This document shows positions 1 to 64,000 of a DNA stretch of 64,000 nt, one piece after another (within the stretch, counting starts at the first letter, position 1; each line of letters starts with the position of its first letter). The position numbers and the translations under genes were made by a program. The notes beneath the pieces were generated by a model, which was given only the letters and a program-made list of their open reading frames with translations, searched no databases and had not been told where the DNA came from. The DNA lies in contig CAIUQE010000048.1 of assembly GCA_903901225.1 (NCBI GenBank), forward strand, positions 5,844 to 69,843, given 5' to 3'. This DNA is from Candidatus Omnitrophota bacterium (GTDB lineage: Bacteria; Omnitrophota; Gorgyraeia; Zapsychrales; Fredricksoniimonadaceae).

Positions 1-1
1 A

Positions 2-589
2 CAGGGAGATGACAAGGCCAGGCAGGAAGCTGCGGATGCCGCTGCGGCCGCTCAGCAGAAAATACTGCAGCTCACGGTGGATCTTGAGCAAGCGCGGAGT
101 CAGTCGGGTACTGCGGATGCGCAAGGCGAAGAGTTCCAGAAGATTTCCACGGAACTCAAGGACATGAAGGATGTCCTGCAGATAAAGATCTTCGAATTGA
201 CGGCACGGGACCGGGAGATCAAGAAACTGAAGGCTGACGTTGAAAAGGCCCGGAGCGGCGCCGGCAACTCCGACCAGGCTGACTATGGGGCGCGGTTGGC
301 CAGGCTCAAGGCTTCCGAGGCCGACATCCTCCAGATAGAAAAGTCGCTGGATGAGGAGAAGCAGGCCTTGCGGGCCATGAAGCTGCGTGTTTCCGAAGGC
401 AAAATGAAGCTCCAGTTGTTGAATGAAAAGACCAAAGAGACCGTGGAGCTGATCGCCCAGTTCGCCGAAGGGAAGGAATTCGAGGAGTTCCGTAAAGCCA
501 TCCATATGGACGACACCATTTCAAAATACGAAGACGAGATCAAGAGCCTGCAGATCAAGGTGATGGACCTTGAAAAAAAGGACCGGTAA
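2..589 (+). CDS. coiled-coil protein, 5' partial (runs off the window start)
   Basis: The frame is open from nt 2 through the listed ORF 77..589. The sequence is charged and heptad-like (K/E/L rich). No enzymatic motif. Confidence 0.45.
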   Translation, partial: QGDDKARQEAADAAAAAQQKILQLTVDLEQARSQSGTADAQGEEFQKISTELKDMKDVLQIKIFELTARDREIKKLKADVEKARSGAGNSDQADYGARLARLKASEADILQIEKSLDEEKQALRAMKLRVSEGKMKLQLLNEKTKETVELIAQFAEGKEFEEFRKAIHMDDTISKYEDEIKSLQIKVMDLEKKDR

Positions 590-610
590 TGACGGCCATG
601 GGAGAGCGTT

Positions 611-2929
611 GTGCGTGAATTCCTGGTAAGCCAGATGGATTATATTTTCTTTATTTATGGCCTCGCGTTCATCTTTCTGGCCATGAACGCGTATTTTATT
701 TCCCGTCGCGACAAGGCGCAACCTTTCTGGAAGCTGGTCGCCTTGTTCGGCCTGTTGCACGGGATATTGGAGTGGATGAACATGGCTTCCTTCAGTGTCG
801 GGGAAGCCTTTCTTTTCAAGCTTGTCAGGCTGGTGTTCCTTGTTCTTTCATTCCTGTGCCTGTGTGAAGTTGCCCGCGGTGCCGCCGTAAAAAGTTCCGG
901 CGCTCTTTGGGGCAGGTGGGTTTACGTCCCCTTGTTATTGTTGATAGTCGTGTCTGGCTGGGGATTGGGCGGGCTGACGGGGATCAATATTCTTTCACGG
1001 TATATCCTGGGGTTTGCCGGCGGCTTGCTGGCGGCGAGGGTCATCGCGGTGTCGGCGCCGGCCCGCGCCTTGAACGTGTTCGCCTGGGTCCTGGTGTGTT
1101 ACGTGGCCACACAGTTGTTCCCTCCCGCGGGGTCGTTCTTTCCGGCCTCAATGTTCAATCAGGATGTTTTCCTGGCAACGACAAGTATCCCGATCCAGTT
1201 GGTACGCACGTTGCTGGCGCTTTTTCTGGCGGGGTTGCTGTGGCACCAGAATTTTCGTGATGATATCAGGGCCCTGTCTCTATCCCTGGCCCCTGTTTAT
1301 TGGAGAAATGCTGTTTTTTTTGTAGCGGGCCTTGTTGTTGTGCTCGTGGCCGGATGGGGGATCACTGATTTTATTGGCAGAAACGGAGAGCTACGGGAGC
1401 GCCGTGAACTCTTTGACGAGGTCCAGATAGCGGCCGCGATCATGGACCCCTCCAGGGTCAAAGCTCTTTCCGGGACAACGGCGGACCTTGACACGGATAA
1501 TTACAAATTCATCCAGCGCCAGTTCCTGAATGTTTTCAGGAGTGACCCGGCGGTCCTTTACGTTTATTTGTTTGGAAGGAAGGACGGGAAGAATATTTTT
1601 CTTCTCGATACACAGCCGCCAGGAAAGAAAAGGAATGCCGAACCTTTGGCGGCGCCTGGCGAAGTCTATGAGGAAGATGCTGAGCTTCTAGGACGGATGT
1701 TCGCTTCCGGTGGGGCCGTGACAGTCGGCCCGGAGACTGACAAGTGGGGCACCTTTGTTTCCGGCATGGCCGCGGTCCGAAGCCATGCTGATGACAGTGT
1801 CGTCGGTATTTTAGGTATTGATTATGATGCCAGTGAATGGCACGCGAAGGTCCATGCCTATCGCCTGGGGCCGATCCTTGTGACGCTGTTGCTGTCGATC
1901 ATGTTATTGCTGTTCTTTGTGATCTATATCCGCGAACAGGAGACAGGTGTGCTGGCGTTGGAAAAGGGCCGTATCCTCAAACAGCTTTTGTCCCAGCTGG
2001 AGGGCGAGCACAAGAACTTGCAGACGATCTTTGATTCGACCCAGGTCGGGCTGTTGCTCCTTGATGGGGAGTTCAGGGTTAAGCGGTTGAACCAGGTCCT
2101 TCTTGATATCGGCACTCAGGATGCTTTCACCATCATAGACCATCAGATCGGGGTCGCCCTCAGTTGTGTGCATGCTCAAGGGGTCAATGCCGGCTGCGGC
2201 ACTGCTGAACATTGCAAGCATTGTCTTATAAGGAACATGGCCGGTCAGGTTTTGAGGACCGGGCAGAAGATCAGGGAGGCGGAGGTTTGCCATGAAGTCC
2301 GGACGGCGGCAGGACAGAGATCTATATGGCTTGAGGTCAATGCCTGCCCGATCCAGATCGATGGCGGGACGCACATTCTTTTTTCTCTGGCCGATATTAC
2401 CCGCCGCAAGGTGCTTGAGCAGGAGTTGGTCCAGAGTGAGGAGAGGCACCGCGAACTTTTTGAACGCATGCTCAGCTGTTTTGTTTCCATTGAAGTTGTT
2501 CCTGGGCCGGACGGCAAGCCGGTCGACCTTCGTATCCTCGAGGTTAACAGGGAATGTGAGCGCCTGACGGGAATGTCAAAGGACCTTCTTGTCGGGAAGA
2601 CAATTTATGAGCTGATCCCCGGACTTGAAAAAAAATGGCTGGATATCCTGGGCGGGGTCGCGCGTGGTGGTGAACCCTGCCATTTTACCGAATACGCGTC
2701 TGGCCTTGAAAAATGGTTTGAGGGCTCAGCTTTCAGCGTCAAACGCGGTTTCGTCGCGGTAACGTTTGTTGATATTACTGGGCAGAAGAAGGCCCAGGAA
2801 GAGAATGTGCGGCACACGAAAGAACTTGAAGTCTTTTACAAGGCCAGCATCGGGAGGGAAGAGCGCATCCTTGAATTGAAGAAACAGTTGGAGAAGTTGA
2901 AGAAGGAGCAGTATGAAGCTGGCGCATAA
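611..2929 (+). CDS. polytopic membrane sensor with three PAS-like domains and no output domain
   Basis: N-terminus has about 8 hydrophobic helices. PAS-like blocks follow (LQTIFDSTQVGLLLLDG; ILEVNRECERLTGMSKDLLVGKTIYELIP). A Cys cluster AGCGTAEHCKHC sits around nt 2185-2235. Ends in a coiled-coil. GTG start per ORF track. Overlaps the downstream kinase by 17 nt. Confidence 0.6.
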   Translation: MREFLVSQMDYIFFIYGLAFIFLAMNAYFISRRDKAQPFWKLVALFGLLHGILEWMNMASFSVGEAFLFKLVRLVFLVLSFLCLCEVARGAAVKSSGALWGRWVYVPLLLLIVVSGWGLGGLTGINILSRYILGFAGGLLAARVIAVSAPARALNVFAWVLVCYVATQLFPPAGSFFPASMFNQDVFLATTSIPIQLVRTLLALFLAGLLWHQNFRDDIRALSLSLAPVYWRNAVFFVAGLVVVLVAGWGITDFIGRNGELRERRELFDEVQIAAAIMDPSRVKALSGTTADLDTDNYKFIQRQFLNVFRSDPAVLYVYLFGRKDGKNIFLLDTQPPGKKRNAEPLAAPGEVYEEDAELLGRMFASGGAVTVGPETDKWGTFVSGMAAVRSHADDSVVGILGIDYDASEWHAKVHAYRLGPILVTLLLSIMLLLFFVIYIREQETGVLALEKGRILKQLLSQLEGEHKNLQTIFDSTQVGLLLLDGEFRVKRLNQVLLDIGTQDAFTIIDHQIGVALSCVHAQGVNAGCGTAEHCKHCLIRNMAGQVLRTGQKIREAEVCHEVRTAAGQRSIWLEVNACPIQIDGGTHILFSLADITRRKVLEQELVQSEERHRELFERMLSCFVSIEVVPGPDGKPVDLRILEVNRECERLTGMSKDLLVGKTIYELIPGLEKKWLDILGGVARGGEPCHFTEYASGLEKWFEGSAFSVKRGFVAVTFVDITGQKKAQEENVRHTKELEVFYKASIGREERILELKKQLEKLKKEQYEAGA

Positions 2930-5900
2930 GATAGGGCTCTGCTTTATATTCGTGGCGTTCGTTTGCATGGCCATTGCCCTGGGTGTTGTTTATGTCACTA
3001 CCAGGCAGGACATTTCCAACGCCATATTCCAGGACCTTGAGGCCAGCGTGTATTTCCGCGCTCAGCATATCAAGACGTATCTGCGGATGTCCAGGATGGC
3101 CCTGATCCAGACATCGCGTAGTGTTGTCCTTCCCAAGGCCTTGAAAACACCCAAAGACGACGCGGGGTATCAGGACGCGCTGGAAAATGCCGGAAAACTG
3201 TTGAAGAACAAGAAAACCGGTGATGATTCGTTCCTGGACTATATGCTCCTTGACGCCACAGGCATGGTTGTGGCTTCCAGCGACGATATCAATGTCGGGC
3301 TGGATAATTCCAATGACCTTTATTTTCTGAATGCCCGCAAGCAGGTGTTCGTCAAAGATGCCTATTTTTCCGATGAAAAGAAGATACCCTTGATGGGGAT
3401 TGCCACGCCGCTGTTTGATGGCCAGGGCGGTGGTTTCCTTGGCATCCTCGTCGGAAGGGTAAAGCTGGATGAGCTTTATGGCATCCTTACCGACAGGACC
3501 AACCTGGGAGAAACGGGTGAGATATTCCTGGTCAATCAGTCCGGGTACGCGATCTCGCCGCTGCGATACTCAAGAGGTCTTTTTCTTGAACAAAAGATCG
3601 ATCCGAAGTATCCCAAGCTTACGTCGGTGGACAAATCGGCCCGCGAGACAACAATTTACAGGAACTATCACGGGGTCAGTGTCCTTGGGACGCGGGGCTT
3701 CATTTCCGGGATGCAGTGGACCGTCATGGGAGAGATCGGCGCGAAAGAAGCTTTTCGCGCCATGGATAAAATGAAGGATGTTTTTCTCCTGGTTTTGTTC
3801 CTTGGGAGTATCATGGCCATGCTTTTGGGCCAGTTTATTGCCAGGATGATCACGGTCCCCCTCCGCAAACTGTACCGCGGCGCGCAGATCGTCGGTGAAG
3901 GCAACCTTGATTATAAAGTGGCCATTGCCGCGCAGGATGAGGTGGGAGACCTTTCGCGGGCGTTCGATGTGATGACCGCAAACCTGAAAAAGACAACGGC
4001 GTCCATTGATATTTTCAACAATGAAGCCAAGGCGCGGCAGAAAGCGGAAGAGGACCTCAAGGAATCCGAGGCCAGGTATTTTAAGATATTGTACGGTTCA
4101 GACGACCCGACTTTCCTCATCAGCGGGAATGTGTTCATTGATGCCAACGATGCTGCCGCCCGCATGCTAGGATGCCCTTCAAAGAGAGAGCTGCTTAACG
4201 CGCACCCTTCCTCCTTTTCCCCGGCAGTGCAGCCGGACGGGAGCAATTCATTCGAGAAGGCCAATGAAATGATCGCTCTCGCCGTCAAGAAAGGCGTGCA
4301 CCAGTTTGAATGGGTCCACCGCAGGGTCAATGGTGAGCTTTTTCCGGTCGATATCTCTCTCACGCCTATCATCCTGCGGGGCAAGCCGCTTATCCAATGC
4401 GTTTTGGTGGATCTGACGGAAAAGAAACAGAATGAACATCGGCTTCTGGAAACGCAGCGGCGCCTGCAGGAACAGACCTCTCAGTTGACAGAAGCCCTTG
4501 ACGAGTCGCGCAAGTCGCATGAGATACTCTCGAGCATGCTGGATGATATCAACCAGATGAGGTTTAACTTTGAACAGTCATCCAAAAAGCTGGAACTGAT
4601 CCTGGCATCTACCGGTGAAGGCATATTCGGGTTAGACAAAGAAAGCCGGCACACGTTCGTCAATGCCCAGGCGCAGAGATTGCTGGGGTATTCCGAACAG
4701 GAATTGATCGGAGGCGACAGCCATGCCCTTTGGCATCATTCTTATCCCGACGGCAGCCCGTATCCGCCCGAGCTTTGCCCGAATTTTGTTGCGCTGCGTG
4801 ATGGTAAGACGATCCATGGGGAGGAATATTACTGGCGCAAGGACGGGTTCGTTTTTCCGGTCGAATTCACCGCGGTGCCTGTTTTTCAGGATAATAAGGT
4901 TACCGGCCTTGTTGTTTCGTTCCGCGACATTACGGAACGCAGAAAAAACCAGGAGAACATCAGCAGGCTGACCCAGGCCATTGAACAAAGCCCGGCTTCA
5001 GTTGTTATCACCAATCTTAAAGGTGAGATGGAATACGCGAACTCAAAGTTTTATAAGGTCAGCGGCTATGCGCCGGAAGATGTCATCGGCAAGAATCCGC
5101 GCGTACTGAAGTCCGGCGAAATGACCCGGGAGCAGTACAAAGATCTGTGGGATACCATCAGTCAGGGGCATGAATGGCGCGGTGAGTTCCACAACAGGAA
5201 AAAAAGCGGTGAGCTTTACTGGGAATCCGCCTTGATCTCTCCGATCCGCAACGCGCAGGGCGCGCGGACCCACTATCTTGCCGTCAAGGAGGATATCACA
5301 GAATTAAAGAAGGCTGAAGACGAGGTGAACAAGGTCAAGTCCCAGCTGGTCCAGCGCGACAAGCTTTCCACGCTTGGCGAAATGGCTACCGGGATGGCCC
5401 ATGAGATCAACCAGCCGCTCAACGGCATCGCGCTGGTCATGGCGACCTTCCGTAAACTTATGGCCAAAAAGCTCCTGAATGACGAGAATCTTACCAATGG
5501 CATGAAGGATATCGAAACCTGCATCAAGCGGATGACCCAGACGATCACCCATATCCGTGTTTATGCCCGTCAGGAAACGCTGGCGTTCGCCGCGGTCGAT
5601 CTTCCCGTCACCATTGACTCGGCGCTGATGTTGATGGGCGAGCAATTAAGGATGCACGAGATCAAGGTTGTGACGAAGGTTGAGCCGGGGCTTCCCAAAA
5701 TTCAGGGTGAGCCGCATCAGCTTGAACAGGTATGGATCAACCTGATCTCCAACGCCCGTGACGCGCTTGAAGAGAAGCAAAAGCAGGTCGCTTCGGGCGA
5801 GAGCGCTGCCGCGGGTTATGAAAAATGCCTCACGATCGAGCTAGTCCACCTCAAGGAGTCGAATGCCGTGCGCGTGGTGTTCGGGGATAATGGTGTTGGC

Positions 5901-6107
5901 ATGACCGAACAGCAGCGTAAAAAAGCGCTTGAGCCGTTTTTCACGACCAAGGAAGTCGGGAAAGGGACGGGGCTTGGCTTGTCGATCAGTTACGGGATCA
6001 TCCAAAATCATAAAGGGAAGATCGAGATCGCGAGTGAACCGGGACAGGGGGCGTCATTTATTATTGAACTGCCCGTTTTTACAGGTAACGTTGACGTTCC
6101 GCAATAA
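2913..6107 (+). CDS. sensor histidine kinase (TM, Cache-like, HAMP, 3x PAS, HisKA, HATPase_c)
   Basis: N-terminal TM helix, periplasmic Cache-like region, second TM and HAMP. Multiple PAS domains. H-box LSTLGEMATGMAHEINQPLNGI. G-boxes GDNGVGM and GKGTGLGLSISYGI. Confidence 0.85.
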   Translation: MKLAHKIGLCFIFVAFVCMAIALGVVYVTTRQDISNAIFQDLEASVYFRAQHIKTYLRMSRMALIQTSRSVVLPKALKTPKDDAGYQDALENAGKLLKNKKTGDDSFLDYMLLDATGMVVASSDDINVGLDNSNDLYFLNARKQVFVKDAYFSDEKKIPLMGIATPLFDGQGGGFLGILVGRVKLDELYGILTDRTNLGETGEIFLVNQSGYAISPLRYSRGLFLEQKIDPKYPKLTSVDKSARETTIYRNYHGVSVLGTRGFISGMQWTVMGEIGAKEAFRAMDKMKDVFLLVLFLGSIMAMLLGQFIARMITVPLRKLYRGAQIVGEGNLDYKVAIAAQDEVGDLSRAFDVMTANLKKTTASIDIFNNEAKARQKAEEDLKESEARYFKILYGSDDPTFLISGNVFIDANDAAARMLGCPSKRELLNAHPSSFSPAVQPDGSNSFEKANEMIALAVKKGVHQFEWVHRRVNGELFPVDISLTPIILRGKPLIQCVLVDLTEKKQNEHRLLETQRRLQEQTSQLTEALDESRKSHEILSSMLDDINQMRFNFEQSSKKLELILASTGEGIFGLDKESRHTFVNAQAQRLLGYSEQELIGGDSHALWHHSYPDGSPYPPELCPNFVALRDGKTIHGEEYYWRKDGFVFPVEFTAVPVFQDNKVTGLVVSFRDITERRKNQENISRLTQAIEQSPASVVITNLKGEMEYANSKFYKVSGYAPEDVIGKNPRVLKSGEMTREQYKDLWDTISQGHEWRGEFHNRKKSGELYWESALISPIRNAQGARTHYLAVKEDITELKKAEDEVNKVKSQLVQRDKLSTLGEMATGMAHEINQPLNGIALVMATFRKLMAKKLLNDENLTNGMKDIETCIKRMTQTITHIRVYARQETLAFAAVDLPVTIDSALMLMGEQLRMHEIKVVTKVEPGLPKIQGEPHQLEQVWINLISNARDALEEKQKQVASGESAAAGYEKCLTIELVHLKESNAVRVVFGDNGVGMTEQQRKKALEPFFTTKEVGKGTGLGLSISYGIIQNHKGKIEIASEPGQGASFIIELPVFTGNVDVPQ

Positions 6108-6120
6108 CATAGGAGTTGTT

Positions 6121-6660
6121 ATGGCATCAGACACGAATAAAGGCTGTGTCCTTCTGGTCGATGATGAAGACGCGATACGCGAGTCCCTGGGGGAGCTGCT
6201 TGAAGCGTGCGGTTTTGTCACCCACCGGGCCAACTGCGTCGATAACGCGATTAAACTGCTCGATAAACAGTTTGATGTCGAAGCGATCGTGAGCGACATG
6301 AAAATGCCGGGCAAGACAGGCATTGACCTGCTGCATTATCTCAATGAACATGACCGTAAGATCCCTGTCATTTTCCTGACGGGTTACGGGACCCTTGAAA
6401 CGTGCCAGGAAGCGGTGCGTTCCGGCGCGTTCGACTACATCCTCAAGCCTCTTGACGACAAGGACAAGGTCCTTATGCCGTTGAGCCATGCGGTGGAGCA
6501 GTTCCGCCTGCGCCAGAATAACGAGGAGCTCAAACGCGACATCCTGCTCATGGCCGAGGAGCATGAGAAGCTCCTGGACGCGATCCTCAATGACGTCGAG
6601 ACCAAGGACCTGGTGCAGGAAAAGATCAGCTCGATCGTTAAAAAATGGGACAAAAAATAG
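6121..6660 (+). CDS. stand-alone response-regulator receiver (CheY-like) protein
   Basis: LLVDDEDAIRES...VSDMKMPGKTGIDLL...LTGYG...KPLD receiver signature. ATG at 6121 preceded by the aggag RBS. The upstream part of ORF 5929.. lies in another frame inside the kinase gene. Confidence 0.8.
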   Translation: MASDTNKGCVLLVDDEDAIRESLGELLEACGFVTHRANCVDNAIKLLDKQFDVEAIVSDMKMPGKTGIDLLHYLNEHDRKIPVIFLTGYGTLETCQEAVRSGAFDYILKPLDDKDKVLMPLSHAVEQFRLRQNNEELKRDILLMAEEHEKLLDAILNDVETKDLVQEKISSIVKKWDKK

Positions 6661-6669
6661 AAGTTAGCG

Positions 6670-7869
6670 ATGCCTTTGATCATCGTCGGTATAGCAGCGG
6701 GCGTTCTCCTTGGGCTTATTCTTGGGCCCCGCGCCGCCATCCTGAAGCCTTTCGGTGATATTTTCCTGAATCTTCTGTTCACCGCGGTTGTCCCTCTCGT
6801 ATTTTTTTCCATTTCTTCCGCCATTGCTTCGATGAACGATGCCCGCCGGCTTGGCCGGATCATGGGCTGGATGATGTTCTTCTTCGTGCTGACCGGCATT
6901 TTTTCCTCCGCGCTCATGATCGCCGTGGTAAGGGTGTTCCCGCCGTTCGCGGGTCATCCCTGGGCCCTGCCGGGGGGTGTCGCGCCCAACGCCATGAGCA
7001 CGGCCGACGCGCTGGTCAGGACATTCACCACGGCTGACTTCTCGGATATTCTCTCCAAAAAGAACATGTTGCCCATGATCATTTTTGCTCTCCTGGTCGG
7101 CGCCGGGGCATCGGCAGCCGGGGAGAAAGGCTCTGCGTTCGCCCGTTTTCTTGTCGCGGGCAACGAGGTGATGGGGCGTGTCATCCGGCTGATCATGCTG
7201 TACGCGCCGGTGGGGTTGGGCGCTTACATCGCGTACCTGCTGGGCACCATGGGCCCGCAGTTGATGGGTTCTTACGCGAGGGTTGTCTTTCTGTATTATC
7301 CCGCCGCGCTCTTCTATTTCATGGCAGCTTTTTCCATTTACGTGTTTTGGGCCGCGGGCCGCCAGGGCTTAAAAAAGTTCTGGTGGAATATCCCTTCAAC
7401 GGCGTTCACCGCGTTTGCCACAGGCAGCAGTGTCGCGGCCATTCCCGTCAACCTTGAAGCGTCACGAAAAATGGGGGTTGACGACGAGATCCGTGAGGTG
7501 ATCATCCCCCTGGGCGCCACGATCCATATGGAAGGCTCATGCCTGGCGGCCATTGTCAAGATCGCGTTTCTGTTCGGGCTTTTTCAAATGCCGTTCACGG
7601 GCTGGGATGTATGGCTTACGGCGATCGGTATTGCCGTGCTGGCCGGGACCGTGATCAGCGGTATTCCCGCGGGCGGCATGATCGGCGAGCTTCTGATCGT
7701 CACGCTCTACGGGTTTCCGCTCGCGGCGCTGCCGCTTATCACGATGATCGGGACGATCGTCGATCCGCCGGCCACCATGCTCAATTCTGTCGGTGATAAC
7801 GTCACGTGCCTGATGGTGTCACGCTGTATGAACGGCGCTGATCGCCAGAAAAGGAAGGATATCCCATGA
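6670..7869 (+). CDS. dicarboxylate/amino-acid:cation symporter (DAACS/SDF family)
   Basis: About 10 TM segments. Family signature IIPLGATIHMEGSCLAAIVKIAFLFG (PxGxTxNMDG-like). Confidence 0.7.
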   Translation: MPLIIVGIAAGVLLGLILGPRAAILKPFGDIFLNLLFTAVVPLVFFSISSAIASMNDARRLGRIMGWMMFFFVLTGIFSSALMIAVVRVFPPFAGHPWALPGGVAPNAMSTADALVRTFTTADFSDILSKKNMLPMIIFALLVGAGASAAGEKGSAFARFLVAGNEVMGRVIRLIMLYAPVGLGAYIAYLLGTMGPQLMGSYARVVFLYYPAALFYFMAAFSIYVFWAAGRQGLKKFWWNIPSTAFTAFATGSSVAAIPVNLEASRKMGVDDEIREVIIPLGATIHMEGSCLAAIVKIAFLFGLFQMPFTGWDVWLTAIGIAVLAGTVISGIPAGGMIGELLIVTLYGFPLAALPLITMIGTIVDPPATMLNSVGDNVTCLMVSRCMNGADRQKRKDIP

Positions 7870-8573
7870 GAACGATAGCGGCGGCTTTTTTGCTGGGTGC
7901 GTTTGTTTTTCTTTCTGTTTCCTGTTCGAGTGTGCCGCCGAGGCCATTGTGCGCGGGGGAATTTGATTATGACTCCGAAGCGGCGCGCCAGGTCATTGAA
8001 GTGCTCCCGTCCCGCAGGGGTGGTTTCAGGGCTGAACTGACGGCGTGGGTGGCGGCTGAAGGCGAGTGGCGCAAGGTCCTTGGCCCGTGGCCGGTTGTCG
8101 TGGGGCGCAACGGTTTTGCCGCGCCCGGAGAAAAGATCGAAGGCGACGGAAAAACGCCATCGGGAATATTCCCTATCGGCATCGCCTTTGGAAAAGCGCC
8201 TAAACTTGCCACCGGGTTGCCCTACCGGCAGTCAACAACGGAGGATGTCTGGGTCGATGACAGCGCTTCAGCTCAATACAATACCTGGGTAAAGATGCCC
8301 GCGCAAGCGACGTCCTACGAAAAAATGCTGCGCCCAGACGGGTTATACGATATGGGCGCGGTCATAGGGTACAACATGGCCCCTGTTGTCCCCGGCAAGG
8401 GTAGCGCGATCTTCCTTCACATCTGGCGTGATGACGGCAGGCGGCCTACGGCTGGTTGCGTGGCGCTTCATGAGGACAGGTTGCGGCGCCTGTTATCCTG
8501 GTTGAAGAAGGACAGGGAACCGGTCATTGCTCTTGGGGTTTCTGGGGCAAAAGGTCGAAGTGCTGGTAAATGA
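7866..8573 (+). CDS. L,D-transpeptidase (YkuD domain) lipoprotein
   Basis: Signal peptide with lipobox LSVSCSS. Catalytic motif FLHIW...TAGCVALHEDRLRRL (His-x-Gly-Cys). ATGA overlap with the upstream stop. Confidence 0.7.
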   Translation: MRTIAAAFLLGAFVFLSVSCSSVPPRPLCAGEFDYDSEAARQVIEVLPSRRGGFRAELTAWVAAEGEWRKVLGPWPVVVGRNGFAAPGEKIEGDGKTPSGIFPIGIAFGKAPKLATGLPYRQSTTEDVWVDDSASAQYNTWVKMPAQATSYEKMLRPDGLYDMGAVIGYNMAPVVPGKGSAIFLHIWRDDGRRPTAGCVALHEDRLRRLLSWLKKDREPVIALGVSGAKGRSAGK

Positions 8574-8910
8574 GCATCTTGATGTCTTCCATCGAAACGG
8601 GTTTGACTAGAAAACGCGCGCCCTTGGAGCGGGAGAGGACTTCATGGTCCGCGCTGGCCGTGATGATGATCACGATCACGCGGGGGTATAACTTGATGAT
8701 CTCTGCCGCCACCTCGAAGCCATTGATCCCTGGCATGCTGATATCCAGCAGGACCGCGTCAAAAGGGTGCATGGAAAGCATCCCCAGCGCCGTGTAGCCG
8801 TTCTCGGCAGTCCAGACATCAATGGGGTAATAACGTTCAATAAAGCGCTTGAGCCTGAAGATGATATCAGGTTCGTCGTCAACACAAAGTACCTGGCGTC
8901 GTTCTGTCAT
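8524..8910 (-). CDS. single-domain response regulator (CheY-like receiver)
   Basis: VLCVDDEPDIIFRLK...LLDISMPGINGFEV...IITASAD...LVKPV. Immediately downstream of the LexA-like gene on the same strand. Confidence 0.8.
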   Translation of the reverse strand: MTERRQVLCVDDEPDIIFRLKRFIERYYPIDVWTAENGYTALGMLSMHPFDAVLLDISMPGINGFEVAAEIIKLYPRVIVIIITASADHEVLSRSKGARFLVKPVSMEDIKMLIYQHFDLLPQKPQEQ

Positions 8911-8915
8911 GCGGG

Positions 8916-9656
8916 TCAGTATTTCTTTGCTTTGGCGACACGTTCAACGACCTTGCCGATGATCCCGTAGCGCTTCTGACGGTCAAAAACAATATCCTTA
9001 AAATGGGCGTTCAAAGGATGCAGGACGCAGGTTGTGGCGTAATTCTTGAACTGGCGCAGGACCGGTTCTGTTTCCCGAGTATCCGAGGCCAGGACAAAAT
9101 CCCCGTCTTTGGGTGAGGGGCATTCATCGATCACAACGATATCGCCCGGTTGGAACTCCGGGGCCATGGACGTGTCTTTGATCCTGAGCGCAAAAGCATT
9201 GCTCTTGACTTTTGTTTCTATCTTTATCCCTTCCAGCCCGATAGGGATGTCATCTTCCGTGACCTTCCTGTTCGCGTTCTCCCAGGGTAATATGGCGACT
9301 TTGTCCGGCCTGTCGATCGGCGGCAGGGGCGCGGGCGCCTGCTTTCCCTTGGAAAACCTGTTCTTGATCGTCTCAAGATCCGCTGATTTCATCCGCTCAA
9401 GGACCGCGAGTTCCAGCAGCTCCTTGCGGTCGTGTTCATTGAGCGTGAGGGCATCGGCCAGTTTGGCGCAGGTTTCACGTGTCGGGGGTTTTTGCCGCCC
9501 CGCTTCGAGGCTGGCGATGTAGGTCAAAGAGACGTCGATCTTGCGCGCCAGATCGGCCTTCTTGATGCCAGCTTTTTCCCTATAGTGTGTCAGGACCTTG
9601 TTGAACATGCTAGAAGTATACACTAAACCGGTATGCTTGTAAATATTTTTCTGCAA
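8916..9656 (-). CDS. LexA-like repressor (XRE-family HTH fused to S24 peptidase domain)
   Basis: N-terminal HTH (KADLARKIDVSLTYIASLEAG). C-terminal S24 signature KDTSMAPEFQPGDIVVID...VLRQF plus a downstream Lys. An alternative start at 9608 (MFNKVL) is possible. Confidence 0.7.
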   Translation of the reverse strand: MQKNIYKHTGLVYTSSMFNKVLTHYREKAGIKKADLARKIDVSLTYIASLEAGRQKPPTRETCAKLADALTLNEHDRKELLELAVLERMKSADLETIKNRFSKGKQAPAPLPPIDRPDKVAILPWENANRKVTEDDIPIGLEGIKIETKVKSNAFALRIKDTSMAPEFQPGDIVVIDECPSPKDGDFVLASDTRETEPVLRQFKNYATTCVLHPLNAHFKDIVFDRQKRYGIIGKVVERVAKAKKY

Positions 9657-9657
9657 C

Positions 9658-9686
9658 TTGACAACTGAAGTGATTTGGTTTATACT
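9658..9686 (+). promoter_or_regulatory. consensus sigma70-type promoter TTGACA-N17-TATACT driving the 9743 small gene, in the LexA-like divergent region
   Basis: Read directly: ttgaca at 9658-9663, a 17-nt spacer, tatact at 9681-9686. RBS aaaggagg lies before the ATG at 9743. Confidence 0.55.
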
Positions 9687-9742
9687 TCAAATGCTTCACA
9701 CCGGATAACACGCGCAATATCACAATAAAGGAGGCCCTGGAC

Positions 9743-9967
9743 ATGGAAGCCTATCTGAAGTTTAACAAGGAAAAAGGCAGCGGCGGGGTTGTTGTGAGAT
9801 TGGATGAACGCTCGGCCAGAAACAGGGTGTTGTTGCTCCTGGAGAGGAAGAAACTGAAAGAAGCGTTTGAATTGTTCAGGGACGAGGCGCAGGTCTTGTC
9901 CTATGTGCCGCCTGAAACGCCTTTGCCGTCAGGGGCGTGGATAAGCCTGAACGAAGACCATCTTTAG
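9743..9967 (+). CDS. small hypothetical protein (74 aa) divergent from the LexA-like repressor
   Basis: Strong RBS aaaggagg 7 nt upstream. Consensus promoter upstream. No recognisable domain. Confidence 0.5.
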   Translation: MEAYLKFNKEKGSGGVVVRLDERSARNRVLLLLERKKLKEAFELFRDEAQVLSYVPPETPLPSGAWISLNEDHL

Positions 9968-10887
9968 ATCAAGTACGGTTCAAGCAGCGTGCTGCGGTCC
10001 TTCTTGGCAGCCTTGGCTGTGATCCCTCTCAATGTCTCATCGTAGCGCGGCTTATTCTTGTTCTGATAAAATAGGCCGAAAAAGCGGCGTTCATCACCGG
10101 CAAATTTAAATGCCGTGACAATATCGCGCGGATCATGTTCGAGTGACTCTGTTTTAGCGGCCAGGCGTCCGTCAGGCGTGATCCCGCTGGCGTGTGTCAG
10201 GAAAGAGTACCAGCTTGAAGATTTCAGGTCAAAATTTGTTGGGTCGAAATGAACGCAACGCTGGCAGATATGGACAAACGCGAAGCCCGGATGGTCATAG
10301 GCGGCTTTTATCGTATTGGCCAGATGGTCCGGCATCCAGTCCGCGGTTGACGCAACAAATGAGGCCCCAAGGCCCAGTGCCACCGTCAGCGGGTTGAGCG
10401 CATTTAAAACGCTCCCGAACGGCTGTGTGCTGGTGGGATGATCCTTGCGCGTGGTGGGTGAGGTCTGGTTCTTGGTCAAGGCGTAGATCTCATTATCGTA
10501 CATCAGGAACACACAATTGAAATTCTTGTTGATCCCGTGCACCAGGTGGTTGCCGCCGATGCTCATGGAATCGCCGTCACCTGAATGGATGAAAATGTTA
10601 AGGTCAGGGCGGGTCAGCGCCAGCCCGGTAGCAACGGTAATGGCGCGGCCATGGATGGAGTGGATACCATAGGTGTTGAGGTAATTCGGCGCCCGGCCGG
10701 AGCAGCCTATCCCCGAAACATTGATGATCGATTCGGGTTTCAACTGGCGTTCGACGATAAAATGCTTGAGGGCGTTGAGTATCCCGAAGTCGCCGCAACC
10801 GGGGCACCAGCGCGGATTTTCCGTGTTGAGGTCTTTGAGCGTGAACGCCTCGGCGAGGGCCGGGGAAATATTAGTGGGCGATGTCAT
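9964..10887 (-). CDS. korB: 2-oxoacid:ferredoxin oxidoreductase beta subunit (TPP-binding)
   Basis: RWCPGCGDFGIL motif and TPP-binding GDGD region. Overlaps the alpha subunit stop by 4 nt. Confidence 0.85.
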   Translation of the reverse strand: MTSPTNISPALAEAFTLKDLNTENPRWCPGCGDFGILNALKHFIVERQLKPESIINVSGIGCSGRAPNYLNTYGIHSIHGRAITVATGLALTRPDLNIFIHSGDGDSMSIGGNHLVHGINKNFNCVFLMYDNEIYALTKNQTSPTTRKDHPTSTQPFGSVLNALNPLTVALGLGASFVASTADWMPDHLANTIKAAYDHPGFAFVHICQRCVHFDPTNFDLKSSSWYSFLTHASGITPDGRLAAKTESLEHDPRDIVTAFKFAGDERRFFGLFYQNKNKPRYDETLRGITAKAAKKDRSTLLEPYLI

Positions 10888-12692
10888 TTTAAAACCTCCT
10901 TAACGCGTTCAACGATCACTTTGGGGCGAACGGGACGGCCTGTGGCCTCGGCCATGAGTGGCTGGATATCCACCAGGGCTTCGCTCCTTAACAGGAGGGC
11001 CAGGGGCGATGGTTTTAACGCGTCACCGTAGGCCACTTCGACGGACATGACCTTTTTGAATTTAGCGAAAACTTCTTTCAGCATCAGCGGCAAAGGATAA
11101 ACGACACGCAGGTGCATGCCGGAAACTTTTAAGCCCTGTTTCTGCGCCAGGCCGACGGCTTCTTCGATGGCCCCGCGGGTCGAACCCCAGCCGACGATGA
11201 GCAGGTCATTGGTTTCAGGCCCGAAAATTTCGGGGGCTGTTAACGCGCGCTGGACATGGTGCAGTTTTTCGTTGCGGACCACATGCGCCCGCTGGCTGGC
11301 TTTCGAGAAGGTGCTGACATGGCCCTGGATGTCCGTGGTAAGCCCCGTGGCCCGACGCATACCGCCCGGTGTCCCTGGAGTGCTTTGGAGCGACAAGACC
11401 ATTTCGATGTCCTTGGGGAGCCGTTTCAGATGGAAGCGCTCCAGGACAAAGTCGGGAATGGTGTCGACGTTGTCCAATTGGACGAGCTTGGGCTTGGAAA
11501 TGACCTTGTAACTGTTGGCTGTCTGGAAGTCACTCATAATAAAGACCGGCAGCCGCAGTTTTTCAGTCAGGTAGCGGGCAACATGCGGCGCGTAAAAGCA
11601 GTCGATCACGTTGGACACGCTGATAACGATCTTGGTGTGGTCGCCGTGGGAACCGAACGCCGCGGCCAGGAGGTCGGACTGTTCGGTCTTGGTCGGCATC
11701 CCTGTCGAGGGGCCGCCGCGCTGGACATCAAGGATGACGATCGGGATCTCCGCGGCCTGGGCGAAGCCGATGAATTCTTGTTTCAGTGAAAGCCCCGGGC
11801 CGGAGGTCGCGGTGATGGACGGTGTGCCGCCGAAATAGGCGCCGATGGCCGCGCCAATGGCCGCGATCTCGTCCTCAGCCTGGTGGACGTGCCCGCCGTA
11901 CGCGGGGAGTTCCCTGGCGAGCGTGTGCATCACCGAAGAAGCGGGGGTGATGGGATAACCGGAGAAAAGCTTAAAACCCGCGTCGATCACGCCGAGGCTC
12001 AGCGCCGTGTTGCCGTCAATGAGGATCTTTTCGCCCTCGCGCGGGGTCGTGTCGATCTGGTAGCGGAGAAGGTCAAGCCCCTTCGCCAGCTGGTAGCCGT
12101 TATGGTAAAGGCTGATGTTCTTTTCCATCACCTCTGGCTTGAGTTTTTTCCCGAAAGTCTTTTCGATCTCCTGTTTGACGATGTCCTCGTCCATGTTGTA
12201 GATGTAGGAGAGCATGCCAAGGTAATAAATATTCTGCCCTTTTCCAGATGTGCTTTGGAGGATGTCTTTGGAGGCCTGGTCGATGTCGAAGGTGATGACC
12301 TTAAGCCCGTCCTTGGCGCAGCGCTTGAGCACCGCGTCATATGATTCCGGATTCTTTTCGCGGTCGCCGGTGTCGAGCAGGAACACGCCTTGCTGGTTAT
12401 ATTCACCGTCATCAAGACGGCGGCTGAGGACGATCTCATGCGAAGCGATGGTCAGGTCCGTGTTGTTACCTATGTTCGTGATATCAAAATCGGCGAGGCG
12501 GATGATGACGCCGGAAAGGGCGGGTTTGCTGCGCGGCAAGGGGGATATTTCGGCCGGGATCATCGGCTCGACATAAACGTATTTGCCCATGGCGACAAAC
12601 GCGCTCAGAAGGATATCGCCGGACTTCTGGGCACCAAAACCAGCATCCATCAAAAGTTCAAAACGCGTGACCGAACGTTTTTCAATTGCCAT
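10884..12692 (-). CDS. korA: 2-oxoacid:ferredoxin oxidoreductase, fused gamma-alpha subunit
   Basis: N-terminal gamma-type domain (VTRFELLMDAGFGAQKSGDIL). Then the alpha domain (GNTALSLGVIDAG...YPITPASS...EDEIAAIGAAIGA). Start chosen at the ATG at 12692 (MAIEKRS), which has a gagg RBS. The ORF track extends to 12791. Confidence 0.8.
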   Translation of the reverse strand: MAIEKRSVTRFELLMDAGFGAQKSGDILLSAFVAMGKYVYVEPMIPAEISPLPRSKPALSGVIIRLADFDITNIGNNTDLTIASHEIVLSRRLDDGEYNQQGVFLLDTGDREKNPESYDAVLKRCAKDGLKVITFDIDQASKDILQSTSGKGQNIYYLGMLSYIYNMDEDIVKQEIEKTFGKKLKPEVMEKNISLYHNGYQLAKGLDLLRYQIDTTPREGEKILIDGNTALSLGVIDAGFKLFSGYPITPASSVMHTLARELPAYGGHVHQAEDEIAAIGAAIGAYFGGTPSITATSGPGLSLKQEFIGFAQAAEIPIVILDVQRGGPSTGMPTKTEQSDLLAAAFGSHGDHTKIVISVSNVIDCFYAPHVARYLTEKLRLPVFIMSDFQTANSYKVISKPKLVQLDNVDTIPDFVLERFHLKRLPKDIEMVLSLQSTPGTPGGMRRATGLTTDIQGHVSTFSKASQRAHVVRNEKLHHVQRALTAPEIFGPETNDLLIVGWGSTRGAIEEAVGLAQKQGLKVSGMHLRVVYPLPLMLKEVFAKFKKVMSVEVAYGDALKPSPLALLLRSEALVDIQPLMAEATGRPVRPKVIVERVKEVLK

Positions 12693-12890
12693 GCGGACCT
12701 CGTTATTTGTTTGATTTGAGCGGCGTCTGTTAACCCAATTTTTCAATATAGCACCTATTCTTCGTTTGGCAATGGAAAGAAGATTTAACATATCCGCAAC
12801 TGATCTTGAATCGCCCCTTTACTTGCGTTTGAATGTATTTTATACTTTGTTTGTTCTAATGAGTTGTCGCCTTTAACCGGAGAGTGTCCC

Positions 12891-14255
12891 ATGTTCCCCA
12901 ACAATGACCTGAGAAAAGAACCGCGTTTAAAATTCAAGAATACCATTCAGTATGAAAAGATAAAGCGGAACGATGTTTACGGTTATGGCGCGCCTATTTC
13001 CACCACTGCCGTTGATATCGGCAGCCGTGGGATCGGTTTTTACGCCAACGAGGAATTTGACCTTAATTCCAACCTGCGCATCACCTGCAACATCGCTTCG
13101 AATGTCCTTGTTTCTTTCCAGGTGCGGGTTGTCAGGATGCAGATATTCACTGGCGGGATCATGAAGTTCATTGTGGGGACCGAGATCAAGGACATCACTG
13201 AGGACACCAGGGCCAAGCTTGATGCTTTCCTGGGGCGCATTAACATTTATCCGATCCTGGAATCAGGCATCCTCGACAATGTTTCCGACATGCATTTCAT
13301 GGCCGGACAGCCTCTCATTGTGAAGAAAAAAGGCACCCTTCTGCGCGTTGGCGAATCGCTCGACGAGTACACTGTAAAGAACCTGTTGCTGAACACGCTC
13401 GATGAAGACCGTTATGAAAAACTCATGAAGGAAAAAGACGTCAATTTTGTGTTCCATTATCATAACAAACGGTTCCGGGGCAATATCCATTTTCAGCAGG
13501 GGCGGCTGGAAGGCCTCTTCCGCGTCAGCAATTCCGCCGTCGAATCGCTTCAGCGCCTCGGCCTGCCGCCCGCCCTCGGGAATCTTGTCAGTAAGGCCAA
13601 AAAAGGCCTTGTGCTCATCGCCGGCAGGACGGGTGCCGGCAAGACCACGACATTGTCGTCGCTGATCAGCCACCTGGGGAAGGAAAGGTCGGACGTCATC
13701 GTCACCATCGAAGACCCGATCGAATATATCCATGACGCGGGCAAATGCATTATCAAGCAGCGCGAACTGGGGAGAGACACCCTTTCCTACGCGTCCGCGA
13801 TAAGTAACGCGTTAAAGCAAAACCCTGACATCCTGGTTATCGGCGAGATCCTCGATGCCGAGACCATGGCCCTGGTCCTGACCGCCGCCGAATCAGGCAT
13901 CCTGGTCTTCGCGACGATCAACGCGACAAGTACCATCCACGCTTTGGATCGCGTGGCATCGTTCTTCCCGGCCGACGCGCAAAAACATTTCCTCAACCGA
14001 CTGTCCCTTGTCTTAAAAGGCATCATTGTCCAGGAAATATTCCCCAAAGCCATGGATGACGGATTTATCCCAGCCGTCGAGGTGTTCCTTCCCGATGAAT
14101 CGACCCAGGCGATGCTGGCGGAAGGCGACTGGGAGAATATCCCTGCATTCATCCAGGCCGGAAAAAGCCGTGGTATGCGGTCCATAAAAGACTCCGTGGA
14201 AGAGCTTACATGCTGCGGGGCTATCGATATGGCTTATCTGAATGAATATGTCTAG
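12891..14255 (+). CDS. PilZ-domain / PilT-like secretion-ATPase fusion protein
   Basis: N-terminal PilZ-like motifs (RLKFKN ... DIGSRGIGF). C-terminal PilT/T2SSE ATPase: Walker A GRTGAGKTT, IVTIEDPIEY, and His box region GILVFATINAT. Start at ATG 12891 with a ggag RBS. Confidence 0.7.
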   Translation: MFPNNDLRKEPRLKFKNTIQYEKIKRNDVYGYGAPISTTAVDIGSRGIGFYANEEFDLNSNLRITCNIASNVLVSFQVRVVRMQIFTGGIMKFIVGTEIKDITEDTRAKLDAFLGRINIYPILESGILDNVSDMHFMAGQPLIVKKKGTLLRVGESLDEYTVKNLLLNTLDEDRYEKLMKEKDVNFVFHYHNKRFRGNIHFQQGRLEGLFRVSNSAVESLQRLGLPPALGNLVSKAKKGLVLIAGRTGAGKTTTLSSLISHLGKERSDVIVTIEDPIEYIHDAGKCIIKQRELGRDTLSYASAISNALKQNPDILVIGEILDAETMALVLTAAESGILVFATINATSTIHALDRVASFFPADAQKHFLNRLSLVLKGIIVQEIFPKAMDDGFIPAVEVFLPDESTQAMLAEGDWENIPAFIQAGKSRGMRSIKDSVEELTCCGAIDMAYLNEYV

Positions 14256-14291
14256 CGCGGGGGCTGGCCAGTTACAAGGGAGAAATCGCTC

Positions 14292-15491
14292 TCAAATAAG
14301 CGACTGGTAAAGAGAATATGTTTTTTTGGCGATCGAAGGCCAGCTGAAATTGGCGATGGCGCGCTGGCGTCCCGCGGCGCCCATCCTGCGGCGCAGAGGT
14401 TCATCCCGCATCAGAAGGTTGATCTTCGCGGCCAGGTCCCGGGCGAACTGCCCGGGGTCAACGGGCTCGAACGACCCGCCGTTGTGCTGGGCGACCGGCA
14501 CCAGAAACCCTGTTTCTCCGTCGACAACAACTTCCTTGATCCCTCCCACGGCCGCGGCGACCACCGGTGTTTCGCACGCCATGGCTTCGAGGTTGATGAT
14601 CCCAAAGGGTTCGTAGATCGAAGGGCAGCAGAAAAGGGCGGCATGAGAATATAGGGCGATCTTCGTCCTTTCATCGAGCATTTCCCCGATCCAGATGATA
14701 TCGTCACGTTCTTTTTTTGCCGCCGCGACATGGGACTGCATTTCAGCGGCAATTTCTTGCGTGTCGGGAGCCCCGGCGCACAGCACGACCTGAAACCCCT
14801 TTGACATATGCCGGATCGCGTTCACAAGGTGGATGATCCCTTTTTGACGCGTGATGCGTCCGACAAAAAGGATATAAGGCCTTTGCGGGTCAACACCGAC
14901 GTGTTTCAGGATATCGGGCGCGGCTATAGGACGGTATTCATCGAGATCGATCCCGTTGTGGATCACGTGGATCCTGGCGGGGTCGACCTTGTAATATTTG
15001 AGGACATCATCTTTGGTATCCCCGGATACGGCGATGACGGCGTCAGCCATTTCGAGCGCCGTCTTTTCGACCCAAAGGCTGAAATCATAGCCGCCGGCGA
15101 GCTGTTCGCGCTTCCAGGGGCGCAGGGGCTCAAGGGAATGGGTGGTGATGACCAGGGGCAGCCCGTAGTTGAGCTTGGCCAGTATCCCGCCGAGATGGGT
15201 ATACCATGTGTGGCAATGGACCACGTCCGCGTCAATATTCGTCGTGTTGAAATCAAGGCTGCGCTGGATGGCGCTGAAAACAGAGGCTAGCGGCTTTGGG
15301 GACGTGAACGTCTTGTCGCCGGGAGGGAAGCCGGTCGCGGATAAATTCCCGTTGTGGAGGGCCTGGGTCCCGAAGCAGCGGACATCGACCGGGCCAAGTT
15401 TGGCCAGTTCGCGGCTGAGATAGTCGACATGGATACCGGCCCCGCCATAGATCGCGGGAGGGTATTCGTTGGTCAGGAGTAAGACTTTCAC
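14292..15491 (-). CDS. GT4 glycosyltransferase, GlgM-like (candidate alpha-maltose-1-phosphate synthase)
   Basis: N-terminus LLTNEYPPAIYGGAGIHVDYLSRELAK. C-terminal GT4 EX7E-type region (EPFGIINLEAMACETPVVA). Divergent from glgE. Confidence 0.55.
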   Translation of the reverse strand: MKVLLLTNEYPPAIYGGAGIHVDYLSRELAKLGPVDVRCFGTQALHNGNLSATGFPPGDKTFTSPKPLASVFSAIQRSLDFNTTNIDADVVHCHTWYTHLGGILAKLNYGLPLVITTHSLEPLRPWKREQLAGGYDFSLWVEKTALEMADAVIAVSGDTKDDVLKYYKVDPARIHVIHNGIDLDEYRPIAAPDILKHVGVDPQRPYILFVGRITRQKGIIHLVNAIRHMSKGFQVVLCAGAPDTQEIAAEMQSHVAAAKKERDDIIWIGEMLDERTKIALYSHAALFCCPSIYEPFGIINLEAMACETPVVAAAVGGIKEVVVDGETGFLVPVAQHNGGSFEPVDPGQFARDLAAKINLLMRDEPLRRRMGAAGRQRAIANFSWPSIAKKTYSLYQSLI

Positions 15492-15614
15492 ACCACAATA
15501 TTACTTCATGGCGTGGAATTAGCAAGGCGAAACTCCTCAAGTTATGGTTTTAATATTTTCAACTCGATGTTAAAATGCATGACATCATTGTTCCGTCAAC
15601 AGCAAAGGAATCCC

Positions 15615-17621
15615 ATGGCGAAGCGCATCAGGATCGTAGCGTCCCCAACACCTCCCAGGATCGTCATCGAAAATGTCACGCCCGAGATCGATGGCGGGAA
15701 TTTTCCGGTCAAGCGCATCGTCGGCGAACAGGTCGTTGTCCGGGCCAATGTTTTCGCGGACGGCCACGATGAGGTCAAGGCTGACCTCCTTTTCCGTAAA
15801 GCCGGTGATACGCAATGGCATGCTGTGGGCATGAAAGCCACTGGTAACGATGGCTGGGTTGGGGCTTTCCGGGTGACGGAACAGGTGGATCATTTTTATA
15901 CTGTGCGCGGGTATATTTGTGAATTTTCCTCCTGGTGCCATGACTTGAAGAAGAGAGTGGATGCCGGCAATGACGTGAGTGTTGACCTGAAGATCGGCAG
16001 CCTTCTTGTGCGTGACGCGGCGCAACGCGCGGATGCCGACGAGGCCAAGACCCTCCTCGCGTGGGCTGATGTGGTGGCGGATGCCGGGGACAGGGAAAAC
16101 GCCCTCAAGCGCGCGTTCAGCGATGAACTCTACAGGTTGATGGAGGCGCACATTGATCCGGCCCGTTGTCATGTTTATGAACGGGAGTTGAGGGTCAGTG
16201 TGGAACGAAAAAAAGCCGGCTTCAGCAGCTGGTATGAATTTTTCCCGCGTTCCTGGGGCCAGGTGCCGGGCAAGCACGGCACGTTCAAGGATTGCGAACG
16301 TATCCTTCCCGAGATCGCGCGCATGGGCTTCGACGTTATCTATTTGCCGCCGATCCACCCGATCGGGGAAGCGTTCAGAAAAGGCCGGAATAACGCGACC
16401 CGCTGCGCGGCTGATGATCCGGGTTCGCCGTGGGCCATCGGCGGCCGGGCCGGCGGGCATAAAGATATCAACCCCTTGCTGGGGACGCCGGAAGATCTCC
16501 GCTCATTTATAAAAACGGCCCGGGTGCACGGACTGGAACTCGCGCTGGATATCGCGTTCCAGTGTTCGCCGGACCATCCCTATTTGAAGGAACATCCGGA
16601 CTGGTTCAAATGGCGTCCCGACGGCACCGTGCAGTACGCCGAGAATCCGCCTAAAAAATATGAGGACATCGTCCCTTTCAATTACGACACCCAGGACCGC
16701 GAAGCCCTCTGGCAGGAATTGAAGGACGTCGTCCTCTTCTGGGCGGGGCAGGGGGTCCATATTTTTCGCGTGGATAATCCGCATACCAAGCCTTTCCTTT
16801 TTTGGGACTGGATGATCGCCGAGGTCAGAAAAATTTATCCTGATACGATCTTTCTTGCCGAGGCTTTCACGCGGCCGCATATCATGTACCGTCTGGCCAA
16901 GGGCGGCTTTACCCATTCGTACACGTATTTCACCTGGCGGAATACCAAGAAAGAATTCCAGGATTACCTGGGCGAATTGACCCGTACAGAGGTGGCGGAA
17001 TTCTTCCGCCCGAATTTCTGGCCCAATACACCCGATATCCTGGCGGAACACCTTCAGCATGCCGGGAGGACGGCCTTCACCATGCGCGCGGTGCTGGCCG
17101 CCACGTTGTCGTCGAATTTCGGCATCTACGGCCCTGCGTTCGAGCTTTGCGAGAATGAGCCTTTTCCTGGGAAAGAAGAATATAACCATTCTGAAAAGTA
17201 CGAGATCAAGGCCTGGGACTGGGACCGTCCGGGGAACATCAAGGAACTCCTCGCGCGGCTCAACAAGATCCGGCGGGAGAATCCGGCCCTGCAGATGACC
17301 CGTAATATTCGTTTTTGCGGGATCAGCAATGAACAGCTCCTGGCGTATTACAAGGCCACGGGGGATTTTTCCAACATCATTATTGTCGTCGTTAACCTTG
17401 ATCCGCGCCAGGCGCAGGGCGGGCTGATCGAACTGCCGTTGCATGAATTCGGGATAGCCCCAGACCGTTCTTACGCGGCGGAAGACCTCCTGAGCGGCGA
17501 GAAGTTCACCTGGAACGGCGATAAGAATTTCGTTAAACTCGACCCCGCGCGATCCCCGGCCCACATCATCCGCGTGACACGGCAGTCGCGGCAGGAACTC
17601 GAGTTTGACTACTTCCTATGA
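15615..17621 (+). CDS. glgE: alpha-1,4-glucan:maltose-1-phosphate maltosyltransferase
   Basis: N-terminal IENVTPEIDGGNFPVKRIVGE. GH13-like catalytic core (FRVDNPHTKP, DTIFLAEAFTRP). Start at ATG 15615 with an aagga RBS. Confidence 0.8.
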   Translation: MAKRIRIVASPTPPRIVIENVTPEIDGGNFPVKRIVGEQVVVRANVFADGHDEVKADLLFRKAGDTQWHAVGMKATGNDGWVGAFRVTEQVDHFYTVRGYICEFSSWCHDLKKRVDAGNDVSVDLKIGSLLVRDAAQRADADEAKTLLAWADVVADAGDRENALKRAFSDELYRLMEAHIDPARCHVYERELRVSVERKKAGFSSWYEFFPRSWGQVPGKHGTFKDCERILPEIARMGFDVIYLPPIHPIGEAFRKGRNNATRCAADDPGSPWAIGGRAGGHKDINPLLGTPEDLRSFIKTARVHGLELALDIAFQCSPDHPYLKEHPDWFKWRPDGTVQYAENPPKKYEDIVPFNYDTQDREALWQELKDVVLFWAGQGVHIFRVDNPHTKPFLFWDWMIAEVRKIYPDTIFLAEAFTRPHIMYRLAKGGFTHSYTYFTWRNTKKEFQDYLGELTRTEVAEFFRPNFWPNTPDILAEHLQHAGRTAFTMRAVLAATLSSNFGIYGPAFELCENEPFPGKEEYNHSEKYEIKAWDWDRPGNIKELLARLNKIRRENPALQMTRNIRFCGISNEQLLAYYKATGDFSNIIIVVVNLDPRQAQGGLIELPLHEFGIAPDRSYAAEDLLSGEKFTWNGDKNFVKLDPARSPAHIIRVTRQSRQELEFDYFL

Positions 17622-18754
17622 CAAGAGCACGGATCAATCTTAAACGGATGTTTCTTTGCACTGTGTTCAGCCTCGCGATGTTATTGACGGTGGCCGAGCG
17701 CTCTTTTGCCGACCAGTCCGCTCCTCGCGGGATATTCGTCACGCTCATTGATAAAGAGCCGGTGCTGGCCAGCAAGAGCCAGATCAATGAACTTGTCGCT
17801 TTCGCCCAGAAAGCGAAGGTCACGACGCTTTTTGTCCAGATCTACCGCGCCAACCGGGCCTGGTTCCCGTCCAGGATGGCCGAGCAGGAGCAGTACAGAA
17901 GAGCATTGAAGAGCGTTGGAGAAGACCCGTTCGCTCTCCTGATCCGGCTGGCTCATGCCAGGAATATCCAGGTTCATGCCTGGCTCAACGTGCTGAGCCT
18001 CAGCAAGAATACCCAGTCGCCGCTGCTGAAGAAATACGGCCCAAGTATCCTGACAAGGAATTTAGAGCCCAAAGTTTCTCTCAAGGACTATGAGATCGAC
18101 GGCCAGTATTTCCTTGAGCCGGGGGACTTGCGCGTACGCAAGGAACTGGCCAATATGGTCGAGGAAGTTGTGCGGTCGTATCCCGAGCTCGACGGCATTC
18201 AGTTCGATTATATCCGTTATCCAGATTCACATCCGGCTTATGGTTACACCGAGATGAATGTCGGGCGATTCAAGAAGGCCACTAAACTTCAGGTGTTCAA
18301 CGAAAATACCCCGGCGTGGCGCGAATGGAAAAGGGATCAGGTTACTGAGCTCCTGCGCAAACTGGTGCGCCGGGCGCGATCCCTCAACGATAACCTGCAT
18401 CTTTCAACGACAGGGTGCATGTCTTATTCCCGCGCCTACAACGAAGCGTTCCAGGACTGGCCGTCATGGATCGACAAGGGCTACGCGGAATTCGTGACGG
18501 CCATGAGTTATCCGGAAACGGTTGAAGAATTCAGCAAGGACATCGAGGACGCCAGGAAAAGGGTGCGGGACTTCAGAAAAATATACCTGGCCACGCCCGC
18601 GTACAAGTTCCCGAAAACATCAGATGTTTATATCCGGCAGTTCAACCTTTGCAAGGATTCGGGAGCGGGCGCCTGTATTGTGTTCCATTACGGGAGCCTG
18701 ATCGTCAATCCGGCTTTAAAACAATATATCAGGAACATTCCCAGGACGGAATGA
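17618..18754 (+). CDS. secreted glycoside-hydrolase-like family 10 (GHL10/DUF4015-type) protein
   Basis: Signal peptide. Motif DGIQFDYIRYPD. ATGA overlap with the glgE stop. Confidence 0.55.
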   Translation: MTRARINLKRMFLCTVFSLAMLLTVAERSFADQSAPRGIFVTLIDKEPVLASKSQINELVAFAQKAKVTTLFVQIYRANRAWFPSRMAEQEQYRRALKSVGEDPFALLIRLAHARNIQVHAWLNVLSLSKNTQSPLLKKYGPSILTRNLEPKVSLKDYEIDGQYFLEPGDLRVRKELANMVEEVVRSYPELDGIQFDYIRYPDSHPAYGYTEMNVGRFKKATKLQVFNENTPAWREWKRDQVTELLRKLVRRARSLNDNLHLSTTGCMSYSRAYNEAFQDWPSWIDKGYAEFVTAMSYPETVEEFSKDIEDARKRVRDFRKIYLATPAYKFPKTSDVYIRQFNLCKDSGAGACIVFHYGSLIVNPALKQYIRNIPRTE

Positions 18755-18775
18755 ACCACGAATCCGGGGGCTTGT

Positions 18776-19174
18776 ATGCAAGTTGAGATCTTTTCCATCA
18801 GCGATGCCGCGACGAGCGAGAATGGAAAGCTGAACATCCTTGGGGCGTTTGACACCATCTGGGTCAGGCAATTCCCGGCCCTGTATCCGCACTGCGCGGT
18901 GGCGGTGAGGATGCGATTTTTATCGCTGGAGCAGGGCGATCATGCTTTGGTGGTCCGGTTCATGGACGCGGACGGCGTGAATGTCCTGCCGCCGGCCAGC
19001 GGGTCATTTTCCATTACGATGCCCGAAACCCAGCGCACGGCCTCTGCCGATATCGTGCTTAACATCCAGGCATTGAACCTTATCAAGCCGGGGGAGTATT
19101 CGCTGGAATTGCTGGTCGATGGTGAGAATATCCGTTCCCTGCCTCTTTTCGTTAAGGATGCCCCCAGGCCCTAG
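18776..19174 (+). CDS. hypothetical protein (132 aa)
   Basis: ORF with gggggc upstream. No recognisable motif. Confidence 0.4.
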   Translation: MQVEIFSISDAATSENGKLNILGAFDTIWVRQFPALYPHCAVAVRMRFLSLEQGDHALVVRFMDADGVNVLPPASGSFSITMPETQRTASADIVLNIQALNLIKPGEYSLELLVDGENIRSLPLFVKDAPRP

Positions 19175-19176
19175 CT

Positions 19177-19941
19177 ATGCTCCAGGACGCGCACATCCAT
19201 ATCCAGGACCTGAAGAACAGTGCATTTATTGATGATTTTTTGAACGCGGCATCGGCGCAGGCCATTGACCGTTTCTTTGGTTGCGCGATCACGCCGGCCG
19301 ATTGGCCTATGGTCGAGTCCCTGGCTTCCCGTTGCCATGGCTTAGTCCCGTTCTTCGGGATACATCCCTGGTTTGCGGACATGCCGACACCTGGCTGGGA
19401 GAATGACCTGCGCGCCCTTCTTGAGAAATATCCCGGTGCCGGCGTGGGCGAGACCGGGCTGGACAGAACCCGCAAGAACATCGACATGGATGTCCAGAAA
19501 GATATATTCCGGCGTCATCTGGTGATCGCCCGTGAGTTTTCAAGGCCCTTCGCCCTTCATTGCGTCAGGGCATGGCCGGATACGCTGGCGTTGATCAAAG
19601 AGAATGCCGGGGGCCTCGCGTTCTGCGCGCATTCCTTCTACGGGACCCCGGAGATCCTTGCTGAGGTTCTGTCTCTTGGCGGGTACGCCAGTTTCTCAGC
19701 CAAACAATTGCTCAAACCCGATGACATCTTAAAGCCTCTTGTGGCGGCAACACCTGTTGACCGAATTCTCATTGAGACCGATTTTCCTTATCAGACAAAA
19801 TGGACCACATCCGCGGATTACGTCAGCACCCTGCGCTTGGCCTATGAGGTGGCGGCCGGGATCAAGGGGCTGAAGCTACAAGAATTCACGGAAGCAGTTT
19901 TTAAGACCGGGGCTGTACTTAGTAAATTCGTGCCCAGTTAA
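19177..19941 (+). CDS. TatD-family metal-dependent hydrolase
   Basis: DAHIHI, GETGLD and HCVRA motifs of the TatD fold. Confidence 0.7.
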   Translation: MLQDAHIHIQDLKNSAFIDDFLNAASAQAIDRFFGCAITPADWPMVESLASRCHGLVPFFGIHPWFADMPTPGWENDLRALLEKYPGAGVGETGLDRTRKNIDMDVQKDIFRRHLVIAREFSRPFALHCVRAWPDTLALIKENAGGLAFCAHSFYGTPEILAEVLSLGGYASFSAKQLLKPDDILKPLVAATPVDRILIETDFPYQTKWTTSADYVSTLRLAYEVAAGIKGLKLQEFTEAVFKTGAVLSKFVPS

Positions 19942-19974
19942 CTGCAAACAATAAGTGAATTTATGTTTAGTGGG

Positions 19975-20067
19975 CGTAGGGGAGGCCCTTGTGTCCTCCC
20001 GTTAGTGAATGCGGTTATTTATAATACTCGTTAGGTTTATTGGGCCGACACAAGGTCGGCCCCTACG
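19975..20067 (+). promoter_or_regulatory. structured element: two GC-rich hairpins with mutually complementary cores, bracketed by an 8-nt outer inverted repeat
   Basis: Hairpin 1 is gggagg/cctccc (19980-20000). Hairpin 2 is gggccgac/gtcggccc (20042-20062). ccttgtgtc in hairpin 1 is the exact reverse complement of gacacaagg in hairpin 2. Outer arms are cgtagggg and cccctacg. No U-tract. Confidence 0.4.
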
Positions 20068-20212
20068 TTCTACGATATCCTCTCTGACTGTTAAGCATTA
20101 TATTTTCCCCCTACCCTTGACGCAGCCCTCTTTTATAGTATATATTTATTCTGTCGTCTTTCATTCGTTGACATTTTGGACTATATTTAAAAACCTGAAA
20201 ACAGGAGTTTTT

Positions 20213-23200
20213 ATGGTACGTTCTATTGAAGAATTATCTTGTAAGGCCTTGGTAAGAAAGTCGTTAAGCCTGTTTGTAATGGCCGCTTTCATCTTAACAA
20301 GCCTTGTGCCGCCAACCTATGCCCAGGCCGTATTCAACCTGCCCCAACCGGGTGAGATGATCGGTTTGTCCGGGGTTTATACGCCGGTCGTGCTCAAAGG
20401 CGTCTCCATTCATCCCGAAGACCCCCTTTTATTCGATTTTATCGTTGATAACGGCAATTCTGATCTCAAAGGTCAGGCTTTGACCGATGAGACCACCAAG
20501 CTTGTGAAATATTTCCTGACCGGCCTCGCTGTGCCGGAAAAGGAGCTGTGGGTCAACCTTTCGCCGGTTGAGAACAACCGTATCATGGCCGATGATCTCA
20601 GTCATACGGACGCGGGTCGCGACATGCTGGCGCAGGACTATATCCTCAAGCAGATAACGTCCACTTTGATGTATCCGGAAAAAGACCTTGGCCGCAAGTT
20701 CTGGGATGAGATCTACAGCCGCGTGAACGCGAAATTCGGCACGACCGATATCCCGGTGGACACCTTCAACAAGGTGTGGATCACGCCTGACGTGGCTGAA
20801 GTGTACCAGCACGATGGGAATGCTTTTGTGACCAAGGCGCATTTGAAGGTTATGCTCGAGGCTGATTACAATGCGCTTAACGGTGCCGCGGCCCCCATGG
20901 CTGACGCGGGGAATTCCCAGACCATCGACCTGGCGCGGGATGTGGTGCGTGAGGTGATACTGCCCGTGTTGGAGAAGGAAGTCAACGAGGGCAAGAATTT
21001 CGCGGCCCTGCGGCAGATATTCAATTCCCTGATCCTGGCCGGATGGTACAAGCATGCGTTGAAAGACAGCCTGTTGAACCAGGTTTACGCGGGTACCAAC
21101 AAGGTGGCAGGCATCGATATTGCTGAAAAGAACGCGCGGGAACAGGTTTATGCCCAGTACCTGCAGGCCTACCAGAAGGGTGTTTACAACTATATTAAGG
21201 AAGAGTTCGACAGCACGACAAAGGAGTCCCTGCCGCGTAAGTATTTTTCGGGTGGAGCCGTTCTTGATCGGGCGATGAATCCTGATATAAAAAATAAAAT
21301 TGAACTTGGGTTTGATTTTTTTAGAAAATTAGGGAAAGCACTAACCGTGGTCCCTTTTCAACTTGTTCTTAAGCAGGCACAGAACGCTGTTGAACGTACG
21401 AAAAATAATATTGCCGGAAATAAGACTTCCAAATATTTCGATCTTCCTGAGTTAAGCTCTGACGAGAACAAAGATCTTATCTCGGCTATGAATAGCCCTT
21501 TAGGAATGTCAAGATTTCTGAATTTTGATGGTGTTACATCTGCGTGGGTTATGCCGACAGTGTTGGGTATTTTAGGAATTGTGGCTGAGACAGCGGTTGT
21601 CACATTAGGACAAATACCAATGGATTATAAGTTAGTTGTTAAGAGTGTTCTGCCTTTATACAGTGGTTCGGCTTTGTATACTGCATTATATGCGTATTAT
21701 CGTAGTGCCGCACTTAATGTTGTTCAGGACGATGAAAGAAGTCGTTTGGAAAAACTTCGTGCGGTAATCTTCCTTCGCAAAATTAAAGCTAGGGAGGCTC
21801 TGTGGGATGTTTCCAATAGGGCGAAGTCTGTCGTCACTAAAGTTGCCGGATGGCTTGCCATGGATGATCGAACGCTGCGAGAAATGATCCAGACCGGGGT
21901 ATCCTCTTTTGGAGTACTAAATTATTCACGTATGACCAATCAAGAGAGGGACGCTTTGGCAGGCCAATTGGCCGCAAACAACAATTTTGAAGCCTTGGCG
22001 TTTCTTGCGATTGATCCTCCGACAAGAACCCAAGCGTTGGCATTTTTTCATGGTTGGAGCAATAGTAAAGAAGATGTTCTTGCTATAGGGAAAAATTCTA
22101 TTTTTTCGATAGCTGAGTTCTCGGGTGGGCAAAAAGAACAATTGTTCACAACATTCAGGGCTGTCGTCAACGCTGATTACGCACAGGGAGATACATTGCA
22201 AAAAATGTATTCGAAGAATCTTGACCATGTCCGCAGCGTTCAGATGCTTATCGACAATTTTAAGAAGAAAGACTGGGTACGGATTGAGTTAAATGCTTTG
22301 CGTGATGCGATACGGGATCAGATTGGTTTTGAAGGTTCTTCGGGTAATCTTTCCGGAAATCCTGAACTAACAGCAATGATATTGGAGTTGCAAAAATTAG
22401 TTGATGATAAGGAATTTGAATTATCAACAGGCGTGCAGGAGGATGGCGCGCAGGAGAGCAGGAAACCAGCTAGTCTGGAAGAGGTCAGGTTAGATAAGAT
22501 CTTCTCGAAATACTCTTTAAGTGCCGCTGCTTTTTGGGATGCATATTTCTATTATGTTGAAAAGGTCATTTATCAGGAGACAAAGAACCAGTCATTTGAT
22601 CGCGTTACAAAGTTTAAATCCGTGGGTCTGCGATTGTTAACTCCGATCATTGAAAAAGTAGCCGGTATAGACTCCGGCGTAAGTATTAAAAAGCCGGGAG
22701 AAATACAAAGCTTCTTGGATGAAAAAATCAAGGAATTCAATAAAGACCGGTCACAAACGACGGATTTCGCGGCATCGCCGATCACCCTTTTATTCACGGC
22801 ATTGAGTGCTGCCGAACAACGTGAGGCTGCATTTATTATCGATAACGTAAAACACGGGCTTTTTGGTGATGCGATGGCAGCGGTGGTTTCAAGTGATTCG
22901 AGATTTTCGCCTGCAATTAAACAATTGGCTCTTTGGTTATTAATTCAGCGTTCCTGGAAAGATCCTTATTCTGACCTGGCAACTGACCTTATTAAACAAG
23001 AGATCCGTTATACAATGCCAGAGTTGCGTGCGGTTAACAAAGATGATTTTTCGCCAAAGGATTGGAATGTGATGTTAACCAATAAGTGGATCGATGAGCT
23101 TGGCGTGATCCAGGATGAATTTAAGAAAATCACTGACTATTCAAAGGTGCATTTGGATGGTGTGGAGGACGTAGATGTGCAAAACATTTGTCAGACATTG

Positions 23201-24022
23201 AACGATGAAATTGTCGCGCCAATGTACGATACAGATCTTGTCGTTGCGCATAAAGAGTTGCATTTTAAAAAAGAAGACAGAAAGAAATGGGAAGATGTGG
23301 TCTTTCTTAACGAAACTTCATTGTTCAAACGATATATTGAATTAAGCGGCTCTCAGGAAGAATTTATGGCATTTGTTGATCGTTTTAATGTTAAAAATTT
23401 TAGCAAGAAGCGGTTGGCGCGTTTATTAAATGAGATCAACGCGCAGGTTAATTCCAATCAATATGATGAGGAAAAAAAGATTTTTCTTACAGGATGGAGA
23501 GGGCTGATCGAGCAATTTATTGAGAGTAAGCCCGTGAATGAAGTTTCTGCCCAAGTTAAAATAACAGAACGAGATGATTTTGTGCCTCCATACAGGAGGA
23601 GGATCGATGAGCTCATGCGTGAATCCTTTCCTTCGGGTCAAGATGTTAAGACAGATTCTGGCGAACCTCTTTATAGAAGGCAAATCAATAAACTTATGCA
23701 GAAGAAGAATCTCCCAGGCAGTGATAGTGCCGGGACAGTCGGGACTTCCCAAAAGGATATACAAGGCGGTATCGACCTCGGCCAGGGGGATTATCTCAAG
23801 GTCATTGGCACGGACGCGTCCGGTATGCCGAAGTTCGACCCGGCTCAGCTTATCCAGTTACAGAAGGACCTGCGCGGGATCGTTCCTGTGCCGGTTGGAG
23901 TTCCTCAGCCTGTGAATTTAAAGCCGCTCCTGGGGCTTGACCCCAACAGCGGCAACGAGAACCTCCAGACCGGCCAGCTTGACCCGGTGAAGGTTGAGGC
24001 TGAAGAGGGGGTTCCTTCCTGA
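20213..24022 (+). CDS. giant secreted protein of unknown function (1269 aa), compositionally mosaic
   Basis: Start at ATG 20213 with an aggag RBS. Signal peptide ends AQA. Central nt 21240-23700 is markedly AT-rich relative to both gene ends and to the window. No recognisable catalytic motif. Confidence 0.6.
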   Translation: MVRSIEELSCKALVRKSLSLFVMAAFILTSLVPPTYAQAVFNLPQPGEMIGLSGVYTPVVLKGVSIHPEDPLLFDFIVDNGNSDLKGQALTDETTKLVKYFLTGLAVPEKELWVNLSPVENNRIMADDLSHTDAGRDMLAQDYILKQITSTLMYPEKDLGRKFWDEIYSRVNAKFGTTDIPVDTFNKVWITPDVAEVYQHDGNAFVTKAHLKVMLEADYNALNGAAAPMADAGNSQTIDLARDVVREVILPVLEKEVNEGKNFAALRQIFNSLILAGWYKHALKDSLLNQVYAGTNKVAGIDIAEKNAREQVYAQYLQAYQKGVYNYIKEEFDSTTKESLPRKYFSGGAVLDRAMNPDIKNKIELGFDFFRKLGKALTVVPFQLVLKQAQNAVERTKNNIAGNKTSKYFDLPELSSDENKDLISAMNSPLGMSRFLNFDGVTSAWVMPTVLGILGIVAETAVVTLGQIPMDYKLVVKSVLPLYSGSALYTALYAYYRSAALNVVQDDERSRLEKLRAVIFLRKIKAREALWDVSNRAKSVVTKVAGWLAMDDRTLREMIQTGVSSFGVLNYSRMTNQERDALAGQLAANNNFEALAFLAIDPPTRTQALAFFHGWSNSKEDVLAIGKNSIFSIAEFSGGQKEQLFTTFRAVVNADYAQGDTLQKMYSKNLDHVRSVQMLIDNFKKKDWVRIELNALRDAIRDQIGFEGSSGNLSGNPELTAMILELQKLVDDKEFELSTGVQEDGAQESRKPASLEEVRLDKIFSKYSLSAAAFWDAYFYYVEKVIYQETKNQSFDRVTKFKSVGLRLLTPIIEKVAGIDSGVSIKKPGEIQSFLDEKIKEFNKDRSQTTDFAASPITLLFTALSAAEQREAAFIIDNVKHGLFGDAMAAVVSSDSRFSPAIKQLALWLLIQRSWKDPYSDLATDLIKQEIRYTMPELRAVNKDDFSPKDWNVMLTNKWIDELGVIQDEFKKITDYSKVHLDGVEDVDVQNICQTLNDEIVAPMYDTDLVVAHKELHFKKEDRKKWEDVVFLNETSLFKRYIELSGSQEEFMAFVDRFNVKNFSKKRLARLLNEINAQVNSNQYDEEKKIFLTGWRGLIEQFIESKPVNEVSAQVKITERDDFVPPYRRRIDELMRESFPSGQDVKTDSGEPLYRRQINKLMQKKNLPGSDSAGTVGTSQKDIQGGIDLGQGDYLKVIGTDASGMPKFDPAQLIQLQKDLRGIVPVPVGVPQPVNLKPLLGLDPNSGNENLQTGQLDPVKVEAEEGVPS

Positions 24023-24146
24023 GCCATGGTTTATTAAAAAATATTGGCAATCTGTCCGGGTATAGTGTATATTGTAGGTACTTAAGGCAGTAAGTTAGTT
24101 CAATGACGCTTATATTTTCGTAACAATCAGGAAAGGCAGGTATATT

Positions 24147-24236
24147 ATGGCTGAATGGAAAGAAGACAAGCCGATCAAGATCAACCAGGCTCAGCGCGAG
24201 ATCTTCGGTTGGGATAATATCGATATTCTCATCTGA
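24147..24236 (+). CDS. small protein gene (29 aa, MAEWKEDKPIKINQAQREIFGWDNIDILI)
   Basis: Has its own RBS aggaaaggcagg. Candidate promoter TTGGCA-N18-TATATT at 24044-24073. Intrinsic terminator immediately downstream. Confidence 0.4.
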   Translation: MAEWKEDKPIKINQAQREIFGWDNIDILI

Positions 24237-24261
24237 AGATATTTTGATCTCGATCCTAAAG

Positions 24262-24292
24262 CCCTGTAAGGAAAAAACTTACGGGGTTTTTT
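24262..24292. terminator. bidirectional rho-independent terminator between the small ORF (+) and queH (-)
   Basis: Hairpin ccctgtaagg-aaaaaa-cttacgggg followed by tttttt. Confidence 0.6.
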
Positions 24293-24837
24293 CATTTCAG
24301 GATCGAGTACTCACAGCCGCAGTATTTTTGCCGGTAGAAGTCCTCTCTCTTTGAAACAGCCTGCATCCGTTCAATGCCTTTGCCCTTGCGCCAGTCCCTA
24401 TCAAGGAAGGCAAGCCCCGCATAGGGGGCCACGGCATTAACCCCGGCCAGCCGTACCTGCCGGGGGTCTTTCCAGCGGGAAATGCCATTGGTCGTGGCCA
24501 GCGCCTTAAAGCCGTTATCATGGGCATATAATGCAGCCCGTTCAAGGCGCATATCAAAGCAAACCTGACAACGGCGGCCGCGTTCCTTTTCATCTTCAAG
24601 CCCTTTGACCCGCAGCATCCATTTATCCGGGTCGTGGTCCGCGTCAATGAAAGGGACGCCTTTTTTGACAGAAAAGCGCTTTACCTCAGCTTTACGGCGT
24701 TCATATTCTTCGAACGGGTGGATATTGGGGTTATAGAAATAGAGGGTCAGTCCCTGGCCTTCATCCAGCAGGGTCTCGATGATCCCGGCTGAGCATGGCG
24801 CGCAACAAACGTGCAGGAGAAGGTCGGTGGATGGCAT
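24292..24837 (-). CDS. queH: epoxyqueuosine reductase QueH (DUF208)
   Basis: LLHVCCAPCS motif and conserved C-terminal CGCEYS. Confidence 0.8.
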   Translation of the reverse strand: MPSTDLLLHVCCAPCSAGIIETLLDEGQGLTLYFYNPNIHPFEEYERRKAEVKRFSVKKGVPFIDADHDPDKWMLRVKGLEDEKERGRRCQVCFDMRLERAALYAHDNGFKALATTNGISRWKDPRQVRLAGVNAVAPYAGLAFLDRDWRKGKGIERMQAVSKREDFYRQKYCGCEYSILK

Positions 24838-24900
24838 TTATATTTGAAGTTGCGATTGACGTCTATACGGCTATGTTATACTTAAAAAGTATTCTAATTT

Positions 24901-25548
24901 ATGAAACCATTAAAAGCTATTATTTTTGATATGGACGGCGTGATCACGATGAGCATGCCGTTGCACTACCGCGCCTGGGCCAAGGTTTTCGCGGATATTG
25001 GCATCAAGGTGTCGCGCTTTGAGATTTACCGGCGTGAAGGCCAGAAAGGCCTCGACAGCGTGATGGAGATATCGGCCAAATACGGCAAACCTGTTGGTGT
25101 GGCTGTGGCGAAAGAGCTTTTATTGAAGAAAGAGCGTTTGTTCAAGCGTATCGTCCGTACGCGCTTTGTGCCCGGGGCCAGACGTTTTATTAAACAATGC
25201 CATCATGACGGGCTTAAGACGGGCCTTGTTACCGGAACGGCACGGCATGAGGTTGAAAAGATACTTCCGGATGCCCTCATCAAGGCGTTCGATGTGATCG
25301 TCTGCGGCAGTGATGTCAGGAATGGTAAGCCGCATCCGGAGCCGTATCTCAAGGCGCTTGGATCCTTGAAGATCACCGGGGGAGAGGCGCTTGTGATCGA
25401 GAACGCCCCTTTTGGGATCACTTCCGCGGTCAAGGCGGGGGTGAAATGCGTGGCCATTGAAACATCCCTGCCACGGCGCTATCTTAAGGATGCTGACCAT
25501 GTGGTACGGAATTACACGGAATTAAGGAAGTTTCTTAAAAAGATCTGA
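24901..25548 (+). CDS. HAD-IA family hydrolase (beta-phosphoglucomutase-like)
   Basis: Motif I FDMDGV. Motif III/IV region (NGKPHPEPY ... VIENAPFG). Confidence 0.7.
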   Translation: MKPLKAIIFDMDGVITMSMPLHYRAWAKVFADIGIKVSRFEIYRREGQKGLDSVMEISAKYGKPVGVAVAKELLLKKERLFKRIVRTRFVPGARRFIKQCHHDGLKTGLVTGTARHEVEKILPDALIKAFDVIVCGSDVRNGKPHPEPYLKALGSLKITGGEALVIENAPFGITSAVKAGVKCVAIETSLPRRYLKDADHVVRNYTELRKFLKKI

Positions 25549-25555
25549 CATTTCT

Positions 25556-26404
25556 ATGAAAAAACCCAGGGTCCTTCTTATCTATAAGCGTAGTGCTTTG
25601 GCGATGGCTGGAAAAATTTCAGGCCGGCACCATAACACCCGCAAGTTCCTGCATAACCATCTGGCCCATTATGAAGCCCTAAGCTCCATTGAAAAGATCC
25701 TGAAAAAGTACGATGTCCCGTACCGGAAATACGCCCGGGGCAAGTTCAAGGATTACAGCCCGTATGACGTGATCGTCACGGTCGGCGGCGACGGGACGGT
25801 CCTGCAGGCCGCGCGCTGGGTCAACCGGCGCCAGGTCATCCTTGGCGTCAATTCCGATCCTGCCTGGAGTATCGGTGAATTCTGTTGTACCGACGCGGCG
25901 CATTTTGAACTTAAACTAAAGCAGCTGCTCGGATCAAAGCTGAAGACCTGCCGTTTGTACAAGCTTCAGATACGCCTCAAGGATGCCGGCAGGACCCGTC
26001 GTGTCGAATGCCTCAATGATATCCTGATCTGCCACGCCAATCCCGCGGCCATGAGCCGCTACGCGTTGACCATCGGGGGAGTCAGGGAGGACCAGAGGGA
26101 TTCCGGGATATGGTTCTCGACGGCAGCGGGGTCCACGGGGGCCATGCTTTCGGCTGGCGGGAAGGCCATGCCTTTGTCTTCTACTGATTTCCAGTACCAT
26201 CCGCGGGAGCTTTACCAGGTCAAGGGCGTGCCGTACCGCCTGAGCGGCGGCCTTGTCAAGCGCCCTCAGAAAGCCGTCCTGGTGTCCTTCATGCCGCACG
26301 GGCGGGTTTTTGTCGACGGGGCGCACATCAAGTTCCCGTTCACCTACGGCAGCCGCGCTGAAATATCCCTTTCATCCAACTATGTCCAGTTGGTCCATGC
26401 CTGA
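25556..26404 (+). CDS. nadK: NAD+ kinase
   Basis: VIVTVGGDGTVL and NDILICHANPAAMSRYALTIGG motifs. Confidence 0.75.
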   Translation: MKKPRVLLIYKRSALAMAGKISGRHHNTRKFLHNHLAHYEALSSIEKILKKYDVPYRKYARGKFKDYSPYDVIVTVGGDGTVLQAARWVNRRQVILGVNSDPAWSIGEFCCTDAAHFELKLKQLLGSKLKTCRLYKLQIRLKDAGRTRRVECLNDILICHANPAAMSRYALTIGGVREDQRDSGIWFSTAAGSTGAMLSAGGKAMPLSSTDFQYHPRELYQVKGVPYRLSGGLVKRPQKAVLVSFMPHGRVFVDGAHIKFPFTYGSRAEISLSSNYVQLVHA

Positions 26405-27455
26405 TAAATTATTTTCAAAAAAACTCCTGAAATGGTATGACGCGCACGCGCGTTCGCTGCCGTGGCGCGGCACCAAAGACCCCTATAAAATATGGGTCTC
26501 GGAGGCCATGCTGCAGCAGACAACGGTCAAGACCGTGCTGGGCTATTATGACCGGTGGCTGGGGATTTTTCCTGACATTAACAGCCTTGCGTCGGCGCCT
26601 ATTGAAAAGGTCCTTAAGGCCTGGCAGGGGCTTGGTTATTACAATCGTGCCAGGAATTTTCACAGGTCAGCGCAGATCGTTATGGCCGAACATCGGGGTG
26701 TTTTACCGTCCGACCCGGAAACTTTGCGGAAATTGCCGGGGTTCGGGCCTTACATGACGGCATCCGTGGCCAGCATCGCGTTCGATGCGCGCGTGCCGCT
26801 GGTGGATGCCAATGTGCGACGGATCGTGATGCGGTTGTTAAATATCCATGGGCCGGCTGTGGCGTCGCTGGACAATGAATTATTGCTATTCTTGAATAAT
26901 GTTTTACCGCTTAAGCGCTGTGGCGATTTTAACCAGGCGTTGATGGAGCTTGGGTCCCAGGCATGCACCACGAATGAACCAGGATGTGACGCATGTCCGC
27001 TCAAGAGTTATTGCAAGGCATTCAAGGAAGGCTGTCAGGAGCAGATCCCGACCCCGAAAAAGGTCGAGATCAGCCAGATAACGGCTGTTATTGGCCTGAT
27101 CCGCAGGAATGGCAAATACCTGATCCAGCAAAGGCCTGCGGGCGGCCTTTTGGCTGGTTTATGGGAGTTTCCTGGTGGCAAGGTCGAAAAGACCGATAAA
27201 AGCCTTCAAGAGGCCCTTGCACGGGAGCTTTTAGAGGAACTGGAGTGTTCCTGCCTTGTAGGGGAGGAATTCTGCCGTGTGCGGCATTATTACACGACCA
27301 ACAAAGTCCATCTGATAGCTTTCCAGGCGGCGCTGGGTGCAGGTCAGTTCAAGCTAAAGAAGCACCAACGATGGGTCGGCGTGAAAGAACTTCAGGAATA
27401 CGCCATGCCATCAGGCAACGCCAGGATACTCGAAAAGCTTTTGCAGCCCCTATAA
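26397..27455 (+). CDS. mutY: A/G-specific adenine DNA glycosylase with C-terminal NUDIX domain
   Basis: N-terminal WYDAHARSLPWRG...PYKIWVSEAMLQQT. Fe-S cluster cysteines (C..C..C..C near CDACPLKSYC). C-terminal GLWEFPGGKVE. Start ATG 26397 overlaps the nadK stop. Confidence 0.8.
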   Translation: MPDKLFSKKLLKWYDAHARSLPWRGTKDPYKIWVSEAMLQQTTVKTVLGYYDRWLGIFPDINSLASAPIEKVLKAWQGLGYYNRARNFHRSAQIVMAEHRGVLPSDPETLRKLPGFGPYMTASVASIAFDARVPLVDANVRRIVMRLLNIHGPAVASLDNELLLFLNNVLPLKRCGDFNQALMELGSQACTTNEPGCDACPLKSYCKAFKEGCQEQIPTPKKVEISQITAVIGLIRRNGKYLIQQRPAGGLLAGLWEFPGGKVEKTDKSLQEALARELLEELECSCLVGEEFCRVRHYYTTNKVHLIAFQAALGAGQFKLKKHQRWVGVKELQEYAMPSGNARILEKLLQPL

Positions 27456-27496
27456 ACAACTTCCTATAATATACGTTATGTTAACTTCGCACACAG

Positions 27497-27540
27497 GAAA
27501 GCAGGTTTTGAGCGGCTTGCACGCTCACCAGCTTTCTTGT
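27497..27540. terminator. possible imperfect hairpin between convergent mutY and ssb
   Basis: gaaagc ... gctttc outer arms with an inner gagcg/cgctc. No clear U-tract. Confidence 0.2.
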
Positions 27541-27568
27541 GACCAATAACGTATTATTCTCCAGGAAA

Positions 27569-27976
27569 TTATTCTTCCCACGCGATATTATCAGGGCTCA
27601 CCGCTCCAGATGACTCAGCCTCTGAGCCATCCTGAGGCCCGCGTCCGGAGCCTTCTCTCTTGGGCATGAAGTGGACGCTGTTCGCCGCTATCCTGACGCG
27701 GCTTTGGGTCTTGCCATCTTTTTCCCAGCGGTCCTGCTTGAGGCGGCCTTCAACAATGATGCCGCTGCCTTTTTTGAGGTACTTGGCGCAATTTTCGCCC
27801 ATAGGCCCCCAGACATCGATATCAAAGTATGAAACTTCCGTGACCTTCTCATTGTTCTTGGTATAAACACGGTTATTGGCGATCGAGATGCCGCAGACAG
27901 ATTTGCCGGACGCGAGTATTTTTAGTTCCGGATCCCTTGTCAGGTTCCCCATGATGTTGACGCTGTTCAGGCTCAT
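27569..27976 (-). CDS. ssb: single-stranded DNA-binding protein
   Basis: OB-fold N-terminus NIMGNLTRDPEL. Acidic Gly/Ser-rich tail. Confidence 0.75.
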   Translation of the reverse strand: MSLNSVNIMGNLTRDPELKILASGKSVCGISIANNRVYTKNNEKVTEVSYFDIDVWGPMGENCAKYLKKGSGIIVEGRLKQDRWEKDGKTQSRVRIAANSVHFMPKREGSGRGPQDGSEAESSGAVSPDNIAWEE

Positions 27977-28061
27977 GTAACGATCCTTTCTGTAATGATC
28001 ATTTTCTTGTTCGGGGTTATTTTAAGCTACCACACACATTTGCGGTGGTCAAGGATGTTTT

Positions 28062-28964
28062 TCAATACCTGTTCACGGAAAGGACATGAAGCACGACCGT
28101 AAAAATAAAAATGAACGTCAACGGCAGATGAAGCACGTGCCATAAATAAAAAACACGTTCATAGAAATTGAATTCCGCGACGGTAACCGCTTGCCGTAAA
28201 AAGCCATGGCTTTTGCGTTCCATCTGGGTAAGGATCAGTTGCCGGCGGCGGAGCGACCAGTGGCGCTTGAGGGCATGTTCCTGGAGGTAGGCGTCGATCG
28301 CGCGGCGTATCTCGTGCCGGGTCACGCGCGCCTCGTGGCTGACTTCCAGCGCCCTCCTGAAACTGACCGACAGCACCTTCGTCGGCGTGATGACTTTTGC
28401 CAGAAAAGAATCCAGTTCCTGCTTGATAAGGGGAATGTAAGTAAAATGATGATATGTTATTTCCTTTGATTGCGCGAAAGATTTTTGAAGGTTGACCAGT
28501 GTCGTCCTCTCCCCGTTCAAGCTTTGGCAGATCTTGATGTAAATATGTTTGCCCACCACCCCGCTGGCGGACACGATCAGGAGCGAGAACAAAGCGATGT
28601 TGCTGTTGAAGGCGCCGAGATGGAAATTGCAATGGTAAAGGATGAGCAACGGCCCGAGTAATCCCAGCGTCATGTGCAACTGGAACCACTGTTTCATTGT
28701 GCCGATAACAGTCAGCGTTTTGACGCGTTTGCGTAATGGGTAGACAAATAACAGGAGCATCATGCCGGTACCGACAAACCCGTAGATGAGGCCCTGGCCA
28801 TGTGTCGGTGTGATGAGCTCATGGCGGCTTAACCGCCACCCCGCGACCACCGCGACGACGAGGAATAAATTAAAAAGCGAAGGGCTTAATGCGTCATAGC
28901 GCTTAACGCCCCTGGCCCAGGCGGGCGCAAATCTCAGTGTCAAATTTTTAATGATATCCGGCAT
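28062..28964 (-). CDS. polytopic membrane protein of unknown function (first gene downstream of the cytochrome cluster)
   Basis: 4-5 predicted TM helices followed by a basic cytoplasmic tail. Same strand as the cytochrome genes, 9-nt gap from the upstream gene. Confidence 0.5.
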   Translation of the reverse strand: MPDIIKNLTLRFAPAWARGVKRYDALSPSLFNLFLVVAVVAGWRLSRHELITPTHGQGLIYGFVGTGMMLLLFVYPLRKRVKTLTVIGTMKQWFQLHMTLGLLGPLLILYHCNFHLGAFNSNIALFSLLIVSASGVVGKHIYIKICQSLNGERTTLVNLQKSFAQSKEITYHHFTYIPLIKQELDSFLAKVITPTKVLSVSFRRALEVSHEARVTRHEIRRAIDAYLQEHALKRHWSLRRRQLILTQMERKSHGFLRQAVTVAEFNFYERVFYLWHVLHLPLTFIFIFTVVLHVLSVNRY

Positions 28965-28973
28965 ATGGTCCTA

Positions 28974-31280
28974 CTAATAAATGATGTTCATCAGGAATTT
29001 CAAGAGGGTCATGTGCCTGGCAAGGAGGCGCTTCATTTCGGACGGGGCGGCATCCATGATCCTGACAGGCAAAAACGGGTTCGCTCCTTGCTTTAGAAGA
29101 GTCTTGACAATAACGCTGTTGTTGCGTTTGACGGCCAAAGCGAGCGCCGAGTTCCCCGCTTTGTTCATCGGTGTGACGTCCGCCCGATGGCCCAGTAACA
29201 GAGCGACCACATCCGCGGCGTCCGCGTCGACGGCCAGCATGAGGGGCGTATTGCCATCGTTGCTGGCCACATTGACAAGGGCTCCTGAGCTGACCAGCAA
29301 CAAAGCACACTCAATGCTGCCGGCGTGCGCGGCGAAAGACAAGGCCGTATGGCCTTCGTTGTTGCGGCGCGTTGTATCAGCTTTGCGCCCAAGAAGGAAT
29401 TTAACGGCCTCCTGGTGACCGTTCTCGGCGGCGATCATGAGCGCGGTGCGGCCCGACGCGTCGCTGGTGTTGATATCCATTTTTCGCGCGAGGAAGATAT
29501 CGATGAGATCAACGTCTCCCATCTTGACAGCGGCCAGGAACGGCCCCAATGCGCCGCCAGATGTCATGTCCCAGCTGGCCCCGGCATTTAAAAGCAACTT
29601 GGCAACGGGGCCGTGGCCGTTGGCAATGGCCTCAGCCAGGGCCTTGTCAAAAACGCGCGGGAATTTTTCGTGGCTGCCATATTCCTGGATAAGGCGGTTG
29701 ACCACGGCTTCATGGCCATTACCCGCCGCAAGGATCAAGGGCGAAGTTTTTTCCGGGTTGAGCCCGTCATTCACGCGTGCTCCGGCTTTGAGCAGGCGCG
29801 CGACAATATCCAGGTTGCCACGCCATGCGGCCCGGCTTAGCGGTGTCTGACCTTCTGTATCAGTCGCGTTGACATCAGCCCCCTGGAGGATCAAAAGGTC
29901 GACGATATCCTTTTCCCCTCGCCATACGGCCAGGATGAGGGGCGTTCTTGTCGCCGTGGTTTTTAAAAGAGAAGGATCGACCCCGGTAGACGGCAACATA
30001 ACTTTACCTGTGGCCAGGAGGGCCTCACTGACATCTTTATACCCTTTCAGTAAAGCGATGGATAAGGCATTCTCGTGGTTGCTGGTGGTCCGGGTGACAT
30101 CCGCTCCCTGGTTGATGAGGAACTTGACCATGGGAAGGTCGTCCTGCCAGGCTGCCAGCATCAAAGGTGTCAGGCCTTTAGTATTGGGGAAATCGATCTT
30201 GCTGCCGGCTTTTAGCAGCATTTCGGCTGACGTGAAGTCTTTCTTTTGCACCGCAAGCAGCAGCGCGTTGTCACCGTCATTACTGAGGATGTCGGGGTCA
30301 GCTCCTTTTCGGATGACGTCGGGAAGCCATGCCGTCAGGCCGCGCGCCACGGTTTCCATGAGAGCCGTGCGTCCGTTGCGGTCTTTGTAATTGATGTTCA
30401 GGCCAGCCGCGATGATCCGGTCAAAATCATCTTTGCGCGCGTTCCTGATCGCTGATAAGAAAAGTTCTTCGCGCGGCAGGTCAGGGTCGTTCTGGCCCCA
30501 CCGGGCCTGCTGTTGTATTGTTTTTAGCCTTTCGATCGCCGGACTGAACCCCTTACCCGCGGCTCTTGTGTACCAGGACAAGGCGTCCTGATAGCTTGAA
30601 GCGGTCCCTTTGCCAGTTTCGATGAGCTGTCCCAGCCGGTATTCAGATTCAAGGTCCCCTTGATCAGCAAGGGTTTTATAGAGGTTCACGGCTAGCGCGA
30701 AGTCTTTGTTGTTGACGGCTTGCATGGCCCTGTCATGCAGTTGTTGCTGCGATGAAAGTATGGCCGATGGCTTGAGGGCATTTATGGTTTCAGAGGAAGA
30801 TGTTTCTTTGATCCGAAGAGATGTCGTGCCGTTAATCTTGATATCCGCCAGGCGGTCGACAGCGGGGGTGTAATTCTGGCCGGCTGATTTTTTATACCAG
30901 GATAAGGCTTCGGGAATACCCTGAAGCACTCCCCGGCCGGATTCGAGCATGGAGGCGACATTGAATTGGGCTTTGGCGTTGCCTTTTTCAGCAGCCTTTT
31001 TATACCATGAAAAAGCCGTCGGGTAGTCTTTGGGAACTCCCTTCCCTGTCTCGTAAAGAGCGCCGAGTTGGTATAGCGCGTCGGGATCGCCCTGATCGGC
31101 CAGGCCGGAATATAGCGTAAGCGCAAGTGTGTAATCTCTCGCGCGGATCGCACGCCTGGCTTCATCCATTGGCGATGGCCTGGAGGGAATATCCTGGGCG
31201 CGGGCATCGAGCCCAACGCCCAGGATAAGTAACGGGATAACGGCGGATACACAACGCCGCCATGACCGAGCATGCGACAT
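28974..31280 (-). CDS. secreted Sel1-like-repeat plus ankyrin-repeat protein
   Basis: Signal peptide. Sel1-like repeats (YQLGALYETGKGVPKDY...; EYRLGQLIETGKG). About 13 ankyrin repeats (GRTALM..A...G..DVV..LL..GAD). Start chosen at the ATG at 31280 (MSHARS), which has a ggaga RBS. Confidence 0.7.
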   Translation of the reverse strand: MSHARSWRRCVSAVIPLLILGVGLDARAQDIPSRPSPMDEARRAIRARDYTLALTLYSGLADQGDPDALYQLGALYETGKGVPKDYPTAFSWYKKAAEKGNAKAQFNVASMLESGRGVLQGIPEALSWYKKSAGQNYTPAVDRLADIKINGTTSLRIKETSSSETINALKPSAILSSQQQLHDRAMQAVNNKDFALAVNLYKTLADQGDLESEYRLGQLIETGKGTASSYQDALSWYTRAAGKGFSPAIERLKTIQQQARWGQNDPDLPREELFLSAIRNARKDDFDRIIAAGLNINYKDRNGRTALMETVARGLTAWLPDVIRKGADPDILSNDGDNALLLAVQKKDFTSAEMLLKAGSKIDFPNTKGLTPLMLAAWQDDLPMVKFLINQGADVTRTTSNHENALSIALLKGYKDVSEALLATGKVMLPSTGVDPSLLKTTATRTPLILAVWRGEKDIVDLLILQGADVNATDTEGQTPLSRAAWRGNLDIVARLLKAGARVNDGLNPEKTSPLILAAGNGHEAVVNRLIQEYGSHEKFPRVFDKALAEAIANGHGPVAKLLLNAGASWDMTSGGALGPFLAAVKMGDVDLIDIFLARKMDINTSDASGRTALMIAAENGHQEAVKFLLGRKADTTRRNNEGHTALSFAAHAGSIECALLLVSSGALVNVASNDGNTPLMLAVDADAADVVALLLGHRADVTPMNKAGNSALALAVKRNNSVIVKTLLKQGANPFLPVRIMDAAPSEMKRLLARHMTLLKFLMNIIY

Positions 31281-31314
31281 TCCTGGATCTCCCATAAAAA
31301 GCACAATGCTATTA

Positions 31315-33540
31315 CTAAAAGATCAGCCTGTACCCGGTAGTAATGAACATTTCACGCGATTTGGACTTAATGCCCGACGCGATCTCGCTGACCCACTCTG
31401 TTCCGCCGTCAATTTCCAGTGTCGCGAACTTTGTCAGGCTGTACTCCAGGCGCATTTCGGGACGATAAGCCCAGCGTTCGTCGGCTGACGCTTTCGTGTC
31501 TTTAAAGTCCGTATGAAAACGCGGATTGATCCTGGTTTTGGCCGTCAGCGGGTAACGCGCGTTGAGGTTGAACGCGTAATCATAATATGTTTGCGCGTCG
31601 GTGAACACCAGGCCCGGGATCAAAGAGTCCTGCTCTTTGATAAGGTTGCTGATGTTCAGTTCGGTTGAATAGGTCCAGTCCGGCCCTGTTGAATTGGAGC
31701 CTTCAACCCCGCCGGACGTGATCATACCTTCGAGCGCGGAGACCGAGACTTCACCCGTCCACTGGAGATTTTCCCTGATGTCCTGGCTCACACCGGCCGT
31801 GGCCGACTTGCTGTTCGTCGAGCGGTCAATGGCCAGTTGGCGCAGCTCTTTTCTGGTATAAGTGGACTTAAGGTCGGATATATTCGCGACACCCATCCCC
31901 TGGATCGCGTTGTTCGTTGTGATCAAAGGCGACTTGCGGTAGTCTGCCGTCAAGCTGAGCGTGGTCTTTGTCGGCAAGGTGTAACGCATGTTGGTGGACG
32001 CGATATTGAGCCTCTGGAAATATGTATCATAATCGACAAGTGTGAAGAGCGATTTTTTCCGGTCAAAATACCTGACCTCGCCGCCCACCGCCTGGCGGTC
32101 CGTCAAGCCTGAATTCTGCTGGGCAATGGCAAAGGTATTGAATGTCCAGCGCGCTTTGGGGATCCCCCAGTCGATGTTGATCCCTTCGAACAGTTTCTGC
32201 GTGATCACCCGTGATATTTTCACGCTATCAACCGGATAACCGCTGACAACGTTGAGCTTTATCCCTGGGGTTATCTGCTTGGACACATGGACACCGTCAA
32301 AACGACCCAATACGCCGCCCGTTGAGAGTGTCTGGCGTCCGGCGCGCGCGTAGAAACCGAGTTTTTTGGACTTGATATCAACGGCCATGGCGCTCAAGCG
32401 ATTCTCATTCTTGCTGCCGCTGAGGTAATTCTGTGTTTTTCCACCGCTGAAACGCGCCTTGATCTCGAGGTCCCGGCTCTTCCACCGCCCGTTGATATCA
32501 ACGTCGCTGGCAAGGTTGTTCAACGTGTCGTTTTGTTTGCTTCCTTTGATCTTTAACATGTCCCTGTAATAGTACTGGGACGCGCTGCCGAAATACTGCG
32601 ATGACCACACGGACTCGGCGATCTTTCTGCTGGCGCCGGCAGGTTCCTTGAGAGGGGCCTGGGCGGCCTGGGTGGAGGTAACAACACCCGCCAGGCGTTG
32701 ACGGACACGGTCGGCGTCGGGGCCTTCGGGATATTCTTTAAGGTACTGGCTGTATTCAGCGGCCGCGTGGGCCAGTTGCTTGTTGCGTTCCCGCGCGACA
32801 CCCAACAATTCCCGCGCCTGTTTTTTCAATTCTCCTTGAGCTGTCAGAAGGACTTTCAAATATAGCTGGACCGCGGCGTCATAATCAGGCTTCACCAGCG
32901 CATCTTTGGCTTCCCGCATGAGCGAAGATTCAGGCTGGTCTAGAGGGGCTTCAGGCAATGCCAATTCCCCTGCTTTCCTGGCTTCGAGCCCGGCCCCCTG
33001 CGGCGGCTGGGCTGTAGTTACCCTGATGGTCACGGTTTTCATATCCGCGCTGTCATGCACATCGATCGTAACATCTTCGTTAAAATCGAGGATGATCTGC
33101 GGGTTTTCCGTGTCATTGCCATCGAAAGTGATATTGTTCAACGGGATGCCTGAGGAGTGATCCCAGGAAGGGATCAGGTTCGAATGGATGATGTCGAGAT
33201 CCTCCTGGTCCAGTTTTGAATGGTCGACGGTCTTTAACTGGATGTAGAACTTGCTCGCTTTCCCGGAGGGTGACGCATTCTTGAAGCGGTAGGAATAGAG
33301 CGAGTTCATCTCGATCTTGTAACCTTCGGAAATTGTCTGGATCTTGATATCTTCCATGGCGCCGGCATAAGCAGGTACGACGGAAAGTAACCAAATGCTT
33401 AGGAAGACTGTTAATGATCTGACGCCGTTGGCCAGTGTTTCTTGAAGAAAAGTTTTATTCACGAACGTTGAGCCGGATATATTTTTTATAGTGAGCACGA
33501 TAGTCTTTCTTACTTGTTGAATGTTCTTGTTGAGTGACAC
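31315..33540 (-). CDS. outer-membrane protein: N-terminal TPR-like helical region plus C-terminal beta-barrel
   Basis: Signal-peptide-like segment. Helical repeat region. Alternating amphipathic C-terminal half ending in the aromatic residue ...YRLIF. The listed start overlaps the upstream cytochrome by 31 nt; an alternative GTG at 33462 would avoid the overlap. Confidence 0.5.
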   Translation of the reverse strand: MSLNKNIQQVRKTIVLTIKNISGSTFVNKTFLQETLANGVRSLTVFLSIWLLSVVPAYAGAMEDIKIQTISEGYKIEMNSLYSYRFKNASPSGKASKFYIQLKTVDHSKLDQEDLDIIHSNLIPSWDHSSGIPLNNITFDGNDTENPQIILDFNEDVTIDVHDSADMKTVTIRVTTAQPPQGAGLEARKAGELALPEAPLDQPESSLMREAKDALVKPDYDAAVQLYLKVLLTAQGELKKQARELLGVARERNKQLAHAAAEYSQYLKEYPEGPDADRVRQRLAGVVTSTQAAQAPLKEPAGASRKIAESVWSSQYFGSASQYYYRDMLKIKGSKQNDTLNNLASDVDINGRWKSRDLEIKARFSGGKTQNYLSGSKNENRLSAMAVDIKSKKLGFYARAGRQTLSTGGVLGRFDGVHVSKQITPGIKLNVVSGYPVDSVKISRVITQKLFEGINIDWGIPKARWTFNTFAIAQQNSGLTDRQAVGGEVRYFDRKKSLFTLVDYDTYFQRLNIASTNMRYTLPTKTTLSLTADYRKSPLITTNNAIQGMGVANISDLKSTYTRKELRQLAIDRSTNSKSATAGVSQDIRENLQWTGEVSVSALEGMITSGGVEGSNSTGPDWTYSTELNISNLIKEQDSLIPGLVFTDAQTYYDYAFNLNARYPLTAKTRINPRFHTDFKDTKASADERWAYRPEMRLEYSLTKFATLEIDGGTEWVSEIASGIKSKSREMFITTGYRLIF

Positions 33541-36500
33541 GCGCCACAGTCTTGTGTGGTACGCGGATGATCATGCGACTTTCCAGTGATCTGGATGCCG
33601 TCATGCGATTGTCCATCATGGCAGCTGGAACAAGTTCCGGATGCATCTGAATGGTTGAATTTGCTGCTTGAAACATTCCAACTTGAGGTCAAATGGCAAT
33701 TGCCGCAATTATTGGTGGTATTTAAATGGGAAGCTCCTTTTCCTGTAGCTTTTGATCCGTTATGGCACGAGGAACATGTTCCCGTGACCGCTGTATGATC
33801 AACGCGTGCTACCGGTGTCCAGGCCACGGTCGAGTGGCAACTGTTGCAGGTGCTCGCGGAACTGATGTGGTTAGCCGATTTGCCTGTAGCGGATGATCCG
33901 TTGTGGCAGGTGGAACATGCCGCAGAAACGCCGCCATGGTCAAAAACCGCGGGGGTCCAGGCATTGGTGTTGTGGCAGGCGTCACAGCTCGTCGATGTCG
34001 GGATGTGCGTGGCGTTCTTACCCGGAGCCGTCGAGCCGTTATGGCAACTGGAGCATGACCCTGTCACCGAGGTGTGGTCTACCCTTGAGACAGAGCTCCA
34101 GGAAACGGTCGTATGGCAGTTATTGCAAATATTGTTCGTCGTGATATGGGTCGGAGGCTTACCGCTCGCGCTTGTGCCATTATGGCAATTCGCGCATGAA
34201 CCGCTCACCGCGTTGTGGTCCATCCGCGTCACGGGGGTCCAGGCCGAGGTCGAATGACAGCTGTCGCAGGTCGTTGCCGAAGCAATATGGTTTGGCGATT
34301 TCCCGGTGGCCGTGGTGCCATTATGGCAGCTTGAACAAGAGCCGCTGACCCGCGAGTGATCCAGGCGTGACACGGCCCAGCTCGATGTTGTGTGGCAGGA
34401 GTCACAGGACGCTGATGTTGCGATATGGTTCCCCGGCTTCCCTGTCGCCGTTGAGCCATTGTGACAGTTCGCGCAGGTGCCGGTCGCCGCGGCATGGTCC
34501 ATGCGGGTGACGGGCGACCAGGCTGAGGTTGAATGGCAACTGTCGCAGGTTGTTGCGGAGGCGATATGATTGGCCGGCTTCCCCGAGGCGGTCGTGCCGT
34601 TATGGCAGCTGGAACATGTGCCGCTGACCTTGGAGTGGTCCAGACGTGACACGGTCCAGCTCGACGTTGTATGGCAGGCGTCACAGGCCGCGGATGTGGT
34701 GATGTGATTTGCAGGTTTTCCTGTCGCCGCCGACCCGTTGTGGCAGTTGGCACATGTGCCGGTCACCGCGGCATGGTCCATGCGGGTGACGGGCGTCCAG
34801 GCTGTGGTCGAATGACAGCTGTCGCAGGTCGTCGCGGAGGCGATGTGGTTCGCCGATTTTCCCGGTGCCGTTGTGCCGTTATGGCAGCTGGAACACGTCC
34901 CGCTGAGCTTGGAATGGTCCAGCCGGGACACGGTCCACGATGATGTCGTATGGCAGGCGTCACAGGCGGCGCTTGTGGCAATGTGCGTGCCCGGCTTGCC
35001 TGTGGCGGCTGATCCATTATGGCACGCGGCGCACGCTCCTGTCACCGCCGCGTGATCAAGCCTCATCACGGGTGACCACGCCGTTGTCGAATGGCAACTG
35101 TTACATGTTGCCGCGGAACTTATGTGCGTGGGAGATTTTCCGGTCGCGGTCGTTCCGTTGTGGCAGCTTGAACAACTGCCGCTTACCTTGCTGTGGTCCA
35201 GCGATGTCACGGCCCAGTTGTTGGTGCCATGGCAGGCGTCACAGCTGGCGCTCGTGGCGATATGTGTGGGCGATCTTCCCGTAGCGGCAGACCCGTTGTG
35301 GCAGCTCGCGCAGGTTCCTGTCGCCGCCGTATGGTCCATCCTTGCCAGCGGGGTCCAGGCTGATGTGGTGTGACAACTGTTGCAGGTTGTTGCGGCAGCG
35401 ATGTGCGTTGGCGATTTTCCTGTCGCTGTAGTACCGTTATGACAACTCGCGCAGGTCCCGCTGGCCTTGGTGTGGTCAAATGAAGATACCGCCCAACTGT
35501 TGATGCTGTGGCATGAATCACAGCTGGCGCTTGTGGCAATGTGGGTGGCGGTCTTGCCCGGCGCCGTTGATCCGTTGTGGCATGATGCGCATGTTCCGCT
35601 AACGGACGCATGGTCCATTTTTGTCAAGGGGGTCCAGGCCGAGGTTGAATGGCAACTGTTACAGGTCGTCGCGGAACTGATATGCGTCGCGGACTTGCCC
35701 GTCGCGGACGTCCCGTTATGGCAGCTCGCGCAGGTCCCGGTGACCTTGTTATGGTCAAGTGAGGCCGCTGCCCAAGTGGTTGTGCTGTGACAGGAATCAC
35801 ACGTGGCACTGGTGGCGACATGTTTGGCAGGCTTGCCTGTGGAGATGGTCCCGTTATGGCAGCTTGCGCAGGTCCCGGTCACGGCCGCGTGGTCCATTTT
35901 TGTCAACGGCGTCCAGGCTGATGTGGCGTGGCAACTGTTACAGGTCGTCGCGGTGCTGATATGTGTGGCTGACTTACCTGCCGCGGACGTCCCGTTATGG
36001 CAACTGGCGCACGCGCCGCCGCCGGTCTTGTTGTGGTCAAATGATGATACAGCCCAGCTGTTGACGCTGTGGCAGGCATCGCAGCCGGTTGATGTGGCAA
36101 TATGCCGGGCCGGCTTCCCTGTCGCGGCGCGCCCGTTATGGCAATTCGCGCACGTGCCGATACCGGCCGCATGATCCATCTTGGTCAGGGGTGTCCAGCC
36201 GGTTGTCGTATGGCAACTGTTGCAGGTTGCCGTCGAACTTATGTGTGACGGAGATTTTCCCTGCGCGGTCGTCCCGTTGTGGCAACTGGCGCATGTCCCG
36301 GATGCTCTTTTGTGGTCGAAAGAAGCCACGGCCCAGCTGTTGGTGGTGTGACACGTGTCGCAGGCATCGTTGGTCAGGATGTGACGGGACGGTTTTCCTG
36401 TCGCGGTCGTCGTATTGTGGCAACTGGCACATGTCCCTGATGCCCTGGAGTGATCGAACTTTTTGACGGCCCAGCTGTTGGTGGTATGGCACACTTCACA

Positions 36501-37058
36501 GCCATCGGTCGTGACAATATGGCTTATCGGCCGGCCCGTGGCATTCTGGCCGTTATGGCAGCGGGCACAAACGCCGATGACCTTACTGTGATCAAATTTA
36601 ACCTTGGTCCAGCTGGAAGTGACATGGCAGGTGTCACAGTTGGCAACTGTCGGGACGTGCCCGATGTCCTTCCCGCCCGCTGTTGTCCCGTTGTGGCAGT
36701 TGAGGCATGAGCCGATCACCGCGTTATGGTCAACCGAAACATTGCTGCTGAAATTTGTTGATGAATGGCAATCCTGGCAGCGTTCGCTGCTCCTGATGTG
36801 GTTGACAGGCTTTGACATGGCCTGGATGCCCGCGCCTGAAGTGTGGCAGCCGTCACAGGTGTTGGGCGTGTTCTTGAAGCGGCCTTGCGCGTGGCACGTC
36901 TCACATGTCAGCCCGGCATGGGCCCCGGTGATGGCAAAGCCCGTCGTGTTGTGGTCGAACGTTCCGGTATCAGCCTGTGCTCCTGCAGGAAGCAGCGCCA
37001 GGACGAAAGCCAGCGCCCATGTCATGAAAGCCAAAAGGTTTATTCGTTTATCGCTCAT
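33510..37058 (-). CDS. secreted giant multiheme c-type cytochrome (49 CxxCH motifs in 1182 aa)
   Basis: Signal peptide ends AQA. I counted 49 CxxCH motifs. Most of the protein is built from tandem ~47-aa diheme repeats. ATGA overlap with the upstream 27-heme gene. Confidence 0.85.
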   Translation of the reverse strand: MSDKRINLLAFMTWALAFVLALLPAGAQADTGTFDHNTTGFAITGAHAGLTCETCHAQGRFKNTPNTCDGCHTSGAGIQAMSKPVNHIRSSERCQDCHSSTNFSSNVSVDHNAVIGSCLNCHNGTTAGGKDIGHVPTVANCDTCHVTSSWTKVKFDHSKVIGVCARCHNGQNATGRPISHIVTTDGCEVCHTTNSWAVKKFDHSRASGTCASCHNTTTATGKPSRHILTNDACDTCHTTNSWAVASFDHKRASGTCASCHNGTTAQGKSPSHISSTATCNSCHTTTGWTPLTKMDHAAGIGTCANCHNGRAATGKPARHIATSTGCDACHSVNSWAVSSFDHNKTGGGACASCHNGTSAAGKSATHISTATTCNSCHATSAWTPLTKMDHAAVTGTCASCHNGTISTGKPAKHVATSATCDSCHSTTTWAAASLDHNKVTGTCASCHNGTSATGKSATHISSATTCNSCHSTSAWTPLTKMDHASVSGTCASCHNGSTAPGKTATHIATSASCDSCHSINSWAVSSFDHTKASGTCASCHNGTTATGKSPTHIAAATTCNSCHTTSAWTPLARMDHTAATGTCASCHNGSAATGRSPTHIATSASCDACHGTNNWAVTSLDHSKVSGSCSSCHNGTTATGKSPTHISSAATCNSCHSTTAWSPVMRLDHAAVTGACAACHNGSAATGKPGTHIATSAACDACHTTSSWTVSRLDHSKLSGTCSSCHNGTTAPGKSANHIASATTCDSCHSTTAWTPVTRMDHAAVTGTCANCHNGSAATGKPANHITTSAACDACHTTSSWTVSRLDHSKVSGTCSSCHNGTTASGKPANHIASATTCDSCHSTSAWSPVTRMDHAAATGTCANCHNGSTATGKPGNHIATSASCDSCHTTSSWAVSRLDHSRVSGSCSSCHNGTTATGKSPNHIASATTCDSCHSTSAWTPVTRMDHNAVSGSCANCHNGTSASGKPPTHITTNNICNNCHTTVSWSSVSRVDHTSVTGSCSSCHNGSTAPGKNATHIPTSTSCDACHNTNAWTPAVFDHGGVSAACSTCHNGSSATGKSANHISSASTCNSCHSTVAWTPVARVDHTAVTGTCSSCHNGSKATGKGASHLNTTNNCGNCHLTSSWNVSSSKFNHSDASGTCSSCHDGQSHDGIQITGKSHDHPRTTQDCGACHSTRTFNK
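33940..36450 (-). repeat. in-frame tandem array of ~141-bp coding repeats (about 17-18 units, several nearly identical)
   Basis: Repeating protein unit CASCHNGTxATGKxxxHIATSAxCDxCHxTxxWTPVTRMDHAAVTGT. Adjacent double units (~280 bp) are almost identical at the DNA level. Confidence 0.8.
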
Positions 37059-39025
37059 TTACTATCCCTGATGAAATATTTCTTGAACGTATCAACGGCA
37101 TGACACAGGCCGCAATTCTCGCCGAATTGTCCTTTATGGACGTCATCGTTCTCATGGCACGCGAAACAATCCGATGAAGTATGCCGGCCTTTTGCGAGGG
37201 GTTTGTTATGGCACGCTGCGCATTTGATCCCCGCGTGCGGCCCCTCAAGTTTGTATTTGGTCTGTCGGTCATGGTCGAATTGCCACAACTTCCAGCCGTT
37301 GGGATTGTGGCATTGGCCGCAATCCGTCCCCAAAGCGCTTTTATGCGTATCTTGCCTGGCGTGACATGAACCACAATCAGGCTGGGTGTCTTGATAAGCG
37401 GCCGAATGATGACATTCTGTGCATGCCAGGACAGCATGCTGGCCAATGAGCGGAAAATGAGTCAGGTCATGGTCGAATTTTGACACATCCTGCCATTTCC
37501 CGGCATTATGGCAACGCTGACAATCGCGCGCGGACGCGCTTTTGTGGACATCATCTTTTTGATGACAACTGGCGCAATCTGTCGGCAGCCTCGTCCCGTG
37601 TTCCAGCGGGGCGTTATGGCAAGCGCGGCATTTTAACGTTTCGTGTGCTTCAGTCAACAAAAATTTTGTCATAATATTGTGCTTAAAATCCCACTGTTTC
37701 CAGCTGTCAGCCGTATGGCATTGCGCGCAATCTTCACCGAGGGCACCTTTATGCGTGTCGTCTTTTTCATGGCAGGAAGAACACGCGCGTTTAGCGTCTT
37801 TGAACGCCGCGCTAAGATGGCATGTGTTACAAGCCAGAACAATATGCGGGCCTTTTAACTGGAAACGAGTCCTGTCGTGGTCAAATTTAACGTTAACTTT
37901 CCAGCCCGCATCGTTGTGGCAGGACTGGCAGTCCTTCCCTTCCTGCCCTTTGTGCACATCCTGCGCCTGATGGCAGGACAGGCAAGCCTTGTCGATTTTC
38001 ATATCAGCCGAAGCTATCCTGTGACAGGCCTCACAATCGGCAGCCCTATGTTTCCCTGACAACAAGAAATGCGTGTCGCGGTCATGGTCAAAGGTGACCT
38101 TTTTCCATCCGGATGTGGTGTGGCACTGTTCGCATTTGGTCCCGTTCTTGGCTTTATGGGTGTCGTCCAGTTTATGGCACGCCAGACAATTTGTCGGAGT
38201 GGTTGTCGTAAAAACATTCGCGGCATGGCAGGCCGCGCATGCCGTCTGGAGGTGCTTTCCCGTCAAGGCGAACTTGGTCCCTTTGTCATGGTCAAAAGAG
38301 ATGTTCTTCCATCCACGGGTTGAATGGCACTGTTCACAACGGGCATCACGGGGGCTGTTATGGACATCATTGATCAGATGGCACGCCACGCAAGCCACGG
38401 CTGTTTTGGTGTATTTTTCATTAACATGGCAGATATTGCAGGCGACGTTCACATGCTTCCCGTTCAGTGGGAAATTTGTTTTGGCATGAACAAAGAGCGC
38501 GTTTTTCCAGCCGGTGTCATTGTGGCATCGGGCGCAATCTTTACCAAGTTCTTCATGATGATGATCATTCTTGGCGTGACAGCTGTAACAATCTTCGGGA
38601 GCAGCCCGGTAAGGGCGTCCGGGTTGATGGCATGAGCGGCATGTCACGCTCGAAAGAGCGTGGGCCCCATGGAGCGCGAAGTCTGTCCGGTCATGCTTGA
38701 AGGTTTCTTTATCCAGACGGACAATGTCATACGCGCGGCCTTTATGTTCCGTGTGGCAGGCCTTGCAAGCCTTATCTTCCTCGCCCGCGCGCCGGCCGTG
38801 GAGGCCTTGATGGAGCGTGATGTCAGAGGCCACATCCTTGTGGCAGTCCAGGCATATCAGATCCTGTTTGTTCTTGTCGAAAGCAGAATGGCATTTTGGA
38901 CACTGCCCTTCGTAGGCCGCGTGGGCCCTGGTCAATGGCCCGGGCATGACGAACAGTTCGATGAGATTAACGCGATAAAGTTGGAACAGCGCTATCAGTA
39001 TGAGCACGACCAGAGCGCTGATCAC
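37055..39025 (-). CDS. membrane-anchored multiheme cytochrome, c7/c3-polymer-like (27 CxxCH motifs)
   Basis: N-terminal TM anchor. 27 CxxCH motifs, roughly three per ~70 aa, resembling triheme c7-like modules. GTG start per ORF track. Confidence 0.8.
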   Translation of the reverse strand: MISALVVLILIALFQLYRVNLIELFVMPGPLTRAHAAYEGQCPKCHSAFDKNKQDLICLDCHKDVASDITLHQGLHGRRAGEEDKACKACHTEHKGRAYDIVRLDKETFKHDRTDFALHGAHALSSVTCRSCHQPGRPYRAAPEDCYSCHAKNDHHHEELGKDCARCHNDTGWKNALFVHAKTNFPLNGKHVNVACNICHVNEKYTKTAVACVACHLINDVHNSPRDARCEQCHSTRGWKNISFDHDKGTKFALTGKHLQTACAACHAANVFTTTTPTNCLACHKLDDTHKAKNGTKCEQCHTTSGWKKVTFDHDRDTHFLLSGKHRAADCEACHRIASADMKIDKACLSCHQAQDVHKGQEGKDCQSCHNDAGWKVNVKFDHDRTRFQLKGPHIVLACNTCHLSAAFKDAKRACSSCHEKDDTHKGALGEDCAQCHTADSWKQWDFKHNIMTKFLLTEAHETLKCRACHNAPLEHGTRLPTDCASCHQKDDVHKSASARDCQRCHNAGKWQDVSKFDHDLTHFPLIGQHAVLACTECHHSAAYQDTQPDCGSCHARQDTHKSALGTDCGQCHNPNGWKLWQFDHDRQTKYKLEGPHAGIKCAACHNKPLAKGRHTSSDCFACHENDDVHKGQFGENCGLCHAVDTFKKYFIRDSK

Positions 39026-39175
39026 CAGGTTAAAACTTTTTTTCTTTCCTGCGGATTCGATAATAACTCCTTTTCGAAAAAAATATCTGTGTAAAAGATA
39101 CTATATATAATTAACAAAGCAAATTTATTTTATGAAATTTTGGGATCAAAACAACGAAGAGGAGCTACTGTCTGG

Positions 39176-39589
39176 TCAGGGTTTAGAATGATCGGCCGGG
39201 CCGGTGTTGTGAAGGATATAACCAAGATTTTGTCCGGTCCTGGAATAATCCAGGGCGGTCATTTTTTTGATGCTTTGGATCACATTGTTGTCGCGCGTGT
39301 AGTCGATCCTCACCCTGTCCCCCGTTTGATAACCGGGTGAGTTGTCCAGGTAAATGAAACTCCTGACGGTACGCGTGTTCTCATCATAAATATCAATGCG
39401 GTTGCGACCCATGGCCCTGATCGTGCCAAAGATCATGTCGGTACTTTTGAGTTGTTGGAAGGTTTGGTCTGTTGTTGCTGCCTGGCCGGGGAAAACAAGA
39501 GCAGCTGAAAACAAGAGGACGCAAAAAACCCCGGACCTTGCATGTTTTGGCAGAACAGCGTCAAGAAGAACGTGTGCTGTAAGTTCCAT
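39176..39589 (-). CDS. small secreted hypothetical protein (137 aa)
   Basis: Signal-peptide-like N-terminus. No recognisable motif. Confidence 0.4.
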   Translation of the reverse strand: MELTAHVLLDAVLPKHARSGVFCVLLFSAALVFPGQAATTDQTFQQLKSTDMIFGTIRAMGRNRIDIYDENTRTVRSFIYLDNSPGYQTGDRVRIDYTRDNNVIQSIKKMTALDYSRTGQNLGYILHNTGPADHSKP

Positions 39590-39612
39590 GCAAGACCCGG
39601 GGGTTGAATTGC

Positions 39613-40308
39613 CTATTTGCCGTACACTGTCTGTAATTGCGCGACTTTGGGGAACTCCGCGTAGAATTCACCCTGGGGACCCACGAAGCCGGCCCCTGAC
39701 CTCTTGATCGTTACCGCCGTATACCCGCCACTTTTGGTGTTGGGGATATTGATCGTGAACACCTCATCGGCCGCGGGAGTTGCCGCTGATGCCGTTACAG
39801 ATGCCGCTGGGGCTGTTGCAACCGGCTGGGGCTGTGTTATCGATGCCTGAACGATGACAGGGGCCGGCGCGGGTTGTGTGACAATGACCGGTGCCTGTGT
39901 CATTGTCGCAGGTTGCTGAACGACCTGGTATCCATAACGCGTGTAAATGTAATAAGTGCCGTTATCGACGTAGTACGTGATACCGTTGATCACAATGGGC
40001 CGGTATTCCGGAGGGATCGCGGCCACCACGGCGCCGATCGGCGGGGTTACAAGGACAAAGTCACCGCCTATTTTGGTGTAATAAAGCCCATCATAATAGT
40101 AATATCTCGCTTCCCTTGTCCGCACAACAAAGGCGTCGTCGGGAACAAAGGTCAAATGAAGGCCAAACGAAGGGCGCTCGTGATAGCGATAATAATGATG
40201 GTCTTCGTGACGACCATTGTCCCTGGCGAATGACAACGAAGGCGGTGCCAATAATGACAATCCCATAATTAGCGCCGACACCTTCGATATTTCTTTTATA
40301 CTGAACAT
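39613..40308 (-). CDS. secreted Tyr-rich protein, paralog A
   Basis: Signal peptide. Y-rich core (ARYYYYDGLYYTKIGGDFVLV...INGITYYVDNGTYYIY). Pro/Ala/Thr/Val-rich linker. Conserved C-terminus GPQGEFYAEFPKVAQLQTVYGK shared with 40885..41490. Confidence 0.55.
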   Translation of the reverse strand: MFSIKEISKVSALIMGLSLLAPPSLSFARDNGRHEDHHYYRYHERPSFGLHLTFVPDDAFVVRTREARYYYYDGLYYTKIGGDFVLVTPPIGAVVAAIPPEYRPIVINGITYYVDNGTYYIYTRYGYQVVQQPATMTQAPVIVTQPAPAPVIVQASITQPQPVATAPAASVTASAATPAADEVFTINIPNTKSGGYTAVTIKRSGAGFVGPQGEFYAEFPKVAQLQTVYGK

Positions 40309-40346
40309 GGCGAACCTCTTGTTTTGAGCTGGCAGGTCCAGTCCTG

Positions 40347-40808
40347 TTACCTGGTCTGCATGGTTTCAATGACCCGCTGACTTACACCTTCCCTGCGCAG
40401 ATAACTTATGTCATCAGCCGTGAGGGCATACGTTGAATTAGTGGTCCTGATTCTGGCAATGATCTCATCCCCCGACAAGCCCTGCTGTGTCCAATCAACG
40501 ATCTGCTGCATCGTTATTTGGGAGATCGGAGTGGCGCGTGACGCGACCGGGACCTGTCTGGGCGTAGCGTTCTTGTTCTCGATCTGTGACCCCGCAATGC
40601 CACCCGCGGCCGCGCCCAAAGCACCGCCGATCAAAGCGCCGCCGATGGCATGGTCGCCTTTTTGCTGATGCCCCACTACGCCGCCGACAACAGCGCCGAG
40701 TATGCCGCCGATCCCGGCGCCCTCAGCGACCTTGGTCTGGTTCTCGGCGCAGCCGGACAATGCCAGCGCGTAGACCGCAATGATTAGTAGATAGACTTGA
40801 TTCTTCAT
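40347..40808 (-). CDS. glycine-zipper lipoprotein
   Basis: Lipobox LALSGCA. Glycine zipper GIGGILGAVVGGVVG...GALIGGALGAAAGGIAG. Small globular C-terminal domain. Confidence 0.55.
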   Translation of the reverse strand: MKNQVYLLIIAVYALALSGCAENQTKVAEGAGIGGILGAVVGGVVGHQQKGDHAIGGALIGGALGAAAGGIAGSQIENKNATPRQVPVASRATPISQITMQQIVDWTQQGLSGDEIIARIRTTNSTYALTADDISYLRREGVSQRVIETMQTR

Positions 40809-40884
40809 TCCCTGCCTCCATGTTTGATGATTTAATTATCAAAGGCCGCCATGTGACCTGATGGGCCGCATTTTAGCACTTTTT

Positions 40885-41490
40885 TCATTTTGTATACATA
40901 ACACGTAATTGCTCGACCTTGGGAAATTCATTATAAAATTCTCCCTGGGGTCCGATAAACCCGCTGCCTGACCGCGTGAGATTTACAGCCGTGAACCCGC
41001 CCTGGGAATTTGGCACATTGACGGTAATGGCTCCCTGGGCGCTGGCAGGAGCAGTTGCCGGGGTGATCACTGTAGGCGGCGCGACAACAACAGCGGGCTG
41101 ATAAATGACCGGTTGAGGAACGACCTGATAACCGCCCGCGACGGGAACATAATAAGTCCCGTTATACTCAAAATATGCGGTGCCGTTGACAATGTACTGC
41201 CGGGATCCGGCGGGAATAGCGTAAACGATCGCGTTAACAGGGGCCGTTTCAACGATATAGGTGTAAGAAACGGGTGTGTAATAACGGGGCGGATAATACC
41301 TGTGGGCATAATAGTCCCTCCAGGGGTCATAATCCCTGAAAGAGCCCCTTCCACGATGGTCCGCGACGCCGATATCTATCCCCCATGAAACACCGGCATG
41401 GGCTGTTGTTGGCGTGAAGGACAAGATTAGGAAGGCCAGGATGCTCACACACAAGGACACGGGAAAATTCAATTTGTTCGAGCTATACAT
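40885..41490 (-). CDS. secreted Tyr-rich protein, paralog B
   Basis: Start at ATG 41490 (MYSSNK) with a ggagg RBS. Signal peptide. Same architecture and C-terminal GPQGEFYNEFPKVEQLRVMYTK motif as paralog A. Confidence 0.55.
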   Translation of the reverse strand: MYSSNKLNFPVSLCVSILAFLILSFTPTTAHAGVSWGIDIGVADHRGRGSFRDYDPWRDYYAHRYYPPRYYTPVSYTYIVETAPVNAIVYAIPAGSRQYIVNGTAYFEYNGTYYVPVAGGYQVVPQPVIYQPAVVVAPPTVITPATAPASAQGAITVNVPNSQGGFTAVNLTRSGSGFIGPQGEFYNEFPKVEQLRVMYTK

Positions 41491-41568
41491 AGGTACCTCC
41501 ACAGGATCGTTTGCGTTCCTGTTAATTAGACAACAACACACCTAAAAAAGTTCCCATAAAATAGATCA

Positions 41569-42132
41569 TCAGGAGAATGCCTGCTCCATCTTTTTCAGGA
41601 TCGCGCGTTCCGCTGGAGATGTTTTCAGGGCAACACCCAGGATACCACCGGACGCTTCGGCAACTTTTTTGGCCCGCTCCAGAAGGTCGGACCTGAATGA
41701 ATGGCGGTCCGCGGTTGTCATTGTTTCACATACGCCCTCAATGTAATGCAACCAGGCTTCAAGCAACTTGGCAGGAGGCTGGTGCTTGAGCCAATTCTCA
41801 AGTAAGAGATATTCACTTGAACCGGCTGTGATCCCGTTGGCCGCGGCGGCTTCGAGGACAGCGGTACGTTCCTTGTCATCAATTTTACCGTCTGCCCAGG
41901 CGATCTCAATGAGCGGCACAACGGCTATCGACGTCAGAATATGAGGGGCTATGTCCAGTTCAATGAGTTTGTCAAGGACCTTGGGATTATGGATACCGGA
42001 AACTTCCGACAATGCCTCGCGTGTGCTTTTGATGGCTTCCAACTTTCGCTGCAAGGCGATCAGCTCAGCGTCTTTTCTCCTGAAGAAAGCTTCTTCCAGC
42101 GATAAGCTACTGTCAAAAAACTCATTGGCCAT
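41569..42132 (-). CDS. TerB-like domain protein
   Basis: IAWADGKIDDKERTAVLEAA resembles the TerB ADG...E signature. Confidence 0.4.
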   Translation of the reverse strand: MANEFFDSSLSLEEAFFRRKDAELIALQRKLEAIKSTREALSEVSGIHNPKVLDKLIELDIAPHILTSIAVVPLIEIAWADGKIDDKERTAVLEAAAANGITAGSSEYLLLENWLKHQPPAKLLEAWLHYIEGVCETMTTADRHSFRSDLLERAKKVAEASGGILGVALKTSPAERAILKKMEQAFS

Positions 42133-42150
42133 ACTTTCCCTCCGTTATTA

Positions 42151-42522
42151 TCATTCGGCTGTTTTTAGTGATAGTAAATATATGGTTGCCGCGATACCGA
42201 TAAGGCCCATCAGCACCCTTCCCGGTAAATTATGGACAAAAAATATCGAGGATGTAATTATACCCGCCCACTGGGAAACGACAAGGATCACCTTGACCTT
42301 TAGTTTGATCCCGTTATTTTCATGATAGTTCCTGATATGCGGTCCTATCAACCGGTTATCCATGAGCATGGCATGGAATTTCTGCGAACTTTTCGAGAAA
42401 CATACCGAGGCGATGATAAAAAAAGGCAGCGATGGTACTACAGGCAAAAGCGCGCCAAGGATCCCAAGGGCCACAAAAAAGAACCCGGTACACAAGAGGA
42501 ACACGCGTTTAATTTCATTCAT
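42151..42522 (-). CDS. YbaN-family (DUF454) inner-membrane protein
   Basis: LGILGALLPVVPSLPFFIIASVCFSKSSQKFHAML matches the YbaN N-terminal pattern. Two to three TM helices. Confidence 0.6.
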   Translation of the reverse strand: MNEIKRVFLLCTGFFFVALGILGALLPVVPSLPFFIIASVCFSKSSQKFHAMLMDNRLIGPHIRNYHENNGIKLKVKVILVVSQWAGIITSSIFFVHNLPGRVLMGLIGIAATIYLLSLKTAE

Positions 42523-42544
42523 AGCGAATATTATACATTAAATA

Positions 42545-43564
42545 TCACGCGACATCCCGGGCATGCGCGCGGGTGAAATCAATGACCTGGCGCATCATGG
42601 TGACCGTTTCGACAGGATATTTCCCTGCCGCGGTTTCGGCGGATAGCATCAGAAAATCCGAGCCATCGAGCATCGCGTTGGCGACATCCGTCACCTCAGC
42701 GCGCGTGGGCCTGTAGTGCTCGGTCATGCTTTCCAGCATCTGGGTCGCGGTGATCACGAGCTTCTTCGCGCGATTGCATTTATGGATGATCTTCTTCTGG
42801 ATCACGGCTATCTCGTAGATGGGCAACGACACGCCCATGTCGCCGCGGGCGACCATGATCCCGTCGCTGACCGCGAGGATCTCGTCAATATTCCTGATCC
42901 CCTCCCTGTTCTCGATCTTGGCAATGATCTTGCAGGCAGGGCTCCTGTCTTTGACAGATTCTTTGAAATTAAGGATATCCTCCTTGCGCCGGACAAAGGA
43001 CTGCGCGATATAATCCGCCTTGTTCCTGACGCAGAACTCGATATTTTCCTTGTCCCTGCCGGTCAAGCCGTCAAAACCCAGATCTACATCGGGTATATTG
43101 ATCCCCTTATGCTCCTTCAGGACACCGGGAACGAGAACTTCCGTCTTAAGGATGTTGCGGTTACCCGAAAGGACTCTTAGCGCGATATTGCCGTCGTCAA
43201 TATAAATGAGCGACCCCTTGCCGATAGCCGTCAGGTCGCCTTGATAGTCAAAAGGGACCGCGTTCTCGATGCAAGGCGCCGCGGCATTGCTCAGAACGAG
43301 CGACTGGTTTTTCCTTAAGAGGATATCCTGATCAAGTTTTCCTATCCTGATCCTGTAGCCCTCGAGATCCCCCAGGAACCGCAATCGCCTAGAGTATTGC
43401 TTATTTAGGGCGCGGATACGCTCGATGACCTTCGCGTGACCGGCAAGATTGCCATGAGAGAAGTTCAGGCGGGCAACATCCATCCCGGCCAGCAACATTC
43501 GTTTCAAGACCGAAAGAGTGTTACTCATCGGCCCGATCGTGCAAATAATGCCTGTTTTACCCAT
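42545..43564 (-). CDS. pyruvate-kinase-like protein lacking the C-terminal regulatory domain (339 aa)
   Basis: PK barrel motifs [18 protein letters not shown] and MVARGDMGV. The protein ends at the end of the A domain. Confidence 0.6.
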
Positions 43565-43631
43565 AACACCCCACTCGTTTCATAAAAGAGTAACTGAAGA
43601 AAGGCTTGCTGTCCCTGATTTTTCAATTTTT

Positions 43632-44084
43632 TTAACGGTTATTATCGGATATTGGTGTGGCACTGCTCATCGTTGTGTTTGGCCGCTGGGTCGCGTCGTT
43701 GGTATAGTGCGCGGCATCATTGGGGCGCAGTGTGGCGTCATTGCTGTTCAATGAACCGTCATTAGGATGGTCCAGCGCGTTGTTCTGGTTAGACGACGCG
43801 TCATTGGGTGAATTAGTAGCATCATTGGCCTGGCCGCTGAGATCGTTTGACGTGAAATTTGAATCTCGCGATCGTTGCTGACTGACGTTTATCGTTGCAA
43901 TGTTATCGCGCAGAGAATCCATGCTCAGCCTGAAGGCTTCATCCTCATCCGCCCGCCTGCTCTTTTGGTCAGCGCGGGGTGAACTTTGGGGATGAAACGC
44001 CAGAAAGCATAGCACTAACGCTCCGAAGAGGATCTTCAGCGCGTTGGATCTGCTGATCACTTGCAGGAATGTATGACTTTTCAT
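43632..44084 (-). CDS. secreted low-complexity Asn/Asp/Ser-rich repeat protein
   Basis: Signal peptide. Repeated NDATxxPNDASS-type units. No catalytic motif. Confidence 0.4.
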   Translation of the reverse strand: MKSHTFLQVISRSNALKILFGALVLCFLAFHPQSSPRADQKSRRADEDEAFRLSMDSLRDNIATINVSQQRSRDSNFTSNDLSGQANDATNSPNDASSNQNNALDHPNDGSLNSNDATLRPNDAAHYTNDATQRPNTTMSSATPISDNNR

Positions 44085-44126
44085 GTATAAACCATCTAAC
44101 GTTAAGGAAAGCCGGATATAGGCGCG

Positions 44127-44636
44127 TCAATGATCATCAAGTTTTTCCGGGCCGGTTTGAGCAAGAACTTCTTGGGCACGCGCGATCTCATCGCCGGTGC
44201 CATGCGCGATCAGGATGAATTTTCCGGCTTTCAGCGCTGTTTCATAATGCCGTATGGTTTCCTGAGGGATGCCCAGGGTGTAGAGGCCGGCCCCGAGCGC
44301 GCTCAAGCCACCCACCACGACCGCCCCTTCAAGCGCCCCGACGATCCAGCCGACCAGGGGGCCTGCGACGAGCAAAGGCCCGACGGTCGGAACCCAAAAG
44401 AACGCGGAACCGAACAGCAGTCCCCATAATCCGCCCCAAAAAGCGCCTGTTTTTCCCCACATCGTCATGCGTTCGCCGATATTGTAATAACCGACCGCGT
44501 GTTCATCCGTGTGGTAATCACGTCCGACGGCCGACAGTTTCTTCATGTCAAAGCCGGAGTGCTCCAGTTTCCTGATGGCCGCTTCGGCTTCAGTGTGCGA
44601 CGGATAGATCGCGATGGTCGTATTGGTGGTCTTCAT
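44127..44636 (-). CDS. glycine-zipper membrane stress-protein-like (DUF1269-like)
   Basis: Start at ATG 44636 (MKTTNTT) with an aaggag RBS. Hydrophobic Gly-zipper core (FWGGLWGLLFGSAFFW...VGGLSALGAG). Confidence 0.4.
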   Translation of the reverse strand: MKTTNTTIAIYPSHTEAEAAIRKLEHSGFDMKKLSAVGRDYHTDEHAVGYYNIGERMTMWGKTGAFWGGLWGLLFGSAFFWVPTVGPLLVAGPLVGWIVGALEGAVVVGGLSALGAGLYTLGIPQETIRHYETALKAGKFILIAHGTGDEIARAQEVLAQTGPEKLDDH

Positions 44637-44720
44637 GCGGGCTCCTTTGGGCAAGTTACAAATCGTACTTACGGTCTTGTGGTTATTATTTTATCGAAGC
44701 GCGGGATGTACGCAATTGTA

Positions 44721-47700
44721 CTAAGGTGTAACAGGGCCGGCCTTGTGGTCCGTCGCCAGCATCATGTACATGGCGGGAACAACAAAGAGGGTGAAGAGCG
44801 TGCCTATGGCGATGCCGGTGGATATCACCAGCCCCATATTGAACCGTCCGGCAGCGCCCGCGCCCGACGCAAGGACCAGCGGCATGACGCCAAAGACCAT
44901 GGCCGCGGTGGTCATCAGGATGGGCCGCAGGCGTATCGCGGCCGCCATTTCGACGGCATCGCGTTTGGAGCGGCCCTCTTTGCGCAGGTCATTGGCGAAC
45001 TGCACGATCAGTATCCCGTGTTTGCTGATGAGCCCGATCAACGTCACGAGACCGACCTGGGTGAATATATTCAGGCTGGCACCGCCGATGCCAAGGCTGA
45101 TGAAGATCAACGCGCCGCAGATCGACATCGGGACGCTCACCAGCACGATGAGCGGGTCACGGAAACTTTCGAACTGCGCGGCAAGGGCCAGAAAAATGAT
45201 CAGCAGGGCGAAAAAGAACGTGATGATCAAAGCGCTGGATTCCTTGACGAACTGGCGGGACTGCCCGGCATGATCAAAGGTATAGCCCTGCGGCAGGACT
45301 TCCTGGCCTATCTGCTTGAGTTTCGCCAGTGCTGTCCCGAGCGGGATGCCGGGCATCTGGACCCCGGAAATGGTCGCTGAATTAAGCTGCTGGAAATGGT
45401 TCAGCGACTGGGGCACAACGCTTGTCTTAAAGCTGATGATCGTCGAGATGGGCACGGATGCCCCGCTGGCGGTCGTGATGTAATAATCTTTCAACTGGTC
45501 AGGGTTAAGCCGTTCGCGGCGCATGACCTGCGGGATGACCTTGTAGGACCGCCCTGAAAGGCTGAAATAGTTGACGTACCCGCCCCCCAGCATGGCGCCG
45601 AGGACGCCACCCACGTCGCGCATGGACAAACCTATCTGTGCCGCTTTTTCCCGGTCGATCTGTATCTCGGTCTGCGGCTTGTCGATCTTAAGGTCGGTAT
45701 CAATGAACATGAACAAGCCGCTGGCCCGCGCCTTGTCGAGAAAGGCGGACGAAACTTCGTTGAGCCTGGCGGAAGTATCCGTCGTCCCTATGACGAATTG
45801 CACCGGGAGGCCTTCCCCGCCGCCGGGCAAAGGCGGCGGCAGGAATGCCACCCCGTTAACGCCGGCAATGCCGGCCAGCTTAGCTTGAAGGCCCTGCTGG
45901 AATTGCACGGATGACCGCTTGCGTTCTTCCCAGGGTTTGAGAACAATACCGGCCAATCCGGCATTGAGCCCGCCCAGACCATCGATCTGAAAGATATGTT
46001 CGGTCTCGGGGTAAGCCTTGATGATGTTATATACTTCTTTTGAATAGATCGCGGTCTGTTCCAATGAAGCATTCGGAGCGCCGGTATACATTGAAATGAT
46101 AAACCCCTGATCCTCTTGCGGTGCCAGCTCGCTGTTCGATTTTAAGTACAAAAAGCAGGTGCTGGTCAGGACAATGAGCGCGAAAACAGCTACCACGGGC
46201 AGGTAATTCAAAGTCCCGTGCAGCGTTCTCCGGTAAGCCCCCTGCACGCGTTCGAACTGTTGGTCAATGACCTCCGTGAATGATCTTTTCGCGCCGTGGT
46301 CATGGTGCCGGAGCATCCTGGAACACATCATGGGTGACAATGTCAGGGCTACGGCGGCGGATACGACGACAGCGCCTACCAGCGTGAACGCGAATTCAGT
46401 GAACAAAGCGCCCGTCAATCCGCCCATGAAACCGATGGGGACATAAACGGCCACGAGGACAATGGTCATGGCGATGATGGCGCCTGAAAGTTCACGCGCG
46501 CCCCGCAGCGAGGCTTCCAGCGGCGCGATCCCGTCCTCGATATGCCGGTGGATGTTCTCCACGACAATGATCGCGTCGTCGACCACCAGCCCGATGGCCA
46601 GGATCAGCGCCAGCAGCGTCAGCAGGTTGATCGTGTAGCCGAAAACAAGCATCATGAACAAAGCGCCGATCAGGGACAGCGGCATCGCTATGGCCGGTAT
46701 CACGACGGAACGGATCGACCCAAGGAAAAGGAAAATAACAAGCGTCACGATCAGCAGTGATTCGACCAGGGTCTTGAGGACCTCGTGGATCGAGCTGTTG
46801 ATATAATTGGTCGCGTCATAAATGATCCGTCCTTCGAGCCCTTCGGGTAATTGCGCCTCGACATCGGGGAACGCTTTGCGCACGCCGGCAATGACCGTTA
46901 GCAGGTTCGCGCTCGGGGCCACCTTGATGCCGATGAACACCGCGTTCTCACCGTCAAAAGCGACCGTGGTGTCATAATCCTCGGACCCCAGGGTCACATT
47001 GGCGACATCCCCCAGCCGGACCATGGCGCCGCCGGCCGACTTGATGATGAGCTCCCTGAATTGCTCCACCGAATGCAGGCCGGTGCCCGCGGTAAGGTCT
47101 GCCGTTACCATAAGGCCTCTGGTACGGCCCACTGCCGCGATAAAATCGTTCGCCGCCAGCGCGTTGCTCACATCGACAGCAGTGATACCGCGTGACGCCA
47201 TTTTTTGCGGGTCCAGCCAGGCCCGCAGCGCGAACTGGCGCCCGCCCAGGATCTCGGCGGTCTGCACACCTTCAACTGTTTGCAGTTTGGGCTGGACGAC
47301 CCTGATCAGGTAGTCGGTGATCTTGTTCGTTTCCAGGATCTTGCTGTAAAAACCGATATACATCGAATCCGTAGACTCGCCGACCGCCACCGTGATCGCC
47401 GGCTGCTGGGCTTCTTTGGGCAGCTGGTTGAGCACCGCGTTCACCTTGGTGTTGATCTCGGTCAAGGCCTTGTTAGCGTCGTAATTAAGGCGCAGGTTGG
47501 CCTTGATCACGCTAACGTTCGAGGTGCTTGAGGACGTGAGATAATCGATGCCGCTCGCCTGGGCGATCGAATTTTCCAGCGGCGTGGTGATGAACCCGGC
47601 CACCAGCGCGGGATCCGCCCCGGTGTAGACCGTGGTGACCGTGACGACCGCGTTCTGGGTCTCGGGATATTCTCGCACGCTCAGCAAACTCGCGGCCCTC

Positions 47701-47777
47701 AAGCCCAGCACGAAGATGAACAGGCTGACCACCGTTGCCAGGACCGGGCGTTTGACGAAAATATCGGTAAAATTCAT
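44721..47777 (-). CDS. RND efflux transporter permease (HAE1, AcrB/MexB-like)
   Basis: 1018 aa with a 12-TM RND architecture. N-terminus MNFTDIFVKRPVLATVVSL. Confidence 0.85.
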   Translation of the reverse strand: MNFTDIFVKRPVLATVVSLFIFVLGLRAASLLSVREYPETQNAVVTVTTVYTGADPALVAGFITTPLENSIAQASGIDYLTSSSTSNVSVIKANLRLNYDANKALTEINTKVNAVLNQLPKEAQQPAITVAVGESTDSMYIGFYSKILETNKITDYLIRVVQPKLQTVEGVQTAEILGGRQFALRAWLDPQKMASRGITAVDVSNALAANDFIAAVGRTRGLMVTADLTAGTGLHSVEQFRELIIKSAGGAMVRLGDVANVTLGSEDYDTTVAFDGENAVFIGIKVAPSANLLTVIAGVRKAFPDVEAQLPEGLEGRIIYDATNYINSSIHEVLKTLVESLLIVTLVIFLFLGSIRSVVIPAIAMPLSLIGALFMMLVFGYTINLLTLLALILAIGLVVDDAIIVVENIHRHIEDGIAPLEASLRGARELSGAIIAMTIVLVAVYVPIGFMGGLTGALFTEFAFTLVGAVVVSAAVALTLSPMMCSRMLRHHDHGAKRSFTEVIDQQFERVQGAYRRTLHGTLNYLPVVAVFALIVLTSTCFLYLKSNSELAPQEDQGFIISMYTGAPNASLEQTAIYSKEVYNIIKAYPETEHIFQIDGLGGLNAGLAGIVLKPWEERKRSSVQFQQGLQAKLAGIAGVNGVAFLPPPLPGGGEGLPVQFVIGTTDTSARLNEVSSAFLDKARASGLFMFIDTDLKIDKPQTEIQIDREKAAQIGLSMRDVGGVLGAMLGGGYVNYFSLSGRSYKVIPQVMRRERLNPDQLKDYYITTASGASVPISTIISFKTSVVPQSLNHFQQLNSATISGVQMPGIPLGTALAKLKQIGQEVLPQGYTFDHAGQSRQFVKESSALIITFFFALLIIFLALAAQFESFRDPLIVLVSVPMSICGALIFISLGIGGASLNIFTQVGLVTLIGLISKHGILIVQFANDLRKEGRSKRDAVEMAAAIRLRPILMTTAAMVFGVMPLVLASGAGAAGRFNMGLVISTGIAIGTLFTLFVVPAMYMMLATDHKAGPVTP

Positions 47778-47800
47778 GCGGCCGTTCTCCGTGATAAAAC

Positions 47801-48931
47801 TTATTGGTCGACCGGTTCCGGAGCCGGATCATTCCCCGGCTGGACCTTGTCATTGATGATAACGACACTGCCATTTTTAAGCTTGTGCTGCCCGCTTGAA
47901 ACGACCGTGTCCCCTTCCTTGATGCCCTTGAGGACGCTCAGCTGGTCTCCCCGCGTTTCCCCCACTGTGATAAATGTTTGCCTGGCCTTCAATAGGACGG
48001 CGCCCTTGACGTCTTTCTCTATTGTGTCGACGATATAGACCGTCTCGCCGTAGGGATTGAACGTCACCGCGGTCTGGGGCAATGTCAAATACGGCTTGGC
48101 ATCCCCGGCCTGCACTTCAACGGCGGCGAACATGCCTGGCAGGAGTTCGTGCCCGGAATTAGGGACCGAGGCCTGCACATGGATATTACGCGTGTCCTGT
48201 TCGACTTTGGTATTGATGGCCGTTATCGTTCCGGTAAAAACGCGCCCTGGAAAAGCGTCCGTGGAAACGGTGACTTCCTGACCTATGGCCAGGCGCGAGA
48301 GTTCCTGCTGCGGTAGAAAGAAGTCCGCGTAGATAATATCCAGGGACTGGAGCGACACGATCTTTGTCCCGGCATCCAGATACTGTCCGGGATTGACCGT
48401 GCTTATGCCGAGTTTGCCGCTGAAAGGGGCTTTGATCTTTTTCTTGGCAACGAGCGCGGCCTGCTGGGCCTGCTGGGCCACGCGGCCTTTCAAGTCCGCC
48501 GCATCAGCGTCTACCACCGCCTGGCTCACCGCCTGGATCTCAAATTGTTTCTTGTCGCGTTCATAGACGGACCTGGCGAGTTCCGCCCCGGCTTCAAGGA
48601 CCTGAAGCTGGGCGGTATCCGCTGCCGCGTTCAGGTCAAGCAAAGCATCGCCCGCCGCGACATCCTCGCCGGACCTGAAATGAACCGCCTCCACGACACC
48701 CGCGATCTCATTGGCCACGTCAACGCCCTGCGCGGCGCGCAGGTTACCCACGGCCTTGATGCGCGGTTGCCAGAGCTGCGTCGCGGCCTTGACCGTCGAT
48801 ACGACAACACCCGGAGCCTGCATTGTGGCAAAATGCTGGTTCATCATGTAATTACCGAAAGCAAGGTAGCCAAAAATGCCGCCGAAGATGACACCGGCGA
48901 TCAAAAGCATAAGGAACATTTTTTTAGCCAT
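47801..48931 (-). CDS. RND efflux membrane fusion protein (AcrA/HlyD family)
   Basis: N-terminal TM/lipoyl segment, coiled-coil and beta-barrel region. Sits between the OMF and RND genes. Confidence 0.8.
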   Translation of the reverse strand: MAKKMFLMLLIAGVIFGGIFGYLAFGNYMMNQHFATMQAPGVVVSTVKAATQLWQPRIKAVGNLRAAQGVDVANEIAGVVEAVHFRSGEDVAAGDALLDLNAAADTAQLQVLEAGAELARSVYERDKKQFEIQAVSQAVVDADAADLKGRVAQQAQQAALVAKKKIKAPFSGKLGISTVNPGQYLDAGTKIVSLQSLDIIYADFFLPQQELSRLAIGQEVTVSTDAFPGRVFTGTITAINTKVEQDTRNIHVQASVPNSGHELLPGMFAAVEVQAGDAKPYLTLPQTAVTFNPYGETVYIVDTIEKDVKGAVLLKARQTFITVGETRGDQLSVLKGIKEGDTVVSSGQHKLKNGSVVIINDKVQPGNDPAPEPVDQ

Positions 48932-48935
48932 AGCA

Positions 48936-50441
48936 CTACTCCTTTAATGTTGCCGCTGAGCCCTGGTCGAACGGGTCCCACCAGCCGCCGCCAAGGGCCT
49001 GAAAAAGTGCGGCTGTGTCGGACAGGCGCGCGGCCCGGGCCTGGATCAAGCTGATGCGGGACTGCTGGTACTGGCGTTGCGCGTTCAATAAAAAGATGTA
49101 ATTAACGGCCCCGGCGACAAGTTGTTGGCGGCTCATTTCCAGGGATGCCGCCGCCGCTGATTGCGCGTCAGCCTGGGCTCTGAGGGTCCGGGCGTCAGTC
49201 TCAAGCGCCCGCAGGACATCAGCCACGTTCGCGTAGGCGGCCAGGACCGTCTGTCTGAATTGAGCGTTGGCCGCCTCGAACGCGGCCACGGAAGCCCGGC
49301 GTTGGGCGCGCAGCCGGCCGCCGTTGAAGAGCGGCTGGATAACACCCCCGGCAATGTTCCATACCGTGCTGTTGGGATCGAATAGGTCCGCCGGCCGGCC
49401 GGATTGAAGGCCGTAACTTCCGCTGAGGGTGATCTGCGGATAAAGGCCCGCGCTTGCCACACCGACCCTGGCACTGGCCGCCCGCACCATCGCTTCCGCG
49501 GCGCGGATATCCGGCCGCTGATGCGCCAGGCTGGAAGGCAATGTGACCGGCAGGTCTTCGGGTAACGTAAGCATGGACAGCGTGAAAATAGGCATAGCGC
49601 TCTCATCAGCGGGAAATTTGCCGGCCAGAAGCATCAACTGATGACGGGCCTGGGAAAGTTCCTTTTCAACGGGAGGCACGGACGCCCTGGTTTGTTCAAG
49701 TTGCGCGCGTTGGGCCAACACTTCCGCGCGCGAGGTGCCACCCAATACAACTTGCCGATCAAGCAGGCTTAACTGTTTTTCCTCTGAAATGACAATATCG
49801 TTCAAAGCGGCCAACTGTTCACGTAATGATGCTTCTTTGACCACGGTGGTGACGATATTGGCCGTGAGCGAAAGATAAGCCGCCTCCAACTGGAAGCGCT
49901 GATGGTCGACCTGGGCTTTGAGCGCGTCAAGTTCCCTTTGCCCCCCTCCGAAAATATCGAACGCGTACGTCACGTCCACCGAAGCGTTATGCAGGTCAAA
50001 GATACTGCTTTTTGTGCCCGACGGCTGTCCCGCCGCGGCCGGAGAACTTTTCATCCTTTTCGATGACAAATTCGCGGCGACATCCGGATAATATTCACTT
50101 CCTGTGCGGGTATTGTAATTCTCTAAAGATTCCCGCAGCGTGGCTTCGGCAGCCGACAATGTAGGGTTGCGGGCCATGGCAGTCCTGATAACGAGGTCAA
50201 GGTCCTTCGATCGGAAGACCTTCCACCATTGTGCCTGGATGTTCCCTCCGGATACGAATTTTTGCGTGCCGCCAGTCAGCGCGTCGGTCGTGCCGGGTAT
50301 CGTTGACAAAGGTGTCGACAAGTACGCCACGGGATATCGCAGGTCAGCCGTCCCCTGCGAGGGGCCCGTGACACACCCGCCCAACGCCAGCATCACCGGC
50401 AGCATCAGGGATAACCCCGCGTGGTTGCTGAAATTCTTCAC
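48936..50441 (-). CDS. RND efflux outer-membrane factor lipoprotein (NodT/OprM family)
   Basis: Lipobox LALGGCV. Duplicated coiled-coil/beta halves typical of TolC-like OMFs. Confidence 0.8.
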   Translation of the reverse strand: MKNFSNHAGLSLMLPVMLALGGCVTGPSQGTADLRYPVAYLSTPLSTIPGTTDALTGGTQKFVSGGNIQAQWWKVFRSKDLDLVIRTAMARNPTLSAAEATLRESLENYNTRTGSEYYPDVAANLSSKRMKSSPAAAGQPSGTKSSIFDLHNASVDVTYAFDIFGGGQRELDALKAQVDHQRFQLEAAYLSLTANIVTTVVKEASLREQLAALNDIVISEEKQLSLLDRQVVLGGTSRAEVLAQRAQLEQTRASVPPVEKELSQARHQLMLLAGKFPADESAMPIFTLSMLTLPEDLPVTLPSSLAHQRPDIRAAEAMVRAASARVGVASAGLYPQITLSGSYGLQSGRPADLFDPNSTVWNIAGGVIQPLFNGGRLRAQRRASVAAFEAANAQFRQTVLAAYANVADVLRALETDARTLRAQADAQSAAAASLEMSRQQLVAGAVNYIFLLNAQRQYQQSRISLIQARAARLSDTAALFQALGGGWWDPFDQGSAATLKE

Positions 50442-50992
50442 GCGGCAGACTCCAGTTCTTCGATCATCCTGATCATCGTGTCCTTGATGTTCTTCTTTTG
50501 CGCCAGGCTGTAAGGCGAAAAACCAAGCATCTCAGAAAGCATTAACCCGTCAGATGCCAATGAAATGACCGCCGCGCGCTCTAACGTGAGGCCCGATCCG
50601 GTCAGCTCATTCAAATGGTCGCGATGGGCGTCCTTGAGGCTCTTGAGCAGTTCGGGGTCGTGCGCCGCGACAACGAGAATGGATAGCCCCATCCGGTCGC
50701 GTTTCTTGTCGGGCGCCAGCGCCGTCAGGATACCGGCTTTAAGCAGGCGGCCCTTCCCTTCCTTGATCTTCTCCAGAACGACGGCACGGTCCTTGTAGTA
50801 CTGTTTGACCAGCCGTTCGATCATGGCCTTCAGGAGGCTTTTTTTGGTGGTGAAATGGTACATCAGCCCGCCTTTGCTGACACGGGCTTTCCTGGCGACA
50901 ACGTCGAGCGACATATGGACGGCGCCCATTTCCATGACCACGGCTTCAGCGGCGTCGAGAATAACTTCCTTGCAATTCGGTTTCCTGACCAT
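50438..50992 (-). CDS. TetR-family transcriptional regulator of the efflux operon
   Basis: HTH VHMSLDVVARKARVSKGGLMYHF. Start at ATG 50992 with a ggaga RBS. 4-nt overlap with the OMF gene. Confidence 0.8.
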   Translation of the reverse strand: MVRKPNCKEVILDAAEAVVMEMGAVHMSLDVVARKARVSKGGLMYHFTTKKSLLKAMIERLVKQYYKDRAVVLEKIKEGKGRLLKAGILTALAPDKKRDRMGLSILVVAAHDPELLKSLKDAHRDHLNELTGSGLTLERAAVISLASDGLMLSEMLGFSPYSLAQKKNIKDTMIRMIEELESAA

Positions 50993-51047
50993 AGTGCCTG
51001 TTCTCCATGCATGTCGTGCCTGTTCACGTTCCCGGCACCCGTCAACA

Positions 51048-51076
51048 AGTATACCGACCGGTCGGTATAGTGTCAA
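51048..51076 (-). promoter_or_regulatory. minus-strand consensus promoter TTGACA-N17-TATACT with a 20-bp perfect palindromic operator tataccgaccggtcggtata (51050-51069) in its spacer
   Basis: Read directly on the reverse complement: -35 ttgaca (51076-51071), a 17-nt spacer, -10 tatact (51053-51048). The palindrome is perfect over 20 bp. Confidence 0.6.
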
Positions 51077-51138
51077 GGGCGAAAAAAGATCACAGGCACG
51101 GCTTTTCCGCTGCCGGGACCCTGTGAACATTGGTCCTG

Positions 51139-52980
51139 TTATTTCGTCGCTTCCCCCATGATCTCGATCATTCTTTTCACAAAATCCGCCCGTGATGGCA
51201 ATTCCCCGTCCATCAATTGTGCGCTCTCGTAAAGCTGAAGGGCGCATTTCTTCAGGAGATCATCAGAGGCATTGGCAAGAAAGCGCCGGGAGAGGTTCTG
51301 GATGATCGGATGGTCCACGTTGACCTCCATGATCCGTTTGGATGACCCGACATCCTGCCCCATGAGCTTCATCATGCGCTCCATCTGGCGGTCCATGCCC
51401 TTGTCACTCGAAACCAGTGTCACGGCTGAGTCCACCAAACGCTTTGAAACCCGCACATCCTCGACCTGGTCTTTCAAAGTTTCTTTGAAAAACCCTATCA
51501 GCGATTTGGAAAGGGCATCTTCTTCTTTCTTGTCGGCGCCTTCAAGCTCAATATCGCCCTTGTCGACGGCCTTAAGAGGCTTCTTTTCATACTCGGTGAT
51601 CGAGGGCATGTTGTAGACATCCACGGGTTCAAAGAGGAAAAGCACTTCCATGCTGTGTTTCTTGAAATATTCGAGGTTGGGATTGCCTTCAATTTGAAGC
51701 CGGCTCTCGCCGGTCAGATAATAAATTTCTTTCTGCCCTTCCCGCATCCTTCCAACGTAGCTCTTGAGGGACGTCATCTCCCCGGCCTTATGGAGGGAAC
51801 TTTCGAAGCGCAACAGGTCGATCAGCTTGTCGCGATTGGCAAAATCGGCGTTGATCCCCATTTTGAACAGGGGCCCGAACGCTTTATAGAACGTCAAATA
51901 TTCCTCTTCATTCTTGTTCGCCATCCGCTGGAGCCACTGGATGATCTTTGTCGTCAACGCGGCCCTGATCTTTGTCATCACCGGCGACGCCTGCACCACC
52001 TCGCGGGAAACATTCAACGGCAGGTCCCCGGTATCGATCACGCCCCGGATGAATTGCAGGTGCTCCGGCAGCAGTTCCTTGCAGTCATCCATGATCATGA
52101 TCTTGCGGGCGTATAACTGCACCGTCTTGTGCTGGTGGGTGCGCATCAGCTCAAAGGGAGCTTTTTTGGGAATGAACAACAGGGCCTTGAATTCCGCTCC
52201 CGCGCCTTCAACTGACAAATGCAGGGATGCCAGAGGGTCCTCATAGTCATTGGTAACGAACTTGTAGAACTCGTTACGCTCCTCATCCTTCACATCGGCC
52301 TCGTTCTTGCGCCACAAAGCCTCGACCGTATTGACCTTGTCTTTGCCGACGAATATGGGAAAATCAGCGAAGTTGGAATACTTTTTTATGACCTGTTTGA
52401 TCTTATGTTCTTCAGCGAACTCTTTGGCGTTCTCCTTAAGCTTGAAGGAGATATTGGTCCCGCGTTCTTTTTTATCGATCGCTTCAATCGTGTAGTTGCC
52501 TTCGCCCGTGGATGTCCAGCGATACCCCTGGGATCCGCTGGCGGCATGACGGGTTTCAATGTTCACCTCGTCAGCAACCATGAACACCGAGTAGAAGCCA
52601 ACGCCGAACTGCCCGATAAGGTCACCCGCGTCCTTGCCTTCTTCCTTCATTTTCTTAAAGAAATCCAGGGTTCCTGAGCGGGCAACGGTCCCGATGTTCT
52701 CTGTGAGGTCTTCCCTGGTCATGCCTATGCCATTGTCCTTGATGGAGAAGGTATTCTCCTTGGCGTCGACCAGGATCCTGATCTCCAGCTCCTGTCCCTT
52801 GTCGAGGATGGCCTCATCGGTCAACTGACGGTAGCGCGCCTTGTTCAAGGCATCGGATGCGTTTGAGATCAATTCCCTCAAAAACACTTCGGGATGCGTG
52901 TAAAGGGAATGAATGATCAACTGTAACAATTGTTTCATCTCGGCTTTGTATTCGAATTTTTCCACTGAGCTGCCTTCCAT
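51139..52980 (-). CDS. htpG: Hsp90-family chaperone
   Basis: N-terminal ATPase motifs LQLIIHSLYTHPEVFLRELISNASDAL and GQFGVGFYS. Confidence 0.9.
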   Translation of the reverse strand: MEGSSVEKFEYKAEMKQLLQLIIHSLYTHPEVFLRELISNASDALNKARYRQLTDEAILDKGQELEIRILVDAKENTFSIKDNGIGMTREDLTENIGTVARSGTLDFFKKMKEEGKDAGDLIGQFGVGFYSVFMVADEVNIETRHAASGSQGYRWTSTGEGNYTIEAIDKKERGTNISFKLKENAKEFAEEHKIKQVIKKYSNFADFPIFVGKDKVNTVEALWRKNEADVKDEERNEFYKFVTNDYEDPLASLHLSVEGAGAEFKALLFIPKKAPFELMRTHQHKTVQLYARKIMIMDDCKELLPEHLQFIRGVIDTGDLPLNVSREVVQASPVMTKIRAALTTKIIQWLQRMANKNEEEYLTFYKAFGPLFKMGINADFANRDKLIDLLRFESSLHKAGEMTSLKSYVGRMREGQKEIYYLTGESRLQIEGNPNLEYFKKHSMEVLFLFEPVDVYNMPSITEYEKKPLKAVDKGDIELEGADKKEEDALSKSLIGFFKETLKDQVEDVRVSKRLVDSAVTLVSSDKGMDRQMERMMKLMGQDVGSSKRIMEVNVDHPIIQNLSRRFLANASDDLLKKCALQLYESAQLMDGELPSRADFVKRMIEIMGEATK

Positions 52981-53057
52981 AGATACTGACTCCCTTTTGT
53001 GTTGAATAATTTTAATCCGTGGTTTCCTGATGAATGACCATCATAAATTACAGGCAG

Positions 53058-53086
53058 AATATATCACCGATGAAATTGAGAGGCAA
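53058..53086 (-). promoter_or_regulatory. candidate sigma70-type promoter for htpG (TTGCCT-N17-TATATT on the minus strand)
   Basis: The reverse complement of 53058-53086 reads ttgcct, then 17 nt, then tatatt. Confidence 0.3.
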
Positions 53087-53096
53087 AAGAAAAGAT

Positions 53097-54014
53097 CTAA
53101 AAGCTTTCACCGAATATCCCAAGCAAGGCTTCTTTGACAAGCGGCTGCTGGAACTTAAAACCGGCAGCCAATAATTTTTTCGGGACGACGCGCTGGCTCG
53201 ACAGGACAACACCGGCCATCTCCCCCAATGCCGCGCGCAGGACAAATGAAGGGCAGCGTATCCAGGACGGCCGGCGTAAAGCGGCCCCCAGCGCCACGCA
53301 AAAACCATTCATGGTCAACAGATCAGGCGCAACGCAATTGACCGGGCCTGACATATCGTTATGTGTGATCATGAAAGAACAGGCTGCGGCCAGGTCTTTA
53401 CGTGAGATCCAGGGCATCCATTGACGGCCCGACCCCAGCGGCCCGCCGACGTAGGAACGAAAAGGAATGATGAGTTTGTTCAAAACTCCGCCGCGCCCAA
53501 GGACCACGCCCATCCTGGCCGCAATGACGCGTACGCCATACTCCTTTGCTTCCAAGGCCGCCCGTTCCCATGAGACGCACAGGTCCGCGAGAAAACCTTT
53601 TCCGGGTAACGATGTTTCATCAAGAATAGAGTCGCCCGCATCCCCATAGTAGCCGACCGCGGAAGCGTTGACAAAAACTCGCGGAGGCTTGCGGCACGCG
53701 GCGATCGCGTTAACGATCGCCCGGGTTGGATCCAGGCGGCTGTCACGCAAGATTTGTTTATACGCCGAGGTCCACTCTCGCGCGCTGATATTTTCACCGG
53801 AGAAATTGATCACGGCATCGGCATCTTCAAGGACCGAAACCCACTTGCCCGATGTTTTTCCGTCCCAGGAGACCACGGCCGCTTTGCGGGGCCATGTGGA
53901 CCTGTTTGGCGATGAACTCCGGCTCAACACAAAGATATCATGCTCCTGTGAAAGGAGGAGCTCAACAACAGCTTTCCCGATGAATCCTGTCCCGCCCGCG
54001 ATAACGATCTTCAT
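53097..54014 (-). CDS. TIGR01777-family NAD-dependent epimerase-like protein (YfcH-like)
   Basis: N-terminal KIVIAGGTGFIGKAV. C-terminal DUF1731-like region. Confidence 0.65.
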   Translation of the reverse strand: MKIVIAGGTGFIGKAVVELLLSQEHDIFVLSRSSSPNRSTWPRKAAVVSWDGKTSGKWVSVLEDADAVINFSGENISAREWTSAYKQILRDSRLDPTRAIVNAIAACRKPPRVFVNASAVGYYGDAGDSILDETSLPGKGFLADLCVSWERAALEAKEYGVRVIAARMGVVLGRGGVLNKLIIPFRSYVGGPLGSGRQWMPWISRKDLAAACSFMITHNDMSGPVNCVAPDLLTMNGFCVALGAALRRPSWIRCPSFVLRAALGEMAGVVLSSQRVVPKKLLAAGFKFQQPLVKEALLGIFGESF

Positions 54015-54934
54015 ATTGCCTTATGCCTCCTGAAAGGAGTTACCACAGACAGGTCTTTACGGAGGCGAAGTACGGCCAGCTCTTTCGCCTTGGCCTCAAC
54101 TTCAACTGTAACATCAAGGGAACGCCATTCAACCGGAAAGTCCTTCTTATCAATGTAGTCGTGGTGCCAGCCAGGCTGTTTGGCGCCCCACCCCGACCTG
54201 GGACTGGAGATATGGAACAACGGCTCTCTGTCCCACGTTTGAATGGCCTCAGCCGTTGCCTGCTGGACGCTGAGGCCGTCAGGCAGGCAGCGATGATGAT
54301 GGGCATCATAAACCATGGGGATGCCATTGGCGCGGCAGAAAGGCAATAAGTCCGCCGGTGAATAGGTCCGGTCATCATTCTCAATGGTCAGACGGGAACG
54401 CACGGGTATTTTCAAGCGACGGAGCACCTTTCCCATTCTTTTGAGGGCCGCAGCCTTGTCACCATAGCCGCCGCCCGCGTGGATATTAATCACATCAGCG
54501 CCGATCATCGAGGCAACCTCGGCCTGATAATCAAGCTCCTGGACCGATCCTGCCACAACATCAGCCCTGGGTGAACTTAAAAGGACAAATTGGTCAGGAT
54601 GGAACGTTAAGCGTACATCCAGTTCTGCCGCCTTTTGCCGGCATTGGGAAAGGACCGCTTTAATTTCCTTGACCTCAGGCAGGTCAGCGATCTTATAACC
54701 GGCTTCAGGATGAGTTTTTAACGGCCATAACCGGCTGTTGACGCGAAAACAGCCGATCTTGTTCGCTCCACAAAATATGATCGCCGCGAACAACGCGCGC
54801 GCGTTCGCCAGGCAAAGGGCTGATAATCTGGCAAGCTGTTGCGCTCGCGGCAACTTCCCGATATATGTCGCCGTCGTCGTCCTGAATTTTATGGGTTGGT
54901 CGATAAAGAGACAGCACAGGCCCAGCCTTACCAT
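54011..54934 (-). CDS. uvsE: UV-damage endonuclease
   Basis: N-terminal RLGLCCLF motif and TIM-barrel UVDE pattern (HPDQFVLLSS, NIHAGG). Confidence 0.7.
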   Translation of the reverse strand: MVRLGLCCLFIDQPIKFRTTTATYIGKLPRAQQLARLSALCLANARALFAAIIFCGANKIGCFRVNSRLWPLKTHPEAGYKIADLPEVKEIKAVLSQCRQKAAELDVRLTFHPDQFVLLSSPRADVVAGSVQELDYQAEVASMIGADVINIHAGGGYGDKAAALKRMGKVLRRLKIPVRSRLTIENDDRTYSPADLLPFCRANGIPMVYDAHHHRCLPDGLSVQQATAEAIQTWDREPLFHISSPRSGWGAKQPGWHHDYIDKKDFPVEWRSLDVTVEVEAKAKELAVLRLRKDLSVVTPFRRHKAI

Positions 54935-54937
54935 GGT

Positions 54938-55858
54938 TTACCTTTCCGGTTTATACAATATGGGCCGGTCCGCAAAAAGATACCCCCGTTCGGCAGCTTT
55001 TCGTTCGAGCACGCTCAGCGCGTTGATGTACGCCGCCTTGCCCGTCCTCTCCGACGGCGCCTGGACATCAATGAATTTCAGGCCGAAAACTTTCCTGTAA
55101 TGCGCCACATGCTTGACCATCACCGACTGGATACGTTGTAACGTTGATGGCCGCCGCAGGAGACCCATGACCCGCTCCCGCCAGAGTTCCGTATCCGTCA
55201 CCACAGGCTTCCTTGAAAATGAGGACAATGACCTGCCGATATCATCTGCCGCCGCCCGGTCGACCTCCTGACAGATGAACTTGAGCGCATGCCAGGCTTC
55301 GTAAAGGTCTTTCTTCAGGAATATCTTGAGCCGCTTGGTCCACACGAACGCATGCAAACGACGCCTATGGTCCCACCACTTCCATGGGCTGTCAAGATCA
55401 AGCGCGGAGATAAGGAAAAACTTTTCCTTTAAAAGCAGTGAACCGAATGCGCCGGGAGGTTTTCCTAAATTCTTATTCTTCAAAGTGGTGCGCTGAATGC
55501 CGCACGTGGGGCTGCCTTCCATGTACAGGAAAGCGTCCACTTTCGCCCGGCGCAATGCCTCGAGTGATGCCAAAGAAGCCGCTTTGACGGCCACTGACAC
55601 GTCATGGCCCGATCGATCCTTGACTTTGCCAGTGCCTGCCCACAGATCATCCCCATTGCCACCCGTGAGCCGTATCGTGGCGCGGGGGATACCGAGACCG
55701 GCCAGCACTTCAGGGCAGACCGGGGTCCAGGCGTAATCACTCATTTCGCGCCCAAGGTTTCCGACACGATCCCAGCCCGCGTGATCATACCGGAACCTCG
55801 CGCCGAAGTTACAGGCGCTGATACCAACGTTGATATGTTCCTTAATGATGAAATCCAC
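54938..55858 (-). CDS. DUF523 + DUF1722 two-domain protein (YbgA-like)
   Basis: N-terminal VGISACNFGARFRYD (DUF523 Cys motif). C-terminal helical DUF1722-like half. Confidence 0.6.
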   Translation of the reverse strand: MDFIIKEHINVGISACNFGARFRYDHAGWDRVGNLGREMSDYAWTPVCPEVLAGLGIPRATIRLTGGNGDDLWAGTGKVKDRSGHDVSVAVKAASLASLEALRRAKVDAFLYMEGSPTCGIQRTTLKNKNLGKPPGAFGSLLLKEKFFLISALDLDSPWKWWDHRRRLHAFVWTKRLKIFLKKDLYEAWHALKFICQEVDRAAADDIGRSLSSFSRKPVVTDTELWRERVMGLLRRPSTLQRIQSVMVKHVAHYRKVFGLKFIDVQAPSERTGKAAYINALSVLERKAAERGYLFADRPILYKPER

Positions 55859-55879
55859 GGGAACTTCACTCTCTGTGAT

Positions 55880-56620
55880 TTATGCTGCCAGATAATCGTG
55901 AACCACTTCGCCCACGTCAAGTGTCAGATCCGCTATAAAATGGAGGGCAGATTCGACCTTTAACACCGGCAGGTCGGCTACCGGCGCGAGCGCGTGCGGG
56001 TGCAATTCCAGCGATCCAGGCCCGGTCCAGGCGCCCTTGAGCGTTACCTCTGTTGTGAAATAGCGCACCAGCTCGCAGATCCTCGCTGATCCGTCAACAT
56101 GCGGGATGATCTTTAACAAATAATTTGGCGCGGCCAATGCTGCCAGTACCATAGCATGGTCCGCTTCCCTGTGCTTGAATCCCATCGTCGCCTGCGCGAT
56201 GCGGACTTTCCCATAATCCAGCGTGCCCACCAGCGTATCAACCTGGACACCTAACTGAGGAGAGCCGCTCTTTTTCGGGAACCCCCATAGCTCCCTCCCG
56301 CCGGCAATGGCCAGTTGATCATTAAGATACATCCCATGGACATAACTGCCGCGCATGCCATTGAAAATCACCGGAACGCTCTGTCCGGATTCGGTATAAT
56401 CCCCGAACCCGGATGAGTCGGGCATGCGGATAAATTCGAACTTCACGATCGGATCCATTAACTGTAATGGTTCCGGGATAACCGCCCTTAACGCGTCTGG
56501 GTCTGTGCGATACGTAATGATCAGGAATTCACGATTTATAAAATGATATGGCCCGCGCGGGAAAGCCGGGCTGGTGAACGGCATCGTGAAGGCATTGGCC
56601 TTGATATCTGCCATGTTCAT
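55880..56620 (-). CDS. adc: acetoacetate decarboxylase family protein
   Basis: [33 protein letters not shown], close to the Adc N-terminal signature. Start at ATG 56620, spaced 6 nt from the ggagg RBS. Confidence 0.8.
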
Positions 56621-56649
56621 GATCATCCTCCGGAAAGATATTCCAGGCC

Positions 56650-57909
56650 TTACTTTAAACGACGCAGGACCGAGACACAATTGGTCACGGCGGAACCTCC
56701 CACATTGAAGGTGACACCGATCTCCGGTCGCTTTTGGGAAGGGGTCGCCCCGATGGGCTCACCCGTTAATTGCTTGTAGATCAGCGCGTGCATGGAAACA
56801 CCCGTGGCACCGACAGGATGCCCTTTGGCTTTCAATCCGCCGGACAAATTTACAGGGCAGCGGTCATCGCGCGTGAAACGCCCTTCCATGTAATCAAATC
56901 CCGCCCGTCCGTCAACGGAGAGCCCCAGGGCTTCCGTGCATAGAAGCTGATTGATGGTAAAACAATCGTGAAGCTCAACGATGTCCACATCCGCAATACC
57001 GACCTTCGCCTCGCTGAAGGCCCTGCGCACCGCTTCCTTGCCTGCCATAAGATCGTACATGTTCGGGCGCACGGAAACAGGCAATCGTTCGTTCACGTGG
57101 CCGATGCCGGCGATCTCGACAACTTTCTTTCCGGCTTTCAGCGCGTCATTTGTTTTCATGATAACAACAGCCGCGGCCCCGTCGGTCACTAGCGAACAAT
57201 CGTGAAGTCGCAAAGGGTCCGCGATCACGGGGTTCTTATCCGCGGTCAACTTCAGGATCGCGTCAGCCGTTAAAAGTCCCAGTTTATCCGCATGACCGCC
57301 TTTGCTGAACTGTGCCAGTGGATTGTCAATGCCATTCTTATAGGCCAGGGCCGACACTGTCGCCAGCATGCGCGCAAACTCGGTCGTAGTTAATTTATAA
57401 TGATCCCTGTAACATTTCGCGTACGCGGCAAAAAGAACCGGAAAATTCATCGACCTGGCGCCTTCTCCCGGCCAATAGGAACAAGTAGCGAGCGCATGCG
57501 TCACCCCTTTTGTGTCCAGCAGGTGCATTTTTTCCACACCCACCACCAAAGCAATGTTCATCCGCCCGGATTCAACCGCGTAAAGAGCGTCATAAAGAGC
57601 CACCGAACCGGAGGCGCACGCGGCTTCACACCGGGTCATGGGCTTGAAGCGCAGCCCGACAGGATCGATCTCAACGGCGAAAGACGCCAGGTGTTCCTGG
57701 TTGGCGAACAATCCGGGCGCGAAACTGCCAAGCCATACCCCATCCACATCCTTGCCGCTGATACCCGCGTCTGAAAGAGCTCCCTGTCCCGCCTCGATAA
57801 TAAGTTCATAAATAGATTTGTGATCCGTAAACACGCCCGTCTCATGATTACGCGTCACAAAAGAACCGAATTTCGAATTATAGGCACCGATAATGCTGAT
57901 GGCACTCAT
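56650..57909 (-). CDS. thiolase-family acetyl-CoA C-acyltransferase
   Basis: Catalytic Cys region [15 protein letters not shown]-terminal HDCF...GH...G.TG thiolase motifs. Start at ATG 57909 (MSAISI). Confidence 0.7.
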
Positions 57910-57913
57910 GGCG

Positions 57914-58594
57914 TTACCTTTCCGACAGCGCTTCAACTGTTACGACAGGGCAATCATTCTTCACGATGATGTCCGCGTCGGTGCGTTCCAGGATAAATGC
58001 GGGAGTGTAGGGCGCAAAACATTCTGTCAGGTGAAACCGGCCCCCGAAGACTTCAAATACCCCCAGGTCGGTAATGACCGTATTAACTTCATGGATGGCT
58101 GTCAGTGGCAACGTGCAGCGACGCATCAGGCGTGCGGCACCCGATGGCTGAAAGTGCAGGGTGGCCGCGATCACTACGCGTGCTCCCGTGGTTAGGTCCA
58201 TGGCCCCGCCCATACCGGGTATCATCTTGCCCGGTACCTTGTAGTTGGCGAGATCACCCTCCTGATCGACTTGCAAAACACCCAGTACCGTGTAATCCAC
58301 ATGACCACCCCGGATAATGCCGAAACTTACCGCGGAATCAAAGAAGCAGCCGCCGGGCCTGACACTTGCTGGAGCTCCGCCGGCATCATTTACATCCTTG
58401 TCCACACATCCCTTGCCAGGAGATGGCCCCAGGCCCAGGATGCCATTTTCAGACTGAAGGATGATATTGACTTCGCTAGGTATGAACTTTTGCACCAGAG
58501 TGGGCAGGCCGATGCCCAGATTCACCACTTCGCCCGTTTTAAAGATCCGGGCGATCCGCCGGGCAATGATCTCTTTGTTGGGAACATATTCCAC
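57914..58594 (-). CDS. 3-oxoacid CoA-transferase subunit B
   Basis: LQSENGILG (SENG active-site Glu motif). Confidence 0.8.
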   Translation of the reverse strand: MEYVPNKEIIARRIARIFKTGEVVNLGIGLPTLVQKFIPSEVNIILQSENGILGLGPSPGKGCVDKDVNDAGGAPASVRPGGCFFDSAVSFGIIRGGHVDYTVLGVLQVDQEGDLANYKVPGKMIPGMGGAMDLTTGARVVIAATLHFQPSGAARLMRRCTLPLTAIHEVNTVITDLGVFEVFGGRFHLTECFAPYTPAFILERTDADIIVKNDCPVVTVEALSER

Positions 58595-58606
58595 GATCTC
58601 ACCTTA

Positions 58607-59290
58607 TCAAACAAGCTGTTGCGCTTTTACCAGAAAGTCTACAAAGATCGAGGGTGTATGCACATCATCAGGCCCGATCTGCCCGATCTCGACGATCTCC
58701 TCCACCTCGGCGATAACCAGCGCCGCGGCCGTTGCCATCAGCGGGTTAAAATTCCGGGCAGTCCCTTTGTAAACGAGATTTCCGGCCTTGTCCGCCTTGT
58801 GGGCCTTGATGATCGCCACATCAGCTTTGAGCGGCAATTCAAGTAGAAAAGGCTTGTGCGCCACCAGAATGATCTGTTTGCCTTTTACCACTTCAGTCCC
58901 TACTCCCGTGGGTGTAAGGAACCCGCCCAGCCCCGTGCCTGCCGCCCGTACCTGCTCCGCCAGTGTCCCCTGCGGCACAAGTTCGATCTCGGTTTCACCG
59001 GCATTCATTTGCCGCTGGGCTTCCTGGTTAGTCCCGATATGACTGGCAATGATCTTTTTGAAAAGCCTGGCTTGCACCAGATGTCCGACGCCGGCAACCT
59101 TCCCGTTCTTCAGGTCGTGCAGTCCGGCATCGTTAGATATAAGGGTCAGGTTCTTTGTGCCATTCACTTTTATGGCGGCAATGATCGTATGCGGTGACCC
59201 GCACCCCAGGAATCCGCCCACCATCAAAGACGCGCCTTCTTTGATCTTACCGGCGGCATCCGCCGGAGATATCAGTGGTTTTACGATCAC
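58607..59290 (-). CDS. 3-oxoacid CoA-transferase subunit A
   Basis: MVGGFLGCGSPHT region. GTG start at 59290 preceded by the aaaggag RBS. The ORF track extension to 59398 is unsupported. Confidence 0.75.
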   Translation of the reverse strand: MIVKPLISPADAAGKIKEGASLMVGGFLGCGSPHTIIAAIKVNGTKNLTLISNDAGLHDLKNGKVAGVGHLVQARLFKKIIASHIGTNQEAQRQMNAGETEIELVPQGTLAEQVRAAGTGLGGFLTPTGVGTEVVKGKQIILVAHKPFLLELPLKADVAIIKAHKADKAGNLVYKGTARNFNPLMATAAALVIAEVEEIVEIGQIGPDDVHTPSIFVDFLVKAQQLV

Positions 59291-59306
59291 CTGGCGCTCC
59301 TTTATG

Positions 59307-59549
59307 TTACGATGTGGAACAGGCTGACTTATCGCATAGCGGCGGGGTCTTTGTCTGTTTGCATCCGCAGAAATCAACCGACTTGGTTTCCTTGGCATCG
59401 TACTTTAACGGCGTAAAGCCCGTCCCCGCGTGTGACCCGTCACACAGAGGCTGTTTCTTGCTGCGGCCACACGCGCACCAATAATACGATTTACCGGCTT
59501 CAACGGGCGTGACGTACGGAGTGTTCGAGGCTTTGACTGGCTTATCCAT
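59307..59549 (-). CDS. CDGSH-type iron-sulfur domain protein
   Basis: Literal CDGSH motif (YWCACGRSKKQPLCDGSHAG) plus a second Cys cluster CGCKQTKTPPLCDKS. Start at ATG 59549. Confidence 0.65.
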   Translation of the reverse strand: MDKPVKASNTPYVTPVEAGKSYYWCACGRSKKQPLCDGSHAGTGFTPLKYDAKETKSVDFCGCKQTKTPPLCDKSACSTS

Positions 59550-59678
59550 GATATTTCCCCCAGATTCTTGTTGGTTAATTAACAATGGCATTCTAGAGGA
59601 TGAAGGCAGGCTGAAGCAATGGTACCGAGGTATAACAGGGTATTCTACGGAAGGGGAAATCGAACTAGATCCGACGGC

Positions 59679-60122
59679 TCACTGGGTCAGGATGCTCGCG
59701 ATCTCAGTGGTGCTCCTGGACCTGAAGAGGCTTTCCTTCCTGTCGACATTCTTGACCGCTTTCAGGATCATTCCCAAAAGACCAAGGTAAGCCTTCTGGT
59801 CGTTATCCGGCCCGCCGATCAGAAAGACGATCCTGACGGGATTTTGGTCGGGCGCGTCCCACTCAACGCCGTTACGCATCACCGCCGTTATCACAAAGAA
59901 CGCCGGGATACCGGGGATCTTGGCGTGCGGGATCGCGATCTCATCACCGATCGCCGTGGCGCAAAGGGCTTCGCGCGCGTCGATCGCCGACCTGAATACC
60001 GGGACATCGGTCACAAACCCAAGCTCAACGGCTTTGTCGACGAGAATTTCCAGGACATCGCCTTTGCGCCGTTCTTCCAGAAGCAAGACGGTCGTCCCTT
60101 TGATCAGGTCGCGTAATTTCAT
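59679..60122 (-). CDS. ptsN: PTS EIIA-Ntr-like regulatory protein
   Basis: EIIA type-2 His region GDEIAIPHAKIPGI. The alternative start at 60170 would overlap the pyk end by 41 nt. Confidence 0.6.
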   Translation of the reverse strand: MKLRDLIKGTTVLLLEERRKGDVLEILVDKAVELGFVTDVPVFRSAIDAREALCATAIGDEIAIPHAKIPGIPAFFVITAVMRNGVEWDAPDQNPVRIVFLIGGPDNDQKAYLGLLGMILKAVKNVDRKESLFRSRSTTEIASILTQ

Positions 60123-60129
60123 TGCGGGA

Positions 60130-61911
60130 CTATTCTTTGACTTTTGTTCGTTCGGGGATACTGCCATCATAGATCACCTTCTCCTGTCCGTCGATAGTTA
60201 CGATCTGGCCATCCTTGAGGTTCGCCATCGCCTTGAAGGCGCCGGCAAGCGCGACCAGTTTTGGGTTCATCGCATAAATATCACTCCAGCTCATGGAAGA
60301 GAATTCTTCCAAAATATAACCTCCTACCGCCTTGAGGACCGGCTCAAACGACATATCAATGTATTTCGTGAGCAGGATCTCCGTCCCATCGCCGATGATC
60401 CTCCGGCCGGCCTCCTCGAGGCCGCTCACCTTCACGATCCTGCCGGAGAATGTCGTGCCGTAACCGCGAAGCCCTTTTCCGATCACATTCGCGACCATGT
60501 GAACGCGGATATTGTTCACCATGATCGGCGAATCGATCGGGATCCCGGAAAGGATAACTAGCTTGTCGAACGGTTTGATCAGTCCTTGCCGCTGCCCGGC
60601 CGCGAGAGCCCCCTCAAGCACGGAGTCCGGATCACGCGCGATGTCCGCGATGATCGGGGTCACCCCCCAGTACAGCAACAGCTTCCGGCGGACTTCCTCA
60701 TACGGCGTTACGGCCAGGATGTCCTGCTCCGGGCGGTATTTGCTGATAAGTTTCGGCGTGTTCCCCCGCAATGTGGGCGTCACGATCGCGTCCGCTTTGA
60801 TATCGCGCGCCACCAGGAATGCCGACCTGGCGACCGTGTCGGCAATATTGATCTTCTTGAGGTCGGTAAAAAGCTTGCGGTCCTGGACATATTCGCGGGA
60901 ACCTTCGATCTCAAGCGCGATCCTGTGCATCATTTCAACCGCCTGAACCGGATAGGCGCCGGTTGCCGTTTCACCGGAAAGCATGATCGCGTCCGTCCCG
61001 TCAAAGATCGCGTTGGCCACATCCGTCACCTCCGCCCGCGTCGGCATGGGATTGCGGATCATGGATTCCAGCATCTGTGTCGCCGTGATGACCGGCTTGT
61101 TGTGCTGATTGCATCTTTCGATGATGCGTTTTTGCGCCAGCGGGATCTCCTCGGGGCGAAGCTGGACGCCCAGATCCCCGCGCGCGACCATCACCCCGTT
61201 CGAGACCCGGATGATCTCGTCGATATTCTGAAGGCCTTCCTCATCCTCAACCTTCGCGATGATATCGACATTGCTGTCGGCAATATCGATCGCGGCACGG
61301 ATCTCCTTGATGTCCTGCGGCCTTCTGATGAATGAGGCCGCGATAAAATCGACACCCTGCGCGATGCCGAACATGATATCGTCCAGGTCGATCCCGGTCA
61401 CGGCCGGCAACGATGTCTTCACGCCGACAACGTTCACGTTCTTGTAACTCCCGATCCGGGCGCCGCTCCTGATGACGCAGTGTATCCTGTTCCCTTCGAT
61501 CTTCTCCACTTCCAGGCTGACCTGGCCGTCCGCGATATAGATCTGCTTGCCCGGGGAAACATCACCGGGAAGTTTCTTATGGGAAATGCTGAAGATCTCG
61601 TCCGTCCCTTCAACTGTATCTGTCGTGAGGATGACCTTCTTGCCTTTGACAAGCTCGATCATGCCGCCATTCTTGTTCGATCCGGTGCGGATCTCCGGGC
61701 CTTTGGTATCAAGCAGCAAGGCGACTGGGATGTCGATCTTGCGGCTCGCGTCCTTGACCATGTCCATCCGTTCTTTATGCTCGGCATGGTTCCCGTGAGA
61801 GAAATTGAACCTGGCGATATTCATGCCGGCCTGCAGGAGCTTCTTGACAATCTCAATGTCCTGGCAGGCGGGGCCGATCGTGCAAATGATCTTTGTTTTA
61901 CGCATATACAC
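60130..61911 (-). CDS. pyk: pyruvate kinase with C-terminal PEP-utilising-enzyme mobile domain
   Basis: KIICTIGPA, ARFNFSHG and MVARGDLGV motifs. About 110 aa of PEP-utiliser-like extension. Confidence 0.85.
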   Translation of the reverse strand: MYMRKTKIICTIGPACQDIEIVKKLLQAGMNIARFNFSHGNHAEHKERMDMVKDASRKIDIPVALLLDTKGPEIRTGSNKNGGMIELVKGKKVILTTDTVEGTDEIFSISHKKLPGDVSPGKQIYIADGQVSLEVEKIEGNRIHCVIRSGARIGSYKNVNVVGVKTSLPAVTGIDLDDIMFGIAQGVDFIAASFIRRPQDIKEIRAAIDIADSNVDIIAKVEDEEGLQNIDEIIRVSNGVMVARGDLGVQLRPEEIPLAQKRIIERCNQHNKPVITATQMLESMIRNPMPTRAEVTDVANAIFDGTDAIMLSGETATGAYPVQAVEMMHRIALEIEGSREYVQDRKLFTDLKKINIADTVARSAFLVARDIKADAIVTPTLRGNTPKLISKYRPEQDILAVTPYEEVRRKLLLYWGVTPIIADIARDPDSVLEGALAAGQRQGLIKPFDKLVILSGIPIDSPIMVNNIRVHMVANVIGKGLRGYGTTFSGRIVKVSGLEEAGRRIIGDGTEILLTKYIDMSFEPVLKAVGGYILEEFSSMSWSDIYAMNPKLVALAGAFKAMANLKDGQIVTIDGQEKVIYDGSIPERTKVKE

Positions 61912-62178
61912 TCATTTTATGCATTACGCCCAACGGGAATACCGGCGGGCCAATTGAGCTTTCAACTCTGAATTTAACTGGAGTTAGCGCGCCATTTCAC
62001 TGCTTTTGATGCGGATCAACTCCTGGCGCTTCGTACAAACCAGATGGGCTTCAATGCCTTGAACATCCATAAGTTTAGTCATTAATAAAGGACAATTCAA
62101 CTGATATTATCGTCAAATAAAATACCGCCTGGGCAACAGCAACGCCACCACCCCATCAAGGAAAGTTTAAAAATGGCG

Positions 62179-63024
62179 TTATAGCCCGTCAATGGTCAAA
62201 TTGACGCTTATCCGGCAGGAGGCCCCGCCGCGGAACGTGCCGGTCACCGGCATTGTAAGAAGAGGGTCGACGGAAGAACTCAAGGCGATATAACGGTGGT
62301 CGCAGGCGCCCCCCTGTGCCGGATCGAACCCTTTCCATCCGGCGCCTGGCAGAAAGACCTCAACCCAGGCATGAAGGTCGGCGGGCCCTGAAGCATCATC
62401 ATTGAGGTAATAGCCGCTCACATAGCGGGCGGCGATCCCCATCCGACGGCAGGCCGCCATCATCAGAACAGAGAAATCACGGCAACAGCCCTGTTTTTCC
62501 TGCAGCGTTACAGAGGGGGACTGCGCGGCTCCCTGGTCTCTTTTTTCGTAACGAAAACCCTCATAAACAGTCCGGCACAGCCCCATCACGAAAGCAACGG
62601 TATCCCCTTGGCAGGCAGCCGCGGCATCGGACGCGAAAAGGCTGATCGCGGGGATATCCTCCGAGGCCACATAGGGCGCCAGCACAGCAATATGAGAAGC
62701 CGGATAGACCATCGGCAGTCGCGCGCATGAGACGGGATGGACAATGAAATCGAACGGATTGACCGTCTCTGGCTGGACAACGGCTTCGCTGCGCACATCC
62801 AGATGATCGGACATCCCCTTGAACCAGGCAAATGTGGCACGGTTCCCGTCGACATCAAGAACGCGGCTTGTGCGTGACGGTTCCGGGGAGATCAGTAGTG
62901 ACTGCGACAGAACAGAACAAGCACCAGGCCGCGGCTCGAGCCTGAAAACATGCGGCTCAAGCACAACCCGGTCCGTGTACCGGTAGCGCGTCTCATGGAT
63001 GATCCGGAACGACGGCGTGCTCAC
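62179..63024 (-). CDS. transglutaminase-like cysteine peptidase-fold protein
   Basis: GCCRDFSVLMMAACRRMGIAARYVSGY...DLHAWVEVFLPGAGWKGFDP (Cys-His-Asp core). Start chosen at GTG 63024, which forms a GTGA overlap with the Anbu stop. The ORF track extends to 63114. Confidence 0.7.
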   Translation of the reverse strand: MSTPSFRIIHETRYRYTDRVVLEPHVFRLEPRPGACSVLSQSLLISPEPSRTSRVLDVDGNRATFAWFKGMSDHLDVRSEAVVQPETVNPFDFIVHPVSCARLPMVYPASHIAVLAPYVASEDIPAISLFASDAAAACQGDTVAFVMGLCRTVYEGFRYEKRDQGAAQSPSVTLQEKQGCCRDFSVLMMAACRRMGIAARYVSGYYLNDDASGPADLHAWVEVFLPGAGWKGFDPAQGGACDHRYIALSSSVDPLLTMPVTGTFRGGASCRISVNLTIDGL

Positions 63025-63764
63025 TGCTGTTGCCCCTGCTCGTAATTTTTGAGCAGTTCGTCCGCCCATTCTTCCGGGAATTCCTCGATCCCCTGCGAGA
63101 TCTTGGCTTGCCACCAGTTCGAATAACGCATCATCTGCTCGTGGGTCAGTTGCTGTGTCGCCATGAAAAAACTGCCCTTCCGGTAAAGGATCAGGTCCAC
63201 CGGATAGCCAACGTCATTTGAGCTGACCTGGGTGGCGTTGAACGAAAGAAAACCCACCTTCATGGCAAAATTAAGGCTCGACTCGTAACGTAAAGCGCGG
63301 TCAAGGATCGGCTTGCCGTGGCTGGTGTTCCCGATGATGAAATACGGGTTGGCGTCTCCCACTTCCACCCAGTTGCCTTCCGGGAACACCATGAAGAGCT
63401 TATGCTCCGGATCGTCCGCGAGCTGACCCGCGATGAGCGCGTGGATATTGAATTCGTAGTGCGCTTCCTCAAGGGCCTTGCGGTCCTCCTGGCTCACCCG
63501 GCGGATCTGCGCCCCGAAGGCATTGACCAGCTGGTAAAGCTTGCGATATTCAAAACCGGATTCATCAACGATCTCGTTGAAATAGATCATGGCCTTGTCG
63601 CGCAGGGCCCGCAGGCCCGAGGTCATGAAGAAAACGGCGTATTTCCCCTTTTTCTGCTGGATGACGACCTTCTTGGCCGTCAACGTCTGGTTCCCCGACG
63701 TGATCCGTGTATCCGAGAGGCCGACCAAACCATCCTTCACCTTGATCCCGAGACAATAGGACAT
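63021..63764 (-). CDS. Anbu-type proteasome-like Ntn-hydrolase (COG3484-like)
   Basis: MSYCLGIKVKDGLVGLSDTRITSG, a beta-subunit-like N-terminus. Size about 247 aa from the ATG at 63764. Confidence 0.6.
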   Translation of the reverse strand: MSYCLGIKVKDGLVGLSDTRITSGNQTLTAKKVVIQQKKGKYAVFFMTSGLRALRDKAMIYFNEIVDESGFEYRKLYQLVNAFGAQIRRVSQEDRKALEEAHYEFNIHALIAGQLADDPEHKLFMVFPEGNWVEVGDANPYFIIGNTSHGKPILDRALRYESSLNFAMKVGFLSFNATQVSSNDVGYPVDLILYRKGSFFMATQQLTHEQMMRYSNWWQAKISQGIEEFPEEWADELLKNYEQGQQQ

Positions 63765-63780
63765 AATGTTCCGCTTTCTT

Positions 63781-64000
63781 TTATTGGCGCTGATTAAAAA
63801 ACGAATGGAATATCCCCTCACCGAGGCAATTCAACCTCACCTGGAAATCGTCCAGGTATTCATGAAGGCCATACTTGACCACGTCGTGGATATCATTGAA
63901 ACTCAGCCGCGCGATGGTCTTCCCCATCTCTTTTTCCGCCGCGTTACCAAAAGCGCCCACCGGTGACCCGGAGATCGCGTGCAGCGAGCGGTCCGCCTCG
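63781..64000 (-). CDS. C-terminal end of an upstream gene (5' part outside the window); possibly the alpha-E-type partner of the Anbu operon
   Basis: Open minus-strand frame ending in TAA at 63781-63783. Function inferred from operon context only. Confidence 0.3.
   Translation of the reverse strand, partial: EADRSLHAISGSPVGAFGNAAEKEMGKTIARLSFNDIHDVVKYGLHEYLDDFQVRLNCLGEGIFHSFFNQRQ

Follow-up and report, generated by a model that had tools for sequence, protein, structure and literature searches.

A 49-heme repeat cytochrome and its putative PCC3-type operon in a Candidatus Omnitrophota bacterium

A reading frame whose predicted product carries 49 heme-binding motifs in a highly repetitive chain raises two questions: whether such a gene is real, and whether it stands for a new kind of heme protein or for a family that has already been described. 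Both were considered for the gene at the centre of the window, by which we mean the whole 64,000-nucleotide stretch of DNA that was analysed, with positions counted from its first letter (Table 1).

Table 1. Features of the 49-heme locus, in coordinates of the window
Feature	Position	Strand	Remarks
49-heme c-type cytochrome gene, putative eMHC of PCC3-type cluster	33510..37058	-	ORF, 1182 aa
Sec-type signal peptide of 49-heme protein (putative), aa 1-29	36972..37058	-	Read from translation; cleavage after AQA
Tandem array of 44 heme units, hemes 4-47, aa 118-1142	33633..36707	-	Heme spacing 23/24 aa
27-heme cytochrome gene (656 aa), putative periplasmic MHC (pMHC) of PCC3	37055..39025	-	Nine triheme c7-like units
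Outer-membrane protein gene (727 aa), putative PCC3 porin	31315..33498	-	Begins 11 nt past the stop of the 49-heme gene
Sel1 and ankyrin-repeat gene (776 aa by ORF, ~768 aa from first Met)	28974..31304	-	Pfam Ank_2, Ank, Sel1
Inner-membrane protein gene (300 aa), putative di-heme-b quinone-linked component (PCC3 IMP)	28062..28964	-	Motifs

The 49-heme gene and its repeat array

Motif counting on the translated product gave exactly 49 CxxCH motifs, 98 Cys and 100 His, or 24.1 residues per heme, with no CxxxCH, CxxxxCH or CxxCK motif in the 1182 residues; Ser, Thr, Ala, Gly and Asn together make up 57% of the protein. These counts agree with the initial annotation, which had described about one heme per 24 residues behind a signal peptide and an inter-heme sequence composed almost only of these five residues. 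The N-terminus, MSDKRINLLAFMTWALAFVLALLPAGAQA followed by DTG, reads as a Sec signal peptide; no lipobox Cys was seen in the translation of this region when read by eye, and a lipobox-like N-terminus occurs in only 13 of 120 homologues. Pfam searches assigned Cytochrome_C7 to 22 stretches of the protein, in addition to matches to the MtrC/MtrF II-IV domain, Cytochrom_c3_2 and Paired_CXXCH_1. The TIGR04257 nanowire_3heme model scored 48.6 against a cutoff of 40, although the pattern recurs every two or four hemes and not every three. The score of TIGR03508, the DmsE/MtrA decaheme family, was 195.6 bits against a cutoff of 192.2 and is a sum over 11 partial stretches, the best of which covers model positions 68-249 of 258; an orthologue of this family was rejected, since no end-to-end match to a decaheme protein of ~300 aa was present and the hemes number 49. 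The reading frame is a real gene for a predicted secreted, extremely heme-dense and repetitive cytochrome.

The array can be divided into 22 diheme units of 46-47 aa or, equivalently, 11 tetraheme units of ~93 aa, in which two types of heme unit alternate (CxxCHNGxxAxGKxxxHIxxxxx and CDxCHxTxxWxxxxxDHxxxxGx), and it is best conserved over aa 210-954 (34197..36431 of the whole stretch). Over 34172-36492, Tandem Repeats Finder detected two periods, 141 and 279 nt, and the 11 tetraheme units align with a mean column identity of 71%. The first and last heme units of the protein deviate from the pattern, with spare or missing His. The further suggestion that adjacent 94-aa double units are nearly identical at the DNA level was not borne out: pairwise DNA identity among the 93-aa units is 60-72%, with a maximum of 81% (for the pair that begins at aa 676 and aa 769), exact DNA repeats within the gene reach 30 nt at most, and saturation is seen at the synonymous sites between units (pS 0.53-0.91, as compared with a pN of 0.08-0.24). 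This saturation rules out recent duplication or gene conversion of the repeats, which are old and diverged and show no homogenisation. The dN/dS between units is ~0.06-0.2, which shows that selection acts on the protein. The array grew as modules of two sizes were duplicated, a 93-aa tetraheme (279-nt) and a 46-aa diheme module; in this gene those duplications are old, and purifying selection maintains them. Repeat number, which had been expected to vary, does so over evolutionary time; the closest orthologue (locus L003, 54% identity) aligns end to end with the exception of four insertions of ~46 aa, which bring it to 57 hemes as compared with 49.

A repetitive gene also invites the reading that the array is an artefact of assembly, with collapsed or chimeric repeats and a wrong heme count, and exact repeats of at least 400 nt in some relatives (L005 and L046) could indeed mis-assemble. 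In the window, however, usual reads and assembly k-mers are longer than the 30 nt of the longest exact repeat, purifying selection acts on an uninterrupted reading frame, and the array is 99.99-100% identical to that in three assemblies from different samples (99.99% in the independent assembly L001 and 100% in L002), with the exact protein sequence found on at least 9 contigs. The array had been put forward as a likely site of assembly collapse, and on these observations we give an artefact next to no probability.

Operon partners and relation to PCC3 clusters

The 49-heme gene is the second of five co-oriented genes with spacings of -4 to 11 nt, which appear to constitute one operon in the order 27-heme cytochrome, 49-heme cytochrome, barrel protein, Sel1/ankyrin protein and 300-aa membrane protein. 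None of the five is a dedicated secretion gene. Searches of the whole 64-kb window with Rfam returned nothing at gathering thresholds, and a promoter and terminator scan of 27400-39700 was uninformative, with counts equal to the shuffled expectation. The operon is flanked by housekeeping genes that are ordinary for Gram-negative bacteria (RND efflux, HtpG, pyruvate kinase, 2-oxoacid:ferredoxin oxidoreductase and sensor kinases).

The product of the first gene, which overlaps the 49-heme gene by 4 nt, has 27 CxxCH motifs and 63 His, a spacing of 33/17/18 and a Pfam Cytochrome_C7 match; translation may in fact begin a few codons further upstream than the ORF call. The 727-aa protein consists of a signal peptide, an N-terminal beta domain, TPR-like helices and a C-terminal 22-strand beta-barrel in its AlphaFold2 model (mean pLDDT 85.7, with the 22 strands over aa 299-726), and Foldseek matched this model to outer-membrane barrels in the PDB, including MOMP, FimD, OmpF and AlgE; PF10082 is present in some of its homologues. 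An N-terminal signal peptide is also found on the Sel1/ankyrin protein. The 300-aa protein had no match in Pfam or NCBIfam; it has five hydrophobic segments, the motif WxxxHx13H at aa 93 and aa 275 (aa 93-111 and 275-293) and SGxxG at aa 134 (134-138), and residues W93, H97, H111, S134, G135, G138, W275, H279 and H293 are invariant across 32 homologues.

This set of genes fits the definition of the PCC3 porin-cytochrome gene cluster, which comprises a porin, an "extracellular" multiheme cytochrome (eMHC), a periplasmic one (pMHC) and an inner-membrane protein (IMP) (He et al. 2017, PMC5566968); clusters of this kind are presumed to connect bacterial cells electrically with minerals outside them. 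As described there, the eMHC is repetitive and Thr/Ser/Ala/Gly-rich, with a median of 34 and up to 85 hemes at 22-39 aa per heme, the pMHC has a median of 21 hemes, and the IMP is a protein of ~300 aa and five TM helices with WX3HX13H on TM3 and TM5 and SGXXG on TM4 (PMC5566968); pMHC classes of 21, 24 and 27 hemes have been reported in Gallionellaceae (Hoover et al. 2023, PMC10734462). All four core components have a counterpart in the window: the AlphaFold2 and Foldseek results identify a barrel gene immediately past the eMHC stop, the 49-heme protein with its 93-aa repeats and small-residue composition falls within the published ranges of heme number and density, 27 CxxCH motifs are arranged in nine triheme units, and the 300-aa protein carries both WX3HX13H motifs together with SGXXG. 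The published interpretation of the eMHC as a heme wire is likewise the one that suggests itself here. Matched in this way to the published description, the 49-heme gene is very probably an ordinary large eMHC of the PCC3 kind. The initial annotation had named close full-length homology to a characterised family with known function as a ground for refuting it. This ground applies only by half: the family is indeed described and named, but as of 2025 the function of the PCC3 complex had not been verified in any member (PMC12442390).

The window differs from the published clusters in several respects. Its genes follow a circularly permuted order that ends with the IMP instead of starting with it, porin and IMP are separated by an additional Sel1/ankyrin-repeat gene, and the barrel is modelled with 22 strands, whereas the predictor used in the 2017 study gave up to 42 transmembrane regions for PCC3 porins (PMC5566968). 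Furthermore, the closest relatives are found in MAGs labelled Omnitrophota and Planctomycetales, not in Proteobacteria; homologues also occur in Aquabacterium, Rubrivivax, Comamonadaceae and Rhodocyclaceae, groups related to the taxa in He et al. 2017 (PMC5566968). In the collections searched, identity between a protein of the cluster and a relative from beyond that protein's own sequence cluster never exceeds 58%. Literature on Omnitrophota and multiheme cytochromes, and on giant tandem-repeat cytochromes, yielded nothing specific to this family.

Within the family, the protein is large and its size is not exceptional. There are 2685 homologues at E<=1e-10; among the best 120 homologue clusters, 84 have 49 or more hemes, and the equivalent protein in 55 related loci carries 8-89 hemes with a median of 29. 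The 49-heme protein is in the top tenth of the family by heme count and near the extreme, within the family, in heme density and composition. The view that it is unusual even among large multiheme cytochromes thus holds for heme density against cytochromes in general, whereas among its own relatives, some with as many as 89 hemes, the protein sits at the edge of the range and not beyond it.

Synteny was examined in 80 loci retrieved through the IMP alone. The order IMP, pMHC, eMHC, porin is conserved among them, with a barrel homologue directly after the eMHC gene in 60 of the 80 and a pMHC homologue (18-33 hemes in related loci, mode 21) adjoining the IMP in nearly all; the IMP is at the 3' end of the operon in the window versus the 5' end in most loci. 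The identical five-gene order is found in L003, where every protein is 43-58% identical to its counterpart and the Sel1/ankyrin orthologue (43%) occupies the same position, and a Sel1/ankyrin homologue lies within 10 kb in 37 of 58 loci, which makes this a candidate accessory gene of this PCC3 subclade. We tentatively suggest, as a possibility that we hold to be somewhat less probable than its opposite, that the window belongs to a distinct PCC3 subclade of non-proteobacterial lineages (Omnitrophota, Planctomycetales and Verrucomicrobiota-labelled MAGs), in which the Sec-exported Sel1/ankyrin protein would be an undescribed fifth functional component, for example a periplasmic scaffold or chaperone that threads or matures the giant cytochromes, and in which heme modules of 46 aa and 93 aa would be gained and lost to adjust the length of the wire, over the range of 8 to 89 hemes.

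Comparison with other multiheme cytochromes

PDB sequence searches recovered no close solved relative of the 49-heme protein. The full protein gave only a weak match to ActA (6f0k, E=4e-4), and the repeat profile matched MtrC best (9eov_A, E=6.5e-5), with further weak matches to ActA, NrfH and UndA. The layout of the locus, with a periplasmic MHC, an outer-membrane barrel and an outer MHC, is also that of MtrCAB/MtoAB in Shewanella and Sideroxydans, and the likeness to MtrCAB extends to the MtrC match of the repeat profile, the Pfam MtrC/MtrF II-IV match and the TIGR03508 score just above cutoff. However, the cytochromes of the window have 27 and 49 hemes where those of MtrCAB/MtoAB have 10 each, the outer cytochrome is without a lipobox, the barrel has an additional N-terminal beta domain and TPR helices, and the inner-membrane partner is a dedicated His-motif protein and not a tetraheme cytochrome of the CymA/NapC type.

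Two other modes of action were weighed against that of a PCC3 eMHC. The protein might polymerise into filaments of the OmcS/OmcE/OmcZ type, with subunits joined head to tail in nanowires of micrometre length. The filament cytochromes likewise have a high heme density and bis-His ligation, long-range conduction along continuous, closely packed and mostly bis-His hemes has been proposed for them as it is for the protein in the window, and the deviating end units with their spare or missing His could in principle permit ligation between subunits. Filaments of this type are, however, non-covalent polymers whose known subunits carry 4-8 hemes, whereas the 49-heme protein is one covalent chain encoded beside a barrel and a partner in the periplasm, the layout of a porin-cytochrome system. 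Homology was rejected, as no OmcS, OmcE or OmcZ chain was found in the PDB sequence searches (full protein, E<=0.001; repeat profile, E<=1), and we regard a filament subunit as very improbable.

A periplasmic location has more in its favour, and is still in our judgement unlikely. The protein would then serve as an electron store (capacitor) or conduit in the manner of Geobacter c7-domain polymers such as GSU1996, a 12-heme protein whose family is known as "periplasmic nanowires", and the barrel would have another partner or role. Both proteins are single polypeptides of tandem small heme domains; the strong Cytochrome_C7 matches and the nanowire_3heme match fit this reading, as do the Sec signal peptide without lipobox and the lack of a secretion-system gene in the operon. 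Moreover, the "extracellular" label of the PCC3 eMHC comes from localisation predictors only (PMC5566968), and a capacitor role has been raised for PCC3 cytochromes (PMC10734462). Against this, the periplasmic role is already suited to the separate 27-heme c7-type protein, which like GSU1996 is a true polymer of triheme units, whereas the 49-heme protein is built of repeated 46-aa diheme and 93-aa tetraheme units, exceeds GSU1996 fourfold in heme number and is encoded alongside a barrel protein, a position kept in the 60 loci noted above. The small-residue fraction also differs consistently between the two cytochromes across loci (~0.3 versus 0.4-0.6), which suggests different environments, and PDB sequence searches, run with the full protein and with the repeat profile, returned no chain of GSU1996.

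Proposed electron path

With the 49-heme protein taken as a PCC3 eMHC, the quinone pool and the outside of the cell would exchange electrons by way of the IMP, the 27-heme chain, the barrel and the 49-heme protein. The four conserved His of the IMP presumably bind two b hemes; the nine c7-like triheme units of the 27-heme protein would be long enough to cross the periplasm, and the 22-strand outer-membrane barrel would form the third step, ahead of the 49-heme protein. The latter would be exported by Sec; with no lipobox and no secretion gene in the operon, its export across the outer membrane is unexplained. With each heme bound covalently at a CxxCH and one further His available per ~23 residues, all hemes are predicted to be bis-His ligated, and the small Ser/Thr/Ala/Gly side chains would wrap an unbroken chain of hemes in little more than a thin sheath. 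We infer a length of ~40 nm for a linear chain with the 8-9 angstrom per heme of MtrA or OmcS; an AlphaFold2 model of the full protein from a 50-sequence alignment (mean pLDDT 52, pTM 0.24) was unusable for chain shape. The protein is likely to serve extracellular electron transfer as a heme wire made of one chain with bis-His hemes, which remains the best reading of the protein, was that of the initial annotation and, as a prediction, matches the hypothesis published for the class (PMC5566968). The analysis shows features of the sequences, the layout of the operon, a predicted barrel, the motifs of the IMP and synteny over 80 loci; what we infer in this scheme extends to heme loading, the extracellular location, contacts among the components, which way the electrons flow (taken up from Fe(II) or minerals, or exported) and the substrate.

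Clusters of the PCC3 kind are widespread, with IMP relatives in 2131 clusters at 50% identity, and their cytochromes are among the most heme-dense proteins known, with no member of solved structure. The window leaves what is known of this kind unchanged; it adds a well-assembled and diverged example, evidence for an extension of the family beyond Proteobacteria and a candidate accessory protein. As each repeat unit is distinct in DNA, the 49-heme gene should also pose fewer problems in synthesis and sequencing than relatives whose repeats are identical. If proteins of this kind do act as single-chain wires tens of nanometres long, they would constitute a second route of long-range extracellular electron transfer beside the polymerised cytochrome filaments, and such wires would be of relevance to iron cycling and to bioelectronics.

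The 49-heme cytochrome and its operon

The 49-heme cytochrome gene is one of five co-oriented genes separated by gaps of -4 to 11 nt (see table), and its product contains exactly 49 CxxCH motifs, with no variant heme motifs over the whole 1182 aa. The protein has 98 Cys and 100 His residues and averages one heme per 24.1 aa; Ser, Thr, Ala, Gly and Asn together account for 57% of the sequence. Between hemes 4 and 47 (aa 118-1142) motif spacing is 23 or 24 aa, with two unit types in alternation, CxxCHNGxxAxGKxxxHIxxxxx and CDxCHxTxxWxxxxxDHxxxxGx, and Tandem Repeats Finder returned periods of 141 and 279 nt. The initial annotation was thus correct as to heme count, density, composition and repetitive nature. 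Since each unit carries one extra His, bis-His ligation is possible for every heme. The N-terminus (…LALLPAGAQA/DTG) resembles a Sec signal peptide and carries no lipobox.

Features of the window and of related loci (coordinates are window positions unless a related locus is named)
Feature	Coordinates	Strand	Basis or remark
27-heme cytochrome	37055..39025	-	nine triheme units, spacing 33/17/18
49-heme cytochrome gene	33510..37058	-	ORF, 1182 aa; second of five operon genes
Barrel protein (putative porin), 727 aa	31315..33498	-	AlphaFold2 model and structure matches
Sel1/ankyrin-repeat protein with signal peptide	28974..31304	-	domain matches; between porin and inner-membrane protein genes
Inner-membrane protein (IMP), 300 aa	28062..28964	-	hydrophobic segments and motifs
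Glycine-zipper outer-membrane-type protein between two DUF6515 proteins	39613..41541	-	just upstream of operon; same arrangement in L001
ORF, 1337 aa	20009..24022	+	low-GC patch
Sel1/ankyrin-repeat homologue, locus L003	7962..9965
Sel1/ankyrin-repeat homologue, locus L005	7972..9945
Sel1/ankyrin-repeat homologue, locus L006	7941..9968
eMHC ORF, locus L005	12749..19195		JACKFL010000006.1

At the sequence level, the operon has each feature of the porin-cytochrome cluster type PCC3, which consists of a porin, putative extracellular and periplasmic multiheme cytochromes (eMHC and pMHC) and an inner-membrane protein (He et al., 2017; PMC5566968). In that study the eMHC is Thr/Ser/Ala/Gly-rich and repetitive (median 34 hemes, maximum 85; 22-39 aa per heme), the pMHC has a median of 21 hemes, and the inner-membrane protein, which is ~300 aa long with five TM helices and is a proposed binder of two b hemes, bears SGXXG and a pair of WX3HX13H motifs. 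A later study listed pMHC classes with 21, 24 and 27 hemes (Hoover et al., 2023; PMC10734462). The IMP of the window, which gave no Pfam or NCBIfam matches, has five hydrophobic segments, two WxxxHx13H motifs (aa 93 and 275) and one SGxxG (aa 134), and the motif residues are invariant across 32 homologues. The AlphaFold2 model of the barrel protein (pLDDT 85.7) places a beta domain at the N-terminus, followed by TPR-like helices and, at the C-terminus, a barrel of 22 strands, and matches solved outer-membrane barrels. It differs from MtrB-type porins in the periplasmic-looking beta-sandwich (aa 48-161) and TPR/BamD-like helical domain (aa 191-276) that precede the barrel; some homologues carry a SPOR domain in place of or besides these. 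CxxCH is absent from all window ORFs other than the two cytochromes.

Public gene callers truncated the 27-heme gene to 403 aa or called nothing on that strand. Upstream of its listed GTG start (39026..39100, minus strand), in-frame codons encode IIESAGKKKSFNL, a Lys-rich n-region, and are preceded by a Shine-Dalgarno-like AAGGAG, which suggests that translation may really start near 39067, at a non-canonical ATT or ATC. Elsewhere in the window, the 1337-aa ORF lies in a patch of 43-47% GC (window ~54%) and has no Pfam or NCBIfam matches; its N-terminal and central segments are hydrophobic, the remainder is long, charged and partly helical-looking. This ORF could represent foreign DNA or encode a surface protein specific to the lineage.

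Integrity and age of the repeat array

The initial annotation had regarded the array as a likely site of repeat-number variation or assembly collapse. An assembly artefact is very unlikely, as L001 and L002, two contigs assembled independently from different samples, match the array of the window at 99.99% and 100% identity and the exact protein is present on at least nine contigs. Variation in unit number does occur among relatives, as the insertions in the closest orthologue described below demonstrate. L001 departs from the window at a single place, the IMP gene's 5' end, with ~100 nt (L001 18086..18185) in place of 240 nt (window 28734..28973); the IMP of L001 is called at 211 aa, probably because of a gap in the scaffold.

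Identity between the 93-aa units is 62-89% in protein and 60-81% in DNA, with the majority of DNA pairs at 60-72% and a longest exact repeat of only 30 nt, so the earlier description of near-identical repeats did not hold. Synonymous difference between in-register units is saturated (pS 0.53-0.91) while pN is 0.08-0.24 (dN/dS ~0.06-0.2), indicating that the units are old duplicates whose similarity has been kept by protein-level selection; recent copying or gene conversion was rejected on the same values. Near-identical arrays do exist in relatives, with exact repeats of at least 400 nt in L005 and L046, 279 nt in L078 and 133 nt in L080, and within its family the window gene ranks among the less homogeneous.

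Distribution and variation of the family

With the IMP alone as query, 80 loci were recovered from 185,579 species genomes, almost all in the order IMP, pMHC (18-33 hemes), small-residue-rich multiheme cytochrome and barrel-protein homologue, whereas the window order is permuted. L003, from a MAG labelled Candidatus Omnitrophota, has the five genes ordered as in the window at 43-58% identity. Of 58 PCC3-like loci with a complete upstream flank, 37 have a Sel1/ankyrin homologue no more than 10 kb from the IMP; the homologue is adjacent and co-oriented in 9 of them and upstream and divergent in 25. Neither PCC3 paper (PMC5566968, PMC10734462) mentions this gene, and its product may be an undescribed accessory component.

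The 55 complete eMHC ORFs from these loci contain 8-89 hemes (median 29, interquartile range 20.5-37.5; at least 49 in five), with a median of 27.5 and a minimum of 23.4 aa per heme and a small-residue fraction of 0.46 (median) to 0.60 (maximum). The best-scoring 120 homologue clusters, a set biased toward long proteins, have 32-75 hemes (median 56). The window eMHC is large and near the dense, low-complexity extreme yet inside its family, whose range covers the heme density first thought unusual among large cytochromes. The diheme consensus CxxCHNGxxAxGKxxxHIxTxxxCDxCHxxxxWxPxxxDHxxxxGx is family-wide. Four insertions of ~46 aa give the L003 orthologue 57 hemes versus 49 in the window and the 279-nt period is common to many members, so that the family evolves through diheme and tetraheme modules being gained and lost. 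The L005 eMHC (MAG labelled Candidatus Omnitrophota) fits 89 CxxCH motifs into 2148 aa, one heme per 24.1 aa, exceeding the 85 reported as the maximum in 2017; its copy number needs long-read confirmation because of its long exact tandem repeats, while that of the window does not.

Proposed function and novelty

For the 49-heme protein, the interpretation with the best support is that already in the literature: one chain acting as a bis-His heme wire, which would be the outer part of a conduit across the envelope. On the assumption that each heme adds 8-9 angstrom, as it does in MtrA or OmcS, we estimate that the wire would be ~40 nm long. The sequence relations behind this interpretation are remote: Pfam matches to Cytochrome_C7 (22 stretches), MtrC/MtrF II-IV domain and Paired_CXXCH_1, TIGR03508 (DmsE/MtrA) barely above cutoff through 11 partial stretches, and MtrC as the best PDB match of the repeat profile. 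The AlphaFold2 model of the 49-heme protein was too poor for use. Because the protein has no lipobox and a secretion gene is absent, a periplasmic conduit or capacitor is a live alternative to the wire; it is unlikely that the protein is instead a filament subunit.

In 2025 PCC3 was still described as functionally unverified (PMC12442390). The number and density of hemes, the composition, the repeats and the wire hypothesis had all been published for this class in 2017. The window gene adds a diverged new member to a class that is known but uncharacterised, and none of the five operon proteins exceeds 58% identity to a relative from outside its own sequence cluster. What is modestly new is that the nearest relatives come from MAGs labelled Omnitrophota, Planctomycetales and Verrucomicrobiota, not Proteobacteria, together with the permuted operon order and the recurrent Sel1/ankyrin-repeat gene near the IMP.

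Follow-up and report, generated by a model that had tools for sequence, protein, structure and literature searches.

The five-gene locus

The window is a stretch of 64,000 nucleotides from an uncultured bacterium of the Candidatus Omnitrophota, a phylum of very small, often host-associated cells; the HtpG encoded in it is 69-81% identical to Omnitrophota HtpG proteins. A five-gene operon was found on the minus strand, in the order A-B-C-D-E, with ORF A first and the membrane-protein gene last. Its genes, in the coordinates of the window, are:

37055..39025, minus strand: ORF A, a cytochrome with 27 CxxCH motifs, 656 aa as read from GTG; stop codon at 37055-37057
33510..37058, minus strand: ORF B, a 1182-aa cytochrome with 49 CxxCH motifs and a cleavable signal peptide; its ATG overlaps the stop codon of ORF A (ATGA)
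31315..33498, minus strand: ORF C, a predicted 727-aa outer-membrane protein; its signal peptide precedes a small beta domain and a helical, TPR-like one, and a predicted 22-strand beta-barrel closes the chain with ...YRLIF
28974..31304, minus strand: ORF D, a protein of Sel1 and ankyrin repeats that begins with a signal-like segment
28062..28964, minus strand: ORF E, an inner-membrane protein of 300 aa in which WX3HX13H occurs at both aa 93 and aa 275, and SGXXG at aa 134; putative di-heme b

Heme motifs and triheme modules of ORF A

ORF A is a genuine gene and encodes a 27-heme cytochrome. The motif census counted 27 CxxCH motifs and no CX3-4CH variants, with all 54 cysteines (54/54) lying inside the motifs; by chance, far fewer than one CxxCH is expected in a protein of this size. 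The spacings between motifs are 16, 29 and 42 and thereafter repeat as 16-18, 18 and 32-33. One divergent N-terminal module is thus followed by eight regular triheme modules of 67-70 aa each, and the 27 motifs in about nine triheme modules reported in a preliminary description of this DNA are confirmed. The parts of the protein are encoded as follows:

38966..39025, minus strand: N-terminal hydrophobic helix, aa 1 to about 20, ISALVVLILIALFQLY; an AxA cleavage site is absent
38708..38947, minus strand: divergent triheme module 1, aa 27-106, with a family-wide MPG motif at its beginning
37058..38707, minus strand: eight regular triheme modules, aa 107-656, each of the form FDH..L.G.H-CxxCH-x12-14-CxxCH-xxDDxH-x7-CxxCH..W
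37490..37897, minus strand: modules 6-7, aa 377-512, missing from the closest, 21-heme Omnitrophota relatives

Within a module the ligands follow the order H, H, CxxCH, CxxCH, H, CxxCH, and the motifs are spaced 17/18/33. The CxxCH motifs and the three extra His of each module are invariant in an alignment of 83 homologues. These non-motif His amount to three per module and 27 in total, and Met occurs only at aa 27, 342 and 452. Because 27 CxxCH motifs are accompanied by 27 conserved distal His, all hemes in ORF A are predicted to be bis-His ligated. An AlphaFold2 model of ORF A, made without hemes, reached a pTM of 0.40, and Foldseek returned no match to it in the PDB, in a search that is uninformative for a heme-packed fold of low secondary structure; the geometry and length of the wire given below are therefore ones that we infer. 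TRF found no DNA tandem repeat inside ORF A. An apparent variant C-terminus of ORF A (P0001/L010) was traced to a contig end and is an artefact only.

Relatives and conserved neighbourhood

More than 6000 homologues of ORF A were found. The heme count is 21, 24, 27 or 30 in 81 of 83 homologues, and 18 hemes also occur among relatives. Loci were scanned with a profile from 9 close sequences over GTDB representatives, a set that does not contain the window's own genome. Among 80 related loci, a homologue of the membrane protein was present in 78, of the ankyrin/Sel1 protein in 67 and of the barrel in 53, and a second cytochrome of 11-95 hemes lies directly downstream in most. The closest operon, in the Omnitrophota MAG ELA581, has an identical gene order. 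Related loci also occur in Planctomycetales, Nitrospinaceae, Verrucomicrobiota and Myxococcota.

Relation to cytochrome c7 polymers

The preliminary description had assigned the cytochrome c7/c3 spacing to each module and likened the protein to the polymerised c7 cytochromes of metal reducers. The heme motifs of PpcA are spaced by 24 and 14, and the spacing in ORF A does not bear out the first of these statements. The likeness holds only remotely. Pfam PF14522 (Cytochrome_C7), a broad family of 'c7 and related' proteins, matched five stretches of ORF A with 103.2 bits against a cutoff of 24.8, and a profile of 50 modules found GSU1996, a dodecaheme c7 polymer of Geobacter, as its best match in the PDB (3OV0, E = 5.2e-9; 3OUQ, 2.7e-7). 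The suggested parsing against c7 models succeeded with the general family but failed with the specific ones: TIGR04257 (nanowire_3heme) gave no match to ORF A at E <= 0.01, and NF043011 (CytC7_Geobact) gave none. Spacing and predicted ligation differ as well, and the domain register of Pfam and GSU1996 is one heme off from the modules first drawn.

A free soluble nanowire of the Geobacter type, resembling GSU1996 or GSU2210 and working as a periplasmic electron store or capacitor, is suggested by the tandem triheme modules, by the same 27 hemes as in GSU2210 (PMC10138318) and by the PF14522 and GSU1996 matches (E = 5e-9) described above. However, both specific models are silent, and the per-domain E-values against 3OV0 are weak (0.07 to > 1). 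GSU1996-type domains contain one His-Met heme each (PMC10138318), against three Met and 27 distal His in ORF A. Moreover, ORF A has no AxA cleavage site and belongs to a tightly linked set, in which the membrane protein (78/80), the barrel (53/80) and, in most loci, a second giant cytochrome recur. We consider the free nanowire improbable; in place of a free polymer as in metal reducers, the informative context of ORF A is a porin-cytochrome operon of the PCC3 type.

Probable assignment to a predicted PCC3-type conduit

PCC3, whose type organisms are Sideroxydans lithotrophicus ES-1 and Leptothrix cholodnii SP-6, combines a porin with two cytochromes, one extracellular and one periplasmic, and with a membrane protein of ~300 aa (He et al. 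2017, PMC5566968). In the membrane protein, which has five TM helices, helices 3 and 5 bear WX3HX13H and helix 4 bears SGXXG; there are 22-39 amino acids per heme, and the outer cytochrome has a repetitive sequence rich in T/S/A/G (PMC5566968). The periplasmic subunit carries 21, 24 or 27 motifs and corresponds to Gallionellaceae MMseqs cluster 20 (Hoover et al. 2023, PMC9900912). Hosts in the original survey were mostly Proteobacteria (PMC5566968), and in the literature a role of PCC3 in extracellular electron transfer is a hypothesis drawn from bioinformatics.

ORF A, with 27 motifs and 24.3 residues per heme, agrees with the periplasmic cytochrome of this definition. ORF B agrees with the second cytochrome: it is larger, rich in T (15.5%), S (14.6%), A (12.7%) and G (7.9%), and repetitive, with a tandem repeat of 279 nt at 71-75% identity, and an extracellular location is predicted for it; TIGR04257 (nanowire_3heme) matched ORF B with 48.6 bits. 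AlphaFold2 and Foldseek point to ORF C, a protein with a C-terminal Phe, as the barrel. Its model (pLDDT 85.6, pTM 0.70) has 22 long strands at aa 299-726 and was matched by Foldseek to FimD, MOMP, porins, FadL and AlgE with E-values down to 3e-10. ORF E has the length, helices and motifs of the inner-membrane protein. Its two WX3HX13H copies read WFQLH..x13..H (aa 93) and WHVLH..x13..H (aa 275), and its SGXXG reads SGVVG (aa 134). Four hydrophobic segments lie above threshold, and a fifth is supplied by the His-bearing stretch of aa 93-111. Syntenic homologous loci were also found in groups listed by He et al. (PMC5566968), namely Bradyrhizobium, Methylococcaceae, sulfur-oxidising symbionts and Betaproteobacteria.

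By the published definition and by synteny, ORF A is likely the periplasmic multiheme cytochrome of a predicted PCC3-type porin-cytochrome conduit in this uncultured Omnitrophota bacterium. Membership in another respiratory module, either as an HmcA-like high-molecular-weight cytochrome of a sulfate-respiration complex or as a decaheme insert of the MtrA/DmsE type, was suggested by weak NCBIfam scores, 50.5 bits for HmcA and 25.3 bits for the DmsE decaheme family, and by the presence of HmcA and nine-heme cytochromes among the PDB profile matches. These scores fall far under the curated cutoffs of 400 (NF045713) and 192.2 (TIGR03508), and Hmc or Mtr partner genes are absent from the operon, which makes such a subunit very improbable.

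N-terminal helix and probable anchoring

Hydropathy shows a single TM-like segment in ORF A at aa 1-19, and AlphaFold2 places a helix at aa 2-25, in line with the single N-terminal TM helix described before. Judged solely from the missing AxA site, this helix is probably an uncleaved signal anchor. More distant aligned 27-heme homologues, including proteins of Betaproteobacteria and of a Nitrospira MAG, carry cleavable signal peptides of the AxA type.

Start codon and leader of ORF A

The elements at the beginning of ORF A are:

39023..39025, minus strand: GTG start, the sole canonical start that retains the N-terminal helix; no SD upstream
39038..39046, minus strand: Lys-Lys-Lys, in-frame AAG AAA AAA, 5-7 codons upstream of GTG, aligning with the Met-Lys/Arg N-termini of relatives
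39059..39064, minus strand: candidate non-canonical in-frame starts ATT (39062-39064) and ATC (39059-39061), 13 and 12 codons upstream of GTG
39067..39073, minus strand: AAAGGAG, an SD-like heptamer 5 nt ahead of the in-frame ATC

The GTG is the first ATG, GTG or TTG past an in-frame stop. Starting later, at the GTG of codon 7 or the ATG of codon 27, would truncate the helix or lose it altogether, so that the GTG is the only canonical start preserving it, as had been claimed. The absence of a convincing SD before it was likewise upheld: pairing of the 20 nt upstream with the anti-SD yields -0.4 kcal/mol, against -7 to -13 kcal/mol for SD-bearing genes of the same window. Since the start region is identical base for base in L010, an independent metagenome assembly, the GTG context is not an assembly error. 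Two explanations offered earlier for this context fell away: a gap of 150 nt rules out coupling to the gene upstream, and nothing was found in support of a leaderless transcript.

Because the Lys cluster aligns with the Met-Lys/Arg N-termini of relatives, the homologous ATG has probably been lost from this position. With that ATG lost, translation would begin either at the GTG or at an in-frame AUC or AUU, and on the sequence the two options appear about equally likely. In the first, ribosomes would initiate at the GTG without an SD, within a leader that is rich in A/U and unstructured. In the second, it would take place at AUC/AUU 12-13 codons upstream, behind AAAGGAG, restoring a Lys-rich cytoplasmic N-region. 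An upstream start had been named beforehand as an outcome that would change the picture; a strong SD before an in-frame ATC 36 nt upstream of the GTG and the upstream ATG of relatives point that way, at the level of sequence. The window contains 32 copies of AAGGAG, close to the number expected by chance, and as relatives are likewise without strong SDs, the heptamer could be coincidental.

Direct reading of the sequence found no ATG, GTG or TTG in any frame between AAAGGAG and GTG. A frameshift at the A7 run upstream of GTG was rejected on this ground, and the other two frames run into stops. Upstream of ORF A no Rfam family was matched, and no sigma-70 consensus promoter was found between the genes. 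Folding of the leader is no more stable than that of shuffled sequence (z = +0.9), and the scans detected no riboswitch or structured regulator. When metagenomes were searched for other alleles of the start region, with N at the ATC, AAG and GTG positions, no matches were obtained.

These features raise the question of whether translation of ORF A is crippled, or the gene has very recently become a pseudogene, its ATG lost and little or no full-length protein exported, with the coupled ORF B affected too. Nine relatives begin with ATG and a subsequent Lys/Arg at a position where ORF A has no canonical start, and the GTG has no SD. The N-terminus read from it is devoid of the basic residue that is present in all complete N-termini examined of the closest signal-anchor clade. 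In addition, ORF A was passed over in three public assemblies that contain this sequence, their gene callers having chosen ORFs on the opposite strand. Yet the frame of 656 codons is intact with 27/27 CxxCH motifs and 27/27 distal His kept, the allele is identical across several independent samples, and the SDs of the relatives are weak too. GUG can initiate translation, and so can AUC behind a strong SD. Little credence is thus given to a crippled gene.

Proposed mechanism and significance

A model is proposed in which the ORF A protein would be exported by Sec, acquire its hemes in the periplasm and remain attached to the inner membrane next to the ORF E protein, a putative di-heme b linked to quinone. 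GSU1996 measures about 12 nm for 12 hemes, and scaling from it would give ORF A a linear heme chain of ~25 nm. Such a chain may reach the barrel, where electrons would be passed to or taken from the 49-heme extracellular cytochrome, in either direction. The length of the wire would be set by the number of triheme modules, with 18, 21, 24, 27 or 30 hemes in relatives. A bolder version is tentative and rather unlikely: the Omnitrophota PCC3 wire would be permanently tethered to the inner membrane by its uncleaved anchor, as opposed to a soluble shuttle; with the ATGA-coupled ORF B it would form one 76-heme path from the di-heme-b quinone-linked protein to the exterior, for exchanging electrons with minerals or partner cells; and its expression would be throttled by the AUC/AUU or SD-less GUG start.

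PCC3 systems are among the most heme-rich predicted electron conduits and are widespread. The ORF A locus extends the host range of predicted PCC3 to Omnitrophota, and it is a further member of an already predicted type. It also draws attention to a clade with a probable membrane-anchored wire and to a periplasmic wire length that varies by steps of exactly one triheme module. A fifth gene, encoding the ankyrin/Sel1 protein, is conserved beside the system and is absent from the main text of the original PCC3 description (PMC5566968). With its ambiguous start, this 27-heme gene was dropped by automatic callers, and the number of such genes may be underestimated when multiheme cytochromes are surveyed.

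Comparison with known systems

Compared with the PCC3 type, the heme count of ORF A falls inside the 21/24/27 series at ~24 residues per heme, and the protein is predicted to be long and linear. The neighbours correspond too, since the gene lies beside those for a giant cytochrome rich in T/S/A/G, for a large beta-barrel and for a membrane protein of ~300 aa carrying two WX3HX13H motifs and SGXXG. The differences are the Omnitrophota host, an N-terminus resembling an uncleaved membrane anchor, the absence of a canonical start codon and the position of the ORF E gene, which is last here but directly before the cytochrome in most other loci examined.

Of the Geobacter c7-type nanowire cytochromes (GSU1996, GSU0592 and GSU2210), GSU1996 (3OV0, 12 hemes) and GSU2210 of Geobacter sulfurreducens share with ORF A the arrangement of tandem triheme domains in one polypeptide, GSU2210 also with an equal heme count. 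The module is ~68 aa in ORF A, however, and about 80 aa in GSU1996, and the hemes of ORF A are all predicted to be bis-His, whereas each GSU1996 domain has one His-Met heme. Unlike the Geobacter polymers, which are free-standing, ORF A is linked in an operon to a barrel and an extracellular cytochrome, and nanowire_3heme does not match it.

With MtrCAB and MtoAB the locus would share, by its inferred architecture, a periplasmic cytochrome that is inserted in a barrel and meets an extracellular cytochrome. It differs in that ORF A stands outside the DmsE family by sequence (25 bits, with the cutoff at 192), in having 27 + 49 hemes in place of 10 + 10, and in the ORF C barrel, which is predicted to have 22 strands with extra N-terminal beta and TPR-like domains.

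Heme Motifs and Modules of ORF A

The 27-heme cytochrome gene ORF A is the first gene of an operon that continues downstream with ORFs B to E.

Genes of the operon (positions in the window)
37055-39025, minus strand: ORF A, 27-heme cytochrome, 656 aa, GTG start
33510-37058, minus strand: ORF B, cytochrome, 1182 aa, 49 CxxCH motifs, cleavable signal peptide, T/S/A/G-rich
31315-33498, minus strand: ORF C, outer-membrane protein, 727 aa
28974-31304, minus strand: ORF D, secreted Sel1 and ankyrin repeat protein
28062-28964, minus strand: ORF E, membrane protein, 300 aa

As the preliminary description had it, the ORF A protein carries 27 CxxCH motifs in roughly nine triheme modules behind a single N-terminal transmembrane helix. 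Every one of the 54 cysteines belongs to such a motif, and CX3-4CH variants do not occur in the protein; hydropathy gives one TM-like segment at aa 1-19 and the AlphaFold2 model a helix at aa 2-25. A divergent module 1 (aa 27-106) is followed by eight regular modules of 67-70 aa each, with motif spacings of 16, 29 and 42 and then a strict repetition of 16-18, 18 and 32-33. Protein identity between modules is 29-59%, too low for any DNA tandem repeats to be registered in them, so the duplications behind the modules are old. Across 83 aligned homologues, each CxxCH is invariant or nearly so, and three further histidines per module are equally conserved (H111, H122 and H156 in module 2). Because there are 27 candidate distal His ligands for the 27 hemes and only three methionines in the whole protein, all hemes are predicted to be bis-His.

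Relationship to c7 Cytochromes

The proposed likeness to c7 polymers stood only in part. Parsing against domain models gave matches to Pfam Cytochrome_C7, at 103 bits, and likewise to Cytochrom_c3_2, whereas the specific NCBIfam models for c7 and the Geobacter nanowire triheme domain did not match, and the NCBIfam scores for HmcA and DmsE were far under their cutoffs. Against the PDB, the whole protein found only a marginal match, a nine-heme cytochrome. A module profile of 68 positions, built from 50 modules, had as its top PDB match GSU1996 (3OV0), the 12-heme c7-type polymer of Geobacter sulfurreducens, at E = 5e-9, followed by its AB fragment, the 16-heme HmcA, nine-heme cytochromes and c3 proteins; among the 60 best-ranked matches (E up to 0.22), PpcA did not appear. 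A c7-type domain straddles a module boundary of ORF A in these alignments, taking in the final heme of one module and the first two of the following one. Each GSU1996 domain has one His-Met heme, in contrast to the bis-His ligation predicted throughout ORF A, and the 27-heme relative of GSU1996 in G. sulfurreducens is GSU2210 (PMC10138318). Since the specific models fail, the GSU1996 match is distant and the ligation differs, ORF A is, as judged from sequence, a distant and presumably all-bis-His cousin of the c7 polymers, outside that Geobacter family.

Start Codon of ORF A

The GTG start without a convincing Shine-Dalgarno (SD) sequence was confirmed. No canonical start comes between the in-frame stop and the GTG at 39023-39025, and canonical starts downstream of this GTG would shorten or abolish the export helix. 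Anti-SD pairing of the 20 nt upstream of GTG amounts to only -0.4 kcal/mol, and values of -7 to -13 are found for window genes that have AAGGAGG- or GGAGG-type sites; SDs are used by the host organism, but are absent from many of its genes. The start region is not an assembly error, because the upstream 185 nt are identical in the independent assembly L010. Four more metagenome contigs with 99.99-100% identity to the operon begin 61 nt inside ORF A, leaving the start codon outside their coverage. Translational coupling to an upstream gene, which had been offered as an explanation, is excluded by the 150 nt that separate ORF A from the stop of the preceding same-strand ORF. Upstream of ORF A, neither a sigma-70 consensus, an Rfam element nor a significant leader structure was found.

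The N-termini of the closest relatives lie 5-7 residues, in one case 16, upstream of the GTG-equivalent position (eight closest relatives in alignment A2; twelve N-termini in A6). All those compared have Lys or Arg in the first few residues, e.g., MKLSTV, MKFSFF, MRF and MNK; the N-terminus of the GTG product, (M)ISALVV, has no such basic residue. The ORF A frame stays open for 25 codons upstream of GTG, reading ...IIESAGKKKSFNL|VISALVV, and this stretch looks like coding sequence. The initiator Met of the relatives aligns within its Lys-Lys-Lys cluster, and with AAG taken as a former ATG, MKKSFNLVISALVV aligns with MKFSFFSAIGVIVI of the homologous protein P0101. An SD-like element is also present:

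39067-39073, minus strand: AAAGGAG, 7 nt, upstream of the ORF A GTG

It is followed after 2 nt by an in-frame ATT and after 5 nt by an in-frame ATC (39059-39061), and the stretch from this element to the GTG is free of ATG, GTG and TTG in every frame. In our reading, the ancestral ATG of ORF A appears to have been lost, and translation would now begin at one of two sites, the GUG that lacks an SD or the AUC/AUU preceded by the strong SD, the latter giving back the Lys-rich N-region. The two starts are rated about equally likely, because the window has 32 copies of AAGGAG, about as many as expected by chance, and the SDs of ORF A relatives are generally weak.

Gene Calls and Neighboring Genes

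ORF A is missing from the recorded gene calls in three public assemblies of the same DNA (L001, L002 and L004, equivalent to the window from 38964 downward), where its place is taken by three ORFs of the opposite strand (141, 103 and 79 aa) or by a 129-aa ORF that is out of frame. Cytochrome surveys resting on such calls would overlook it. Only one database protein, P0001 (520 aa), is near-identical, and its C-terminus diverges; the 1.8-kb contig of P0001, L010, breaks off into unrelated sequence within the repeated modules (L010 1-20 and 1733-1787), and the C-terminus was rejected as a real variant in favor of an assembly break there.

Two paralogous DUF6515 proteins (231 and 218 aa), with a glycine-zipper lipoprotein-like gene between them, are encoded immediately upstream of the operon (39613-41541, minus strand), and a 137-aa secreted protein without a family is encoded at 39176-39589. 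A 1337-aa ORF at 20009-24022 (plus strand) has no Pfam match at E <= 1e-5; public calls begin it 68 codons further downstream, at an ATG preceded by CAGGAG. Two pyruvate kinase genes lie within 20 kb, one a 339-aa barrel-only form and the other, of 593 aa, carrying a PEP-utilising mobile domain at its C-terminus (42545-43564 and 60130-61911, both minus strand).

Operon Partners and Synteny

The ORF B CxxCH motifs are 23-24 residues apart, and a 279-nt tandem repeat (93 aa, four hemes) is present in ~7 copies of 71-75% identity. Its ATG overlaps the ORF A stop as ATGA (37055-37058), and an overlap of the cytochrome pair (ATGA or 1 nt) recurs in three related loci whose first gene encodes a 21-heme protein:

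L005, 11584
L007, 11584-11587
L009, 8594-8597

This recurrence suggests conserved translational coupling of the two cytochrome genes. The AlphaFold2 model of ORF C (62 homologues; pLDDT 85.6, pTM 0.70) has 22 long strands at aa 299-726 with a helical insertion (aa 528-558), preceded by a small beta domain (aa 48-161) and a TPR-like helical domain (aa 191-277), and its Foldseek matches are outer-membrane barrels such as FimD, MOMP, porins, FadL and AlgE. In several sources, ORF C homologues are named "tetratricopeptide repeat protein" or "tol-pal YbgF", not porin.

More than 6000 proteins match ORF A. Among the 83 aligned homologues, 21 hemes are found in 15 proteins, 24 in 43, 27 in 22, 23 in two and 30 in one. 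The closest relatives (53-62% identity) are 21-heme proteins of Omnitrophota MAGs, and the 21-heme relatives lack exactly two ORF A modules, aa 377-512. The A-B-C-D-E order of the window is kept in the ELA581 MAG, with a B of 1361 aa. The HtpG encoded in the window shares 69-81% identity with HtpG proteins that are named Candidatus Omnitrophota or Omnitrophica, which assigns the host to this phylum. Species-representative genomes, when scanned, gave 80 related loci (L011-L090), many from Gammaproteobacteria (including Sedimenticolaceae, Thiodiazotropha symbionts, Steroidobacteraceae and Methylococcaceae) and Alphaproteobacteria (including Bradyrhizobium and Hyphomicrobiaceae), the others coming from Omnitrophota, Planctomycetales, Nitrospinaceae, Verrucomicrobiota and Myxococcota. 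An ORF E homologue occurs in 78 of the 80, usually directly upstream of the cytochrome, an ORF D homologue beside the system in 67 and an ORF C homologue within the flanks in 53; a second cytochrome of 11-95 hemes lies directly downstream in almost all.

Proposed Mechanism and Comparison with PCC3

The ORF A protein would be exported via Sec, with hemes attached in the periplasm. Its N-terminal segment probably stays as a membrane anchor, because in the ORF A clade it has no AxA site and basic residues come after it; classical cleavable signal peptides are present in the more distant aligned 27-heme homologues, among them Betaproteobacteria and Nitrospira MAG proteins. GSU1996 is ~12 nm long for 12 hemes, and by this scaling a chain of the 27 hemes would measure roughly 25 nm, similar to the width of a periplasm. 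Such a chain would connect E, the putative di-heme-b membrane protein, with barrel C and the 49-heme ORF B, the wire length being tuned by module number.

[quoted passage not shown] 2017, PMC5566968). The periplasmic subunit has 21, 24 or 27 motifs and was modelled as long and linear (Hoover et al., PMC9900912). PCC3 expression is above the mean in iron oxidisers. The words ankyrin, Sel1 and tetratricopeptide are absent from the main text of the defining paper (PMC5566968), and ORF D may be an unrecognised fifth component that serves, e.g., in assembly or as a scaffold. In ORFs A and B alike there are ~24 aa per heme, and B has the T/S/A/G-rich composition and the 279-nt repeats; ORF C is a predicted 22-strand barrel; and the ORF E motifs (WX3HX13H at aa 93 and 275, SGXXG at aa 134) match the published inner-membrane signature exactly (PMC5566968). 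Overall, the locus is, on sequence and modelling grounds, a further member of the already known, bioinformatically predicted PCC3 kind, with three modest points of interest in its Omnitrophota host, its probable membrane-anchored variant and the apparent loss of a canonical start codon.
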